From assembly GCA_964435605.1 (NCBI GenBank), contig CAYTAN010000001.1:3278-53508 (forward strand): a stretch of 50,231 nt of DNA, given 5' to 3'. Below the pieces are notes generated by a model. That model ran no database searches. It had not been told where the DNA came from and was given only the letters and a program-made list of their open reading frames with translations. The DNA is from an uncultured Dehalococcoidia bacterium (GTDB lineage Bacteria > Chloroflexota > Dehalococcoidia > Lucifugimonadales > UBA826). Of this stretch, positions 1 to 50,231 are shown one piece after another. Both the position numbers and the translations under genes were made by a program. The first letter of the stretch is position 1. Every line of letters starts with the position of its first letter.

Positions 1-818
1 TCAGGAAAGAAAGGAAGTTAACTGACGGGGAAGATATCGACATAGATGATGTGATTGAAAATATGGTCGATATAAAAACTGGAGCTAGTCCTGACGAGAA
101 ATTTTACTGGAGAAGGAACAAGGTTCAACGTGATGTAGCAGTTGCTTTTTTACTAGACACTAGTGCTTCGACAGCAGAGGCAATTGATGAAGGGAAAAAC
201 AAGCAAGATGACTGGGATGCTCCGGACGATCCAGTAGAGTACATGGTTTGGCTTCGTACGAGACGCGGAGAACAGATGAGGAGATCTTACAAACGTATTA
301 TAGATGTCGAGAAAGAATCTATGGTTTTATTAATCAATGCCATTGAGGCAATTGGTGATGTCTATGGTATTTATGGGTTTTCTGGCTATGGTAGGGAGAA
401 TGTCGAATTTTATACAGTGAAGGATCTGGATGAAAATTTGTCAGCCAAAGTCAAAAAAAGGATAGATCGTATTGCTCCTTTGCACGCAACAAGGATGGGC
501 CCGGCAATTAGACACGCAGCCTATAAATTGGATCAGACAGATGCAAGGACAAAAATACTTTTTTTGATTAGTGATGGGAGACCTCAAGATCGTGGGTACA
601 GTCGTGAGGGTGTCGAGAAAGAATATGCTGTTCACGACACTAAAATGGCTCTAGATGAGGCAAAAAAACAAGGTATAAATTCTTTCTGCCTAACCGTCGA
701 CAAAAACGGACATGATTATCTAAAAACGATGTGTTCCGATATGGGATATGAGATTTTGGAAGATATAAATGATTTACCAGAAAGACTGTTAGTTCTTTAC
801 AGGCGTCTGACTATGTAA
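1..818 (+). CDS. VWA-domain protein, CbbO/NorD-like, C-terminal part (5' end lies upstream of the window)
   Basis: The reading frame is open from nt 3, with no stop before the listed Met at 51, so the gene enters from upstream. It has the MIDAS motif DxSxS (LLDTSASTAE) and a later SDGRPQD. The overall layout resembles VWA partner subunits of MoxR/CbbQ/NorQ AAA+ ATPases. Confidence 0.7.
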   Translation, partial: RKERKLTDGEDIDIDDVIENMVDIKTGASPDEKFYWRRNKVQRDVAVAFLLDTSASTAEAIDEGKNKQDDWDAPDDPVEYMVWLRTRRGEQMRRSYKRIIDVEKESMVLLINAIEAIGDVYGIYGFSGYGRENVEFYTVKDLDENLSAKVKKRIDRIAPLHATRMGPAIRHAAYKLDQTDARTKILFLISDGRPQDRGYSREGVEKEYAVHDTKMALDEAKKQGINSFCLTVDKNGHDYLKTMCSDMGYEILEDINDLPERLLVLYRRLTM

Positions 819-885
819 TAGATCTATCGATAAAAGTAAGCTCTTCCAATGAGCCTTACCATAAATTTATTCGGAGAAAAAGGTT

Positions 886-2001
886 ATGTTAGACAATTCT
901 CAAAGACTAGAAAAGTTAGCTGAACTGGGTCAATCAGTTTGGTACGACAACATCAGTAGGGATCTGATCGAGGACGGAAGCCTCAAGCGCCTTATCGATA
1001 GCGGTGTACGCGGACTGACTTCTAATCCCAGTATTTTTGAAAAGGCTGTATCTGGTAGTTCAATATACGACGAGGATATTAAAAGTTGTCTACCGGAAGA
1101 ATTTTCTGATTTGGATGTTTATGAAAAATTGGCTGTTAAAGATATACAAAGTGCTGCAGATTTATTGCAACCAATTTATGTTTCAAGTGGGAAAACTGAC
1201 GGATTTGTTTCTTTGGAAGTCAATCCACATTTGGCTAACGATACGGAAAACACAATAGCCGAGGGGCAGAGATTATTTGATCTCGTACGCAGAGAAAATT
1301 TAATGATCAAGGTTCCAGGCACTAGGGCGGGTCTACCGGCGATCACAGAGTTGGTTTCTAGATCAATAAACGTAAATGTAACACTTATCTTTTCCAACAA
1401 TGTTTATAGTGAAGTGAGGGCCGCATATTTAGCAGGTCTAGAAAGGCTCATAAGCAATGGAGGTGATGTTTCCAAAGTGTCTTCTGTGGCTTCTTTTTTT
1501 GTAAGCAGGGTTGATACAGCAGTTGACTTGAAACTTGAAGAAATAGGAACCTTTGAATCCAGACAGTTGCTTAGTACAGCGGCAATAGCCAACGCAAAAC
1601 AGGCCTATAGGGATTTCCTGAGCACTTTTTCATCTGATAGGTATTTAAAATTGCAGAAATTGGGTGCTCATCCTCAAAAACCACTTTGGGCCAGTACTAG
1701 TACAAAAAACCCTGATTTAAGTGATGTCTTGTACGTGGATTCGTTGATTGGGGCAGATACTGTTAATACTATGCCCGATATTACGTTGAGTGCTTATAAA
1801 GACCATGGTACTCCAGAACTTACTTTGGAAATTGGGTTGGATCAGTCAGATATGAGCATCAATTCTTTAAAGCATTTGGATGTTGACCTAGAAGAGATAA
1901 CGGACAATTTAGTTGTTGAAGGTGTGCGGTCCTTCCAAGATTCTTTCGATAAATTAATATCTGAAATTCAGGTAAAACGTTCTTCGATTTTGATTAATTA
2001 G
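886..2001 (+). CDS. tal: transaldolase (long form)
   Basis: 371-aa ORF with SVWYDNISR, TSNPSIF and MIKVPGT (active-site Lys context) motifs. A purine-rich RBS (ggagaaaaagg) lies just upstream. Confidence 0.9.
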   Translation: MLDNSQRLEKLAELGQSVWYDNISRDLIEDGSLKRLIDSGVRGLTSNPSIFEKAVSGSSIYDEDIKSCLPEEFSDLDVYEKLAVKDIQSAADLLQPIYVSSGKTDGFVSLEVNPHLANDTENTIAEGQRLFDLVRRENLMIKVPGTRAGLPAITELVSRSINVNVTLIFSNNVYSEVRAAYLAGLERLISNGGDVSKVSSVASFFVSRVDTAVDLKLEEIGTFESRQLLSTAAIANAKQAYRDFLSTFSSDRYLKLQKLGAHPQKPLWASTSTKNPDLSDVLYVDSLIGADTVNTMPDITLSAYKDHGTPELTLEIGLDQSDMSINSLKHLDVDLEEITDNLVVEGVRSFQDSFDKLISEIQVKRSSILIN

Positions 2002-2021
2002 CTACTAGGAAAAGTTATTAA

Positions 2022-3611
2022 TTGGACTCAAAAAACATTCCAAATTATGACTTTTTGGAATCGACAACCGAAGACATTACCCGTGCTACCAAAAGCCTTC
2101 TTAGCGATGATCAGGGTTCTGCCGGATCGAAAAGGTCCAAGGGTTGGCTATACGCCCCTTTGAACAGCAGACTTAGCCTAACTTCCATGGAAGAATTTGT
2201 ACAATTGCAAGAGTTAGCAGGGGTAAAGTACCAGTATGTTATGGGTATGGGTGGCAGCGTGTCAGGTTCAGCTGTACTGACTGAAAATCCCTTCAATCAA
2301 AGTGAGTTGAAAACTTTTTATTTGGATTCTAATCACCCACGTTTTATAGAAGAGATTATGTCCAACGTAGATTTTTATACGTCGAGGTTTGTGGTTTGCT
2401 CCAAGTCAGGTACAACCAAGGAAACTTTGACGCTTTTTAAATATTTTTTTGACCAATGTATAAATGAACTCGGGAACGAAGAAACTAAGAAACGATTCTT
2501 CTCTGTCACGGATCCTGATTCGCCACTACAGACTTTGTCTGAAGATATGAATATTCGTGTAATTCATAGTGATCGGGATATAGGGGGCAGATTTTCGATT
2601 TTATCTAGTCTCTCAATTATTCCCGCATTAATGTCGGGAGTTGACTTGGCAGAAATTATTCGGGGATCTGAAAGTGCTATGGTCAGATGCCTCGGAACTA
2701 AACCAGATGAGGAAATTGAATATCGGGTTGAATACTTACTGAATTGTCTCAAGGACAGCAGGGATAAACTGTCCATTTACGTTCCGAGATCTCTGGAAAG
2801 GTTCGGCTTGTGGTTGGTGCAACTGATTGCTGAGAGCCTGGGCAAAAATCAGGTCGGATTCATTCCTGTACTCAGATATTTACAGGACGATGAAGACATG
2901 AATCTTTATGATGATGAATGTTGTTTGATCATAAATGATGGCTCGATAGAACAGAGTGCCTATCGGGGGTCAGAGAAAAAATTGACACGATACACAGAAG
3001 TGATGGAAATAGATATTCACGATGCTGATAAATTAGGACAAGAAATATATTATTGGGAATTTTCTGTTGCCTTGATAGGACTGATGCTGGGAATCAATCC
3101 TTTCAACCAACCAGATGTAGAGCTTTCAAAAAGAATTTTTGAAGAAATAGAGTCCAGATCCGAAGATTGGTTTGGTGCTCCGCTTTTTGAAAACTCGATT
3201 GAAGATACGTTTGAACAAATAAGTACAGAGGTTGAATTTGGAAAGTACATTGCTATCCTTCCATATTTGAATCCATCAGACAGGTGTAGAGAAGTTTTTG
3301 AGAATTTAAGATCTCGGTTGGAATCTTATTTTCATGTGCCCGTTGTTTTGGACTTTGGCCCAAGATATTTGCATTCAACGGGTCAATTATTTAAAGGAGG
3401 GCCTCTTAGCGGGGTGTTCATACAAATTTTGGAAAAAGGACATCAGGATAAATTGAAGTCAAATGAGTTGATTGAATCATACGCCCAGATGGTTTTTCAG
3501 GCACGATCAGATTATGAGGCAATGGAGAAACTAGGCAGATCTGTTTGCAGAATATACATTCCATTCGATGATTTGGAATTGGTGCAGAACTCCGTCAACT
3601 ATATGGGATGA
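2022..3611 (+). CDS. pgi: glucose-6-phosphate isomerase (divergent type, like the Pgi half of Tal-Pgi fusions)
   Basis: 529-aa ORF starting at TTG, 20 nt after the tal stop, with AGGAAA about 10 nt upstream. It carries SIS-domain motifs CSKSGTTKET and DIGGRFS. The next in-frame Met is about 55 codons downstream. Confidence 0.8.
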   Translation: MDSKNIPNYDFLESTTEDITRATKSLLSDDQGSAGSKRSKGWLYAPLNSRLSLTSMEEFVQLQELAGVKYQYVMGMGGSVSGSAVLTENPFNQSELKTFYLDSNHPRFIEEIMSNVDFYTSRFVVCSKSGTTKETLTLFKYFFDQCINELGNEETKKRFFSVTDPDSPLQTLSEDMNIRVIHSDRDIGGRFSILSSLSIIPALMSGVDLAEIIRGSESAMVRCLGTKPDEEIEYRVEYLLNCLKDSRDKLSIYVPRSLERFGLWLVQLIAESLGKNQVGFIPVLRYLQDDEDMNLYDDECCLIINDGSIEQSAYRGSEKKLTRYTEVMEIDIHDADKLGQEIYYWEFSVALIGLMLGINPFNQPDVELSKRIFEEIESRSEDWFGAPLFENSIEDTFEQISTEVEFGKYIAILPYLNPSDRCREVFENLRSRLESYFHVPVVLDFGPRYLHSTGQLFKGGPLSGVFIQILEKGHQDKLKSNELIESYAQMVFQARSDYEAMEKLGRSVCRIYIPFDDLELVQNSVNYMG

Positions 3612-3661
3612 ATGGTATATTTATTCAAATAAGATGGCGAATTTGGCTATGTGCCCACTTG

Positions 3662-4468
3662 TTATTTAGATGTGAGGGATGTGATAGCTCTATTTGATAC
3701 TGATTGGTACTCAGCTAATATTTCATTATCAAGAAGAACAGCGGGTCTAGATGTATCCTGATATTTTTCTCGGAGTGTTAGAGGTCCCAAGAATTCCAAA
3801 CCTAGTTCCTCGGATATTTCTTCACCCGCTCCACTTCCGAATATTCCGCCCGACATGTTCTCCACTACCCCTAGAACGTTAACTTGAAGTTTTCGGATCA
3901 TGTTTATGGATCTTTTCGCATCTATCTTTGCTAGTTCTTGAGGTGTGGTCACTACTATAAATCCGTCCATGGTAAGAACCTGCATCACAGTTAAAGGGGC
4001 ATCGGATGTGCCAGGAGGCATGTCTACAACTAGATAATCAAGCTCATTCCATTCGGTTGACTGAAGCATTTGGTTTATGGCATTGTGTATCATTGGCCCT
4101 CGCCATATGATTGCCTCATCTTCATTTTCTTGGAAATAGGCCATTGACATAACTTTAACCCCAAAACGTTCTGGGGGAGTCATTTTTTTGTTTGAACCCA
4201 TGACTGGTTGCGACGATATTTTCATCGCTCGAACAACGTTAGGACAGTCTATATCAACATCCAATATTGCAACCTTTGCCCCTTCATTGGCCAAAGTGCT
4301 AGCTAGATTTATAGCGACCGTTGTCTTCCCGACTCCGCCTTTTCCGCTGTAGACACCAATCTTTTGCTTAATACCGGCCAAAGATTCGTCTATTTGCCTT
4401 TTTTGGTCAAACTGGCGTTTCATTGCCTCGATTTTCGCTCGAGCCTGGGCAGGGTTTTGTTGATTCAT
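3662..4468 (-). CDS. Mrp/ApbC/NBP35-family P-loop ATPase (atypical: no CxxC motif)
   Basis: It has the deviant Walker A SGKGGVGKTT plus WRGPM, DYLVVDMPPGTSD and VVENMS motifs. I place the start at MNQQNP (ATG 4466-4468), because the longer ORF to 4570 would overlap the upstream DUF59 gene by 55 nt. Confidence 0.85.
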   Translation of the reverse strand: MNQQNPAQARAKIEAMKRQFDQKRQIDESLAGIKQKIGVYSGKGGVGKTTVAINLASTLANEGAKVAILDVDIDCPNVVRAMKISSQPVMGSNKKMTPPERFGVKVMSMAYFQENEDEAIIWRGPMIHNAINQMLQSTEWNELDYLVVDMPPGTSDAPLTVMQVLTMDGFIVVTTPQELAKIDAKRSINMIRKLQVNVLGVVENMSGGIFGSGAGEEISEELGLEFLGPLTLREKYQDTSRPAVLLDNEILAEYQSVSNRAITSLTSK

Positions 4469-4515
4469 TGATGATTCCGATTTTATGGCGAAGTTAGTTA
4501 ATGGAGGCCGGTATA

Positions 4516-4845
4516 TTAGTCCAATCCCAGAAGTCGTTTGCCTTCTTCTGTGATCATGTCTGGAGTCCAAGGTGGATCAAACACCAGGTCGACATTTATG
4601 TCTTCTATACCTTCTACTTCGGCGAGTCGCCATTCAGCTTGTTGGGCTATATAGGGCCCCATGCCGCACCCGGCGAAGGTCAGGGTCATCTGCACTTCAA
4701 CATCAGCATCAGCGACTTCAACTTCGTAAACCAGGCCTAAGTCAACAATATTGACCGGGATTTCTGGATCGTAGACATCTCTCAGTGCTTCCAATACATC
4801 ATCTTTTGTTACGGTTTTAAGGTTAGCCATTTCCTTCCCTAGCAT
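4516..4845 (-). CDS. DUF59 / SufT-PaaD-like Fe-S assembly factor
   Basis: About 105-aa ORF with [24 protein letters not shown] and TFAGCGMG motifs typical of DUF59 (MIP18/SufT) proteins. An alternative start at MANLK (4830) is possible. Confidence 0.8.
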
Positions 4846-4914
4846 ATGTTTGGTTTCTTGACCGCTACGGTCATCAATAAATTCTATATATGGGTTTTAC
4901 AAGTGTCAATTTTA

Positions 4915-6897
4915 CTAGCTACCGTCAACCAATACTTTCCTGAGATCAACTATTTGATCTCTTATAATGGCGGCTTTTTCATATTCTAAGTCTTTAGCAG
5001 CCTTTTTCATTTGAGATTCCAAGTCTTTAACTAATCTTGTAAGGTCCTCCAGTGGTAATTCTCCCGCCGGAATGCCTGGTGTTTCTGTTTCTTTCGTCAC
5101 GTCCTTAATCCTGTCATTGATATCTCTGATAGTTTTCCGTATTGACTCCGGTTCTAGGCCATTTTCGAGATTGTGTGTTCGTTGGATTTGGCGTCTTCTT
5201 TCAGTTTCATCTATTGCCTGTTTCATTGATCGGGTGACTGTATCTGCGTACATTATGACTTTCCCGTCAACATGTCTTGCTGCTCTGCCAACAGTTTGTA
5301 TTAAGGCTGTGGCTGATCTCAAATAACCTTCTTTGTCAGCATCTAATATCGCCACGAGGCTTACTTCTGGTAAGTCGAGCCCTTCTCGCAACAGATTTAT
5401 TCCGACAACAACATCATATACTCCGAGCCTGAGGTCTCTCAAAATCTCACTTCTCTCCAAAGTATCGATTTCCGAGTGCAGATAATGGGTCCGCACCCCA
5501 CTTTCTTTTAGAAAGTCAGACAGTTCCTCAGCCATTCTTTTTGTCAATGTAGTAACGAGAATTCGTTCCTCCTTTTGAATTCGAAGATTTATTTCATGCA
5601 TTAAATCGTCAATTTGGCCATTAATTGGTTTAACCTCAATAATAGGATCTAAAAGACCTGTAGGTCTTATGACCTGTTCGGCTACTTTTTCACTGTGCTC
5701 CAACTCATATGGCCCTGGTGTCGCGGAGACATAAATTACCTGATTTATTCGATCATTGAATTCCTGAAAATTTAAAGGCCTGTTATCTAGAGCTGATGGA
5801 AGTCTGAAACCGTGTTCTACGAGAGTTTCCTTGCGCGATTTATCTCCACCGTACATACCCCGGACTTGGGGTAGGGTCATATGGGATTCATCTACAAACA
5901 AAATGTAGTCTTTGGGCAAATAGTCTAAAAGTGTGTAGGGGGTACTTCCCGCCGCTCTCTGAGAAAGGTGACGAGAGTAATTTTCCACTCCTGAACAAAA
6001 TCCAGCGATTTCCAACATTTCTACGTCATACTTTGTTCTGGATTCCAATCTTTGTGCTTCAAGCAATTTACCGTGAGATTTCAAAAATTTCAATTGTTCT
6101 GATAATTCTCGGTTTATGTCTTCAATCGCCATTTTTAATTTATCTTCTGATGTGACGAAATGCTTAGCTGGATATATTTCTGCGTGGTCTTTTTCAGACA
6201 AAATTTCCCCCGTCAACGGGTCCAACTGAATTATTCTTTCAACTTCATCACCCCAAAAGTCTATTCTTAAACCTAACTCCTCGTATGCAGGCAAAATTTC
6301 TAGGGTGTCTCCTTTCACTCTGAATTTGCCTCTGGAAAGATCAAAATCATTTCTTTCGTACTGCATATCGACGAGCTGCCTGACAAGCTTGCTCCTCATT
6401 AGAGTCTCGCCTTTGTGTATAGAAGCTACAAATCCTTGATATTCTTCTGGAGATCCTAGGCCAAATATGCAAGAGACAGAAGCGACAATTACTACGTCTC
6501 TTCTTGTCAGTAATGATCTGGTGGCGGAGTGCCTCAGCTTGTCTAGTTGCTCGTTTACGTCAGCGTCTTTCTCTATATATGTATCGGTTCGGGGTACATA
6601 TGCCTCCGGCTGATAGTAGTCGTAGTAACTAACAAAATATTCCACAGCGTTTTCGGGAAAAAACTGCTGTAATTCAGTGGTTAGTTGAGCTGCAAGGGTT
6701 TTGTTATGGGCTAAAACAAGGGTTGGGCGCTGAGTTTTTTCAATCACGCATGCCATCGTGAATGTTTTTCCGCTTCCAGTTACCCCAAGAAGAGTTTGGC
6801 GTTCTTTTCCATCTTCTAAACCGATGATTAGATCGTCAACCGCTTTCGGTTGGTCCCCTGTCGGTGCGAAGTCTGCAACTAACTTAAACTCGGACAT
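4915..6897 (-). CDS. uvrB: excinuclease ABC subunit B
   Basis: 660 aa with Walker A GVTGSGKT and a DESH box. A C-terminal UVR domain is present ([16 protein letters not shown]). The overall UvrB pattern is unmistakable. Confidence 0.97.
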
Positions 6898-7675
6898 GCC
6901 TTTTCTCCTGTTTACGAATCATCCAAATCATGTCCTGTGATGGGTCATTGTACGAGTTACCATTGTAATCTCCCATCAGATCTATTATTTCGTACCCGCA
7001 ATAGTGAAACAAGTATTCTGCTTCTTGAGGGTATGTATATCGCAAACTAAATGGGGCGTAGCGGGTATCTGATATAAATCCGTTTTTTGAGGTCTCAACT
7101 TTTATTTCTACTCGTAAAGTTTGCTTGCTCATACAAACCTCGGTTCTATGCCAGACAGATCGTGTAACTTCTGAAACAGAGTCTGTTATTTCTTTCACCT
7201 TATACATTTTTCTGGGATTCTGATTAAATATTTCAGAAGTAGGGGTGAAGAGATTGATTATCACTTTGTGTTCTTTATCAAGCACATTCCTTAGTCCTGC
7301 AAGACATTCTTGTTGTTCTGGCAGTGTTAATAAGGATTGGAATCCTCTGTACGGAGCAATGACCAATTTGAATTTTCTGTCAAATGATTTCCCGACGTTC
7401 ACCATGTTTCCGACTACAAAAGCGCCGGTTGCTGATTCATTTATATGAGAAGTTTTTCTTTGGAGAACCTGCATCATGCTTTTGGATGAATCCAGACCGG
7501 AAATGTCGTACCCATTTTTGAGGAGCGGTATTGTGATTCTTCCTGTTCCACATCCCAGTTCTAGGATGGGACCATTAGCCAATTTTGAGTGGTGCACATA
7601 AAAATCAATATCGTCTGAAACATCAGCATATACTTGGTCATATATTTCAGACCATATCGCAAATTGATCTATCAT
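6884..7675 (-). CDS. class I SAM-dependent methyltransferase
   Basis: It has SAM-binding motif [16 protein letters not shown]. Its start overlaps the ruvA stop (ATGA at 7672-7675), and its 3' end overlaps the uvrB start by 14 nt. Confidence 0.8.
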
Positions 7676-8244
7676 TGTGAGTTAAGGAATTGAAGTGAAG
7701 CTCTTAATTTTTCCTCCGTATTGGTTATGCCTTCAGGTATACTCCTTATTGCTTCCCGAGCCTCCTGAATTGAATACCCTAGGGCCGTTAATGAGTTGAA
7801 GACATCGTCATCTGGAGACAGTCTTTGTATGTCAGGTGCTATCTGTTCTATTTTTCCTTTAAGCTCGAGGATGATGCGGTTCGCTGTTCGTTTACCGACT
7901 CCAGGTACCCTTGTTAAAGAGTCACTGTCTTCAGTTTCAACGACGGTGTGAAGGGTCTCACTGTCAAAGATACTCAAAATTGCAAGCGCTAGCCTTGGTC
8001 CGACGCTATTTATAGTTATCAATGTCTCAAAAAAGTCTCTCATGTTTTCCGAATTGAAGCCGTATACAGAAAGACTGTCTTGTCTTATTTGAAGTGAGGT
8101 TGATAGAGATACTGGGTCTCCGATCGCCACGTTGTCTGGGATAAGTCCGGTAGGTATGTGTATTCTGAAGGTTACTCCGCCGACAGAAATATCAACATAG
8201 TTGTCGCCTAGTGATTTTAGATTTCCTTCTATACCTGATATCAA
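7672..8244 (-). CDS. ruvA: Holliday junction branch migration complex subunit RuvA
   Basis: 190 aa with an N-terminal OB-like region (ISGIEGNL...VDISVGGVTFRI) and helix-hairpin-helix motifs (LTRVPGVGKRTANRIILEL). Confidence 0.93.
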   Translation of the reverse strand: MISGIEGNLKSLGDNYVDISVGGVTFRIHIPTGLIPDNVAIGDPVSLSTSLQIRQDSLSVYGFNSENMRDFFETLITINSVGPRLALAILSIFDSETLHTVVETEDSDSLTRVPGVGKRTANRIILELKGKIEQIAPDIQRLSPDDDVFNSLTALGYSIQEAREAIRSIPEGITNTEEKLRASLQFLNSQ

Positions 8245-8253
8245 TACTGTTCC

Positions 8254-8748
8254 TTATTCGTTAAATGTTAAACCTTGGATCATTTTGGAGTTGTGATGAC
8301 ATATCGCTACGGCGAGCGCATCACTTATGTCATCTGGGCCTTGGATTTCAATATTACCCAACAGTATTTCCACCATAGATTTGACCTGATGTTTTGAACT
8401 GCCGCCATTGTTAGTCACTGACTTTTTTATTTCTCTCGCAGCATATCTTGTTACTGCTTTTTCGTGTTTTGTCGCTATTATTAAAGCTGTGGCTTGAGCT
8501 TGACCTATGGCTATCGCAGTTCGTGGGTTTTCTGAGACGAACGGTTCTTCTATGGCCACCTCATCCGGGTCCATTTCCAGAATTATTTTCTCTATAGCAT
8601 CATAGATAGTCGTTAATCGTTGCTCAATCGTTTGATTTTTTCGAGTTTTAATGACTGAGTGATATGGAGTGCTTAGTTCACCTGAAATAGAGTCTACGAC
8701 TCCGATACCTGTGGAGATAGTACCTGGGTCAATCCCTAGAATTCTCAA
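8254..8748 (-). CDS. ruvC: crossover junction endodeoxyribonuclease RuvC
   Basis: 164 aa starting MRILGIDPGTISTGIGVV, with acidic catalytic motifs IEEPF and DALAVAICH. Confidence 0.93.
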   Translation of the reverse strand: MRILGIDPGTISTGIGVVDSISGELSTPYHSVIKTRKNQTIEQRLTTIYDAIEKIILEMDPDEVAIEEPFVSENPRTAIAIGQAQATALIIATKHEKAVTRYAAREIKKSVTNNGGSSKHQVKSMVEILLGNIEIQGPDDISDALAVAICHHNSKMIQGLTFNE

Positions 8749-8760
8749 TGTATTTCCAAC

Positions 8761-9516
8761 TCAATCGCCCTTGAAATCTTGTAAAGCATCTTCAGGGAAA
8801 TCGGCATTTGAATAGACTTTTTGAACATCATCTAGATCTTCTAGCGTTTCAAGCAATCTCAACGTTTGAATTGCCTTTCGACTGTCTAGCATCACGGTAT
8901 TGCTTGGAATCATCGACAATTCAGTTGATGAAACCGCAGCTTCACTACTGGTGAGGGTCGTGCGTATTTCTTCTAAATTGTGGGGCTCAGAATAAATATG
9001 CAGGGTTCCGTCATATGCTTCAAAGTCGTCCGCACCTGCGTCTATAGCTATCATAGCGACATCGTCAGATTCTGAATCAGAAACATCGACAACGATCACC
9101 CCTTTTTGTTCAAATTGCCATGCAACTGCGCCAGAAGATGCCATGTTGCCTCCGGCTTTACTTAGAGTCGAACGTATATCGGAGACTGTTCGGTTTTTAT
9201 TATCTGTCAAAGTTTCGAGCATTATTCCCACACCGCCTGGTCCATATCCCTCATATGTAATTTCTGCCATGACGTCGCCGTCACCTGAGCCGCCGGCCCC
9301 CTTTTTGACTGCCCTGTCAATGTTGTCTGCTGGCATATTGTTATCTTTGGCTATTTGTATGGCCATACGGAGCCTAAAATTCATATCAGCATCACTGCCA
9401 CCTTGCTTGGCAGCAACTATAATTTCTTTAGACAATTTGGTGAATAATTTTCCTCGGCGGGCATCAGTTACAGCTTTTTTATGTTTGATGGTGGACCATT
9501 TAGAATGACCAGACAT
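8761..9516 (-). CDS. yebC: YebC/PmpR family DNA-binding transcriptional regulator
   Basis: It has the N-terminal signature MSGHSKWSTIKHKKAVTDARRGKLFTKL and is 251 aa long. It sits in the classic position upstream of ruvC. Confidence 0.93.
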   Translation of the reverse strand: MSGHSKWSTIKHKKAVTDARRGKLFTKLSKEIIVAAKQGGSDADMNFRLRMAIQIAKDNNMPADNIDRAVKKGAGGSGDGDVMAEITYEGYGPGGVGIMLETLTDNKNRTVSDIRSTLSKAGGNMASSGAVAWQFEQKGVIVVDVSDSESDDVAMIAIDAGADDFEAYDGTLHIYSEPHNLEEIRTTLTSSEAAVSSTELSMIPSNTVMLDSRKAIQTLRLLETLEDLDDVQKVYSNADFPEDALQDFKGD

Positions 9517-9624
9517 TGGTTCGAACCTCCCCTTGGCATAAGTACAAGTTTGACAATTTGATTATATCTGATGTGGCTTCGCTAAAAAAATTAGTTTGCT
9601 GGTAGGAAGCTGAGTTGTATAAAT

Positions 9625-10476
9625 TTAAAGCGCAATATCTGAAAAATATTCTTGTTTCCCTATCACGCCTGTCCTCAGATGGAATAATGCTCCTGCGGTA
9701 GGGCCATTTTCGGCAAGATTATGACCTCCAGCACTTGTAACGTATAGATCTGAAAAATCTGGACCTCCAAAAGTAGGACAAGATATTTTTTTTGTATCGA
9801 AATTTACTTTCTCAATTTCTTCTCCATCGGGAGTGTACCTGTATAGTGAATATCCGTCCCATCTTGCTGACCAAACACAATCTTCTGAGTCAACTGTCAT
9901 TCCGTCTGGTATTGTGCCGTCATCATCAGTTTGTAGAAATATCTTCTGGTTGGCTACTTGAGAAGACTCCGGATCAAAGTCGAATTTGTATATCGTTCTG
10001 GCCGTTGAATCAGTGTAGTACATACGAGAAAGATCCTTTGTGAAACCAAGGCCGTTTGATATTCCGACGTTTTCCACTATTCTATGTATGGAAAGGTCCT
10101 TGTCTATTCGATATAGAGTAGCCTCATGACGTTCTGTAGGCATAGTTCCACAAAACACACTTCCGTTTGGTGCAGCAATTACATCGTTGAACCTAGAGTC
10201 CTCCTCACCATCGATATGATCGATCAGTACTTCAAATTCTCCGTTTTGCCATATTCCAACTTGACCTTTTTCCATAAACATCAATATCGAACCATCTTTT
10301 TGTACTGTTATTCCACCAAGTTCCGGTCCCTTGAAAACATTAGTGTGTTTACTGGTTTCTGGATCGTACCTGAACATAAGTCCGCGTGGTATATCAACCC
10401 AGTACAGCACATTTTCCAATGGGTGCCATGTAGGACCTTCACCTGTTTCACATTGGTAATTAGCTACGATGTTCAT
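9625..10476 (-). CDS. SMP-30/gluconolactonase/LRE family protein
   Basis: 283 aa with CETGEGPTWHP...LYWVDI and repeated beta-propeller-like segments (YYTDS, LYVTSA). Confidence 0.8.
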   Translation of the reverse strand: MNIVANYQCETGEGPTWHPLENVLYWVDIPRGLMFRYDPETSKHTNVFKGPELGGITVQKDGSILMFMEKGQVGIWQNGEFEVLIDHIDGEEDSRFNDVIAAPNGSVFCGTMPTERHEATLYRIDKDLSIHRIVENVGISNGLGFTKDLSRMYYTDSTARTIYKFDFDPESSQVANQKIFLQTDDDGTIPDGMTVDSEDCVWSARWDGYSLYRYTPDGEEIEKVNFDTKKISCPTFGGPDFSDLYVTSAGGHNLAENGPTAGALFHLRTGVIGKQEYFSDIAL

Positions 10477-10515
10477 GTTTTCTCCCGTTTCCGATTATGT
10501 TTAGTGTGTCGTTGT

Positions 10516-11778
10516 TTACGTTGCTTGTTGTATGAAAGAGGTTTCTCCACGAGATATAGATTTAAGAATGGGGTCAGAGACTCTGAGTGCTAAAAATACA
10601 ACAACAAAAATTATGCCAGTAGTGATTAAGACTTCTGGGGCTCCGAATTCATCGGATAGATAACCATAACCCAGGTTTGCAAAGGCCATTATTCCCCCGG
10701 CATGGAGGATATAAAGGCTTGTGATTCTGCCTCTGAGCCTGTCGGGTGCTACTAATTGGACGTATGTAGCGGTAAGTGACATGAAAATCGATTGAGATCC
10801 TCCCATTACGATACACGATCCAAACGCAAACAGAGAGCTGTATGAAAATCCAAGAGCAATTGGCCCGATTCCGCTCACGAGTGCGGTCAGGATGAGCATC
10901 AGGCCCTTGTTTTTATCGCTTGTTATTCCTGCCATAAGAAAAGTGCCTATGGCTGAACCTACGCCAAAAGAAAGCACCAATAGGGCCAGTAAGGATTCGT
11001 TGGATGATCCCAAAATGTCCCTGGTGAACGCAGGTAAAATTGAATCAAATGACATTACTAGCGCGCAATGGAAAGCCACCAATATAATGAAAATTGCCAC
11101 TGCTCTGTTTGTGTATATGTACCTCATACCCTCTGCCATGCCGCTGAAGGGCGATGCGGTGGCGTTGATTTCGCCTATGGATTCCTTTTTGACTAGTAAT
11201 ATAAAAACAGCCGCCCCAATTGCAAATAATGCCGAAATTATCAGGAAATAGCTTGTGTTGGCGTAGTCTGCATTGCCAAACCTTGTTAATAAAAGAAATG
11301 CCATGCCAATTGCACGTGAGCCGTGTCTCGTGGCCGCATTCAGAGTTATTGCATTCATAAGATCATTACGATCTACTATGTTGGTGACAAGGGCTGTTAT
11401 TGATGATTCTTGAGTTGTTCTGCAACAACCTGATATGAAAGCGAGAATACTCAGGTGCCACAATTCAAGTACGTCCGTTAAAGACAAAACTGCAGCGACT
11501 AGGATTGTAACCAGCCCTCCGATAATTGTTATAAATGTTAGTTTTTTGCGTTCAATTCTGTCAGCAAGTAGTCCACCAATCGGGGATGCTAATAGGAAAG
11601 GAAGCATAGATGCAAAAGTAAAGAGCCCTACCATCGCCGATTTGTCTGACTTTTCAAGGACGAACCACTGACTAGCTATCAGAAATGTCCATGTACTTGC
11701 TCCGCCAAGTGCGTTAGCACCCCAGGTAAAGGAGTAATCCCGATATTTCATAGCAGCCAGGTGAGGTATGTTGAACAA
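10516..11778 (-). CDS. MFS transporter
   Basis: 420 aa and highly hydrophobic, with about 12 apparent TM segments. It has the MFS loop motif GGLLADRIERKK. The start could instead be MKYRDY (11751). Confidence 0.8.
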   Translation of the reverse strand: MFNIPHLAAMKYRDYSFTWGANALGGASTWTFLIASQWFVLEKSDKSAMVGLFTFASMLPFLLASPIGGLLADRIERKKLTFITIIGGLVTILVAAVLSLTDVLELWHLSILAFISGCCRTTQESSITALVTNIVDRNDLMNAITLNAATRHGSRAIGMAFLLLTRFGNADYANTSYFLIISALFAIGAAVFILLVKKESIGEINATASPFSGMAEGMRYIYTNRAVAIFIILVAFHCALVMSFDSILPAFTRDILGSSNESLLALLVLSFGVGSAIGTFLMAGITSDKNKGLMLILTALVSGIGPIALGFSYSSLFAFGSCIVMGGSQSIFMSLTATYVQLVAPDRLRGRITSLYILHAGGIMAFANLGYGYLSDEFGAPEVLITTGIIFVVVFLALRVSDPILKSISRGETSFIQQAT

Positions 11779-11826
11779 ATTAAAATCCAGATATTATCAA
11801 TTTCTAGATGACAGTCTTAATCGAAT

Positions 11827-11902
11827 TGGTGGAGATAGGGGGACTCGAACCCCCAACCTCGGCATTGCGAACGCCGCGCTCTCCCAGTTGAGCTATATCC
11901 CC
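11827..11902 (-). tRNA. tRNA-Ala: tRNA-Ala (anticodon CGC), CCA encoded
   Basis: The reverse complement reads GGGGATATAGCTCAACTGGGAGAGCGCGGCGTTCGCAATGCCGAGGTTGGGGGTTCGAGTCCCCCTATCTCCACCA. It folds as a cloverleaf with a 7-bp acceptor stem containing the G3:U70 alanine identity pair. The anticodon loop is TTCGCAA and the T-arm is GGGGG/TTCGAGT/CCCCC. Confidence 0.95.
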
Positions 11903-12031
11903 ATTCATCAAAACTGCGGAAGTATTATTGTTTGGATGGTAACAATCGTTCGAGAAAAGTGTCAACGAAAATCCTCCCGTATTTGAAAAACAAGGTTATG
12001 GAAAGCGATTATGTAGTTAATAAACAACTGC

Positions 12032-12040
12032 TGTTATAAT
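12032..12040 (+). promoter_or_regulatory. putative extended -10 promoter element for the 2-oxoacid dehydrogenase operon
   Basis: TGTTATAAT (TGn + TATAAT) lies about 70 nt upstream of the E1alpha start. No good -35 box is seen. Confidence 0.35.
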
Positions 12041-12109
12041 CCAGCCAAATTATCGCTGTGGGTGCAGTTATTAGTGACGTTGAATAAGTGTTTTGGAGGA
12101 GATTCTGCT

Positions 12110-13084
12110 ATGGCATATGACGAAATAAACAAGCAATCACTGCTTTGGATGTATGAAAAGTTGGTCACAATCCGGCGATTTGAAGAGCAATCCAAAAGAG
12201 AAGCAGACGCGGGTAAACTCAGAGGGATCCATTCTTCGATAGGTCAGGAGGCGGTACCTACCGGAGTATGTGCTCATCTTGACGACTCAGATTTTGTTCT
12301 GGGCACGCACCGTAGTCATCATCACTGTATTGCAAAGGGTGTTGACTTAAATGAAATGATGGCTGAGTTGCTTGGTAAATCCACGGGGACTGGGAAAGGG
12401 AAAGGCGGTACTATGCATATAGCCGACATTAATAAGGGAATGCTCGGAGCGAATGGGATAGTTGGATCAAATATACCTGTGGCGACGGGTGTGGCACTAA
12501 CCCAGAAAGTAAAAGGTACCAATAATGTAAGCGTAGTGTTTTTTGGTGATGGTGCCTCAAGTCAAGGAGCTTTACATGAGGCAATGAATCTGGCCAGTAT
12601 ATGGAAATTACCGGTGATATTTGTTTGTGAGAACAACAGATATGCCGAATCTACGCCATTTGAATATTCAGTCGCCGGTGGTTCGGTATCCAATCGAGCA
12701 GACGGTTATGGCATACCTGGGGTCACGGTTGATGGACAATCTGCTCTAGACATTTTTGAAGTTGCAGGTGAGGCTGTGAGGCGTGCCCGGAATGGTGAAG
12801 GGCCAACACTCATTGAGGCACAAACATATAGGTATCTTGGTCACATGGGCCATGATGATCCGTTAGGTTACCGTTCTCAAGAAGAGCAAGATTACTACAT
12901 GAGTCGAGATTGTGTAATTGGGTTGAGAGCACATATCCTGGATGGAGATTACGCTGACGAGACTGAGCTGGACGAAATTGATGCCAAATGCCTTACAGCA
13001 GTAAACGAGGCTACAGAATTTGCAAATAATAGTCCTTTTCCTGAGGCAGGTGAACTTCTCGAAGACGTTTACGTTTCCTACTGA
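12110..13084 (+). CDS. thiamine-diphosphate-dependent 2-oxoacid dehydrogenase E1 component, alpha subunit (pyruvate/acetoin/branched-chain type not resolvable)
   Basis: It has the TPP-binding motif GDGASSQGALHEAMNLASIWKLPVIFVCENNRYA. I prefer the start at MAYDE (ATG 12110) because GGAGGA lies at 12095-12100. The ORF-track start at 12062 is a GTG with no RBS. Confidence 0.9.
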   Translation: MAYDEINKQSLLWMYEKLVTIRRFEEQSKREADAGKLRGIHSSIGQEAVPTGVCAHLDDSDFVLGTHRSHHHCIAKGVDLNEMMAELLGKSTGTGKGKGGTMHIADINKGMLGANGIVGSNIPVATGVALTQKVKGTNNVSVVFFGDGASSQGALHEAMNLASIWKLPVIFVCENNRYAESTPFEYSVAGGSVSNRADGYGIPGVTVDGQSALDIFEVAGEAVRRARNGEGPTLIEAQTYRYLGHMGHDDPLGYRSQEEQDYYMSRDCVIGLRAHILDGDYADETELDEIDAKCLTAVNEATEFANNSPFPEAGELLEDVYVSY

Positions 13085-13127
13085 AATCTATAATAAAAAT
13101 GATTAGATACCTTTGTGAGGTGTACAA

Positions 13128-14156
13128 ATGGTTCAAGCCAAAGATACAAGACAAATTAGTTACATACAGGCAATAAATGAATCACTACGATACGAATTGG
13201 AATCGGACCCTAATGTGATAATCATGGGAGAAGACATTGCTGGAGGCGGAGAGAGGGAGGATTTTCAGGATGCATGGGGTGGTCCGATGCGGTTGACTAA
13301 AGGGTTGGTTGGGCAGTTCGGGCGAGAGAGAATACGTGACACTCCCATATCGGAAACAGGATTTATGGGGGCAGGAGTTGGAGCAGCAGCGTCAGGGTTG
13401 AGGCCTGTAGTGGACTTGATGTATGTGAGTTTTTACGGTGTATGCGCTGATCAAATCACAAATAATGCTGCCAAGATGCATTTCATGTTTGGCGGTAAGG
13501 TAAAAGTGCCATTGACAATCATGACGGGCATTGGAGCTGGTACCAATTCGGCTGCTCAACACTCGGAGACTTTGTACTCCATATTTACACATTTTCCAGG
13601 TTTGAAGTGTGTTGTGCCATCCAATCCGTACAATGCAAAAGGACTAATGACGGCTGCTATCAGGGACGACGATCCCGTTATAGTTTTCAACAATCGGCAA
13701 TTGATGGGGCTTCGTTTTGAAGACAATGTACCGGAAGAATCTTATACGGTTGAGATTGGTAAGTCTGATATAAAACGTGAAGGTAACGACATAACTTTGT
13801 TAGGAATTGGATTCACTACCAGAGTGTGCTTGGAAGCTGCGGACGAATTGGAAGCTCAAGGCTACTCTGTGGAAGTCCTTGATTTGCTTTCATTGTCTCC
13901 CATGGATGAGGAAGGTATTTTGTCATCTGTTCAAAAGACCAGAAAGATCGTCATCGTTGATGAGGATTATCCGCGCTGTAGCATAGCAACAGACATATCG
14001 GCATTGGTGGCGGAGGAAGCATTTGATTATTTGGATGCTCCTCCTAAAAGGGTAACTCCACCACATACACTCGTACCCTATAGCAGGCCAATAGAGGCAT
14101 TGTTTGTGCCAGATAAAGACAAAGTCGTTTCTGCGGCGTTGGAAATTCTTGAATAG
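13128..14156 (+). CDS. 2-oxoacid dehydrogenase E1 component, beta subunit
   Basis: 342 aa with a transketolase-like pyrimidine-binding domain (RIRDTPISETGFMGAGVGAA) and a C-terminal domain. It follows the alpha subunit directly. Confidence 0.9.
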   Translation: MVQAKDTRQISYIQAINESLRYELESDPNVIIMGEDIAGGGEREDFQDAWGGPMRLTKGLVGQFGRERIRDTPISETGFMGAGVGAAASGLRPVVDLMYVSFYGVCADQITNNAAKMHFMFGGKVKVPLTIMTGIGAGTNSAAQHSETLYSIFTHFPGLKCVVPSNPYNAKGLMTAAIRDDDPVIVFNNRQLMGLRFEDNVPEESYTVEIGKSDIKREGNDITLLGIGFTTRVCLEAADELEAQGYSVEVLDLLSLSPMDEEGILSSVQKTRKIVIVDEDYPRCSIATDISALVAEEAFDYLDAPPKRVTPPHTLVPYSRPIEALFVPDKDKVVSAALEILE

Positions 14157-14170
14157 GAGAGTTTGTAATT

Positions 14171-15325
14171 ATGGCTATTCCGATTGTGATGCCAAGACTT
14201 GGTGATTTTATGACCGAGGGTGTGTTGACACGTTTCACTAAGAGTCCAGGGGAGGAAGTAAAGCAAGGGGAGGTTATAGCCGAAATAGAGACTGAAAAGG
14301 TCAATTATGATTTAGAATCGACTGATTCCGGAATATTTCATCCTACAGTTGAGGCAGGTGAAACGGTAATGGTCGATGCAGTGATGTGCTATTTGTTAGG
14401 TGAAGGTGAGTCACCCCCGCCTGTCGTCGAGACCAAAGCCCAAACTCAAGGAACGCGGGCTACTAAGGGTCCTGGTAATCGCAGAAATCCCAACATAAAA
14501 TCAGGAACTATTCCTTCAACGCCCGGGGCTAGGAAGCTAGCGACAAAACTGGGTGTAGATCTTTCAAATGTCACAGCTACCGGCCCTAGGGGTAGAGTTG
14601 TAGAAGCGGATGTTAGAAAACACGCTGAGAGTCAAACATCCCAAGGGAAGGTTCCTGCAGGACTTCCTGACCCCGCAGAAACAGTTCAATTGTCAGGTAT
14701 TCGCAAGGCCATCGCTGTTAACATGAAAGCCAGTTTGTCAGAAACAGCTCAATTATCATATTTTTTGGAAATTGATGTTACTGAAGCTCAGTCCAGAAGA
14801 AGAGAATTTGGATGTGGATTGGGGGATGTGATCATCAAGGCTACGGCTGAAACCTTAAAGAAGGTTCCTCTACTGAACAGTGTGCTTAGTGGTGATCAAT
14901 TACTTAAATTTGACCAAGTTAATATGGCTGTTGCAGTGGCTCTGGAGGATGGTCTGGTTGTTCCGGTCATAGCAGATGTGGGCAATAAAGGTTTGTCAGA
15001 AATAGGGGAGGCCGTGAAGGATCTATCAGAGAGAGCAAGAAGCGGTTCTATAAGACCGGATGAGCTTGTCGGTGGAACTTTCACAATCTCAATTTTGGGT
15101 GTAGTGGATGGGTTCACTCCCATTTTGAATCAGTCTCAAGTTGCTTTACTTGGAGTAGGTAGATCCGTCCAAAAACCAGTAGTCAAGTCTGGAGAAGTGG
15201 TGATAAGAGAAATGATTACACTCAGTCTTACAGGTGATCATCAGGTGGTAGATGGAGCGGTAGCTGCTAGTTTTTTCAGAAGATTACAGCAGGCGATAGA
15301 GCGCCCCGGGAACCTTTTTAAGTAG
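14171..15325 (+). CDS. dihydrolipoamide acyltransferase E2 component
   Basis: It has an N-terminal lipoyl domain with EIETEKV (lipoyl-Lys) followed by a Pro/Thr-rich linker. A subunit-binding domain is present (PGARKLATKLGVDLSNVTATGPRGRV). The catalytic DHQVVDG motif sits near the C-terminus. Confidence 0.9.
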   Translation: MAIPIVMPRLGDFMTEGVLTRFTKSPGEEVKQGEVIAEIETEKVNYDLESTDSGIFHPTVEAGETVMVDAVMCYLLGEGESPPPVVETKAQTQGTRATKGPGNRRNPNIKSGTIPSTPGARKLATKLGVDLSNVTATGPRGRVVEADVRKHAESQTSQGKVPAGLPDPAETVQLSGIRKAIAVNMKASLSETAQLSYFLEIDVTEAQSRRREFGCGLGDVIIKATAETLKKVPLLNSVLSGDQLLKFDQVNMAVAVALEDGLVVPVIADVGNKGLSEIGEAVKDLSERARSGSIRPDELVGGTFTISILGVVDGFTPILNQSQVALLGVGRSVQKPVVKSGEVVIREMITLSLTGDHQVVDGAVAASFFRRLQQAIERPGNLFK

Positions 15326-15332
15326 GAAGATA

Positions 15333-16337
15333 TCAGTAACTGCGAGAGATTGATCGCAGAAGAGTGACTGCTTCTTCACGATCGCTTGGAGATAAACCTG
15401 TATAAATAGCTAATTCCAGGTTTTTCTTTCCGTCGGGTACATTTCCTTGTGCTAGGGCTATTTTTGCTTTTAACAGAAAAAATTCTGGGATAATGTTGGG
15501 CTCAATGCTTTCAATTGCCATATTTACTGATTTCAGTGCCTGCGGAAAATTTTCCTTCTCATACATATTTGTTGCTTTAATAAATTGTCCTTGGAACGTG
15601 TTCCCAGTTCTTATGTTTCCTACAAGCATTAGCACAGTGGCAAATATGACTAATACAATTATTGCTATAAGGGACCGGTAACTACAACCTAGGATATTTG
15701 AATGCAGAATGGATTTGTAAATTGCCACAGGTGGTTGAAATTTGTTTGTTAGTGGAACCCCTATTAAAAAGCCTGCTGCAAGACCGCCTAGGTGGGCCCA
15801 ATTATCTATACCAGGAACAATAAATCCAAAACCTAGATTAACGACGGCAAGAAGGGCAATAGCATTGAAATTTTGACGACCAAATTCTCCTAAAACTGAA
15901 CGCATTATCAAGAAAAAAGAAAGAAGCGCCCCAAGGCATCCAAAGACCGCTCCACTAGCTCCCGCACCAACAGTATTTGCTGACATGAAGGCATAACTGC
16001 TTAGACTTCCAACGATCCCTGATACTAGATAGATAAATAAAAACTGTTTGGACCCATAGAACCTGTCTACCATAGTTCCGATTATGAAAATGCTTATGGT
16101 GTTAACCACTAGATGCATTATTCCAATATGCATGAAAATAGCGGTAAACAGCCGCCAGTACTGGCCACTGTAAATACTGGCGGGGTTGATAGCACCTAAG
16201 TCATTTAAGGTGTAAACGTTTTTTGAGCCCCCAGAAATTTCAAGAATAAGCCAGAAAAATACATTGAACGCTACTACTGAGTACAGTAGATATGGCTTGT
16301 TTGGGATTCGGCTGGACCACATAACTTTATTAAACAC
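15333..16337 (-). CDS. rhomboid family intramembrane serine protease with C-terminal TPR-like tail
   Basis: It has multiple TM segments, the catalytic GASGAVFG (GxSG) motif and the WAHLGG histidine motif. The C-terminal approximately 100 aa are helical and TPR-like (ALKSVNMAIE...AKIALAQGN). Confidence 0.85.
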   Translation of the reverse strand: MFNKVMWSSRIPNKPYLLYSVVAFNVFFWLILEISGGSKNVYTLNDLGAINPASIYSGQYWRLFTAIFMHIGIMHLVVNTISIFIIGTMVDRFYGSKQFLFIYLVSGIVGSLSSYAFMSANTVGAGASGAVFGCLGALLSFFLIMRSVLGEFGRQNFNAIALLAVVNLGFGFIVPGIDNWAHLGGLAAGFLIGVPLTNKFQPPVAIYKSILHSNILGCSYRSLIAIIVLVIFATVLMLVGNIRTGNTFQGQFIKATNMYEKENFPQALKSVNMAIESIEPNIIPEFFLLKAKIALAQGNVPDGKKNLELAIYTGLSPSDREEAVTLLRSISRSY

Positions 16338-17736
16338 TAGCCAAATTGGGAGGCGTCCATCCTCCGTATTCAGACTCTATCTGTTCCATAACTGCTAATA
16401 CTACGTGCTCGTGCCATGGCTTTGCGATGACCTGAACACTTATCGGTAGACCATCTGAGGTTTCCCCGGATCGGACCACTCCTGCCGGCCAGCCTGTGAC
16501 GTTGTATGCTGATGTGTAGGAATATACGAATTTATTTTCTGGGGCTAAAAACTCTCCTGGCCCCAGAGCTGCTTTAGCACTTGATGGGCATATTATGACG
16601 TCATAATCTTGGAAAAATGTGGTCATTTTGCTTCTATACACGTCAACTGTTTCGAGTATTTCAGTAAATTCTGAGGTACTTATTAGGTTTGCTTCAGCAA
16701 GTCTACCTTCCATGAAAGGCGAAAATTTCTCTGTTCCGGCTCGTTCAAGAAGACGTTTCACCCATTCACGCCCGTCACCGGTAGAATACTTATTATCCAT
16801 TTCGTCTAGCATCTTAAGTGCGTCTGGTTTGGATTCTGCGACATCAGATCCAAGTTTTTCAAGCGATCTAGCCACCATAGTTACGTTATCCTGAATTTCA
16901 GGGATGGGCGTCATCAGGTCGTTATTAGTGTGGAATGCAATCTTCAGACTACGTACATCAATGGTCGACGGACTGATCAAGGGCATTGGAACCACGTAAG
17001 GGTCTATCCAGTCTGGCCCACTTATTACTTCAAGAATTGGAAATAAATCTTCGACTCTTCGAGCCATGGGCCCATTCTGAGTAAATGATTCTGTGGCCCC
17101 CGCATCATAAGATATGCAGTGTCCTGTTCTAGGCACTCTTCCACTTGTCGGTTTTATTCCAGTAATACCGCAGCTATGGGAAGGTATTCTTATACTGCCT
17201 CCTGTATCGCTTCCTATGTCAAATACCGAACCCATACTGGCTATAATCGCGGCTGCTCCTCCACTGCTTCCCCCTGGAGAGAGTCCTAGGTTGTAAGGAT
17301 TCGATGTTCTGCCGTATATCAGATTGTCTGTGTCGGCAGCAAGTGTAAATTCGGGCGTATTAGTTTTTCCAAGTAAAATGGCCCCAGCTGATTTGAGACG
17401 AGCTACAAGAGAGGCATCTTTGTTTGGTATGAAGTTTCTTTTGCCTTCGGTTCCATAAGTGGTGATTATTCCCTCAGTATCTAAAGAGTCTTTCAGCGTC
17501 ATCGGAACTCCATGCAATGGGCCTACTGGATTTCCATTTGCCATGGATTTATCAAGGTTTTCAGCTTGCTCTATAGCCTCAGTTTCAGTGATTTGGACGA
17601 CCGCATTTAAGGCGCCATTCACTTTATTTATTTGGTCGATATGCGTTTGTGTAATTTCTCTTGCAGAAGTGTTTCTTTCCTTTAAATCTAATGTTATTTC
17701 TCTGATTGTTGTGCCTAGTGCAGATCGATCATCCAT
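16330..17736 (-). CDS. amidase (amidase-signature family)
   Basis: It carries the AS signature GGSSGGAAAIIASMGSVFDIGSDTGGSIRIPS and the upstream catalytic Lys context MTLKDS. Confidence 0.9.
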   Translation of the reverse strand: MDDRSALGTTIREITLDLKERNTSAREITQTHIDQINKVNGALNAVVQITETEAIEQAENLDKSMANGNPVGPLHGVPMTLKDSLDTEGIITTYGTEGKRNFIPNKDASLVARLKSAGAILLGKTNTPEFTLAADTDNLIYGRTSNPYNLGLSPGGSSGGAAAIIASMGSVFDIGSDTGGSIRIPSHSCGITGIKPTSGRVPRTGHCISYDAGATESFTQNGPMARRVEDLFPILEVISGPDWIDPYVVPMPLISPSTIDVRSLKIAFHTNNDLMTPIPEIQDNVTMVARSLEKLGSDVAESKPDALKMLDEMDNKYSTGDGREWVKRLLERAGTEKFSPFMEGRLAEANLISTSEFTEILETVDVYRSKMTTFFQDYDVIICPSSAKAALGPGEFLAPENKFVYSYTSAYNVTGWPAGVVRSGETSDGLPISVQVIAKPWHEHVVLAVMEQIESEYGGWTPPNLASV

Positions 17737-17768
17737 ATTAATCTTTCTCCCTTGCCTTAAAAATACAA

Positions 17769-19079
17769 TTAAAGGTCCAGAGCCATTAAGTCTTTGTAAG
17801 TTTCTCTCTTTCTAACCAGCCTTGACTGACCGTTGCCTACCATGACCACGGCAGGTCTTGGGTTCATGTTGTAGTTACTTGACATGGCCAGGCAGTACGC
17901 ACCTGAAGACGGAATGGCCACAATGTCTCCTGTTTCAATACGTGGAAGTAATACGTCCTTAACTAGCAGATCCCCGGATTCGCAGTATTTACCCGCTAAT
18001 GTGACAATTTTTTCGTCTTCGGCGATGATCTTGTTAGCTATCACTGCTTCGTACTCAGATCCGTACAGAGCTGGCCGTATGTTATCCCCCATTCCTCCAT
18101 CCAGTGATACGTAAGTTCGAACGGTTGGTATTTCTTTTATAACTCCCACGGTATAAACAGCAACCCCTGCTCTGCCAACGATGGACCTGCCAGGCTCAAT
18201 TATCAAAACTGGTGGTTCTATGTTTAAGTCAGAGCATTTATTTTTCAACATCGAGGTTATAACTTCGGCATATGCTGAGACGGGTGGTGGAGGGCTTTCA
18301 CGTGTGTAACCAATAGCGAAACCGCCACCAGGACTGAATTCACGTAAATTCAGTCCTTCTGGCACAAATTGGGCAAGATAATCGAATACTGTGTCAATAG
18401 CTGTTGAATAAGGCTCTAATTCAAATATTGGGGAGCCGAGGTGAAAATGGATACCTTTAAGATCCAAATTGGATGATTGCAAAGCCTGACGGATTGCGAC
18501 AGTGCTTTCGCCGGTTTCAATGGAGAACCCAAATTTTACGTCCAATATTCCAGTGGTGGTATGACCATGTGTATGTGCATCAATTGATGGTGAAAGTCGT
18601 AACATAATACCTTGGACCACGTTTTGATCCCGGGCTATTTCGTTTAATAGGTCGAGCTCTTGAAAGCCGTCCACAACTATTGTCTCCACTCCACTGTTCA
18701 CCGATTCGGATAGTTCGGAGGGCGTTTTGTTATTACCATGGAAATGCATTTTGGCGGTTGGGAATCCTGCTGCGGCAGCTACTGCTATTTCACCGCCGGA
18801 AACGACGTCTAGTTCCAGGTTTTCTTCTTCCGCAATTTTTGCCATAGAAATATTCAAGAATGCCTTGGAAGCATATGCGACTTTTGTATTTGGGTATCTC
18901 GATGTGAATTCTGAAACAAATTGCCTGGCCATAGTTCGTATGGTTGGCTCATCATATACATATAGAGGTGTACCGTATTGACTGGCAAGAGATGTGATGT
19001 CGTTGCCTCCTACCGATAAATTGCCGAGTTTGTTAACTTCGGTGCCGAAAGGGAAAAGATCCACATTTTCAAAACTCAT
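17769..19079 (-). CDS. lysA: diaminopimelate decarboxylase
   Basis: 436 aa with the PLP-Lys context VAYASKAF plus HFHLGS, EPGRSIVG and CESGD motifs typical of LysA and group IV decarboxylases. Confidence 0.88.
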   Translation of the reverse strand: MSFENVDLFPFGTEVNKLGNLSVGGNDITSLASQYGTPLYVYDEPTIRTMARQFVSEFTSRYPNTKVAYASKAFLNISMAKIAEEENLELDVVSGGEIAVAAAAGFPTAKMHFHGNNKTPSELSESVNSGVETIVVDGFQELDLLNEIARDQNVVQGIMLRLSPSIDAHTHGHTTTGILDVKFGFSIETGESTVAIRQALQSSNLDLKGIHFHLGSPIFELEPYSTAIDTVFDYLAQFVPEGLNLREFSPGGGFAIGYTRESPPPPVSAYAEVITSMLKNKCSDLNIEPPVLIIEPGRSIVGRAGVAVYTVGVIKEIPTVRTYVSLDGGMGDNIRPALYGSEYEAVIANKIIAEDEKIVTLAGKYCESGDLLVKDVLLPRIETGDIVAIPSSGAYCLAMSSNYNMNPRPAVVMVGNGQSRLVRKRETYKDLMALDL

Positions 19080-19274
19080 GTATGGACTCCGTAATTAATT
19101 ATCAAATTTTGGATACATTTTGGGTTAATAACTAATAGCAATTCTATTAGATTATGAATTCGATTGACACAGTTACGTCCCAGTGCTAACCTCGTTCCAA
19201 GCGGTGGAGAAGATTGCCGCTTGTGTTATTGGTTTTACGGATACACTGCTTACAAAGGCAAAGTGGAGGAAAAT

Positions 19275-20687
19275 ATGGCAGAATCGCAAGTTTATTATAT
19301 GGATGCACATTCTGAATCAACAGAGACTGCACTTGCAGCGAAGATGATTACAGTTTTTGACGCTGCTGGTCTCGATGAGATGGTCGAACCTAACGATATC
19401 GTTGCTATCAAGGTGCACTGCGGAGAGTGGAATAATTCCGCTTATCTCAGGCCCGTGTATGCTCGGCAATTGGCTGACCGAATCAAGGAGCTTGGAGGCC
19501 GACCATTCGTCTGTGACACAACTACTTCGTCCTACTCACCATGGGGTTCAAGAACATCGGAGATCGATATACTTCTGACTGCTGAGAGAAATGGATATAG
19601 CTCGGCTACACTGGGTTGCCCGTTCATATGTGCGGATGGGTTTATTGGGACTAGTGATTTCGTTGTTGACATACCTGAGGGATATTTGCTTAAAGAGGCA
19701 TATGTTGCTCAAGCCATTGCAGCTGCTGACGCAGTAGTTGCTTTGACCCATTTCAAGGGACACAGTATGGGAGTTATTGGTGGTGCACTTAAGAACCTCG
19801 GGATTGGAGCTCAATCTAAAAGAGGTAAGTTTAACGTTCACATGGGTGGGCACCCCACCTACGGCCTGGGAGCCGCTGGGGTTTTTCATCCCGAAAACTT
19901 TAAGGGGAAAGCAGAGACTCCTGACTGGGAGATATTAGAGGATTGCTGCCCATTTGATCTATATCACATCAATGAGAAGGACGAACTCGAATGGGATGGT
20001 GATAAATGTGCGAATTGTTTGGGGTGTTTTGGCGTAATGGGCCCCAGAGGTTTGATGGATATCCCTCCAGTACAGTTTGATGCGGTGGATGCTGCCATAG
20101 CTGACGCTTGCCTGGGAGTTGAAAAAGCCGTTGGCAGGGACAAAGTAGGTTACATTAACATGGCGTTGGATGTGTCCCCACGATGTGATTGCGCAAACCA
20201 CGCTGATGTGCCAATAGTGCCCCACCTGGGTGTTTTTGCTAGTAAAGACGCCGTTGCTATAGATATGGCATGTGTCGACAAAGCGAGAGAGGCCGAAGGC
20301 ATAAGAGGATCGGCTGCAGAAATGATGGAAGCTCACCATGCCGGCGACAAGAAATTTGAGGCAGCTGCGGCAACGTTCCACGGCCAAAGTGAAGTAACCA
20401 GCATCAATACTGGTCACGAAATCGGACTAGGTAGCAGGGACTACGAGTTAATTGAATGTGAACCAGACAGCCCAGAGCGTCATAAGTTCCCATATGATCG
20501 AAGGCCAAGCAGGCAACGGTTTGGGGAAAGATTTAAGAAGTTCCAACCATTCCCATACGATAAGTTTGATGGTAAGGGCTTTAACAGGCTAGACGTGGTT
20601 GACCTTGACAAAGTCAAGAGACACTACGAGGATGCTGCTGAGGTCGTTGAAGTCGATGAAGCTGTTCATGCGGATGGCGACGACTAA
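19275..20687 (+). CDS. DUF362 domain protein with an inserted ferredoxin-like Cys cluster
   Basis: The start is set at MAESQVYYMD (ATG 19275) because GGAGGA lies at 19265-19270. It has a DUF362-like core (IKVHCGEW..., THFKGH, CDCANH) and a CxxCxxC motif (CANCLGC). The acidic and basic C-terminal tail contains a repeated FPYD(R/K) motif. Confidence 0.7.
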   Translation: MAESQVYYMDAHSESTETALAAKMITVFDAAGLDEMVEPNDIVAIKVHCGEWNNSAYLRPVYARQLADRIKELGGRPFVCDTTTSSYSPWGSRTSEIDILLTAERNGYSSATLGCPFICADGFIGTSDFVVDIPEGYLLKEAYVAQAIAAADAVVALTHFKGHSMGVIGGALKNLGIGAQSKRGKFNVHMGGHPTYGLGAAGVFHPENFKGKAETPDWEILEDCCPFDLYHINEKDELEWDGDKCANCLGCFGVMGPRGLMDIPPVQFDAVDAAIADACLGVEKAVGRDKVGYINMALDVSPRCDCANHADVPIVPHLGVFASKDAVAIDMACVDKAREAEGIRGSAAEMMEAHHAGDKKFEAAAATFHGQSEVTSINTGHEIGLGSRDYELIECEPDSPERHKFPYDRRPSRQRFGERFKKFQPFPYDKFDGKGFNRLDVVDLDKVKRHYEDAAEVVEVDEAVHADGDD

Positions 20688-20723
20688 GCCTGCAATAGAG
20701 GTAAATCGCAAAGCTATAAGAAT

Positions 20724-20760
20724 AAAGGGCGGCCACATTGAGTGGTTCGCCCTTTATGTT
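20724..20760 (+). terminator. possible intrinsic terminator or attenuator after the DUF362 gene
   Basis: Interrupted hairpin AAAGGGCG-g-CCAC/attga/GTGG-tt-CGCCCTTT followed by ATGTT. The T-tail is weak. Confidence 0.4.
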
Positions 20761-20787
20761 TAAAAATTTAGATAGGAGAAAAATCGT

Positions 20788-21111
20788 ATGCCACAGTCGG
20801 GACAAGAGATGCTAGAGGAGTCTATACAAAATTGTAAAAAAATTGCCGAGGGCTTGGGACAGCAGAATGAATCCTGGGAAACTTCTTTAGTTGAAATAGT
20901 TGAGAAGTTTGAAGAGTTAAGCGATACATTTTTCTTCAAAACCATGCCCAGTGTTCCTGTGACTAGGTCTGCAATGAGAAACTCTGTCGAATTGCTGGAA
21001 TTGAAAGAATCAGGGAATTGGGATTCATTTAGCCCCGCTCTTGCTTCGCTTATCGAAAGCTCTCAAGTTGTGATTGAAAAAGCCGGAATGAAAGGAACCA
21101 CACTGACATGA
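20788..21111 (+). CDS. hypothetical helical protein (107 aa)
   Basis: AGGAGA RBS lies 7-8 nt upstream of the ATG. The stop overlaps the next gene's start (ATGA at 21108-21111). No motif was recognised. Confidence 0.5.
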   Translation: MPQSGQEMLEESIQNCKKIAEGLGQQNESWETSLVEIVEKFEELSDTFFFKTMPSVPVTRSAMRNSVELLELKESGNWDSFSPALASLIESSQVVIEKAGMKGTTLT

Positions 21112-21983
21112 CCGATCCAGTTTTGATTACTGGAGGAGCTGGTAGCGTGGGGCGCCAACTGACTGGTATGTTCTTGGAAGCTGGCCGCCCAGTAAGGATT
21201 TTTGATCTACCTTTTATGGATTTCGACGGTCTCGAAGGTCAAGAGGGGATAGAGGTAGTGAAAGGCGATATAACAGAGAGTGAATCTGTTATGGACGCAG
21301 TCAAAGGCGTGGGTAGTGTACTTCATCTAGCCGCCTTGTTACCTCCTAATAGCGAGAAAGATAAGCAGAAAACTTTTGCTGTAAATGTCGACGGTACCAA
21401 GAACATTGTTGATGCTGTAACCCAGGTTGCGCCAGAAGCGATAGTCGTATTTACTTCTTCGATCAGCACGTATGGCGACACATCTGAGGAAGATGCTCCT
21501 GTAGGAGTGGGACATTCACAGAGCGCAATCGACATATATGCAGACAGTAAGATACATGGGGAAAAAATAGTTAGAGAATCCGAAGTGAAATCGATTATTC
21601 TTAGGATCGGGAGTATAGCGGTGCCTGCTTTCTTGGCCCCACCTGAACCCTGGCCATTTACAGCAGCACAGCGAGTTGAAATGGTTCATAGAGATGATGT
21701 GGCCGATGCACTGTTAGCCAGCGCAGATTCTGAAGAATCTGTTGGTAAAGTGTTTAATATAGCCGGCGGGAACAGTTGGAGGCTGACGGGGAAAGATTAC
21801 GTAGAGGACTTTTTTAACTTTATGGGAGCTCCGGTTGATCTTGCTGTTTACAGAGAATCCACAGGATGGAATGACTGGTATGATACTGAAGAATCCCAGC
21901 GTATTCTCGGATATCAAAATAGGTCGTATCAGCACTACTCGGATGAAATGAGAGCGATTGTTGAAGAAATGATGTCAGGATAA
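21108..21983 (+). CDS. NAD(P)-dependent epimerase/dehydratase family protein
   Basis: It has the Rossmann motif VLITGGAGSVGRQL, is 291 aa long, and has an extended-SDR-like YxxxK context (YADSK). Confidence 0.8.
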   Translation: MTDPVLITGGAGSVGRQLTGMFLEAGRPVRIFDLPFMDFDGLEGQEGIEVVKGDITESESVMDAVKGVGSVLHLAALLPPNSEKDKQKTFAVNVDGTKNIVDAVTQVAPEAIVVFTSSISTYGDTSEEDAPVGVGHSQSAIDIYADSKIHGEKIVRESEVKSIILRIGSIAVPAFLAPPEPWPFTAAQRVEMVHRDDVADALLASADSEESVGKVFNIAGGNSWRLTGKDYVEDFFNFMGAPVDLAVYRESTGWNDWYDTEESQRILGYQNRSYQHYSDEMRAIVEEMMSG

Positions 21984-22014
21984 GTTTTCTACAGTGAAAT
22001 GATAGAGGTCGGTT

Positions 22015-22854
22015 ATGGTCCAAGCAACTGAAAAAACTGTGTTAGAGAAGAGAGAACTTCTAGTTTCGTTGATAAGAGAAATGGAATCTTTGATCGTCGC
22101 GTATTCTGGAGGCGTTGATAGCGCTTTTCTGGCTGCGATTGGACATGAAGTTTTGGGGCAAAGGTCGGTTGCTGTCATAGCTGCTTCTCCAAGTTTAGCC
22201 CCTGCGGAGTTAGAGGAAGCCACCAAACTCGCACATGATTTGAACCTGAATTTCAAGGTAGTAAACACAAAAGAAGTTGAAAGATCGGATTATCAGGCTA
22301 ATAATCCCGATAGGTGTTTTTTTTGTAAAGATGAGCTTTATTCACATCTGATGAAATATGCTGAGGATGAGGAGATAAAAAATGTGTCGAATGGCACAAA
22401 TGTTGATGATCTTGGAGATTACAGACCCGGGCTTGAAGCTGCAAAACAGTATGGGGTCAGAAGTCCGCTTGTTGAGGCTGGATTAACGAAAAATGAAATC
22501 CGCGAACTATCTCAAGAGATGGGACTCCCAACCTGGGATAAACCCGCTCAAGCCTGTCTTTCATCCAGGATTCCATATGGGACTACAGTTACTGTTGAGG
22601 CACTTACGAAAATCGCGAAAGCTGAACATTTTCTAAGAAAAAAAGGCTTGAAACAACTCAGAGTAAGGCATCACGATACAGTCGCCAGAATTGAGGTAGA
22701 ACCACAGGATTTTGCCTTGGTGATGGAGGAAAATTTCAGATCCGAGGTTTCACAGTACTTTAAAACCATTGGTTATTCCTACGTAACAGTTGATCTTGAT
22801 GGATTTCGATCCGGCAGCTTGAATGAGATTCTTGCGGGTATCAATAAAAAATAG
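22015..22854 (+). CDS. larE: LarE-type ATP-dependent (PP-loop) sulfur transferase, three-cysteine class
   Basis: It has the PP-loop SGGVDSAFL plus DYRPGL, CLSSRIPYGT, VRVRHHDTVARIE and YVTVDLDGFRSG. These align colinearly with Lactobacillus plantarum LarE as I recall it. An additional CFFC motif is present. Confidence 0.85.
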   Translation: MVQATEKTVLEKRELLVSLIREMESLIVAYSGGVDSAFLAAIGHEVLGQRSVAVIAASPSLAPAELEEATKLAHDLNLNFKVVNTKEVERSDYQANNPDRCFFCKDELYSHLMKYAEDEEIKNVSNGTNVDDLGDYRPGLEAAKQYGVRSPLVEAGLTKNEIRELSQEMGLPTWDKPAQACLSSRIPYGTTVTVEALTKIAKAEHFLRKKGLKQLRVRHHDTVARIEVEPQDFALVMEENFRSEVSQYFKTIGYSYVTVDLDGFRSGSLNEILAGINKK

Positions 22855-22912
22855 AAATATTCTTTGTTGAGAAATTCACTTTTAAACTCTAACTGATTCT
22901 AGGAAATGGTTT

Positions 22913-24250
22913 ATGGAAAAACGAAAGATTCAGGCTGAAATAGACTCATACCAGACAAAGACTCCCAAGTCCCTAGAAATGCAGAGGAAGGCCTCTAGAT
23001 ACCTGCCAGGCGGTAGCTCACGCGGCACCGCTTATTTCGACCCATATCCTCATTTCATAGAAAGGGGGAAAGGATCCTATGTTTATGATGTAGATGGCAA
23101 TAAATATTTGGATTTCATGATTAACGCTACCAGTTTGATTTTAGGGCATGCGAATCGACATATATCCGCCGTAATTAAGGACCAAATCGATCTTGGTGCC
23201 GCCTATAGTGGACCTACTGAGAGTCAAATCAATTTGGCTGAGATCCTTTGTACGAGAATTCCATCGATAGACACCATTAGATTTACTAACTCTGGTACCG
23301 AAGCCACAATGATGGCGATCAGAGCCGCCAGACTATATACCGGGAAAGAGAAAATAGTAAAAATAGAAGGTGGGTACCATGGGTCCCACGAATATGTATC
23401 AGTAAGTGTTTATACCCCGCAAGATAAATTGAACCCTTCGGGGCCTGCTCCGATACCTGAATATGATGGGCAGCCTAAAAATGTGGCTGAAGGAGTTTTT
23501 GTTGTGGAGTATAACGATATTGAAGGTATGAGGGATATTTTGGATCGTTATTCCCATGAAATTGCATGCGTCATAATGGAACCAGTTGTCTCATCATTTG
23601 GTTATCTTCCCGCGGATCAGGAATATCTGGAATTTGTCAGAGAAAAAACTTCAGAACTGGGGATAGTACTCATATTTGATGAAGTTCAAAGTTTCAGGTT
23701 GTCCAGCGGAGGTGCTCAAGAATTTTTTAATGTCGTTCCAGATATGACAGCCTTAGGCAAAATAATCGGTGGCGGATTGGCTGTAGGCGCTTTTGGAGGA
23801 AAGAAAGAAATAATGAATGGATTCGATCCTTCGAACGGTGGTGCCGAAATAGCCCATGCCGGTACTTTCAATGCCAACCCGTTGACCATGAAGGCCGGCA
23901 TAGTTGTTATGGAAAGTCTCACAGATGACGTTTATCTAAGAATGAATGCTTTAGGTAAGGAAATAAGAGAAAAACTAAATGCCGTTTTCTCTGAATTGGA
24001 CGTATCAGTACAAATAACCGGCATAGGTTCATTTTTCGGTATGCATTTCACTGATAAAGCGATATCAAATTACAGGGATGTTGTGACAACGGAATCAGCT
24101 ACTAAGAAAGCATTTTTCCTTGCTATGCTAAATGAGGGAGTTCTACTGAACGGACTATCAGGTTCACTGAATGTGTATTCTACCGGTGAAGACGTTGATG
24201 AACTGGTTTCAGCAGTTAGAAAAGTAGCGGTAAGGTTGTTTAAATCGTGA
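22913..24250 (+). CDS. class III (GSA-aminomutase-like) PLP-dependent aminotransferase
   Basis: It has FTNSGTEATMMAIRAAR, DEVQSFRL and the PLP-Lys context LGKIIGGG. The N-terminal LPGGSSRGTAYF deviates from the HemL PGGVNSPVRAF signature, so I do not call it hemL. Confidence 0.85.
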   Translation: MEKRKIQAEIDSYQTKTPKSLEMQRKASRYLPGGSSRGTAYFDPYPHFIERGKGSYVYDVDGNKYLDFMINATSLILGHANRHISAVIKDQIDLGAAYSGPTESQINLAEILCTRIPSIDTIRFTNSGTEATMMAIRAARLYTGKEKIVKIEGGYHGSHEYVSVSVYTPQDKLNPSGPAPIPEYDGQPKNVAEGVFVVEYNDIEGMRDILDRYSHEIACVIMEPVVSSFGYLPADQEYLEFVREKTSELGIVLIFDEVQSFRLSSGGAQEFFNVVPDMTALGKIIGGGLAVGAFGGKKEIMNGFDPSNGGAEIAHAGTFNANPLTMKAGIVVMESLTDDVYLRMNALGKEIREKLNAVFSELDVSVQITGIGSFFGMHFTDKAISNYRDVVTTESATKKAFFLAMLNEGVLLNGLSGSLNVYSTGEDVDELVSAVRKVAVRLFKS

Positions 24251-26379
24251 CTTTTTCTGCCGAGGAAGTTTCCAAGTTTCCACCGCCAGGTATGGATTTT
24301 CCCACTTCATTTACATTTGACAGCGATGGTGACCGAGTATTATTTTTGCGAACTGTAGATTCCTTAACTGCTGCGGGAGTAAAAGGCCTATATTCTTATG
24401 ATATACGTGAGGGGCGAGAAACGTTAATAGCTGATCAGCTAAATAAATCTGATGCAGAAGAAAGCCTTGAAGAACAGTTAAGAAAGCAGCGACTAAGGCA
24501 AATGTCAACTGGGATCACCAGTTATATGTGGTCAAGCACGGGCAAGCTGCTCATTCCTTCTGGTAGTGATATTTACATACTCGACTCACTCTCTGGGGTA
24601 CCGCGATTACTGGTGTCATCTGAACATTATTCCTGTGTTGACCCCAAAATTTCTCCCGACGGCGAGTTAGTGTCTTTTGTAAGCAATGGTGAGATTTATC
24701 TCGTAGACATTAACGGAGGATCGCCGAGGCAATTGACTGTCGGCGATTCAGGTAAAACCCGTGGTTTGGCAGACTACATAGCTCAGGAAGAAATGCAGAG
24801 GGGAACCGGGTATTGGTGGTCTAAAGATAGTTCATACATCGCGTTCACAGAGGTCGATGAACGAATGGTCTCTAAATTTAACATTGCCCATATCGGTAAA
24901 GATAGCTATGGGCCGGAAGTATATGAACAGCACAGGTACCCGTTTGCAGGGGACATAAACCCTGACGTCAAGCTGGGCGTCATCCAAGTGAGCTCAGGGG
25001 ATATCAGATGGATTAATACAGACAAATATGAATATATCGCAAGGATTGATTGGCTGGATGACCAAAGATTGTTTGTGCAATTACAGGATCGGAGCCAAAA
25101 AAACCTTCAGGTGAGTTGTTTTGATGTTACTGATCTGTTGGAAAGGCCTATCCTGTCGGAGAGTAGTGATAACTGGATAAACTTACACAATATGTTCAGA
25201 CCTGTAGATGGGAATCGATTCATATGGGCTTCAGAACGTTCAGGATTTATGCATTTGTATCTTTATTCCGTCGATGGAACACTTATAAGACAGATTACTT
25301 CCGGTGAATGGCAGGTGGATGCGATTGCCGGCATAGATAGGAAAACTGACAAAGTATACTTTATGGCCACGCTTGAAGATGCAAAGGAGAGACATCTATA
25401 TCGAATAGATTTTGATGGTACCAAGTTAGAGAAATTGACATCAATCCCCGGGGTTCACTCCGTGTTTATGAATGTTAAATCGGATCGATTTGTAGATATT
25501 TATCACAGCTTGGTTCAGCCACCATCAATAAATATCTGTTCTGTCAACACAGGAGCTATCGAACGTAATATATTTCTGCAGGATTATGTCCATATCTCGG
25601 GTATAGATCTCAAGCCACCGGAGATGATTTCATTGATTACTCCTGAGGGTACCGAATTGTTTGGGGCGATTTATAAGCCTGATAAACAATATGGGGACGG
25701 TCCTTTTCCAACTGTTGTAAGTGTTTATGGTGGGCCACACGCTCAGATGGTTACAAACGGCTGGAATATGACAGTGGCAATGCGGGCACAATATCTTAGA
25801 GAAAAAGGATTCTTGGTTTTTGTTCTGGACAATCGAGGTAGTTCTCGGCGAGGAGCTACATTTGAATCGGTTATTAAAGGGAATATGGGAAATTTGGAAG
25901 TCGAAGATCAAGAATTCGGGCTGAATTGGTTGATTTCTCAAGGATTGGCTGACAAAAATAGGATTGGCATATATGGGTGGAGCTATGGTGGGTATATGGC
26001 GCTAATGTGTCTTGCGAAGAAACCAAATCTATTTAAATGTGCTGTGGCAGGTGCTCCGGTGACAAGCTGGGATGGATACGATACTCACTATACTGAGCGT
26101 TATATGGGGACTCCGGAAGAAAACAGAGCCGGGTACGAAAAAAGCAACGTTATGGCCCATGTTAAGAATATAGAGGGTGAATTGTTACTGGTCCATGGGT
26201 TAATTGATGAAAACGTGCATTTTAGACACACAGCCCGGTTAATCAATTCATTGATTTCAGAGAATAAATCCTACAATTTGTTGATCTTTCCAGATGAGCG
26301 TCACATGCCTAGACGTCAGGCAGATAGAGCCTATATGGAAACCAAAATAGCAGATTTCTTCTTAAAATCTCTTACGTAA
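24247..26379 (+). CDS. S9 family serine peptidase (dipeptidyl-peptidase IV-like: beta-propeller plus alpha/beta hydrolase)
   Basis: 710 aa with a GTG start overlapping the preceding stop (GTGA). The catalytic triad contexts are GWSYGGY (Ser), GLIDENV (Asp) and DERH (His). Confidence 0.88.
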   Translation: MTFSAEEVSKFPPPGMDFPTSFTFDSDGDRVLFLRTVDSLTAAGVKGLYSYDIREGRETLIADQLNKSDAEESLEEQLRKQRLRQMSTGITSYMWSSTGKLLIPSGSDIYILDSLSGVPRLLVSSEHYSCVDPKISPDGELVSFVSNGEIYLVDINGGSPRQLTVGDSGKTRGLADYIAQEEMQRGTGYWWSKDSSYIAFTEVDERMVSKFNIAHIGKDSYGPEVYEQHRYPFAGDINPDVKLGVIQVSSGDIRWINTDKYEYIARIDWLDDQRLFVQLQDRSQKNLQVSCFDVTDLLERPILSESSDNWINLHNMFRPVDGNRFIWASERSGFMHLYLYSVDGTLIRQITSGEWQVDAIAGIDRKTDKVYFMATLEDAKERHLYRIDFDGTKLEKLTSIPGVHSVFMNVKSDRFVDIYHSLVQPPSINICSVNTGAIERNIFLQDYVHISGIDLKPPEMISLITPEGTELFGAIYKPDKQYGDGPFPTVVSVYGGPHAQMVTNGWNMTVAMRAQYLREKGFLVFVLDNRGSSRRGATFESVIKGNMGNLEVEDQEFGLNWLISQGLADKNRIGIYGWSYGGYMALMCLAKKPNLFKCAVAGAPVTSWDGYDTHYTERYMGTPEENRAGYEKSNVMAHVKNIEGELLLVHGLIDENVHFRHTARLINSLISENKSYNLLIFPDERHMPRRQADRAYMETKIADFFLKSLT

Positions 26380-26385
26380 AATATC

Positions 26386-26414
26386 GATATTGGGCCTGCA
26401 ATATCAAGCTTTTT
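26386..26414 (+). terminator. weak candidate intrinsic terminator in a convergent gap
   Basis: GATATTG/ggcctg/CAATATC forms a 7-bp stem, followed by AAGCTTTTT. Confidence 0.35.
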
Positions 26415-26475
26415 CAAACGATTATATCTGCTACTGTAAGTAAGATTGATTCTTTGTAATTACATATTATAGAAA

Positions 26476-27267
26476 CTATTTACCCTTAAATTTGGGAACC
26501 CTTCTTTCCACAAACGCTGACTGTCCTTCTTTGAAGTCTTCGCTGTCAAAGTTACTAAAAGGTAGTAGTGTTTCTTCCTCACTTAAGTTGAATAATGAGG
26601 GGTTGTTTACAGTGGTTGACAGGATTTTTTTATGTCGCATTTGTGATAATGGGGCAAGGGGTACCATTTCGGCGGCAAGTTTGGAAACAATATCATCTAA
26701 TTTATTTTCGGGCACTACCTGATTAACTAGGCCCATTTGCAGCGCTTCTGTAGCGTCAAATATACGACCGCTTAGTAATATATATGAAGCATTTCCAGAG
26801 CCTGCTAAATTGATTAATCTTTTCATCTCTCGATATCCAACTAAAATTCCAAGTTTGGCCACTGGAATGCCAAATTTGCTTTTTTCCGAAGCTATTCGGA
26901 TATCTGTTGCCATAGACAATTCACATCCTCCACCGACGCATATTCCATTTATCTTGGATATCGTAGGTACGGGCATATTTTCAATGGCATCAAGTGCTCC
27001 ATCAAACGCATCCGAATAGATTCGACCAGAACATGAATCTTGTCTGTTTTTCTCAAAATCTTTTATATCTGCTCCAGCAGAAAATGACTTCCCACCGGCT
27101 CCAGTAAACACTACTACTCTAATATCTTTGTCCGCACTTAAATTTGTGATTTCTTTTAGCAGTATTTTCCATCCCTCATAATCTATAGCATTATGTTTTT
27201 CAGGTTGGTTAAAAGTGATAGTGGCGATTCCTTCTTGCACATCTAAAAGAAATTTGTTGCTTTCCAT
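26476..27267 (-). CDS. enoyl-CoA hydratase/isomerase (crotonase) family protein
   Basis: 263 aa with FSAGADIKDF and CVGGGCELSMATD oxyanion-hole motifs. Confidence 0.9.
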   Translation of the reverse strand: MESNKFLLDVQEGIATITFNQPEKHNAIDYEGWKILLKEITNLSADKDIRVVVFTGAGGKSFSAGADIKDFEKNRQDSCSGRIYSDAFDGALDAIENMPVPTISKINGICVGGGCELSMATDIRIASEKSKFGIPVAKLGILVGYREMKRLINLAGSGNASYILLSGRIFDATEALQMGLVNQVVPENKLDDIVSKLAAEMVPLAPLSQMRHKKILSTTVNNPSLFNLSEEETLLPFSNFDSEDFKEGQSAFVERRVPKFKGK

Positions 27268-27293
27268 TTTTCATTCCTGACAAAGAATATTTG

Positions 27294-28061
27294 CTAATAT
27301 GATGTGTATCCGCCATCCACTGGGATAGATACTCCGGTTACGTAGTCAGATGCTTTGCTTGAAAGAAATACTGCGGTTCCTGCCAAATCATCTGGCTCTC
27401 CCCATCTCTCATGAGGTATTCGGGTAAGTATGTGATCATATCGGTCTCTAAAATTGTCTTTAAGACCCTGAGTGAGATCAGTGTGAATCCACCCAGGGAG
27501 TATGGAGTTTGCCTGAATGTTGTCTTTCGCCCATGATACAGCTAGGGTTTTCGTCATTTGCACTATTCCACCTTTGCTCGATGCATATGCAACAGCCCAA
27601 TCAAGCCCAAAAATGGATGTCATAGAGCCTATGTTGATTATTTTGCCACCACCATTTTTTTTCATATGCGGATAAACTTCTTTAGAACATATAAATGCGC
27701 CAGTGAGATTTATGTCCACTACCTTATTCCATTCAGTTAAAGTGTATTCTTCAGGCCGTTTTCTTATACCGATACCGGCATTATTTATTAATATATCGAC
27801 GTTGCCGAATTTTTCGACCGACCTAGATATCATGTTTTGAACAGATGATTCATCGGTCACTTCGACCTCGATGCCTTCGCAATTGGTCCCCAGACCCTTC
27901 AATTTTGAAATTGACTCATCAGTTTTAGTTTTATTCCTAGCAGCAATGATAATATTGGCGCCTGCCTCGGCAAGACCGACAGCCATACCGAAACCGATGC
28001 CACCGTTTCCACCAGTTATTAAGGCTGTTTTTCCTTTCAGGTCGAATAATTTAGACTCCAT
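27294..28061 (-). CDS. short-chain dehydrogenase/reductase (classical SDR)
   Basis: It has TGGNGGIGFG (TGxxxGxG), NNAG and YASSK (YxxxK) motifs. It is 255 aa long. Confidence 0.9.
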   Translation of the reverse strand: MESKLFDLKGKTALITGGNGGIGFGMAVGLAEAGANIIIAARNKTKTDESISKLKGLGTNCEGIEVEVTDESSVQNMISRSVEKFGNVDILINNAGIGIRKRPEEYTLTEWNKVVDINLTGAFICSKEVYPHMKKNGGGKIINIGSMTSIFGLDWAVAYASSKGGIVQMTKTLAVSWAKDNIQANSILPGWIHTDLTQGLKDNFRDRYDHILTRIPHERWGEPDDLAGTAVFLSSKASDYVTGVSIPVDGGYTSY

Positions 28062-28105
28062 ATTTGCTCCTTGATCGTAGTTGTGCTGTTAATTGATTAT
28101 ACCTT

Positions 28106-28453
28106 TCATCTAATCGGACCGTTTGGCCTGGAGGCATCAAGTAACGCCAAAGTTTTTATGCCTAGAGGCGACCCCTGTTTCCTTCTTTTGGCTAAAAGAT
28201 CGAGAGACAGGTTGGATAAGTTTGGTTTTTCATTTACATGTTTACCATTTTGTTGGGCGCAATTTCTTAATAACACTTTTGCAGGCCTGATCGTTTTGTA
28301 CACACACTGAAAGGCATAAGGGCAAATGTATGAGAAACATGTGGTTCTCTCTTGATGTGACCGATTTAGATCTGATGTTGTTTTGGTGAACGGGTTAGAA
28401 AGGTATTTTTCCAGACGTTCTGTAGAAGTGCCAATGTCATTATTTGAGTCCAT
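28106..28453 (-). CDS. hypothetical 115-aa protein (doubtful gene)
   Basis: This is the only ORF of 60 aa or more on the operon strand in a 530-bp gap. No RBS or family motif was recognised. It contains four Cys (C-x4-C-x5-C-x15-C). Confidence 0.3.
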   Translation of the reverse strand: MDSNNDIGTSTERLEKYLSNPFTKTTSDLNRSHQERTTCFSYICPYAFQCVYKTIRPAKVLLRNCAQQNGKHVNEKPNLSNLSLDLLAKRRKQGSPLGIKTLALLDASRPNGPIR

Positions 28454-28485
28454 TCAATAAATTTTCCTAATGTGACTTATTGAAT
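28452..28485. repeat. perfect 9-bp inverted repeat ATTCAATAA-N16-TTATTGAAT
   Basis: Read directly from the sequence. The left arm abuts and overlaps the putative start codon (28451-28453) of the 115-aa ORF. It could be an operator or an RNA hairpin. Confidence 0.6.
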
Positions 28486-28591
28486 AGCCATTTATCGAGC
28501 ATTGAGGGGCTCCACGCTAAGTTAAGTCTAAGGAGTGCCTTGCATGAAATCTAGTTGAATTTGGACTATTTCGATCGACTTTAAGTCAGGA

Positions 28592-29305
28592 TTATCGGAA
28601 TCGCTGTCCTTCAGTCTTGATAGATTGGAGTTTCCCGTTGTTTAATTCCTTTACATCATCCGCCATTGAAAGCAGAGTTGAGTCGTGAGTTACGGTAATT
28701 ATGGTTATTTTTTGCTCTGTTACCACTTCTCTAAACAAACCAAAAATTGACTTTGAGTTATTCGAGTCTAACTCTCCTGTAGGTTCATCGGCTAAGATTA
28801 GTGGAGGCTTTACCACAATTGCCCTTGCTATCGATACGCGTTTCTGCTCACCGCCAGATAACTCATATGGCCTATGGCTTTTTCTTTTTTCCAAACCTAC
28901 GATCTCTAACGCTTCCATGGTTAGTGATGATCTGTCCTTTACTGAGTAGCCGGCAATACGAAGAGGTAACTCAACATTTTCATATGCTGACAAAAGAGGT
29001 AGTAAACCGAAAGATTGAAATACAAAACCAACCGTATGTCTTCTCAACTGTGTAAGTTCAGCATCGCTCATATTTGACAGGTTTTGTCCGTTTATAGTGA
29101 CACTACCTTTTGTGGGCGCGTCTAGTCCCGCCAACATATTCAAAAATGTAGTTTTGCCAGATCCTGATCTTCCGACAATGGCTATAAAATTTCCTTCAGA
29201 CGCCTCAAAATCTATATGGTCAAGTATGGTAATCTCTCCATCTGAAGACGGGTATGTTTTGACTAAACCGGATGTTTTGAGCAAAGCAGGATTTTCTCTA
29301 TCCAT
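28592..29305 (-). CDS. ABC transporter ATP-binding protein (MacB/LolD/FtsE-like)
   Basis: It has Walker A GRSGSGKTT, the signature LSGGEQKR, Walker B ILADEPTGELD and an H-loop VTHD. It overlaps the upstream ATPase gene by 8 nt. Confidence 0.92.
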   Translation of the reverse strand: MDRENPALLKTSGLVKTYPSSDGEITILDHIDFEASEGNFIAIVGRSGSGKTTFLNMLAGLDAPTKGSVTINGQNLSNMSDAELTQLRRHTVGFVFQSFGLLPLLSAYENVELPLRIAGYSVKDRSSLTMEALEIVGLEKRKSHRPYELSGGEQKRVSIARAIVVKPPLILADEPTGELDSNNSKSIFGLFREVVTEQKITIITVTHDSTLLSMADDVKELNNGKLQSIKTEGQRFR

Positions 29306-30191
29306 CAGTAGTTTCTGGTCCGTATATTTTGAGATGTTTATCGAATAATTCTAATTTCGCCTTGCCTGTAATGTCCAAATCTTCTAGCATGCTGACTGGT
29401 ATTTGCAATCTTCCATTAGTGTCAATAAGGGTGAATTCATCCAATTGGCGGTTTTCGGATGCTTCGCCTGATATCCGACGGTACTCGTCGTTTCTTATGA
29501 TTTCTTTGGACGTTTTACCGTCCTGTATTAAAACTACCCTTCGTACTTTGTATGCTATCTGTGGGTCATGGGTGACTATAATGATTGTGGTCCCTAATTC
29601 GCTGTTAATTTTTCCAAACAGGTCTAAAATATCTGAAGCAGTTTGATCGTCTAATTCCCCTGTTGGTTCGTCAGCCAACAGGATTGAAGGCTGATTGGCT
29701 AGTCCAACTGCTATAGCAGTTCTCTGTTGCTCCCCTCCGGACAGGTTTTCTGGGGTCTGATGAGCTCGCTCTTTCAGCCCAACAAGATCTAGTAACTCTA
29801 ATGCCGCGTTTTTTATAGATTCTCCACTTCCTAGATTATTTAGCTTCATAGGTAGTTGGACGTTCTCGAAGGCAGTTAAATATGGAAACAAGTTACGACT
29901 AGTTTGTTGCCAGACAAATCCTATTTCAGATCTCCGGTAATATTCAGCCTCTTTATCGGAGAAATGGACAAGATCTCTTCCGGTCACTTCGATAGTTCCT
30001 GCAGATGGTTTATCGTACCCTGCTAATATATTTAGGAAGGTAGTTTTCCCACTTCCACTTGCCCCAACAATGGCTACAACTTCTCCCTGGTCTATAGTGA
30101 GGTCTAGACCTCGTAGAGCAACTACCTCAAGGTCTGCAACTTTAAATATTTTGAATATGTCGGTGCAAATTATGTGCGGTACTTGTGACAT
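29298..30191 (-). CDS. ABC transporter ATP-binding protein (MacB/LolD-like) with a C-terminal extension of about 70 aa containing an AbrB/SpoVT-like motif
   Basis: It has Walker A GASGSGKTT, LSGGEQQR, LLADEPTGELD and VTHD. Beyond the NBD, residues about 252-291 read EFTLIDTNGRLQIPVSMLEDLDITGKAKLELFDKHLKIY. Confidence 0.9.
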   Translation of the reverse strand: MSQVPHIICTDIFKIFKVADLEVVALRGLDLTIDQGEVVAIVGASGSGKTTFLNILAGYDKPSAGTIEVTGRDLVHFSDKEAEYYRRSEIGFVWQQTSRNLFPYLTAFENVQLPMKLNNLGSGESIKNAALELLDLVGLKERAHQTPENLSGGEQQRTAIAVGLANQPSILLADEPTGELDDQTASDILDLFGKINSELGTTIIIVTHDPQIAYKVRRVVLIQDGKTSKEIIRNDEYRRISGEASENRQLDEFTLIDTNGRLQIPVSMLEDLDITGKAKLELFDKHLKIYGPETTDG

Positions 30192-30274
30192 TTATTAGTC
30201 ATTCACCGGGATAAGACTATTGAATTTTAGTCCAGCGTAAATTTTTTGATTGACAGGTCTGTCTTGTTCCCAGC

Positions 30275-31399
30275 TCACAACCCGATCTTTTTGGCCACTT
30301 TTTCAAGATGAAAGTTAGAGTCACCAAACATTATTTCAGCAGCTTTTGCTCTCCTAGAATAGAGTTGCATGTTGTGTTCTTTTGTAAAACCGATAGCACC
30401 ATGGGATTGATGCCCTAGCGCGCATACTCGCCTATAAGCCTCACTTACCCAAGCTTTGGCCATCGCGACTTCTCTTTCTGCTGGAAGCCCTTCCGACAAT
30501 CTCCAGGCGGCCTGGTAGGTGATAAATTTGGACCCCTCGACATCTGTTGCCATGTTGGCACAATGATGCTGTATTGCTTGAAAACTTCCGATTGGTCTAC
30601 CGAATTGAGTTCTCTGCTTGGCGTATTCTACGGTCATGTCCAAAACGCTCTGCCCACCTCCTGACATCTCAGCGCATTTACCGATCGCTCCCCACTGCAA
30701 TACTTTTTCAATTGTGGCCCAGCCTTCATTTGCTTTTCCTAGCAAAGAGTTTTCGTCAACAGAAACATTTTCGAATATTACTTCCGACTGCTTGTCTGAT
30801 GCTATGGTTTTCAAGTCTGTAAGACTAATTCCGTCAGCATTGGACGGTACGATGAACAAACTAATATCCTGTTCGTTTTCGCCTGTTCTAGCTGCCACTA
30901 CTATGAAATCTGACACATTAGCGTTTGTAACGAATAATTTAGTGCCGCTAAGAACGTACTGGTTCCCAGATTTTGTAGCCGTTAGCTCGATACCCGCAGG
31001 ATCCCATCTTGCAGAAGGTTCCGTAAGTGCTAGAGTGGTGATAATCTGACCTTCCGCTATTCTTGGCAAGTACTCTGATTTCTGCTCCTCTGTGCCGGCA
31101 TCCATTATGGACATGCCACCAAGAAGGACGGTAGAAAAATATGGACCTGGCAACATGTATCTGCCCATTTCTTCAAGTAATATTGTTAGATCCTGGAACT
31201 GTAGCTCTACTCCACCGTATTTTTCAGGGATAATTAACCCCAACCAACCCTGCTCGGCTATTTTTGACCATATTTCTGGGGTATAGCCTCGTTCATCTTC
31301 TTCCATCTCTCTGACATATGTGTCTGTGCATTCAGTCTCTAAGAATTCTTGAGCACTATTCTTAAGCATCTGTTGAGTTTCATTTAGTCCGAGGTCCAT
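30275..31399 (-). CDS. acyl-CoA dehydrogenase family protein lacking both canonical catalytic-base positions
   Basis: 374 aa with the ACAD fold pattern (YGG, middle beta domain, FGRPIGSFQAIQ). The C-terminal IMFGDSNF replaces (I)YEGT, and VLQWGAIG replaces the LDxER helix-G site. Confidence 0.88.
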   Translation of the reverse strand: MDLGLNETQQMLKNSAQEFLETECTDTYVREMEEDERGYTPEIWSKIAEQGWLGLIIPEKYGGVELQFQDLTILLEEMGRYMLPGPYFSTVLLGGMSIMDAGTEEQKSEYLPRIAEGQIITTLALTEPSARWDPAGIELTATKSGNQYVLSGTKLFVTNANVSDFIVVAARTGENEQDISLFIVPSNADGISLTDLKTIASDKQSEVIFENVSVDENSLLGKANEGWATIEKVLQWGAIGKCAEMSGGGQSVLDMTVEYAKQRTQFGRPIGSFQAIQHHCANMATDVEGSKFITYQAAWRLSEGLPAEREVAMAKAWVSEAYRRVCALGHQSHGAIGFTKEHNMQLYSRRAKAAEIMFGDSNFHLEKVAKKIGL

Positions 31400-31441
31400 T
31401 GATGTCGTCTCCTAATGTGGTGGGTTCTTCCCGTTTACTTG

Positions 31442-32617
31442 CTATCCTCGTGGCAATCCAAGGCCACGTGTAGCGATCACGTTTCTCTGTATTTCTGATG
31501 TTCCGGCCGCAACCATCCCGCCAAAAGAGCGCAGGTATGCATTTTCTATACGACCTCCCAATGGAGCCCATTTCGAGCCGGGGTCAAGCTGCCCAAATGG
31601 GCCCATAATTTTTACCCCCAGCCCGTATAACCGATTGAGCATTTCAGTTCCGTATGCTTTAGTTATAGATGCTTCTTTATTGGGTATCATGTCCTGGCTT
31701 TGCATCCATGCGACGTTGTAGCACATTAATCTAACAGCCTCAATTTGTACCGCCAGTTCCGATAGTTCATTTTTAATTACTGGATCGTCAGCCAGTAGCC
31801 GGCCATTTTTTTTGTTCTCCTTGCAGAAATTAACCAAATCCTCAAGGACTCTTTTTGCTCTTGCAGGGCGGTCAACCCCAGAACGTTCAAAGTCCAATAG
31901 GGCCGCTCCGACATACCATCCTCTGTCCTGCTCTCCTACCAGATTCTTTTTAGGTACCCTGACATTATCAAATGTAACCAGGCCGCGATATGCGTCCCAC
32001 ATCATGGGTATCTTTTCTACAGTAACCCCGTCTGTGCCGTCCAACTCTGTTAGCAAAAAGCTGATTCCGCGATGTTTAGGCGCATCTGGATCTGTTCGAG
32101 CCAACATGAACATCCAGTCTGAGTCTGCGTGGGCCGAATTCCAAATTTTTGAACCTGTCACCACAAAGTCGTCTCCGTCTTCCACGGCTCTAGTTTGCAA
32201 AGACGCTAAGTCCGAACCAGAGTCTGGTTCAGAATATCCCTGAGACCAGTTGATCTCAGCTCCAGCTATCTTAGGTAGAAATTCTCTTTTTTGCTCGTCA
32301 GTACCGTAAAGCATGAGAATGGGACCTACCATACGGATCCCTGCGTCACCGGCAGGTATACCCCTGTAGGCCATCTCTTCGTTAAAAACGACTTGCCTCA
32401 TATGGCTCGCTGCCTGGCCACCATATTCCTCAGGCCATGCCATGGTCAGCCACCCTTTCTCTCCCAGTTGTTTTTTGAACTGACGGACCAGAATGGAATC
32501 TTTCTCATCTTCAGGGTCTAGGTCTTCCTGAGACCATTTCCAAGGTAATTCTTTGTCTACAAAATTTACAATTTCTGATCGAAAGTCCTCATCTACAGAT
32601 TCGAATCTAAAATCCAT
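31442..32617 (-). CDS. acyl-CoA dehydrogenase (IVD/LCAD-type catalytic Glu position)
   Basis: 391 aa with WPEEYGGQ, CQ/SQGYSEPxSGSD, LLDFERSG and AAGTSEIQRNVIATRGLGLPRG. Confidence 0.9.
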   Translation of the reverse strand: MDFRFESVDEDFRSEIVNFVDKELPWKWSQEDLDPEDEKDSILVRQFKKQLGEKGWLTMAWPEEYGGQAASHMRQVVFNEEMAYRGIPAGDAGIRMVGPILMLYGTDEQKREFLPKIAGAEINWSQGYSEPDSGSDLASLQTRAVEDGDDFVVTGSKIWNSAHADSDWMFMLARTDPDAPKHRGISFLLTELDGTDGVTVEKIPMMWDAYRGLVTFDNVRVPKKNLVGEQDRGWYVGAALLDFERSGVDRPARAKRVLEDLVNFCKENKKNGRLLADDPVIKNELSELAVQIEAVRLMCYNVAWMQSQDMIPNKEASITKAYGTEMLNRLYGLGVKIMGPFGQLDPGSKWAPLGGRIENAYLRSFGGMVAAGTSEIQRNVIATRGLGLPRG

Positions 32618-32644
32618 ACTTATCTATCCTTAAATTTGTGACTA

Positions 32645-33817
32645 CTATCCTCTGGGTAATCCAAGCCCTCTTGTAGCGATTATATTCCTCTGGATTTCTG
32701 ACGTTCCGGCTGCGATAGTTTCCGAGACGTTGCTAAGGTACATATGATTTATCCGACCTTCTAATGCGGCGTGTTTTGAGCCTGGAGCTAATTGCCCATG
32801 TAACCCCAGCATTTGCATACCCACCTGGCTGATATGCTGTTGTAACTCTGTACCAAAAACCTTTCCCATAGATGATTCCTTGTTCGGTACGAGACCCTCA
32901 CTTTGCATCCATGCTATGTTATAAGAAATTAACCTGCTTACATCGACCTCGATAGCTAGATCGGCCAGCCTGTTTCTGACAACTTCATTATCAGCAAGCA
33001 ATTTGCCGTTGAGGCTATTTGATTTGGAATAGTCTGTAAGTTCTTCTAAAGTTTTACGGGCTCCTGCAGAATAATCTACACCTGATCTTTCAAAATCCAA
33101 TAATGTTGCCCCAACATACCATCCTCTGTCCTGTTCCCCAACCAAGTTTTTTTTGGGAACTCTGACATTGTCGAATGTAATCATATTAAAGTTATGGTCA
33201 CCAGCCATGTTTACGATTGGGTTGACCGTTAGGCCTGGGGTATTCATGTCGCAAAGTAGGAAACTTATACCTCTGTGTTTTGGGGCATCTGGATCTGTTC
33301 TCGTGAGAACCATGATGTGATCCGCTCTATGGGCACCGGATGTCCATATCTTTGTACCATTTATTACAAAGTCGTCCCCGTCTTCCACGGCCCTAGTTTG
33401 AAGTGAAGCTAGGTCTGAACCAGATTCAGGTTCCGAGTAACCTTGACACCACTGTACTTCCCCTTTTGATACCGGAGGTAAGAATTCTCTTTTTTGTTCC
33501 TCTGTTCCATGTATCATCAAGGTGGGAGCCATCATTCGAGTGCCAAAAATGTCTCTGCCCGGAGCCCTGTTATATGACATTTCCTCAGCAAATATGACCT
33601 GCATCATATGTGATGCGTTTTGGCCCCCATACTCTTCGGGCCATGCCATAGTCAGCCAACCCTTTTGGGATAGTTTCTGTCGCATGTCAAGAGTAAACTT
33701 CCAGTTTTCGTCAGGATCTTCTCTTTGAAAATCAGAAACATTTGCTAATTCATTCGTTAACCAGGAGGACAGTTCAGACCGAAAAGTTTCCTCTTCATCA
33801 GTAAATTTAAAATCCAT
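32645..33817 (-). CDS. acyl-CoA dehydrogenase (tandem paralog of 31442-32617)
   Basis: 390 aa with the same motif set (WPEEYGGQ, LLDFERSG, AAGTSEIQRNIIATRGLGLPRG). Long runs of DNA-level similarity to the neighbouring gene are visible. Confidence 0.9.
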   Translation of the reverse strand: MDFKFTDEEETFRSELSSWLTNELANVSDFQREDPDENWKFTLDMRQKLSQKGWLTMAWPEEYGGQNASHMMQVIFAEEMSYNRAPGRDIFGTRMMAPTLMIHGTEEQKREFLPPVSKGEVQWCQGYSEPESGSDLASLQTRAVEDGDDFVINGTKIWTSGAHRADHIMVLTRTDPDAPKHRGISFLLCDMNTPGLTVNPIVNMAGDHNFNMITFDNVRVPKKNLVGEQDRGWYVGATLLDFERSGVDYSAGARKTLEELTDYSKSNSLNGKLLADNEVVRNRLADLAIEVDVSRLISYNIAWMQSEGLVPNKESSMGKVFGTELQQHISQVGMQMLGLHGQLAPGSKHAALEGRINHMYLSNVSETIAAGTSEIQRNIIATRGLGLPRG

Positions 33818-33863
33818 TTTTGCCCTTTATTTCTGATTCTTTTTGCTGCGCTAGTTCGTTTTC

Positions 33864-34097
33864 TCAGTTAAGCGAAAGACAAGTAACTGTCCTAACGATC
33901 CCGGGTATTGTGTGAATGTCGTTAGTCACAAGTTCCCCGACCGAATTTAGGTCCTTTGAGGACACTATGGCGATAATGTCATATGGGCCGGTAACGGCGT
34001 CAACGTTCACTACGTCAGGTAGGTCGGTCAATACTTCAGATACGTCCGTACTTTTACCAACTGTGGTCTCGATCAATATGTATGCTTTCGTTGCCAT
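33864..34097 (-). CDS. stand-alone Lrp/AsnC ligand-binding (RAM) domain protein, no HTH
   Basis: 77 aa. The pattern AYILIETTVGKSTDV...LPDVVNVDAVTGPYDIIAIV...IPGIVRTVTCL matches the C-terminal effector domain of Lrp/AsnC regulators. There is no room for a DNA-binding domain. Confidence 0.75.
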   Translation of the reverse strand: MATKAYILIETTVGKSTDVSEVLTDLPDVVNVDAVTGPYDIIAIVSSKDLNSVGELVTNDIHTIPGIVRTVTCLSLN

Positions 34098-34370
34098 GTA
34101 AATAATCCTCGTACTTGGCTTGGAAGGATACTAACATCATTGACTTGTCCACCTGAAGTAGTAATCCCTTTTAATATCCGTACTGCGCAGGGTGATTTTA
34201 TTTTGGGTTTGCAAATAGTGTCAAACCTCTGGAGGCGAAGAGTTCTGACGTCATACGTTTATACGCTGGAGATTGGCCTTTAAAATTTTGTCTTTACTAT
34301 TAAATTATTGTCGTTAGAGAAGTAGTGATACCATGCAGATAGATTTTATCAGGCTACAAGGAGATTCAAA

Positions 34371-34844
34371 GTGAGTGATGGAGCTATGTTTAGGAGAGCT
34401 TGGGGCAGTTTTGCTACGGGAGTCTCTTTGATAACCACTTTGGAAAAAGACGGGTCCACTCATGGGATGACTGCAAATGGAATAGCTTCTGTATCTTTGG
34501 AACCTATGTTGGTTATGGTGTGTGTCGGCCACAACGCTAATACCTTCCCTATAATAGAGGAGACTGGACGATACGGGATTAATATACTCAGTGAGAGTCA
34601 AAGAGATATCGGAGAGTTTTACGCGTCCTCGGCCAATCAGGGCAGTGAGAAATTTGAGTCAGATTTCACCACATCTAAGACAGGTATCCCCTTTGTCAAT
34701 AATGCTCTCGCGTCAATGGATTGTAAAGTTGTCAATGCCCACAGAGAGGGTGATCACACTATATTCATTGGATCTGTCGAGGAGATTCAGGTCAACGAAG
34801 GCAAACCATTATTGTTTTTTGCTAGTAAGTGGATGACCTTATAA
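34371..34844 (+). CDS. flavin reductase family protein
   Basis: 157 aa with a GTG start preceded by AAGGAGA. It has the typical FRRAWGSFATGVSLITT...GMTANGIASVSLEPMLV motifs. Confidence 0.85.
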   Translation: MSDGAMFRRAWGSFATGVSLITTLEKDGSTHGMTANGIASVSLEPMLVMVCVGHNANTFPIIEETGRYGINILSESQRDIGEFYASSANQGSEKFESDFTTSKTGIPFVNNALASMDCKVVNAHREGDHTIFIGSVEEIQVNEGKPLLFFASKWMTL

Positions 34845-34926
34845 TTTAAAGCAGAAATGATGGATATTTCAGCGGCCGTATTTTATGCGTTTTTTGCTTA
34901 AGTAGCTGGAGATTAGCATGCCAATG

Positions 34927-34956
34927 TTGACAAGGAATTTTTTGCTCCTTTAAAAT
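34927..34956 (+). promoter_or_regulatory. putative sigma70-type promoter of groES-groEL
   Basis: TTGACA (34927-34932), an 18-nt spacer, then TAAAAT (34951-34956), about 105 nt upstream of groES. Confidence 0.5.
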
Positions 34957-35061
34957 ACTTTGGCCCTATCTTTCAAAGAGTGCGCCCAGAATGGATGGAA
35001 CGCCTTTATCAGATAAAGGGAAAAGATGGTATTAATCAAGGAATTAATTTAGGAGGTAACC

Positions 35062-35361
35062 ATGACTACAAAAGTTGGGTTTAAGCCTTTGGGAAATCGA
35101 GTGGTAGTCGAACCCCAGGAAGGGGATGAACAGATGAGTTCTGGCGGAATATATATTCCAGACACTGCGAAAGAAAAACCCCAAGAGGGAACCGTTGTGG
35201 CTGTTGGGCCGGGCCGATTAACGGATGAAGGTAACAGGGTCCCAATGGACGTCGCTGTTGGGGATACGGTCGTTTACTCCAAGTACGCTGGCACAGAGTA
35301 CAAGGAAGGGGAAATCGAATATTTAGTGTTGCGCGACGACGATATTCTTTTCAAGAAATAG
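35062..35361 (+). CDS. groES: co-chaperonin GroES
   Basis: 99 aa with KPLGNRVVVEP...GGIYIPDTAKEKPQEGTVVAVGPG. AGGAGG RBS lies upstream. Confidence 0.97.
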   Translation: MTTKVGFKPLGNRVVVEPQEGDEQMSSGGIYIPDTAKEKPQEGTVVAVGPGRLTDEGNRVPMDVAVGDTVVYSKYAGTEYKEGEIEYLVLRDDDILFKK

Positions 35362-35398
35362 TTTCAGGGTTTTTAAAAAAAATGTTTAGGAGCGAGTA

Positions 35399-37009
35399 AT
35401 GGCTAAGCAGCTTACTTTCAGTGAAGAAGCAAGAGCAGCTATGAAACGTGGAATTGACACCATGGCAGATACTGTCGGCGTCACCTTAGGGCCACGTGGA
35501 AGAAATGTTGTTCTTGATAAGAAATTTGGTCCGCCACAAGTATGTAGTGATGGTGTCACCATAGCAAAGGAAATAGAATTAGAGGATTCCTTCGAAAATA
35601 TGGGTGCCCAGCTTCTCAAAGAGGCTGCCAGCAAAACCAATGATGTTGCGGGGGATGGTACTACAACAGCGACGGTTTTAGCCCAAGCAATAATCCATGA
35701 AGGGTTTAAAAACATAGCGGCTGGTGCGAATCCGATGGCTATAAAAAGGGGTATAGATAAAGCAGTTGACACGCTGCGGAACTCAGTGCAAGAAATGGCC
35801 AACCCGGTAGAAGGACGAGTCCAGATAGGCCAGGTGGCATCTCTATCAGCCCACGACGACGAAATGGGTAACTTGATTGCGGACGTAATGGAAAAGGTCG
35901 GTAAAGACGGAGTAATCACTGTAGAAGAATCTAAAGGCCTGGATTACGAGCAAGAGTTCGTTGAAGGCATGCAGATCGATCGAGGGTATATTTCTCCTTA
36001 TTTCATTAGTGACCAAGATCGGATGGAGTCTGCCATAGAGGACCCATACATACTCATAACCGACAAGAAAGTGTCTGCTGTGAGCGATTTACTGCCAGCC
36101 TTGGAGAAAGTTCTTCAGATTGGTAAAAACGTAGTGATCATTGCTGAAGATATCGAGGGCGAGGCACTAGCCACATTGGTGGTTAACAAACTTAGAGGAA
36201 CTTTGAACGTGCTTGGCGTAAAAGCCCCAGGATTCGGCGATAGAAGAAAGGCTATGCTTGAAGATATGGCTATCCTTACCGGCGGGGTTGTAATAAGTGA
36301 AGAGGTTGGTAGAAAGTTAGATTCAGTGACTGTAGAAGATCTCGGACGGGCCCGACGTGTTGTTGCTAGCAAAGAAGAAACCACTTTTGTTGAAGGGCAT
36401 GGAGAAGATGGGCAGATCTCGGGACGAATAAATCAGATTCGAGCCCAAATAGAAGAAACCACTTCCGATTTTGACAGAGAAAAACTTCAGGAGAGGCTGG
36501 CCAAGTTGTCGGGTGGAGTAGCGATCATAAAGGTTGGAGCTGCAACAGAGGTTGAGCTCAAAGAAAAGAAGAATAGGGTCGAGGACGCCCTATCCGCTAC
36601 AAGGGCAGCTGTTGAAGAAGGTATTGTACCTGGAGGCGGATTAGCGTTGATTAGAGCTAGACAGGCACTAGATTCATTGAATTTAGATGGGGATGAACAA
36701 ACAGGTATCAATATCCTCAGAGCTGCCTTGGTAAAGCCTCTCATGCTTATATCAGAGAACACAGGTGTTTCCGGAGAAGTTATTCTTGCTGAGACCCTGA
36801 AAGGTGATGGAGATTATGGATATGATGCTGAGACTGGTCAGTACGGAAACTTACTAGAACAGGGGATAATGGACCCAGCCAAGGTTACAAGAGCCGCCAT
36901 AGAAAACGCATCTAGCGTTGCGGCCATGGTACTTACAACTGAGTCATTAATCAGTGATATTCCGCAGCCTGAACCTGCAGCACCTGCAATGCCTCCAATG
37001 GACTATTAG
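35399..37009 (+). CDS. groEL: chaperonin GroEL
   Basis: 536 aa with [25 protein letters not shown] and [10 protein letters not shown] motifs. The C-terminus is PAMPPMDY rather than a GGM repeat. Confidence 0.98.
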
Positions 37010-37030
37010 AGGTTAGAATATAGGCTCAAT

Positions 37031-37065
37031 AAAATCCCCTGCCATTATGGCAGGGGATTTTTTTT
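37031..37065 (+). terminator. rho-independent terminator of groESL
   Basis: AAAATCCCCTGCC/attat/GGCAGGGGATTTT forms a perfect 13-bp stem running into a T8 tract, 22 nt after the groEL stop. Confidence 0.85.
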
Positions 37066-37216
37066 GTCCCATTTATAAAAGATCATCTGAAATTGTTAAC
37101 GACCGCCTTGCTAAGTGACCTTGTTGTGTGTCTATAATCAGTTCATCCTTTGAGCTTAGATGGGTTGGGTAGCCCATATATAGCCCTTAAGCGAAATAAC
37201 CTTCAGGATTAGTTTA

Positions 37217-40200
37217 TTGTTTACACATCTGCACGTTCACAGCGAATACAGTATGCTTGACGGTCTGGCTAGAATTTCTCCTCTTGTCAATCAAGCTTCA
37301 CACTTAGGAATGAAAAGTTTGGCTCTTACAGATCATGGAGCTTTATATGGAGCCATTGACTTCTATCGTGAGGCTAAGAAAGTTGGAGTTAAGCCGATTA
37401 TTGGGTGTGAGATGTACCTCGCAAGAGGAAGTAGGTTTGATCGTAATCCTAGCGAGAAGATTCATCATATGACTGTCTTGGCTAAAGATATGTCAGGCTA
37501 TCAAAATCTCGTAGACTTAGTGACCAAATCTAATTTAGAAGGTTATTACAAGAAACCGAGAGTAGATAAGGAACTATTGGAGAGACACTCGGAAGGGTTG
37601 GTAGTTATGTCTGGTTGCCCAAGTGGAGAGATTCCTTGGCTGTTGGCTCAAGACAGATACACGGAGGCGTTGGAGTCTGCGCAATGGTACAAGGAGTTAT
37701 TCGGCTCTTATTTTCTTGAATTGATGTCTCATGGGGGTGTTCCGGACTTGCCTGAGATAAATAAAGGACTTTATAAGCTTAATAAGGAAACTAATATTCC
37801 ACTGGTAGCTACTAATGATTCCCATTATGTATTGCAGGAACACGCTCCCAATCATGATGTTTTGCTGTGCATACAAACCGCCACAAATATAAATGATCCT
37901 ACTAGAATGAGATTTGAGGAGTCTTCATATCATCTGAAAAGTCATGATGAAATGTCGGATCTTTTTCGGGATGTACCTGAAGCTATCAAGAATACCGAGA
38001 TGGTCGCTGAAATGTGTAATCTTGAGCTGGACTTTGGGAAACAGAGATTGCCAGAATTTCCTGTCCCTGAGGGAATGGATTCTAATGAGTATCTTTCTAG
38101 AATATGTTGGGAAGGGTACAAATCCAAATTGTCTGGGACAGGCGAGGAGTACAGGAAAAGGTTAGAGTATGAGTTGTCAGTTATTAAAGAGACTCAATTT
38201 CCGGATTATTTTTTAGTTGTTTGGGATATCGCTAGGTTTGTCCGTAAAAACGATATTTTTTTTACAGTTAGAGGAAGTGCCGCTGCTAGTCTTGTTCTTT
38301 ATTGCCTTGGGGTAACCGATGTTGATCCCATGCCTTTTAAGCTAGTGTTTGAAAGATTTCTAAACTTAGAAAGAAAGGAAATGCCTGATATCGACATGGA
38401 TTTCCAGGATGACAGGCGTCAAGAGGTGATAAATTATTGCGCTTCTCGATACGGCAGAGAACATGTTGCGCACATAATAACTTTTGGCACTTTTGGTGCC
38501 AAACAATCTATTCGTGACGCAGGTCGTGCTTTGGGGATGACATTGGATAGCGTCGATAGAATCGCACGTATGATACCTGACAAATTGAACATCGGGATCT
38601 CGGAGTCACTTGTACAAAGTGCCGAATTGAAGACAAATTTTGATTCAAGCCCTGAAACTCAAACCTTGATAGAGACGGCAAAGCAGCTTGAAGGGGTGAC
38701 CAGACATAAAAGTCTTCATGCTGCTGGAGTCGTGATATCCAAAGAGCCACTTAATGAAGTCGTGCCACTCGAATTTACTTCTAGAGGAGACGATGCCGGC
38801 GCCGTAATGACACAGTATGCTATGGATCCTTTAGCAGATCTTGGACTGCTTAAAATGGATTTCCTTGGTCTTGTTAATCTAACAGTACTAGATCAGGCGG
38901 TAAATTCCGTCAAGGAAAATTATGGGGTATCTTTGAGATTAGCAGAGATACCACTAGATGATAAAAATGCGTTTGATCTGCTTTCTAGAGGAGAAACCGT
39001 TGGTATTTTTCAATTGGAAAGCGCAGGGATGACTCGGCATATAAAAGAGCTAAAACCTTCCTCCTTGGGAGATGTTGCTGCAATGATCGCTTTGTTCAGA
39101 CCTGGTCCCATGGAGCATATAGGGACATTTATCGATGGCAAACATGGGAGAAGAGAGGTCACATATGTTCATCCTGCGTTGGAGGACATATTGGAGGAGA
39201 CGTATGGGGTTATTGTTTATCAAGATCAAGTTCTACACATCGCTAGAGAATTTGCTGGATACACATTGGGAGAAGCAGATATAGTCAGAAAAGCCATGGG
39301 GAAAAAAGTTCCTGAAATTATGGCTGAAGAAAAGGAAAAATTTCTAAATGGAGCTTTAGAGAAAGGACATTCCTCTGATTTAGCTGAAACTGTATTCGAT
39401 TTGGTTGAACCTTTTGCTGGATATGCGTTTAACAAAGCACACAGCGTCAGTTATGGTCTCGTGTCTTATTGGACTGCTTATTTCAAGGCGAATTACCCTG
39501 CCGAGTATATGGCGGCCTTTATGAATTCGTACATGGACAATAAAGATCGCTTGATAGCGGCGGTCGCGGATTGTAGAAGAATGGATATTGATGTTCTTCC
39601 GCCGGACATTAACAAAAGCGAAATTGGTTTTACGGTACAGCCAAGTGAAGACGGGTCACAGTCAATTAGGTTTGGGCTCGCTGCGGTAAAGAATGTAGGT
39701 TCAGAGGCGCTCCGTCCTTTAGTTGAGTCAAGAGTAGATGTAGCTGAGTTTGATTCAATAGAATTGCTGTGCAAAGAAGGGAATCTCTCGAGTTTAAATA
39801 AAAAAGCTATCGAATCTCTGATAATGGCTGGAGCCTTTGATGATTTTGGTGATAGAGCTGGGATACTAGAGGTGGCTGACCGAATATCATCACTAGCTCA
39901 AGAAGAAGCCAATTTGAAACATTCCAACCAATCTTCCATGTTCGACATGTTCGGTGAGTCTGTTGAATCGTCACTTTCCTCGATAGAAGTCCCACTTCTA
40001 TCTACAAGTGATCAACAGAAAAGAATGTGGGAAGTGGAGCTTATGGGTATAAGCATATCGGCTGCTAATAATTTAGAAAAACTTTTGCATGGACTTGATC
40101 AGGACACTTACGTGATGATCGCAAAAATTCAGAATGAAAATGTAAGAGGCCGGATCACATTGGGAGGACAGGTTTCTACTGTTGTGGACAGGATGACCAG

Positions 40201-40831
40201 GGACAATAGACCTTTCAAAGTTGTGACAATGGAAATGTTGGATGGTAGCTTGGAAGCTGTAGTTTGGGAGGACATATTATCCAAGACAATGAACTTGTGG
40301 GAGCCTGGGAAGCTTCTTGAAATACGTGGAAATATCAGGGAACGCGATGGTGATATCACAATTAGTGTTCAAAATGGTGTTGAGTTAGACCTGAAAACTA
40401 CATTGAAGTACGACAAAAATGGAGCAATAGACCTGAATAATAATGGCTACGAGAAAACTGGGAAAGAAAAACCGGCTTATATTGAAACCGCTAAAGTCAA
40501 TAAGGTGACTTCTAGTGAAAGTAACGGAACAAGTAATGGAACACAATCGCCAGAATATGATGCGGCTGCTACTAACAGAAAGAAATTGATACTACGCATC
40601 AAGGAGTCTGCTGACGAGCATCAAGACAAAATGATGCTTGATGATCTAAAGAGATTGCTTTTAAATTCATCAGGAATAGATGATGTTGCTCTCGAGATAG
40701 AAACAGCAGAGTCACTGGTCTTTATGGAATGGTATCCGGTAAAAGTAAACGTAAGTCGTGAACTTGAGGACGATCTTAATTCTGTTCTGGGCGCTTCCGG
40801 GAAAGTCTCAATACAGAGCTCCATGTTTTAG
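37217..40831 (+). CDS. dnaE: DNA polymerase III subunit alpha
   Basis: 1204 aa with a TTG start giving MFTHLHVHSEYSMLDG (PHP domain). It has the polymerase core motifs (PDIDMDF, FRPGPM) and an OB fold near the C-terminus. Confidence 0.96.
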   Translation: MFTHLHVHSEYSMLDGLARISPLVNQASHLGMKSLALTDHGALYGAIDFYREAKKVGVKPIIGCEMYLARGSRFDRNPSEKIHHMTVLAKDMSGYQNLVDLVTKSNLEGYYKKPRVDKELLERHSEGLVVMSGCPSGEIPWLLAQDRYTEALESAQWYKELFGSYFLELMSHGGVPDLPEINKGLYKLNKETNIPLVATNDSHYVLQEHAPNHDVLLCIQTATNINDPTRMRFEESSYHLKSHDEMSDLFRDVPEAIKNTEMVAEMCNLELDFGKQRLPEFPVPEGMDSNEYLSRICWEGYKSKLSGTGEEYRKRLEYELSVIKETQFPDYFLVVWDIARFVRKNDIFFTVRGSAAASLVLYCLGVTDVDPMPFKLVFERFLNLERKEMPDIDMDFQDDRRQEVINYCASRYGREHVAHIITFGTFGAKQSIRDAGRALGMTLDSVDRIARMIPDKLNIGISESLVQSAELKTNFDSSPETQTLIETAKQLEGVTRHKSLHAAGVVISKEPLNEVVPLEFTSRGDDAGAVMTQYAMDPLADLGLLKMDFLGLVNLTVLDQAVNSVKENYGVSLRLAEIPLDDKNAFDLLSRGETVGIFQLESAGMTRHIKELKPSSLGDVAAMIALFRPGPMEHIGTFIDGKHGRREVTYVHPALEDILEETYGVIVYQDQVLHIAREFAGYTLGEADIVRKAMGKKVPEIMAEEKEKFLNGALEKGHSSDLAETVFDLVEPFAGYAFNKAHSVSYGLVSYWTAYFKANYPAEYMAAFMNSYMDNKDRLIAAVADCRRMDIDVLPPDINKSEIGFTVQPSEDGSQSIRFGLAAVKNVGSEALRPLVESRVDVAEFDSIELLCKEGNLSSLNKKAIESLIMAGAFDDFGDRAGILEVADRISSLAQEEANLKHSNQSSMFDMFGESVESSLSSIEVPLLSTSDQQKRMWEVELMGISISAANNLEKLLHGLDQDTYVMIAKIQNENVRGRITLGGQVSTVVDRMTRDNRPFKVVTMEMLDGSLEAVVWEDILSKTMNLWEPGKLLEIRGNIRERDGDITISVQNGVELDLKTTLKYDKNGAIDLNNNGYEKTGKEKPAYIETAKVNKVTSSESNGTSNGTQSPEYDAAATNRKKLILRIKESADEHQDKMMLDDLKRLLLNSSGIDDVALEIETAESLVFMEWYPVKVNVSRELEDDLNSVLGASGKVSIQSSMF

Positions 40832-40859
40832 TTTGTATTGAGACTGGATAATTACTTGA

Positions 40860-41369
40860 TTAATGTAGCTGTTCAAGTTCAAGTAATCGTTGTTTTAGAT
40901 CTAATTGTTTAGTTTCTTTACCAAATCCAACAAGCGATCCATCTTGCCCAACTACCCTATGACAGGGTACTAATAATGGTGTCTTATTATTGGCCATTGC
41001 TTGTCCGGCGGCCCTGATTGCCTTTTTATTACCAGACTTTGCTGCTAGCCATTTGTATGTGCGAGTTTCCCCTTTTGGAATAGTGCGACAGGCCTTCCAT
41101 GCCGAGGTAAAGAAAGGAGGCGATTTTTTTAAATATATAGGTATAGTTGATAAATTCTCATTGTGTCCTGACAGATATCGTCTGATTTTTTCTATCGGTG
41201 AATCGAAATTTTGAGATTGATCATCATTGATGCTTTCCCATAATGAGACGGAATTCAAACAGTCTTGTTTTTGACTATACGGGAGCGTTGTTCTACTTAC
41301 TTTGAAGTTCTTGATTTCGATCCCTACCCATCCAAACCTTGTTTCGAATACCCTTTTTTGAAAAATCAT
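40860..41369 (-). CDS. ogt: methylated-DNA--protein-cysteine methyltransferase
   Basis: The active-site motif is LLVPCHRVVG. It is preceded by the helix-turn-helix region YKWLA...AIRAAGQAMANN. Confidence 0.88.
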   Translation of the reverse strand: MIFQKRVFETRFGWVGIEIKNFKVSRTTLPYSQKQDCLNSVSLWESINDDQSQNFDSPIEKIRRYLSGHNENLSTIPIYLKKSPPFFTSAWKACRTIPKGETRTYKWLAAKSGNKKAIRAAGQAMANNKTPLLVPCHRVVGQDGSLVGFGKETKQLDLKQRLLELEQLH

Positions 41370-41447
41370 GTATAGCCTCTAGCGCTTGTACACTGTAACC
41401 TTAGTTTGCATTTCCCACTAATGAATTATAAGTAGAGGTAGTGAATT

Positions 41448-42503
41448 TTGAAATTCGGTATATTTTGGCAGGTTCCCGGATATGAAGGATCGTCCGTTCC
41501 GGATAGGCATTGGGAAACAGTTGATGAAATTGAGTTGGCAGATGATCTAGGGTTCACACAGGCATGGCTGGCTGAGTCCCCATTCTACCCTACAAGGCCT
41601 ATGTCCCAGCCATTATTGGTTGCCAGTGCGGCAGCCCAACGGACTAATAATATTAGGTTTGGCACATTGGCGGCCCAGATTCCACTCCATCACCCTGTTG
41701 ATTATGCTTCTACCATTGCAACTTGCGATATTTTAACGAATGGGAGATTTGATTTATGTGTAGGAGGTAGATTTGGCAGTAAGGCGAGCCAGGTAGTAGG
41801 AATGTCAGAGGACATCGATAATTCACAAAGCCGAGAAATGGTGTCTGAATACGTTGACATACTTAGGCAGTCTTGGACTAATGAAAGATTGACCTATAAA
41901 GGTAAATATTGGAATTTTGATGATGTACCAGTCATACCTAAGCCAATGCAGAGACCATATCCCTCTCTTTTGATGGCTGCCAACAGTGATTCCTCTTTTG
42001 AGTTCGCTGCTTCTCAAGGCATGGGTGTTATAGGTACCATGCTCAGCCAGCCTCTGGAGAATTTGAAGATGCACAGCGATACTTTTCACAAGGTTAAAAA
42101 TAGATTGAAATCAAACGAGGGGAAACAACCGTTTCACATTGCCATTTCTTTTTTTGTTGCGGAAACTAGAGAAAAGGCCCAAAAGATTATGAGGGAGAAC
42201 TGGAGAGATTCTGACGTAATATCTGATGGCCCTCCCGTTCATTCTTCTGCCATAGGAGGGGGGAGACATGATTTCTCTTCAGGGGCTGGTGGTTGGGCTA
42301 CTTGGAATTTTCAGTCCGCACTTGAGCACTGCATATACGATTCTCCCGAAGGATGCATTGAGAGATTGGCAAGAATAATGGCTACGGTAGATAACGTAGA
42401 CCAGATAATTTTGGAATTTAATCGAAGAGGTAGGATTTCTAGTGAGGTGGTCAAAAAATCAATGAAACTATTCGGAGATAAAGTTTTGCCATCGCTCGCC
42501 TAA
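41448..42503 (+). CDS. LLM-class (luciferase-like) flavin-dependent oxidoreductase
   Basis: 351 aa with a TTG start preceded by GAGG. It begins with the typical MKFGIFW...GF..AWLAE N-terminus. Confidence 0.85.
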   Translation: MKFGIFWQVPGYEGSSVPDRHWETVDEIELADDLGFTQAWLAESPFYPTRPMSQPLLVASAAAQRTNNIRFGTLAAQIPLHHPVDYASTIATCDILTNGRFDLCVGGRFGSKASQVVGMSEDIDNSQSREMVSEYVDILRQSWTNERLTYKGKYWNFDDVPVIPKPMQRPYPSLLMAANSDSSFEFAASQGMGVIGTMLSQPLENLKMHSDTFHKVKNRLKSNEGKQPFHIAISFFVAETREKAQKIMRENWRDSDVISDGPPVHSSAIGGGRHDFSSGAGGWATWNFQSALEHCIYDSPEGCIERLARIMATVDNVDQIILEFNRRGRISSEVVKKSMKLFGDKVLPSLA

Positions 42504-43570
42504 AGACGGTAGTTTTGGGCCAGTGCATACAGTTTAGACCAATTAAACCATTTGTATTTTTTATTCAATAAGGCAATAACTATTAAGTTTAATAAGATTT
42601 GAATAGGAATATCGGGTAAGAAAGCGTATTTTTGAATGGGAATAATGAATAGCGAGGGGCTATTTAGTACGCTGACATCTGTATTTGCAATCAGAAAAAT
42701 CCACACATTGTTCATTATGTGTAGTCCGGTTGCAATTTCTATTCCCCCGTCAATTATTGTAACCAATGACAAAAACGTTCCCATAATGAATATCGCTGTT
42801 ATATAGGGCATAAATCCGTACTCATAAGGCTCTGGGTTTGATAAGTGTAATGATGTAAATAAGGCACTAGATATCAATATTGCTGCTAGCCTATTTCTAA
42901 AAACTAAATGTATGCCTTGCAATAGATATCCACGGAAGAATACTTCTTCCATGAATGCTTGGATTGGAGTGAGCATTAAAACAAAAAGAAAAAATAGTAA
43001 ATATTCTGTTACTCCCGGCGATTGAAATTTAATACCTGAATCAGACAGTGATAACTCCAAAATTAGTAATACCGTCAAGATAGAACCCACAATGGATGCG
43101 CTAAACAACACTCTTTTATAGTCAATATATCGACGGGCGGTGAAAAGATGGGTAAATTGTTTCTTGTGTAGGATTTTGGTTACATAGTAAATCCCAATTA
43201 AACCTATGACGAAGCCCGCATTGGCGACAATGAAATTTGGCGTATATGAATTCCCTATTATTATGTAATCTTCGCAGTAGAAGCTTTCAAGGGATAAATA
43301 TGATAGAGCCTCACATGTCACCCAGGTCGGAACAAAACCCACCAGATTCCAAATCATCAATATTAATAAAATTGAGATAATCCATACCCACCATTTGTTG
43401 ACCCCTAATTTGGCGTTGTTCAAGAAAATGAAATTTGCAGATGGATATTGGTTAGGACCAAGGATTTGTTTTCTTGTACCTATTTCACTTCCACAGCGAC
43501 CACAATATTTGTGTATTGCTGAGTTCGCGGTTGCACCACACCTAATACAAAACCTATTTTGAGGGTTCAA
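42500..43570 (-). CDS. CPBP (CAAX/Abi) family intramembrane metalloprotease with an N-terminal zinc-ribbon
   Basis: The N-terminus carries CIRCG-x13-CGRCG. Multiple TM segments follow. The CPBP motifs are EEVFFRGY, FTSLHL and HIMNN. The start is TTG, so start confidence is moderate. Confidence 0.75.
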   Translation of the reverse strand: MNPQNRFCIRCGATANSAIHKYCGRCGSEIGTRKQILGPNQYPSANFIFLNNAKLGVNKWWVWIISILLILMIWNLVGFVPTWVTCEALSYLSLESFYCEDYIIIGNSYTPNFIVANAGFVIGLIGIYYVTKILHKKQFTHLFTARRYIDYKRVLFSASIVGSILTVLLILELSLSDSGIKFQSPGVTEYLLFFLFVLMLTPIQAFMEEVFFRGYLLQGIHLVFRNRLAAILISSALFTSLHLSNPEPYEYGFMPYITAIFIMGTFLSLVTIIDGGIEIATGLHIMNNVWIFLIANTDVSVLNSPSLFIIPIQKYAFLPDIPIQILLNLIVIALLNKKYKWFNWSKLYALAQNYRL

Positions 43571-43643
43571 TAGGTAAATTTACCCATATGCGCGCCAATA
43601 TTAAGACAGAACATAAATGTTTTAAGGCCATGTAGCATGTATA

Positions 43644-44855
43644 TTAACCTACAACCTCCTTAAAATACCTAAGGTAATTTATGCCTAACAGTTTTTTTAG
43701 TTCATCTTCATTGAAACCTTTCTCTGCTAGTTTTACGGTAATATTTGGCCAGTCACCGAAGTTGGAATATCCTTCTATTCTGTAATCTGGGGTAAGCCTA
43801 TGCTCCGGGCGAAAGCCACCCCAGTTAAATTCATCTGGATGCTTTTTGAAATATTCGATTTGTCCTGGCATGCTTTCAGGAAATTCATGATCATATATGA
43901 GGCCAGTTTCAGGTCCATTAGCACAAATATCAGTACCTATCCCCACATGGTCAATGCCCATTATGTTCACAAGGTGGGTTACATGGTTTGCGAAATCATC
44001 TAGCGTAGCTATACTGCCGTTGTTCTGTATAAAACCAGGTACAATAACTACCCCAAAGAATCCCCCTTTTTCGGCGATCGCCTTTGCTAAATCGTCGTCT
44101 TTTCCTCTATCGTGAAAACAGATTGAATTACTTGAGGAATGAGTCACAATTATTGGAGCTGAGGATATTTCAAGGGCATCCCAGCCAACTTGTTGGCTAC
44201 AATGACTAACATCAACCGCCATATTCATCTCATTTAGTTTTTGGACTACAGTTTGACCAAAATATGTCAATCCGGTTTTATACCGTTCCGTACACCCGTC
44301 ACCAACTAGGTTACGCAAATTATAAGTAAGTTGGACTACCCTAAGGCCCAAATTGTAAAAATAGTCTATTTTTGAAAGGTCTGTACCGAATGGCAATGTG
44401 TCCTGGAAGTCGAGAATTAGGCCGTGTTTGCCCGAACTATAGACAGTCTCGATATCTTCAGCTTTGAGGATGAGTTGTAACTCGCCTTGCAGGGCATCAA
44501 TGTAACCTCTGGCCTGAGCTATTCCCTCTGTTGCACTCTCAAAAGCCTTCTCGATTTCTATACCAGCACTGTATGTTCCACTGGCTACACTAACTCCTGA
44601 ACGGTGCCAGAGGGATAAATATTGCTCCCTAGCTGATTCAGAATCGCGAATTTCATCCATGGCAATTTTGGACAATTGATTGGATGCTTGAGCCCTGGTG
44701 TATCCGGCCTTATCCATATCCAGAAGGTCTAGTTTCATTCTTTCTGTAAATAGAAATCCTGAAGTCGCAGGAGGTTGCTTACTGTCAATTACAAGGGCTT
44801 CTTGATGTAGCTGTAAAGCCTCTTGGTCTGATAGATGTCGTACTTGTCTTTTCAA
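43644..44855 (-). CDS. membrane-dipeptidase-like (M19 family) metallopeptidase
   Basis: 403 aa with a TTG start preceded by GGAG. It has ALVIDS, MAVDVSHCS, IVTHSSS and HVGIGTD motifs typical of renal-dipeptidase family enzymes. Confidence 0.8.
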   Translation of the reverse strand: MKRQVRHLSDQEALQLHQEALVIDSKQPPATSGFLFTERMKLDLLDMDKAGYTRAQASNQLSKIAMDEIRDSESAREQYLSLWHRSGVSVASGTYSAGIEIEKAFESATEGIAQARGYIDALQGELQLILKAEDIETVYSSGKHGLILDFQDTLPFGTDLSKIDYFYNLGLRVVQLTYNLRNLVGDGCTERYKTGLTYFGQTVVQKLNEMNMAVDVSHCSQQVGWDALEISSAPIIVTHSSSNSICFHDRGKDDDLAKAIAEKGGFFGVVIVPGFIQNNGSIATLDDFANHVTHLVNIMGIDHVGIGTDICANGPETGLIYDHEFPESMPGQIEYFKKHPDEFNWGGFRPEHRLTPDYRIEGYSNFGDWPNITVKLAEKGFNEDELKKLLGINYLRYFKEVVG

Positions 44856-44953
44856 GAAACAGGCTCCTTTGAACTTACTGAGTATTGATTGGTTGGATGT
44901 TAACAGAAGAATTTACGATAGTATGTTTTCGTGTTCCGTTATAGCTGTATAGT

Positions 44954-44982
44954 TTGACTAAACGTTAAGTTGTGTAAATAAT
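44954..44982 (+). promoter_or_regulatory. putative promoter of the lyase/CoA-transferase module
   Basis: TTGACT (44954-44959), a 17-nt spacer, then AATAAT (44977-44982). A 6-bp inverted repeat AAGTTG-N10-CAACTT overlaps the -10 region. Confidence 0.35.
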
Positions 44983-45025
44983 CAACTTCATACGATCGAA
45001 GGTACCTTTTTTGAAGGATGTTTAA

Positions 45026-45967
45026 TTGACTACAGTTTCAGGTTTTGAAGATTCCCATTTAGATAGGTTGAAGGCTGTTAGAAGGTCTAAATTAGAGATT
45101 GGGACTAGTTCAGAATTTACTTTTGAAGATGCTATTGTTAGTGGTGCGGACACAATAGTACTGTGTGATTCGTATAATCAGACAAGCACTTCGGTGAATC
45201 AAAAAACTGAAGTTCTTGAGCTTGTTGAAGTGATTAAGAGTAAGAATCTGGATGTGCTGATTAGGCTGTCAGATTTGTCTGATCAATCTTTAGAACTTTG
45301 GTTAATCAGGGGTATATCAGGGGTCGCTATAGAAGTGGAGGATGCCAATGAAGTTGTCGATATTTCTAATCGTATCTCAAAAATAGAAATATCAAAGGAT
45401 ATACCTCAAAGTACCTTCGAATTGGATTTGGTTTTCGGAACGGCCAGTTCAATCATTGACTGCTTTGATATAGCACGCTCTAGCTCTAGAATAGCATCCT
45501 TAAATTTGGATGAGCCAAAATTATACAAAGAGCTAGGTATCCCGTTTACAGGTGAAGAAGACGCTCTGGCTTTCTCTAGAGGACGACTTATTGTTGCAGC
45601 GCGGGCAGCCAAAATTCAGTCACATGGCCTCGCATTTATTAAAGATCATGAAAACAGGTGGTCATTTGATGAACAAGTAGCTCTTTCAAGAAAAATGGGA
45701 TTTTCTGGGGCATATTGTAAGTCTTTACATGAGATTCCTTATCTAAATAAAGGATTTGCTCCTAGTGAGTCTGAATATGAGAGGGCTTTAAAGGTTATTC
45801 AAACTATGGATAAAGCTTTCGAGATGGGATTAGGTGCCGTCACCCTTGGCGGGAGTGAAATGATAGATATAGCTATGGTGAGGCATGCTGAAAATACGAT
45901 TTTCAGACACACAGCCGTACAGGCAAAAGAGGCTCAATTCAGACCTACTGAGGAGTCAAATGATTGA
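45026..45967 (+). CDS. CitE/HpcH-HpaI-like TIM-barrel protein, divergent paralog 1 (catalytic signature not conserved)
   Basis: 313 aa with a TTG start preceded by GAAGGA. It is colinear with CitE-like lyases in spacing, but the motifs read IVLCDSYN, LIRLSD, AIEVEDANEV, LVFGTASS and LNLDEPKLYKELG. The C-terminal lid region (GAVTLGGSEMIDIAMVRHAE) resembles CitE. Confidence 0.6.
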   Translation: MTTVSGFEDSHLDRLKAVRRSKLEIGTSSEFTFEDAIVSGADTIVLCDSYNQTSTSVNQKTEVLELVEVIKSKNLDVLIRLSDLSDQSLELWLIRGISGVAIEVEDANEVVDISNRISKIEISKDIPQSTFELDLVFGTASSIIDCFDIARSSSRIASLNLDEPKLYKELGIPFTGEEDALAFSRGRLIVAARAAKIQSHGLAFIKDHENRWSFDEQVALSRKMGFSGAYCKSLHEIPYLNKGFAPSESEYERALKVIQTMDKAFEMGLGAVTLGGSEMIDIAMVRHAENTIFRHTAVQAKEAQFRPTEESND

Positions 45968-46728
45968 TGAATAAACATGTTAGGTCACTATTGTTAGTTG
46001 CGGCAGGGGATGAAAACCTGGATCAAAAATTGAGTTGGGATCCTGATGCTGTCGTTTTGGACTTGACCGACTTGATACATCCTTCCTACTTTGATCAAGC
46101 AAAGGAACTTATCCCAAATCAAATATCTCTATTAGGAAGCAGAGAGATTTTTTCTTTGGTTCGGATGAGTATGGAGCAATTATCTGATGATTTGGGTGCG
46201 TTTGTTGATGCAGGTGTTGATGCACTGATGTTAAGTGGGTTAGAGGAATCTTCTGATATTGAAAGTGTAGAACAAAAATTAACTGCTTTGGAATCGGAAA
46301 GAGGAATTGAAGTAGGTTCCACTAAATTGATTCCATATTTGTCTTCAATGTCAGGTTTATTTAATGCTTCTTCAATAATAAAGGATAGTTCCAGAATAAT
46401 TGCTATTACTATCGGGGTAGGTGACATGGCTTTTGACTTATCTGAATCAGAAGATAAGGAACTTTTTTTCTATACGGGCCCAAATCCAAGGATCTCGTCT
46501 CCTGAATTTCTAATTACACGTACTACCATCATGGCTCAGTGTAAAAAAGGAATTGATGTTTTAGGTGTACTGGGTACTACTATTGCCCCGGGCTTCGCCA
46601 ACAGCGATCATTTGATCGTTACAGCGAACAGGTCTGCGAGGTTGGGCATTAAAGGGGCGCTTACCCTTCACGAGGAAGGTTTAGTTGCTTGCCGGCAAGC
46701 TTTTAATGTATTTAGCAAAGAAAGGTAA
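45967..46728 (+). CDS. CitE/HpcH-HpaI-like TIM-barrel protein, divergent paralog 2 (truncated, catalytic signature partly lost)
   Basis: The ATG overlaps the upstream TGA (TGATG). The motifs are VVLDLTDL, LVRMS, LMLSGLEES, LIPYLSSMSG and IGVGDMAFDLS, with CitE-like spacing. It lacks the C-terminal lid domain. Confidence 0.6.
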   Translation: MNKHVRSLLLVAAGDENLDQKLSWDPDAVVLDLTDLIHPSYFDQAKELIPNQISLLGSREIFSLVRMSMEQLSDDLGAFVDAGVDALMLSGLEESSDIESVEQKLTALESERGIEVGSTKLIPYLSSMSGLFNASSIIKDSSRIIAITIGVGDMAFDLSESEDKELFFYTGPNPRISSPEFLITRTTIMAQCKKGIDVLGVLGTTIAPGFANSDHLIVTANRSARLGIKGALTLHEEGLVACRQAFNVFSKER

Positions 46729-47694
46729 ATGATGGAAATTAGGATTGAACGCTCCAGTTTGATAATGCCTGTTAATGTGTCACGATTTGTTGAAAAGGCC
46801 TGGACTAGAGGAGTGGAACAAATCACTTTGGATTTAGAGGATTCTGTAGCTCCAAATCAGAAAGAAGATGCTAGAAAGCTGGTTAAAGAAGCTATAGGAA
46901 TTGCAGCCAGAGGGGGAGCTTCAATATCGGTCCGAATTAATAAAGATAATATTGAAAAAGATTTAGAGGCGTCCATATGGCCAGGTCTTTATGGCATATT
47001 GATGACCAAAGTTGAATCAGTTGAGGAAGTTCAGTTGGCGGATAAGTATATAGGTGATCTTGAGCGAGAAAGAGGTATAGGGAAAGGAACTATTAAGATA
47101 AAGCCGTTGATAGAATCTGCGATCGGAGTTTGGAATGCCTTTTCAATCGCGACTGCGAGTGAGCGTATATGTCAATTTGGCGATGTTGCCGCAGGTGACA
47201 CAACAGCAGATTTAGGAATTGAAATGGCTGGTGAAGTTGATCAGCTTTTTTATTGCCGTGGTGAGGTTGATTTGATAGGGAGATCATTAGAAATGGGTGG
47301 AGAAGGCCCCTGGCAGCCTGTAGAAGGTTCGATGTTTCAATATGGAGATCCTGAACCGGTACTAAGAAAAGCTAGGGAAAACCGGCGTAGAGGAGTGCAT
47401 GGTTCATTTGGGATTCATCCATCAGTAGTACAACCAAACAATGAAGGGCTTACCCCCACCAGAAATGAAGTGGAGGAAGCAAATAACCTTATCGATTCGT
47501 ATAATGCGGCCTGGGAAAGAGGAGAATCATATGCGGTGTTTAACGGCAGGATGATATTTGGGGACAACGCACATTGGGCAAAAGAATATATTCACTATGC
47601 CGAAGCATGTTGGGCCAAGGATAAGGAGAAAGCTGAAGTGATTAGTAGTTTGAAGCGTGAAGAATCCGAATCGAATAGGGAGATTGATGGTTAG
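46729..47694 (+). CDS. CitE-like acyl-CoA lyase (citryl/malyl/citramalyl-CoA lyase beta-subunit family), canonical motifs
   Basis: The ATG lies immediately after the upstream TAA. The motifs are LDLEDSV, SVRINK, LMTKVES, PLIESAIGV, AAGDTTADLG and FGIHPSVV. Confidence 0.85.
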   Translation: MMEIRIERSSLIMPVNVSRFVEKAWTRGVEQITLDLEDSVAPNQKEDARKLVKEAIGIAARGGASISVRINKDNIEKDLEASIWPGLYGILMTKVESVEEVQLADKYIGDLERERGIGKGTIKIKPLIESAIGVWNAFSIATASERICQFGDVAAGDTTADLGIEMAGEVDQLFYCRGEVDLIGRSLEMGGEGPWQPVEGSMFQYGDPEPVLRKARENRRRGVHGSFGIHPSVVQPNNEGLTPTRNEVEEANNLIDSYNAAWERGESYAVFNGRMIFGDNAHWAKEYIHYAEACWAKDKEKAEVISSLKREESESNREIDG

Positions 47695-48871
47695 AGGTAT
47701 TCTAGATGATGTTACGGTAGTTGAACTCGCTCAAGATGTTGCCGGACCTTACGGGTCAAAGTTGTTAGCAGACCAGGGTGCGAATGTTATTAAAGTAGAA
47801 CCTATAAGTGGAGATACTTCGAGACAGTGGGGCCCATACCCTGATGATTCTCCTCATTTAGAACGAAGCCTGAGTTACGCCTATTACAATACTAATAAGA
47901 AAAGTGTCACTTTAAATATAGATAGTGACAAGGGTAAGTCTTTATTGAGGAGATTGGTTGTAGAGGCAGATATTTTGATCGAGGATATAGCTCCTTCAAG
48001 AAAATCTGTTTATGGTCTTGAAGATTTATCCGTTGTAAAACCGGATCTGATCCACGTATCTGTAACACCCTTTGGAGTAACAGGCCCTTATCGCGACTAT
48101 GCTGGTGCTGAAATAATTTATCAGGCTATGGGTGGATTTATGCACCTAAGCGGTGAGCCGGATAGAGGGCCTCTACAGATTGCTCTGAATCAAGGCCAGG
48201 TTATGGCAGGTAGAAATGTAGCTTTATCTACTATGGCTGCAATATATATGCAAACAGGCCAATTTGTGGATGTCTCCATCATGGAATCCGTCGCTGTTCA
48301 GCCTCCGTTTCACATATTAACCTACACGCACACTGGAATTATTTCTGGTCGGGGCTTGGGGGCGGGCGGAATTGATATATTTGGCGGTGATTATCTGGAG
48401 ACAAAAGATGGCCATATTTGCATGACCACAGAAGGACGTAGATCATGGGAGGATTTGGCACTTTTGCTTGAAATACCTGAATTATCTTTAGATCAATTTG
48501 CTGATCCTCAGGATAGAGAGAAACATAGAAAAGCACTTGAAGAATTGGTACTTCCTGAATTGAAGGAGAAAGATACTAAAGAGCTGTTTCATAAGGCAAT
48601 GAGAGAAGGTTTTGTGTTTGGTATGGTACAGAGTCCCCAAGATCTGCTGGAATGTGAACAACTTGAAGAGCGAGGGGCATGGTCCGAAATAGAACACTCG
48701 GAATTAGGGAAATTGAAATATCCAAATCCAGGTTTCAACATGAGTGCAATAGCGGCAGAACCTGACCGTCCAGCTCCTTTGCTTGGGGAACATAATTCAT
48801 CTATCTACACTTCAATGCTGCAAATATCTCCTGATGAGTTAAAAGAATTGAAATCAGAAGGGGTCGTATAG
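47687..48871 (+). CDS. family III CoA-transferase (CaiB/BaiF/Frc family)
   Basis: MVRGILDDVTVVELAQDVAGPYGSKLLADQGANVIKVEP is the typical N-terminus. I prefer ATG 47687, which overlaps the upstream stop by 8 nt, over the upstream GTG at 47657. Confidence 0.88.
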   Translation: MVRGILDDVTVVELAQDVAGPYGSKLLADQGANVIKVEPISGDTSRQWGPYPDDSPHLERSLSYAYYNTNKKSVTLNIDSDKGKSLLRRLVVEADILIEDIAPSRKSVYGLEDLSVVKPDLIHVSVTPFGVTGPYRDYAGAEIIYQAMGGFMHLSGEPDRGPLQIALNQGQVMAGRNVALSTMAAIYMQTGQFVDVSIMESVAVQPPFHILTYTHTGIISGRGLGAGGIDIFGGDYLETKDGHICMTTEGRRSWEDLALLLEIPELSLDQFADPQDREKHRKALEELVLPELKEKDTKELFHKAMREGFVFGMVQSPQDLLECEQLEERGAWSEIEHSELGKLKYPNPGFNMSAIAAEPDRPAPLLGEHNSSIYTSMLQISPDELKELKSEGVV

Positions 48872-50231
48872 ATGGTTTCAACAAACATTATTAAGAACGC
48901 GACACTATCTGGCGTAAGAGTTTTATGCATTGAAGATCTTATAGCCTTACCGTGGGGGACTATGTACTTGGCCGATTTGGGAGCCGATGTTATCAGAGCT
49001 GAGTCGCATACACGCCTTAGAGCTCGCGCTTGGGGCCCGTTTCCTAATGGTGTGGCAGATCCAGAGAAGTGGTGGAATCAGGGTGGTAGCCATGGACTCT
49101 ACTATCGGAACAAAAAAAGCCTTACATTAGACCTGACAAAACCTGAAGGTATTCAGCTACTGAAAGAATTAGTTAAGGTAACCGATATTGTCGCCGAAAA
49201 TAGTCGGCCGGGTGTTATGGATAGACTTGGTATTGGTTATGACACCTTGAAGCAAATCAAACCAGATCTAATCATGATAGGAAGTTCCGGATTTGGACAA
49301 ACAGGCGATTGGAATAGTTATGGTGCTGTGGCCCGCATTATCGATGGCATTTGCGGTATGTCTTATACAACTGGCTACAAAGACGATGGCCCTGTAAGAG
49401 CGAATCCTTCATACATGGATATAACTACAGGATGGAATATGGTGTTGTGTTCATTGTTGGCTCTTCATCATCGTCGTAAAACCGGTGAAGGTCAGTATAT
49501 AGACCTGTCCATGTATGAAACAGGAACGACTTGTATTGGTCCTGCTCTATTGGATGAACAGGTTAACCACCGGAAGATAAATAGGATTGGGAATGGGCAT
49601 TCCAGGTTAGCGCCCCATGGTTGTTACCCATGTGTTGGGAAAGATAGATGGGTGGTAATAGCGATTGAAACTGACATTCAGTGGAATAGTTTTAAGGAAG
49701 CTATGGGCAGTCCGAATTGGGCTGATGATGATCGGTTTGCTTCTGTTGCGGGACGGTTAAAGCATTCAGATAAACTTGATGATCTGATATCAAAGTGGAC
49801 GAAAGATAAAGCAGATAAGGAATTGACTGAGACACTGCAGTTTCAAGGGATACCTTGTTCTTCGGTTTACAATGCACGAGATTTATTGACTGATGACCAT
49901 CTGAAATCTCGTAAATTCTTTGAACCATTAGAAAGGATTCAAGAGTCAGATGTAGGAGTAAAGCCATACGTTGGTAGATCGTTTAAGATGTCAAATACTC
50001 CAGCTATGAAACAAAGTGTTGCTACGTTGGGAGAGCACAACAGAGACATATTAGTCGATTTATTGGGTATATCGGATCAGGAAATAGATTCCTTGCATGA
50101 AGATCAAATTATAGGTTGGAAACCAATTGGGCCAGAGGCTGTAACTCCAGGCGGAATTTCCCGCGTTATGGTTGGTAATGATGCTGTGTCAGACCCTGAC
50201 TTTGAGAGAGTTAATGAACTTCATGCTGATC
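48872..50231 (+). CDS. family III CoA-transferase (CaiB/BaiF/Frc family), 3' end outside window
   Basis: This ORF is not in the ORF track because it has no stop. The ATG lies 1 nt after the upstream TAG. My manual translation is open to the window end: MVSTNIIKNATLSGVRVLCIEDLIALPWGTMYLADLGADVIRAES...GHSRLAPHGCYPCVGKDRWVVIA. Confidence 0.85.
   Translation, partial: MVSTNIIKNATLSGVRVLCIEDLIALPWGTMYLADLGADVIRAESHTRLRARAWGPFPNGVADPEKWWNQGGSHGLYYRNKKSLTLDLTKPEGIQLLKELVKVTDIVAENSRPGVMDRLGIGYDTLKQIKPDLIMIGSSGFGQTGDWNSYGAVARIIDGICGMSYTTGYKDDGPVRANPSYMDITTGWNMVLCSLLALHHRRKTGEGQYIDLSMYETGTTCIGPALLDEQVNHRKINRIGNGHSRLAPHGCYPCVGKDRWVVIAIETDIQWNSFKEAMGSPNWADDDRFASVAGRLKHSDKLDDLISKWTKDKADKELTETLQFQGIPCSSVYNARDLLTDDHLKSRKFFEPLERIQESDVGVKPYVGRSFKMSNTPAMKQSVATLGEHNRDILVDLLGISDQEIDSLHEDQIIGWKPIGPEAVTPGGISRVMVGNDAVSDPDFERVNELHAD

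Follow-up and report, generated by a model that had tools for sequence, protein, structure and literature searches.

A marine Chloroflexota operon that appears to encode a CoA-ester lyase built of three paralogous subunits, one with the working barrel and another with its missing lid

The window analysed here, a stretch of 50,231 nucleotides from an uncultured Dehalococcoidia bacterium, carries a marine Chloroflexota operon of five co-directional genes (45026-50231, plus strand; Table 1). All four gene junctions read as had been claimed for them: TGATG at 45965-45969 between ORF1 and ORF2 (overlap 1 nt), TAA-ATG at 46726-46731 between ORF2 and ORF3, ATGGTTAG at 47687-47694 between ORF3 and ORF4 (overlap 8 nt), and TAG-ATG at 48869-48874 between ORF4 and ORF5. 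Tight coupling of this kind is by itself ordinary in operons; the unusual part is the presence of three adjacent CitE-like genes. The divergent spacer upstream likewise has the extent first given for it, and an M19 dipeptidase gene (minus strand, 43644-44855) bounds it on its far side. One promoter-like sequence lies within it, TTGACT-17-AATAAT at 44954-44982, a consensus match only, from a promoter scan whose sites show no enrichment over shuffles (7 found, 13.8 expected). The TTG start of Ly1, preceded by a Shine-Dalgarno-like GAAGGA, is kept in position across orthologues. CoAT-A is taken to start at ATG 47687 rather than at the upstream GTG 47657 of the ORF list, because a 394-aa gene is called in the related loci L013 and L014 and because this ATG is the first start codon of the ORF in the L004 orthologue. 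The module had been expected to continue beyond the window, but extension with the L013 contig (98.7% identical to the window), whose ORF5 is a protein of 456 aa ending ...NELHADPQE before the stop, shows that it ends with ORF5, 3 codons past the window end. The gene that follows in L013 is 850 bp off and on the opposite strand, and in a 56%-related MAG the operon likewise ends with ORF5.

Table 1. Features of the five-gene operon and its upstream spacer, in window coordinates
Feature	Position	Strand	Evidence
Divergent intergenic region, M19 dipeptidase gene versus Ly1	44856..45025	.	170 bp, sequence read
Ly1 (ORF1), 313 aa, putative lid-donor pseudo-lyase	45026..45967	+	Pfam, alignment to 4L9Y, AF2, Foldseek
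Ly2 (ORF2), 253 aa, lidless barrel subunit (putative)	45967..46728	+	Pfam, alignments, partial AF2 model
Ly3 (ORF3), 321 aa, putative catalytic-barrel subunit	46729..47694	+	Pfam, PDB matches, site table
CoAT-A (ORF4), 394 aa, family III CoA-transferase without catalytic Asp	47687..48871	+	Pfam, PDB alignments
CoAT-B (ORF5), family III CoA-transferase, 453/456 aa inside window	48872..50231	+	Pfam, PDB; full length from L013

Pfam places ORF1, ORF2 and ORF3 in PF03328 HpcH_HpaI (E = 7e-8, 1e-12 and 2e-21) and ORF4 and ORF5 in PF02515 CoA_transf_3 (E = 3e-80 and 6e-96). ORF1 and ORF2 do not fall into an unrelated fold family; both are CitE/HpcH-like by Pfam, and ORF1 also by its AF2 model and Foldseek. 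The best NCBIfam match of all three lyase paralogs is the CitE model TIGR01588, at 63-114 bits against a cut-off of 443, and every equivalog model scores far below its cut-off for these proteins, so that substrate identity is not transferable and the substrate is a guess. Values of dN/dS are low (Ly1 0.17, Ly2 0.13, Ly3 0.07, CoAT-A 0.04), as under purifying selection, and the degenerate copies Ly1 and Ly2 are therefore not decaying.

Solved CitE-like enzymes are active only as trimers, since each subunit needs the C-terminal lid of a neighbour to close its active site and contribute Asp299; this Asp and Arg76 are both conserved superfamily-wide, and Glu141/Asp168 and Glu44/Asp45 are described as "absolutely conserved" (PMC3832036). 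These positions were mapped with 4L9Y (MCLR) as the reference; the Ly1 and Ly2 alignments are at 20-30% identity, and phmmer and MAFFT agree. The Ly1 barrel has lost the Mg-site residues (S49 at E44, G138 at E141, K165 at D168) and, in the alignment used, has no Asp at the D45 position; its R80, at the R76 position, varies to K or W in orthologues. The lid of Ly1 is an intact helix/hairpin/helix with an Asp in the catalytic position, D281 (45866-45868). This Asp is retained in 9/9 lineages, and the lid motif G.GA....G.M.D.A is conserved as the barrel decays. The AF2 model of Ly1 (pLDDT 81.8, pTM 0.80) contains both the barrel and the lid elements (H248-266, E271-274, E278-281, H282-305), and its top Foldseek match is the malyl-CoA lyase 4l9z_A (TM 0.73). 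Ly2 ends at the barrel/lid boundary (about MCLR residue 270) and has no lid; it carries T34 in place of E44 and S126 in place of the Mg ligand E141, and retains D35, R66 and D153, the equivalents of D45, R76 and D168. Ly2-type proteins have no lid Asp and have lost E141, with D168 retained in 8/8. Its AF2 model is confident for residues 7-150 only, with a beta/alpha pattern there. Ly3, whose best PDB matches are the malyl-CoA lyases 5UGR and 4L9Y, retains E37, D38, R69, E129 and D157 (MCLR E44, D45, R76, E141 and D168), and has F277 (47557-47559) at the lid Asp position. D279 follows two residues later in that hairpin strand and varies among orthologues, this region reading F-D-Q-N in L002 and F-K-H-N in L004.

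The original prediction counted three lyases. By residue pattern, only the ORF3 barrel would be catalytically competent, ORF1 and ORF2 would be pseudoenzyme-like subunits, and a homotrimer of any one of the three window proteins would be without a complete active site. Their losses are complementary, since a subunit in solved trimers of this family relies on a neighbour's lid for a complete site. Among Ly3-type proteins, 51 residues are invariant over 7 lineages and the barrel set (E, D, R, E, D) is retained in 9/9 loci. The lid Asp is replaced by F in the window and L004 and by N in L006, and is kept in 4/7 aligned type-3 proteins (3/5 independent lineages); Ly3 homotrimers could therefore be active where it is kept, and only some lineages may depend on Ly1. 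Among the 120 closest proteins of Ly3 type, the barrel set is retained in 119 and the lid Asp in 106; 13 have lost that Asp. It would appear from the alignments that the loss took place in the window/L004 clade and, separately, in L006, and only in proteins with a Ly1 partner.

The trio is by no means unique to this genome. An NJ tree resolves three orthologous clades, to each of which a locus contributes one member, and the Ly1, Ly2 and Ly3 types are found together in every independent locus examined with an ORF1-like gene that is long enough to hold three genes (7/7, GC 0.40-0.68): the window clade (L001, L002, L013, L014), L004, L005, L006, L007, L008 and L010/L011. The exact 3+2 arrangement is found again in L007, a Chloroflexi MAG with about 31% ORF1 identity; the trio order is permuted to 2-3-1 in L005, and L012 and L016 represent a second, related trio family. 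Control CitE-like loci (n = 80) have a single such gene in 78 cases, two in one and three in one. Natural fusions of a degenerate with a canonical CitE domain also occur (P0094, P0109), and the Ly2-type proteins of L008 and L010 are extended at the N-terminus by about 170 aa that include a hydrophobic stretch.

Pfam upholds the identification of two family III CoA-transferases, but one of them is without the catalytic Asp: CoAT-A has Q171 (48197-48199) at that position, and CoAT-B retains D183 (49418-49420). A-type proteins have Q here in the window and L004, E in L007, and Y in the N-half of L005, where the two subunits form a 760-aa A-B fusion; B-type proteins have the Asp in the window, L004, L007 and the C-half of the L005 fusion. 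The best PDB match of CoAT-B is 9fn0_B (E = 1.5e-55), and CoAT-A is closer to chain A of 9FN0 than to chain B. Related trios lie beside CoA-transferases or an ADP-forming acyl-CoA synthetase, partners that fit the "activate-and-cleave" module first proposed. The L006, L008 and L010 trios have no CoA-transferase within the sequence at hand, so the link between lyase and transferase is frequent and not universal; an adjacent family III CoA-transferase is present in 23 of the 78 single-gene control loci.

The operon probably encodes, on our prediction, an obligate Ly1:Ly2:Ly3 heterotrimeric lyase with one composite site, together with a heterodimeric CoA-transferase. CoAT-B would carry the catalytic Asp and CoAT-A would be its non-catalytic partner in a BbsEF-like heterodimer, moving CoA from a donor thioester, probably succinyl-CoA, to a carboxylic acid, probably a hydroxy-dicarboxylic acid. 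In the lyase, possibly a dimer of such heterotrimers, the Ly3 barrel would give the Mg2+ site (E37, D38, E129, D157) and R69, and the domain-swapped C-terminal lid of Ly1 would give the catalytic aspartate D281. The sole ring order predicted to yield a complete site has the Ly3 barrel covered by the lid of Ly1; in the same ring the Ly3 lid would cover the metal-less barrel of Ly2, and Ly2, itself lidless, would sit beside the dead Ly1 barrel. The reaction would be a retro-aldol/Claisen cleavage of an acyl-CoA, with a short acyl-CoA as one product and a 2-oxo or aldehyde acid as the other. That transferase and lyase may both be hetero-oligomeric, as originally suggested, gains from the complementary lyase losses, the BbsEF-like Asp/non-Asp asymmetry and the A-B fusion, from which we infer physical association.

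It is also conceivable, if unlikely, that Ly3 is the sole enzyme, a homotrimer that uses D279 or another base, with Ly1 and Ly2 non-catalytic and outside the trimer as ligand-binding or regulatory proteins, chaperones or transferase-docking scaffolds. Ly3 alone has an intact barrel, the lid Asp of 106/120 Ly3-type proteins makes homotrimers feasible in many lineages, and D279 is only two positions from F277; but D279 varies even among close orthologues (L002, L004), degenerate-canonical fusions exist, and the lid Asp is missing from the window/L004 clade and L006 only beside a Ly1 partner. Retention of the Ly1 lid motif and its Asp in all nine lineages despite barrel decay is, moreover, difficult to account for if the lid no longer contributes to a catalytic site.

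The same complementarity would fit a hetero-oligomer of other stoichiometry or topology, such as a Ly3-Ly1 core (2:1, or a 3:3 hexamer) with peripheral Ly2, or a citrate-lyase-like supercomplex in which both CoA-transferase subunits take part and the acyl-CoA is channelled. MCLs form dimers of trimers, classical citrate lyase holds transferase and CitE lyase in one complex, and the hydrophobic extension of the L008/L010 Ly2-type proteins suggests an anchoring or adaptor role. We nevertheless consider such an assembly quite improbable, as 1:1:1 is the simplest stoichiometry given the one-to-one gene content and orthologous clades, and several trios have no adjacent transferase. That the three are independent homo-oligomeric enzymes of one catabolic pathway, each with its own substrate or reaction (e.g. 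lyase, thioesterase, metal-independent activity), seems very improbable indeed. All three proteins match PF03328 and are under purifying selection, the literature describes CitE-like enzymes as homo-oligomers made from trimers, and lyases, thioesterases and synthases are all among them; yet Ly1 has neither the two Mg ligands nor the E44/D45 pair, Ly2 is without E141, E44 and the entire lid (a Ly2 homotrimer would be lidless), and strict co-inheritance of one of each type is not expected for independent enzymes.

The two-enzyme model has a counterpart within the phylum of the window, the Chloroflexus 3-hydroxypropionate bi-cycle, where the succinyl-CoA:(S)-malate CoA-transferase SmtAB, of two paralogous family III subunits, is said to work with a CitE-like (malyl-CoA) lyase, a finding attributed to Friedmann et al. 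2006. Chloroflexus MCL is a homohexamer, unlike the proposed trio, and hydratases and other bi-cycle genes are absent from the operon and its borders. Citrate lyase, CitDEF, also combines transferase activity with a CitE-type lyase, but the operon has no CitD acyl carrier protein and no CitF alpha subunit, and its transferases are of family III. The closer likeness for CoAT-A/B is BbsEF, the succinyl-CoA:(R)-benzylsuccinate CoA-transferase (PDB 9FN0), also two adjacent paralogous family III subunits, at about 25-35% identity; BbsEF has its Asp in chain B and Tyr in 9FN0_A, and here Asp is in CoAT-B and Gln in CoAT-A. The context differs, with a CitE-like trio in place of bbs beta-oxidation genes, and succinyl-CoA is the presumed donor here.

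The original prediction knew of no described precedent for a three-paralog trimer, but three consecutive SAR202 genes given as "subunits" of the trifunctional lyase of the 3-hydroxypropionate bi-cycle (Landry et al. 2017) are probably an earlier sighting; a mixed-subunit lyase of the CitE-like family was not found in the literature searched. Pseudoenzyme subunits of hetero-oligomeric enzymes, exemplified by the BbsCD short-chain dehydrogenase (cited in PMC10818641), are dead paralogs kept under purifying selection as obligatory partners of active ones, as would be the case here. Ly1 differs in that it would not be purely structural but is predicted to supply a catalytic residue in trans, and there is a third, lidless paralog too. 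The known CitE-like lyases for malyl-, beta-methylmalyl- and citramalyl-CoA (R. sphaeroides Mcl1 4L9Y, M. extorquens 5UGR, Chloroflexus MCL 4L80; also human CLYBL 5VXC and M. tuberculosis Rv2498c) share the fold of TIM barrel and helix/hairpin/helix lid, they have the same Mg2+/Arg catalytic set as the Ly3 barrel, and the active site is completed by a neighbour's lid in the trimer, as proposed for the trio. They are described as homotrimers or homohexamers, all three or six sites being identical, whereas in the trio ancient paralogs would split the parts among them, which predicts one site per trimer.

The first three genes of the operon, encoding Ly1, Ly2 and Ly3 (ORF1 to ORF3), all exceed the gathering score of 25 for the Pfam model PF03328 (HpcH_HpaI), at 32.4, 48.0 and 77.0 bits (E = 7e-8, 1e-12 and 2e-21). 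CoAT-A and CoAT-B (ORF4 and ORF5) match PF02515 (CoA_transf_3) over its full length, profile positions 1-366 of 366, at 270.6 and 322.3 bits (E = 3e-80 and 6e-96). The profile searches thus place all five proteins in the two families named in the original prediction. No NCBIfam equivalog cut-off is approached by any of the five. The lyase equivalogs scored were malyl-CoA lyase, citramalyl-CoA lyase and citrate lyase beta (NF041626, NF038242, TIGR01588); Ly3 reaches 113.5 bits with TIGR01588 (cut-off 443.4) and 71.6 bits (cut-off 375) and 41.3 bits (cut-off 500) with the other two models, and Ly1 and Ly2 are lower. The nearest NCBIfam models for the transferases, succinyl-CoA:mesaconate and succinate-glutarate transferase, give 155-200 bits against cut-offs of 700-750. 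By its profile scores the lyase is a superfamily member outside every characterised equivalog family.

All five ORFs run in one direction, and direct reading confirms the four stop/start junctions and the divergent spacer in front of ORF1 (see table). A purine-rich Shine-Dalgarno-like site precedes every start; a promoter scan of the spacer showed no enrichment. The expectation that the module runs on beyond the window did not hold. On L013, a contig that matches the final 10 kb of the window at 98.7% identity, ORF5 (456 aa in full, ending ...NELHADPQE) reaches its stop three codons past the window. The operon stops there, and the gene that follows, 850 bp further on, is encoded on the opposite strand. 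L004, a Chloroflexota SP343 MAG whose ORF1 is 56% identical, likewise has five genes and no more, with unrelated DNA and tRNAs beyond them. Downstream continuation is ruled out by these two contexts.

Coordinates and details of the operon, its catalytic positions (MCLR numbering, R. sphaeroides malyl-CoA lyase), related loci and other genes; positions refer to the window unless a locus is named
Feature	Position	Strand	Details
Operon, ORF1-ORF5	45026-50231		five ORFs
Ly1 (ORF1)	45026-45967		E44=S49, D45=no Asp, R76=R80 (K/W in orthologues), E141=G138, D168=K165, lid D299=D281
Ly2 (ORF2)	45967-46728		E44=T34, D45=D35, R76=R66, E141=S126, D168=D153, no lid
Ly3 (ORF3)	46729-47694		E44=E37, D45=D38, R76=R69, E141=E129, D168=D157, lid D299=F277
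ORF1/ORF2 junction	45965-45969		TGA + ATG, one shared base
ORF2/ORF3 junction	46726-46731		TAA-ATG abutting
ORF3/ORF4 junction	47687-47694		ATGGTTAG, overlap 8 nt
ORF4/ORF5 junction	48869-48874		TAG-ATG abutting
Spacer, ORF1 to divergent M19 dipeptidase gene	44856-45025		170 bp
L005 trio			259 + 324 + 304 aa, order 2-3-1; 760-aa double CoA-transferase ~3 kb downstream
L006 trio			298 + 261 + 320 aa, gene order as in window
L007 trio (Chloroflexi MAG)			301 + 299 + 316 aa, then CoA_transf_3 399 + 462 aa
L008 trio			302 + 461 + 297 aa
L008 Ly2-type gene	L008 8923-10308		extra N-terminal ~170 aa
L009 CitE-like genes			305 + 246 aa; contig end after gene two
L010/L011 trio			298 + 508 + 321 aa
L010 Ly2-type gene	L010 8923-10449		extra N-terminal ~170 aa
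L012 trio, second family	L012 28-4000		320 + 314 + 306 aa; adjoins ADP-forming acyl-CoA synthetase
L016 trio, second family	L016 3882-8880		316 + 323 + 307 aa; adjoins ADP-forming acyl-CoA synthetase
L016 fourth HpcH_HpaI gene	L016 10219-11013		
2-oxoacid dehydrogenase E1alpha/E1beta/E2	12062-15325	plus	complete set
Acyl-CoA dehydrogenase region	26476-33817	minus	
Enoyl-CoA hydratase	26476-27267	minus	
SDR	27294-28061	minus	
Two ABC ATPases	28592-30191	minus	
Acyl-CoA dehydrogenases	30275-31399, 31442-32617, 32645-33817	minus	three adjacent genes
Luciferase-like (LLM/F420-type) oxidoreductase	41448-42503	plus	intact, 351 aa
Same gene in L001	L001 6424-7478		called as 309 + 41 aa
Further HpcH_HpaI gene, outside window	L013 20916-20942 and beyond	opposite to operon	~5.7 kb downstream of operon

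In the CitE-like superfamily Mg2+ is bound by Glu141 and Asp168 and the Mg-bound waters are held by Glu44 and Asp45, all four reported as "absolutely conserved"; the catalytic pair is Arg76 from the barrel and Asp299 from the C-terminal lid beta-hairpin, the catalytic set is conserved across the superfamily and the malate synthases, and the lid covers the active site of the next subunit, which makes the trimer a prerequisite for activity (Zarzycki & Kerfeld, PMC3832036). We mapped these positions with phmmer and MAFFT against 4L9Y, having verified the numbering offset of its chain. The Glu141/Asp168/Glu44/Asp45 set is complete in Ly3 only, and no single paralog combines a conserved Arg76 with the lid Asp299; Ly3 and Ly1 do so jointly. 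A nearby Ly3 residue, D279, is not conserved in L002 (a contig of the window clade) or L004. The lid motif of Ly1 is canonical, its AF2 model is a barrel followed by helix/hairpin/helix (pLDDT 81.8, pTM 0.80), and the best structural match of that model is a malyl-CoA lyase (4l9z_A of 4L9Z; TM 0.73, full length). Ly2 ends at the barrel/lid boundary, around MCLR residue 270; its AF2 model, from a 5-sequence alignment, has pLDDT 60.6 and is confident only for residues 7-150, with the C-terminal 100 residues below 50. On this mapping a homotrimer of any one paralog could not build a complete site, and a complete site can be predicted from the Ly3 barrel and the Ly1 lid. Homology suggests a trimer (or dimer of trimers) for the trio, with the lid swapped to the neighbour. 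The three genes are all CitE/HpcH family members, as first proposed, but they are not equivalent: only Ly3 keeps the barrel catalytic set.

An exhaustive HMMER search with a Ly1 profile finds distant Ly1-like proteins, at 26-32% identity, with degenerate barrels and the lid Asp kept, and every context fetched for them has adjacent CitE-like genes. The anticipated arrangement of three lyase genes and two transferase genes recurs in L007. GC content of the trio loci ranges from 0.40 to 0.68. The neighbour-joining tree has three orthologous clades, to each of which every locus contributes one member, and for every trio protein the best cross-locus match is of its own type, which argues that the triplication is ancient and the set co-inherited. 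The residue pattern holds across lineages: the catalytic-barrel type (Ly3) has E, D, R, E and D in 9/9; the lid-donor type (Ly1) pairs a degenerate barrel with a lid Asp that is present in 9/9; the lidless type (Ly2) has lost E141 and kept D168 in 8/8. In a control sample, the best 80 CitE-like loci of the metagenome collection, 78 have a single CitE-like gene, one is the L016 trio and one is a pair at a contig end. The Ly3-type family comprises 1683 clusters at E <= 1e-30, and some of its proteins, such as P0306, P0308 and P0377, are encoded on Mb-scale contigs. Relatives that carry a name belong to Chloroflexi, Dehalococcoidia and SAR202, apart from a single one of Burkholderiales. Ly3 has no exact match in the contig index, and a metagenome scan with the Ly1-type alignment (A4) gave 84 pattern matches with no confirmed relative; among GTDB genomes the Ly1 alignment found a single locus, L004, and a word-indexed homolog search with Ly2 found close relatives only.

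A second, related trio family is seen in L012 and L016, with residue patterns EYRE/QDD, EDREDD and G/E..GSD, directly downstream of a synthetase with CoA_binding, Succ_CoA_lig and ATP-grasp_5 domains. Its second subunit retains a lid with Asp, which gives it the look of an evolutionary intermediate. The L016 vicinity also encodes a TRAP DctM transporter, a 3-hydroxyisobutyrate-dehydrogenase-like protein and a fourth HpcH_HpaI protein. The N-terminal extension of the Ly2-type subunit in L008 and L010 matches no Pfam model and includes a long hydrophobic segment of transmembrane-like character, a hint that these organisms may anchor the lyase complex in a membrane. In L010 the protein has, in addition, a repetitive C-terminal tail rich in proline.

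Other explanations for a run of three CitE-like genes have been considered. A citrate lyase (CitDEF) is rejected, since CitD and CitF are absent and the scores are far under cut-off. Ly1 and Ly2 might instead be decaying duplicates or pseudogenes. Comparison of the window with L002, at 80-97% amino-acid identity, gives dN/dS values of 0.17 for Ly1 and 0.13 for Ly2, on which that reading is rejected; Ly3 has 0.07, CoAT-A 0.04 and the M19 neighbour, as a control, 0.03. Ly1 and Ly2 evolve faster than Ly3 yet are clearly constrained. The complementary trio is also consistent with what is seen in the 120 closest Ly3-type proteins: 119 retain the barrel set, and 13 have F, N, S, R, T or a gap in place of the lid Asp, a loss that would be unexpected for a residue conserved superfamily-wide unless a partner supplies the Asp. 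Two further proteins from the Ly1-profile search, P0094 (645 aa) and P0109 (638 aa), have a degenerate CitE domain fused to a canonical one; in the N-terminal half Arg76 and the E44/D45 pair are gone and the Mg ligands remain, and the C-terminal half is fully canonical. These fusions are a sign of a related two-part ("duo") architecture alongside the trios.

CoAT-A and CoAT-B were aligned to 4ED9 and to 9FN0, the solved benzylsuccinate CoA-transferase BbsEF heteromer. The family III catalytic Asp, Asp169 of Frc and the Asp within AFADIFTG of 4ED9, is D183 in CoAT-B, and the same position is Q171 in CoAT-A; in 9FN0 it is Asp in chain B and Tyr in chain A. CoAT-B is closest to 9FN0_B (E = 1.5e-55), and CoAT-A is nearer 9FN0_A than 9FN0_B. 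The split recurs elsewhere, as Q/D in L004, E/D in L007 and Y/D in the N- and C-terminal halves of the L005 fusion. That fusion joins A to B in gene order, and so provides Rosetta-stone evidence for an A/B heterodimer.

In the mechanism that we propose, a CoAT-A/B heterodimer with one catalytic subunit would thioesterify a carboxylic acid, and a Ly1:Ly2:Ly3 heterotrimer with one composite site would cleave the acyl-CoA. The characterised enzymes nearest to the transferase pair all act on succinyl-CoA and dicarboxylates, and we therefore infer a succinyl-CoA:dicarboxylate transferase. The sole productive ring order would set the Ly1 lid over the Ly3 barrel and the Ly3 lid over the Ly2 barrel, leaving the dead Ly1 barrel lidless; since the Ly3 lid would then face a metal-less barrel, its Asp would be free to drift. 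Physical assembly is suggested by co-inheritance and complementarity. The hetero-oligomeric, activate-and-cleave core of the original prediction is supported by comparative sequence evidence, and three of its details have been corrected. Neighbouring genes, searched for clues to the substrate, differ by lineage (VOC/glyoxalase and DAO, RidA and cyclase, SBP_bac_5, aminotransferase, TRAP transporter) and share no common pathway beyond CoA activation. It is conceivable, if improbable, that all five proteins form one asymmetric machine, in which the pseudo-subunit face of a single-site heterotrimer docks CoAT-A/B for direct hand-over of the acyl-CoA, and which is widespread in SAR202/Chloroflexota and cleaves hydroxy-acids from recalcitrant dissolved organic matter. 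If real, such a machine would amount to a reinvention of a citrate-lyase-like "transferase + lyase" complex, with family III transferases and CitE paralogs as its parts, and would act on free CoA esters.

Among the other genes, the three adjacent acyl-CoA dehydrogenase genes are a further set of tandem paralogs and lie alongside genes for ABC ATPases, an SDR and an enoyl-CoA hydratase. The additional HpcH_HpaI gene of L013 adjoins FIST-domain, luciferase-like monooxygenase and acyl-CoA dehydrogenase genes. The luciferase-like oxidoreductase gene of the window is intact also in L013 and L014; its split in L001 is probably a frameshift or assembly error. After the 2-oxoacid dehydrogenase set come minus-strand genes for rhomboid, amidase and Orn/DAP/Arg decarboxylase proteins; this is an ordinary stretch of chromosome that shows no clear connection with the operon.

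Annotation pipelines conceal the three-type structure. PGAP labels Ly1-type and even Ly3-type proteins "hypothetical protein" in several Chloroflexi, Dehalococcoidia and SAR202 MAGs (for example MBI4234580.1 and its neighbour in L007), and IMG labels all three genes "citrate lyase subunit beta." A heterotrimer would explain why two, sometimes three, of the genes are called "hypothetical" or "citrate lyase beta," and warns that the genes should not be tallied as three lyases when the metabolism of SAR202 and other Chloroflexota, abundant groups of the deep ocean, is reconstructed. Landry et al. (2017) described three consecutive genes, IMG 2521610711-13 of the SAR202 single-cell genome AAA007-M09, as "subunits" of the trifunctional lyase, not analysed further; these genes probably correspond to the trio described here.

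In the literature consulted, CitE-like lyases (malyl-, citramalyl-, citryl- and HMG-CoA lyases, CLYBL, Rv2498c) are described as homo-oligomers built from trimers, and a search of open-access papers found no precedent for a heteromeric or heterotrimeric one. A conserved heterotrimer of ancient triplication would, if true, be a new quaternary design for the family, in which one paralog retains the barrel, another only the trans-acting catalytic lid and the third neither, a clean natural case of subfunctionalisation of an inter-subunit active site. By its alignment, the transferase adds a new case to the two-paralog family III enzymes exemplified by BbsEF and SmtAB; as in BbsEF, two paralogs are adjacent and just one (CoAT-B; 9FN0_B) has the catalytic Asp. 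The trio lyase would work like the malyl- and citramalyl-CoA lyases, and would differ from those homo-oligomers in its predicted quaternary design.

Follow-up and report, generated by a model that had tools for sequence, protein, structure and literature searches.

Three adjacent CitE-like genes

Genome annotation names all CitE-like copies alike, and both the solved structures and the published account consulted (PMC3832036) show CitE-like lyases (malyl-CoA lyase, CLYBL, Rv2498c, RipC) as trimers or hexamers built from a single sequence. The DNA analyzed here, a stretch of 50,231 nucleotides from an uncultured Dehalococcoidia bacterium (the window), carries three such genes side by side, P1, P2, and P3, and raises the question of whether they encode three enzymes or the parts of one. 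A sequence-only reading of the window had proposed that P1 and P2 have lost the catalytic signature of the family, that neither is likely to be an autonomous lyase, and that both may be subunits within a hetero-oligomer or, alternatively, may carry out a different chemistry.

The open reading frames of P1 (positions 45026 to 45967, forward strand; 313 aa) and P2 (45964 to 46728, forward strand; 254 aa) exist as that reading described them, and both exceed the gathering cutoff of the Pfam family HpcH_HpaI (PF03328; P1, 32.4 bits; P2, 48.0 bits; cutoff, 25), as does P3 (46729 to 47694, forward strand; 77.0 bits), which also matches malyl-CoA lyases in the PDB (E = 7e-28). For P2 the likelier start is the ATG at 45967, which overlaps the P1 stop as TGATG and gives 253 aa. 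The AF2 model of P1 (pLDDT 86) contains a barrel and a lid, and its top Foldseek match, over the full length, is 4l9z_A (TM 0.74); Pfam, AF2, and Foldseek place P1 among CitE-like subunits, and its lid is intact although its barrel is degenerate, as set out below. The P2 model (pLDDT 84) forms an 8-strand barrel that resembles those of the malyl-CoA lyase (MCL) entries 4l9z and 4l9y (TM 0.80 to 0.81). The earlier statement that P2 ends before the lid domain holds, as a lid is absent from both the alignment and the model. P1 and P2 are not the halves of one split gene, because each is a complete 8-strand barrel in its AF2 model.

Five genes in the order P1-P2-P3-CT1-CT2 are tightly coupled, each start codon overlapping or abutting the preceding stop, and their synteny is conserved. 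CT1 (47687 to 48871, forward strand; 394 aa), whose ATG overlaps the end of P3, is a family III CoA-transferase (Pfam CoA_transf_3, 3e-80) with Glu142 at the catalytic-Asp position. CT2 (48872 to 50231, forward strand) begins directly after the CT1 stop and is by homology a second family III CoA-transferase; it runs off the window about one codon before its stop (the ortholog in locus L004 has 454 aa), and it has Ala at the catalytic-Asp position. In L008 and L015 a single fused protein contains both. Upstream, a 170-bp intergenic region (44856 to 45025, no strand assigned) separates P1 from a divergent M19 dipeptidase gene and, judged from this gene layout, presumably holds the promoter of the five-gene operon; the same divergent layout occurs in L001, L004, L005, and L006. 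Neighboring genes did not point to a substrate: the window clade has the M19 dipeptidase, L009 encodes a glyoxalase together with a DAO-family oxidoreductase, and L015 has acyl-CoA dehydrogenases. An Rfam scan of the window returned one tRNA and nothing of relevance.

Catalytic residues in P1, P2, and P3

Residues were mapped by phmmer and profile-HMM alignments to the PDB chains 4l9y, 5ugr, 5vxc, 1sgj, 4l7z, and 6kin and by MAFFT alignments with 45 canonical relatives, using the numbering of the Rhodobacter sphaeroides malyl-CoA lyase (PMC3832036). The degenerate sequences align at only 20 to 27% identity, at which several methods nevertheless concur. All of the motif strings quoted in the sequence-only reading were found in the order given there, and the profile alignment to CitE-like structures that it had recommended confirmed its residue correspondences, apart from the corrections noted below. 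A register shift that would restore the Glu, the Asp, or the DLED box is excluded, since the columns obtained by phmmer, by profile-HMM alignment to six PDB chains, and in both MAFFT alignments are identical. Conservation across the superfamily extends to both Mg ligands, the pair Glu44/Asp45, the Arg, and the Asp of the lid; Glu44/Asp45 hold Mg-bound waters, Asp42 holds the Arg, and Arg76 of MCL sits at the enolate/oxyanion (PMC3832036). Against this background, the profile alignments to solved malyl-CoA lyases bear out the loss of the catalytic signature in P1 and P2.

P3 has a canonical barrel, in which six of six residues are present, including the DLED box (46831 to 46842), R69, and the Mg pair Glu129 and Asp157. 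Its lid lacks the catalytic Asp: at the position of Asp299 of MCL it has Phe277 (47557 to 47559, forward strand), which aligns with the lid Asp of 5ugr, 4l9y, 5vxc, and 1sgj. The earlier description of P3 as the intact paralog is therefore correct for the barrel motifs and incorrect for the catalytic apparatus as a whole. Of 121 P3-like sequences, 113 have Asp here and 2 have Thr, and Phe is confined to the 6 orthologs. The lid is also the least conserved part of P3 (61% identity versus 78 to 86% for the barrel).

In P1 these features are reversed. Where the DLED box is expected, residues 48 to 51 read DSYN (45167 to 45178, forward strand); D48, the equivalent of Asp42, is invariant, and the E-D of the box is lost, with Y50 at the Glu44 position (Y or K among orthologs) and N51 at the Asp45 position (N, D, or G). 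Gly138 (45437 to 45439, forward strand) occupies the site of the Mg-binding Glu141 and is invariant across six orthologs, and the position reads G, A, or D across P1-type proteins generally. Lys165, in D162-E163-P164-K165 (45509 to 45520, forward strand), replaces the Mg-binding Asp168. D162, E163, and K165 are invariant in orthologs, and the heterotrimer model set out below offers no explanation for the role of this conserved cluster at the former metal site. No region of P1 is better conserved than the lid (77% identity versus 44% in the N-terminal half of the barrel). The lid spans residues 244 to 300 (45755 to 45925, forward strand), with an AF2-predicted beta-hairpin at residues 272 to 280 and, within GGSEMID, a catalytic-type residue, Asp281 (45866 to 45868), which aligns with the lid Asp of 5ugr, 5vxc, 4l9y, and 1sgj and is invariant in orthologs.

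In P2 the corresponding box is DLTD (residues 33 to 36; 46060 to 46071, forward strand): D33 is retained, Thr35 replaces Glu44, and T35 and D36 are invariant in orthologs. Ser127 (46342 to 46344, forward strand) lies at the Mg-binding Glu141 position, which is Ala in a 50%-identical ortholog and D, T, S, A, N, or K across P2-type proteins. Asp154 (46423 to 46425, forward strand) is the retained equivalent of the Mg-binding Asp168 and is invariant in every P2-type protein examined. The claim that the Glu of the metal-binding pair is replaced stands for both paralogs, with the correction that P2 keeps the Asp; only P1 lacks both ligands. A similar qualification applies to the Arg, which was said to be kept in both. 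This is true of the window copies (R80 in P1, R67 in P2) and not of their orthologs, since the remaining P1 orthologs have Lys and the 50%-identical P2 ortholog has Gln; the position reads R, K, W, H, or D across P1-type proteins and R, Q, or S across P2-type proteins. The most conserved part of P2, identified from conservation and the AF2 model, is a P2-specific insertion and the helix that follows it (residues 165 to 192, FYTGPNPRISSPEFLITRTT; 46456 to 46539, forward strand), with 75% identity versus 44 to 48% elsewhere. This insertion is missing from canonical relatives and is common to the P2-type proteins P0192, P0195, P0196, P0198, and P0201; AF2 confidence is low at residues 167 to 178. 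Among P1, P2, and P3, a competent barrel and a competent lid are never combined in one chain.

A proposed heterotrimer and its alternatives

Malyl-CoA lyases are trimers or dimers of trimers, with no mention of heteromers in the published account, and a trimer with swapped lids is a prerequisite for activity (PMC3832036). If the CitE-like paralogs assemble in the same way, the C-terminal lid of each protomer would close the barrel of its neighbor and donate the catalytic Asp. The P3 barrel alone would supply the Mg2+ site, the Arg, and the DLED box, and P1 alone the lid with the catalytic Asp. Because lids of this family close the site of a neighboring protomer, the P3 barrel together with the lid of P1 would make up the sole complete site, a division that would point to an obligate P1-P2-P3 heterotrimer. 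The ring order, read as lid over barrel, would be P1 → P3 → P2 → P1 and is deduced solely from which parts survive: the P1 lid would complete the P3 site, the P3 lid, having lost its Asp, would cover the dead P2 barrel, and the lidless P2 would leave the dead P1 barrel uncovered. Since only P3 retains the full set of barrel residues, the P1 and P2 barrels would be noncatalytic (pseudoenzyme) barrels, retained for assembly and, in P1, also for the lid. We infer the assembly into a heterotrimer, the order of the ring, the lack of activity of any one protein by itself, and the pathway; our preferred reading, to which we assign a probability of roughly 0.6, is that P1, P2, and P3 are ancient CitE-like paralogs of the malyl-/citramalyl-CoA lyase type that most likely combine into a heterotrimer with pseudo-symmetry, or into a dimer of such heterotrimers, in which only one active site is complete.

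Related loci bear on this reading. Comparable arrays of three genes are found in Entotheonella and in further Chloroflexota, with one canonical barrel apiece; L009, L010, L007, and L015 each encode exactly one fully canonical barrel. The MID lid is always kept in P1-type proteins, and P2-type proteins lack either the lid or the lid Asp. In L015 the lid Asp of the canonical subunit is replaced by Thr, and this lineage has lost the residue independently of the window clade. Two further ORFs in the L015 operon have no Pfam match: one resembles the P1 profile (hhalign, 99%, E = 5.8e-18) and keeps the lid motif RMIDIA, and the other resembles the P2 profile (hhalign, 96%, E = 2.8e-9). Ordered as comparative stages, all lids are intact in Entotheonella and L010, the P2 lid is truncated in L009, and the P3 lid Asp is lost in the window clade and L015. 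Degenerate and canonical domains are also fused in single, Rosetta-stone proteins (P0194, P0199, and P0202), which are uninformative on ring order because long linkers connect the P2-like domain to its canonical partner. A one-to-one assignment of the Entotheonella proteins E1 and E3 to P2 and P1 is not supported, since BLAST scores are ambiguous (75 to 82 bits either way), and the degenerate subunits of L010 are likewise ambiguous between P1 and P2; motif-level similarity and profile ranking suggest that E1-type proteins may be nearest to the P2 type. A metagenome scan with the P1 profile recovered close marine relatives only, and the genome scan matched one Chloroflexota MAG and Entotheonella.

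The presence of the lid Asp in P1 and its absence from P3, the high conservation of the P1 lid and low conservation of the P3 lid, the recurrent arrays, and the fusions lend support to the earlier suggestion that a hetero-oligomer may have these paralogs as its protomers. The view that neither P1 nor P2 is likely to be an autonomous lyase is supported as well, given barrels without residues described as absolutely conserved in the superfamily (PMC3832036) and replacements that vary between orthologs. A fuller evolutionary scenario, which we hold at about even odds, is an obligate heterotrimeric C-C lyase produced by reciprocal degeneration after two gene duplications, with one composite site (P3 barrel and P1 lid) and P2 as a lidless spacer. 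Such an enzyme would be conserved in marine and other Chloroflexota and less degenerate in Entotheonella, and would twice independently have reached single-chain inactivity, a natural instance of a hetero-oligomer entrenched through complementary losses.

The strongest competitor, which we nonetheless consider unlikely, holds that P3 alone is complete as a homotrimer or hexamer, that another general acid/base replaces its lid Asp, and that P1 and P2 are accessory proteins (regulators, CoA-transferase scaffolds, or channeling partners) that contribute no catalytic residues. P3 does retain the full set of barrel residues and evolves under the tightest constraint among these paralogs, and the precise role of the lid Asp in lyases is only presumed (PMC3832036). 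The canonical subunits of L009, L010, and L007 have their own lid Asp and could act singly; because those of L009, L010, and Entotheonella retain it, a homotrimer could be active there and the degenerate paralogs could differ in role. Against a self-sufficient P3, however, the Asp is present in 113/121 relatives and has been lost only where a P1-like partner with a MID lid is co-encoded, twice independently; the lid of P1 is its best-conserved part, with Asp281 invariant; and the equivalent Asp-to-Asn mutation renders malate synthase G inactive (PMC3832036).

The remaining alternatives turn on selection. Estimates of dN/dS were 0.17 to 0.26 for P1, 0.13 to 0.20 for P2, and 0.07 to 0.13 for P3, and the ORFs are intact in six related loci (no stops and no frameshifts) at identities down to 57% for P1 and 50% for P2 and with saturated synonymous divergence. 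The dN/dS analysis proposed in the sequence-only reading therefore shows P1 and P2 to be under purifying selection, and the frameshifted pseudogenes in relatives that it had considered are absent from all six loci. The P1 and P2 barrels combine homology to enzymes, loss of essential residues, and purifying selection, which makes them candidate pseudoenzymes. The same selection would be expected if P1, P2, or both were autonomous enzymes running new chemistry on the old barrel, for example, a metal-independent or single-carboxylate hydratase, an isomerase, or a thioesterase of the same pathway. A residual or altered metal site in P2 is possible because D33, D36, and the invariant Asp154 are kept, D33, D36, and D154 all being invariant in P2; P1 has its invariant D162/E163/K165 cluster at the former metal site; and a pathway step may be missing because the operon has no hydratase gene. 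We judge such new functions distinctly improbable, in that the former catalytic positions (Arg and Glu) vary across the P1-type and P2-type families, conservation peaks in the P1 lid and the P2 surface insertion and not at the barrel mouths, and P2 has no lid to close a site. Finally, the notion that P1 and P2 are decaying duplicates without function, be they pseudogenes or fast-evolving relics, has in its favor a protein-level rate about twice that of P3, weak Pfam scores, and L015 relatives below Pfam detection, and is dismissed as scarcely credible, being ruled out by dN/dS of 0.13 to 0.26 and intact ORFs in six loci despite saturated synonymous divergence, and opposed further by long invariant motifs, conserved translational coupling, and homologous subunits in distant Chloroflexota and Entotheonella.

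Comparison with known systems

If the heterotrimer reading is right, hundreds of Chloroflexota proteins annotated as "citrate lyase beta" or "CoA ester lyase" would be subunits and not enzymes, some subunits (e.g., in L015) would be missed by Pfam entirely, and P3-type genes expressed alone for biochemistry would fail. The locus would offer a tractable case of the passage from a homomer to an obligate heteromer by complementary loss across a domain-swapped active site, and would mark an uncharacterized pathway of acid, CoA ester, and cleavage in abundant marine Chloroflexota. Literature searches for heteromeric or pseudoenzyme CitE-like lyases, or for SAR202 CitE, turned up no relevant work.

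By sequence, and for P1 and P2 also by modeled fold, the proteins are best matched by the malyl-CoA, beta-methylmalyl-CoA, and (S)-citramalyl-CoA lyases (R. sphaeroides 4L9Y/4L9Z, M. extorquens 5UGR, and Chloroflexus 4L7Z/4L80). Malyl-CoA lyases share with these paralogs the (beta/alpha)8 barrel and swapped C-terminal lid, and with the P3 barrel the same Mg, Arg, and DLED residues. Each CitE-like PDB entry retrieved contains a single lyase chain sequence, whereas here there are three chains, each without a different element. A substrate cannot be transferred from these enzymes because all NCBIfam equivalog cutoffs are missed widely: P3 scores best for both the malyl-CoA lyase model NF041626 (41 bits versus a cutoff of 500) and the (S)-citramalyl-CoA lyase model NF038242 (RipC_Ccl; 72 bits versus 375), and TIGR01588 (CitE), the top NCBIfam match of P1, P2, and P3, reaches 82, 63, and 114 bits, respectively, where the cutoff is 443. 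A true citrate lyase is ruled out by the missed TIGR01588 cutoff and by the lack of CitD or CitF domains in the scanned window ORFs of at least 150 aa, a set that a CitD of about 100 aa would escape. CitE of CitDEF belongs to the same superfamily, but the CitDEF subunits are mutually unrelated and are not CitE paralogs.

In its gene neighborhood the locus resembles the (S)-citramalyl-CoA lyase system of itaconate degradation (Ccl/RipC, human CLYBL, M. tuberculosis Rv2498c), where the gene of a CitE-like lyase likewise lies next to that of a family III CoA-transferase responsible for activating the free acid; 5vxc, 8khl, 9nzb, and 3qll are PDB matches of this system type. Here, however, the operon has no hydratase gene and three lyase genes in place of one. 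The two-subunit family III CoA-transferase, which would be cotranslated with the lyase, presumably makes a hydroxyacyl-CoA substrate from the free acid. The top PDB match of CT2 is chain B of the heteromeric benzylsuccinate CoA-transferase (9FN0), a subunit also without the catalytic Asp; this parallel concerns the neighboring transferase and not the lyase, and CT1 has Glu for the catalytic Asp. Chloroflexus SmtAB is another heteromeric family III CoA-transferase with one noncatalytic chain.

Among enzymes that depend on degenerate partners, the trypanosome AdoMetDC/prozyme pair keeps a dead paralog as the obligate partner of the live one. The editosome RNase III pairs (PMC9508840) are likewise heteromers in which a dead paralog is retained by a live one as its obligate partner. 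In contrast to both, the locus described here has three paralogs, its proposed losses complement one another across a domain-swapped site, and even the "live" subunit lacks an essential part.

Anatomy of the lyase operon

The three CitE-like paralogs P1 (45026-45967, forward strand, 313 aa), P2 (45964-46728, forward strand), and P3 (46729-47694, forward strand, 321 aa) are followed by two family III CoA-transferase genes, CT1 (from its real start, ATG 47687, to 48871) and CT2 (from 48872; 48872-50231 in the window), the latter continuing past the window end. At the P1/P2 junction (TGATG), an ATG at 45967 overlaps the P1 stop and is preceded by a GAGGAG ribosome-binding site 11 nt upstream. This ATG is most likely the P2 start, rather than the TTG at 45964, giving a protein of 253 aa; P2 orthologs are also 253 aa long, with the N terminus MG/MR-K. 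The other junctions are TAA-ATG (P2/P3), ATGGTTAG (P3/CT1), and TAG-ATG (CT1/CT2). Because such stop/start junctions run across five genes, P1-P2-P3-CT1-CT2 forms a tightly coupled operon.

The sequences of CT1 and CT2 suggest a pair with one catalytic and one non-catalytic member. At the position of the GYD-motif catalytic Asp, read from 4ed9, SUGCT 9br7, and Frc 10uh, CT1 has Glu142 and CT2 has Ala. Among PDB entries, CT2 best matches chain B of 9fn0, a heteromeric benzylsuccinate CoA-transferase; this chain has Gly at that position. Counterparts of CT1 and CT2 are fused in two related loci, L008 (831 aa) and L015 (844 aa).

Upstream and divergent from the operon lies an M19 membrane-dipeptidase-family gene (43644-44855, reverse strand), whose position is conserved in the orthologous arrays L001, L004, L005, and L006 and not in more distant arrays. 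Neither CitD nor CitF was found among the scanned window ORFs of at least 150 aa. The remaining window is ordinary chromosome (UvrB, RuvABC, GroEL, DnaE, a 2-oxoacid dehydrogenase complex, and acyl-CoA dehydrogenases). The stretch 26476-33817 (reverse strand) carries three acyl-CoA dehydrogenase paralogs in tandem and, downstream of them, genes for two ABC-transporter ATPases, for an SDR, and for an enoyl-CoA hydratase; an F420/FMN luciferase-like oxidoreductase gene stands apart at 41448-42503. The paralog-rich acyl-CoA metabolism and the Chloroflexota MAG match (L006) suggest that the host is a marine SAR202-like heterotroph.

Distribution of catalytic residues among the paralogs

In Rhodobacter sphaeroides malyl-CoA lyase, Mg2+ is bound by Glu141 and Asp168, two Mg-bound waters are held by Glu44 and Asp45 of the DLED box, Arg76 is held by Asp42, and Asp299, on a beta-hairpin of the neighbouring protomer's C-terminal lid, is the presumed proton donor/acceptor; activity requires a trimer with swapped lids (PMC3832036). 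The Mg ligands, DLED residues, Arg, and lid Asp are conserved superfamily-wide and in malate synthases, and malate synthase G with the equivalent Asp-to-Asn mutation is inactive (PMC3832036).

All three paralogs exceed the Pfam HpcH_HpaI gathering cutoff of 25 bits (P1, 32; P2, 48; P3, 77 bits) and miss all NCBIfam equivalog cutoffs by a wide margin. Catalytic positions were mapped by pairwise phmmer, by ortholog-set profile HMMs aligned to 4l9y, 5ugr, 5vxc, 1sgj, 4l7z, and 6kin, and by MAFFT against 45 canonical relatives and a 37-sequence panel (PDB chain 4l9y numbering is native plus 21, as checked in the printed alignments). The three mappings were identical, with the degenerate barrels aligning at about 20-27% identity. 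For P1, P2, and P3 respectively, the equivalents are D48, D33, and D35 (Asp42); Y50, T35, and E37 (Glu44); N51, D36, and D38 (Asp45); R80, R67, and R69 (Arg76); G138, S127, and E129 (Glu141); K165, D154, and D157 (Asp168); and D281, no lid, and F277 (lid Asp299). D33, D36, and D154 of P2 are invariant, as are D162/E163/K165 of P1.

The by-eye motif correspondences of the sequence-only reading for P1 and P2 were correct, and its observation of two degenerate paralogs is confirmed. Three points need amending. P2 retains the metal-binding Asp, as D154. Retention of the Arg in both holds for the window copies, but other P1 orthologs have Lys and a divergent P2 ortholog has Gln. Likewise, the signature described as intact in P3 is complete for DLED, Arg, Glu, and Asp but not at the lid.

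AF2 models built from 50-sequence alignments comprise a barrel and lid with a hairpin at 272-280 for P1 (pLDDT 86) and, for P2, an eight-strand barrel ending where the lid would start (pLDDT 84). Foldseek matched P1 (TM 0.74) and P2 (TM 0.80-0.81) to malyl-CoA lyase, CLYBL, and citramalyl-CoA lyase structures. Given these substitutions, the P1 and P2 barrels are very probably non-catalytic.

Selection and comparative arrays

Orthologous arrays are present on five metagenome contigs and in a marine Chloroflexota MAG (L001, L002, L003/L004, L005, and L006 = PBDQ01000018), with P1 identity to the window copy falling from 98% to 57%. Nei-Gojobori dN/dS for unsaturated pairs was 0.17-0.26 for P1, 0.13-0.20 for P2, and 0.07-0.13 for P3. 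The evolutionary rate of P1 and P2 is about double that of P3, yet both are clearly under constraint; the possibility that they are frameshifted pseudogenes, raised at the outset, is ruled out by these low ratios and by intact ORFs in all copies.

Conservation differs by region between the window and its most divergent ortholog, L004. In P1 the lid is 77% identical versus 44% for the N-half barrel; in P3 the lid is 61% identical versus 78-86% for the barrel. Within P2, conservation peaks in an insertion specific to P2 together with a helix (FYTGPNPRISSPEFLITRTT; 75% versus 44-48% elsewhere). The insertion, FYTGPNPR(I/V)SSPEF (46456-46500, residues 165-179), is best conserved yet of low confidence in the single-chain model, and is a candidate inter-subunit contact or lid substitute.

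Across 121 P3-like proteins, the DLED box, Arg, Glu, and Asp show little or no variation. At the lid position, 113 have Asp, two have Thr, and only the six window-P3 orthologs have Phe. In four solved structures the residue aligned with Phe277 is the lid Asp, and the positions that follow Phe277 are variable; D281 of P1 aligns with this same Asp, within a lid motif, GGSEMID(I/V)AMVRH, that stays unchanged even where overall identity has fallen to 57%. Separately, two alphaproteobacterial canonical CoA-ester lyases (P0044/P0045, 282 aa), named (S)-citramalyl-CoA lyase in one source, have Glu at the lid position, a replacement described for the malyl-CoA thioesterase cluster (PMC3832036).

Three-gene CitE-like arrays also occur in L009 (Chloroflexi GCA_016210285; same gene order, then two CoA-transferases), L010 (a Dehalococcoidia MAG), and L007 (Candidatus Entotheonella). 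In each, exactly one protein has all six barrel residues. The MID lid is present in every P1-type protein; in P2-type proteins the lid is either missing or reduced to a remnant lacking the Asp. Because the canonical subunit in these three arrays retains a lid Asp of its own, the degenerate partners are older than the strict dependence and may at first have had a structural role.

The two lid-Thr proteins would be a counter-example if they were solitary genes, but L015 has P1-like and P2-like ORFs downstream, both with no Pfam hit: one of 289 aa matching the P1 profile (hhalign 99%, E = 5.8e-18) and keeping an RMIDIA lid, and one of 231 aa matching the P2 profile (96%, E = 2.8e-9) with the insertion and no lid. 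Thus, the canonical subunit has lost its lid Asp on two occasions, both with a P1-type partner alongside. Highly diverged P1-like/P2-like subunits lie at L015 4870-5739 and 5742-6437 and L008 9842-10519; lacking any Pfam match at E <= 10, or having a sub-threshold one only, they are overlooked by standard annotation.

An exhaustive P2-profile HMM search yielded few P2-type clusters. Next in rank came a sister type, lidless in some forms, and three natural fusions (P0194, 645 aa; P0199, 612 aa; P0202, 638 aa), each joining an N-terminal degenerate CitE-like domain to a fully canonical C-terminal one (two HpcH_HpaI domains); two have a reduced or absent lid in the N-terminal domain. Their long linkers make them uninformative on ring order.

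A proposed composite active site and its relation to known lyases

The metal site is found only in the P3 barrel and the Asp-bearing lid only in P1; the sole complete site would therefore be the P3 barrel closed by the P1 lid. With each lid closing the barrel of the next protomer, the order in a three-membered ring would be fixed as P1->P3->P2->P1. The P3 lid, its Asp gone, would cover the P2 barrel, and the absent P2 lid would have covered the P1 barrel, so that the decayed elements (the P3 lid Asp and the whole P2 lid) would be exactly those serving dead barrels. Association, ring order, and activity are here predicted from sequence, and we place the probability of the full heterotrimer with a composite site at roughly 0.6. 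The original interpretation, pseudoenzyme subunits of a hetero-oligomer, is supported in this sharper form.

The closest known enzymes to P1-P3 are the malyl-/citramalyl-CoA lyases and CLYBL/RipC. A CoA-transferase adjoining a CitE-like lyase resembles activation of itaconate or malate followed by cleavage; the lyase operon contains no hydratase gene. Full-text searches of the literature turned up no CitE-like lyase described as heteromeric or as containing a pseudoenzyme, an absence within the papers searched that is not itself proof. Both fold and chemistry are of a familiar kind. A subunit organisation in which losses are reciprocal across a swapped active site seems not to have been described before. 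The solved entries retrieved for these lyases each contain a single lyase sequence, whereas three chains are encoded here.
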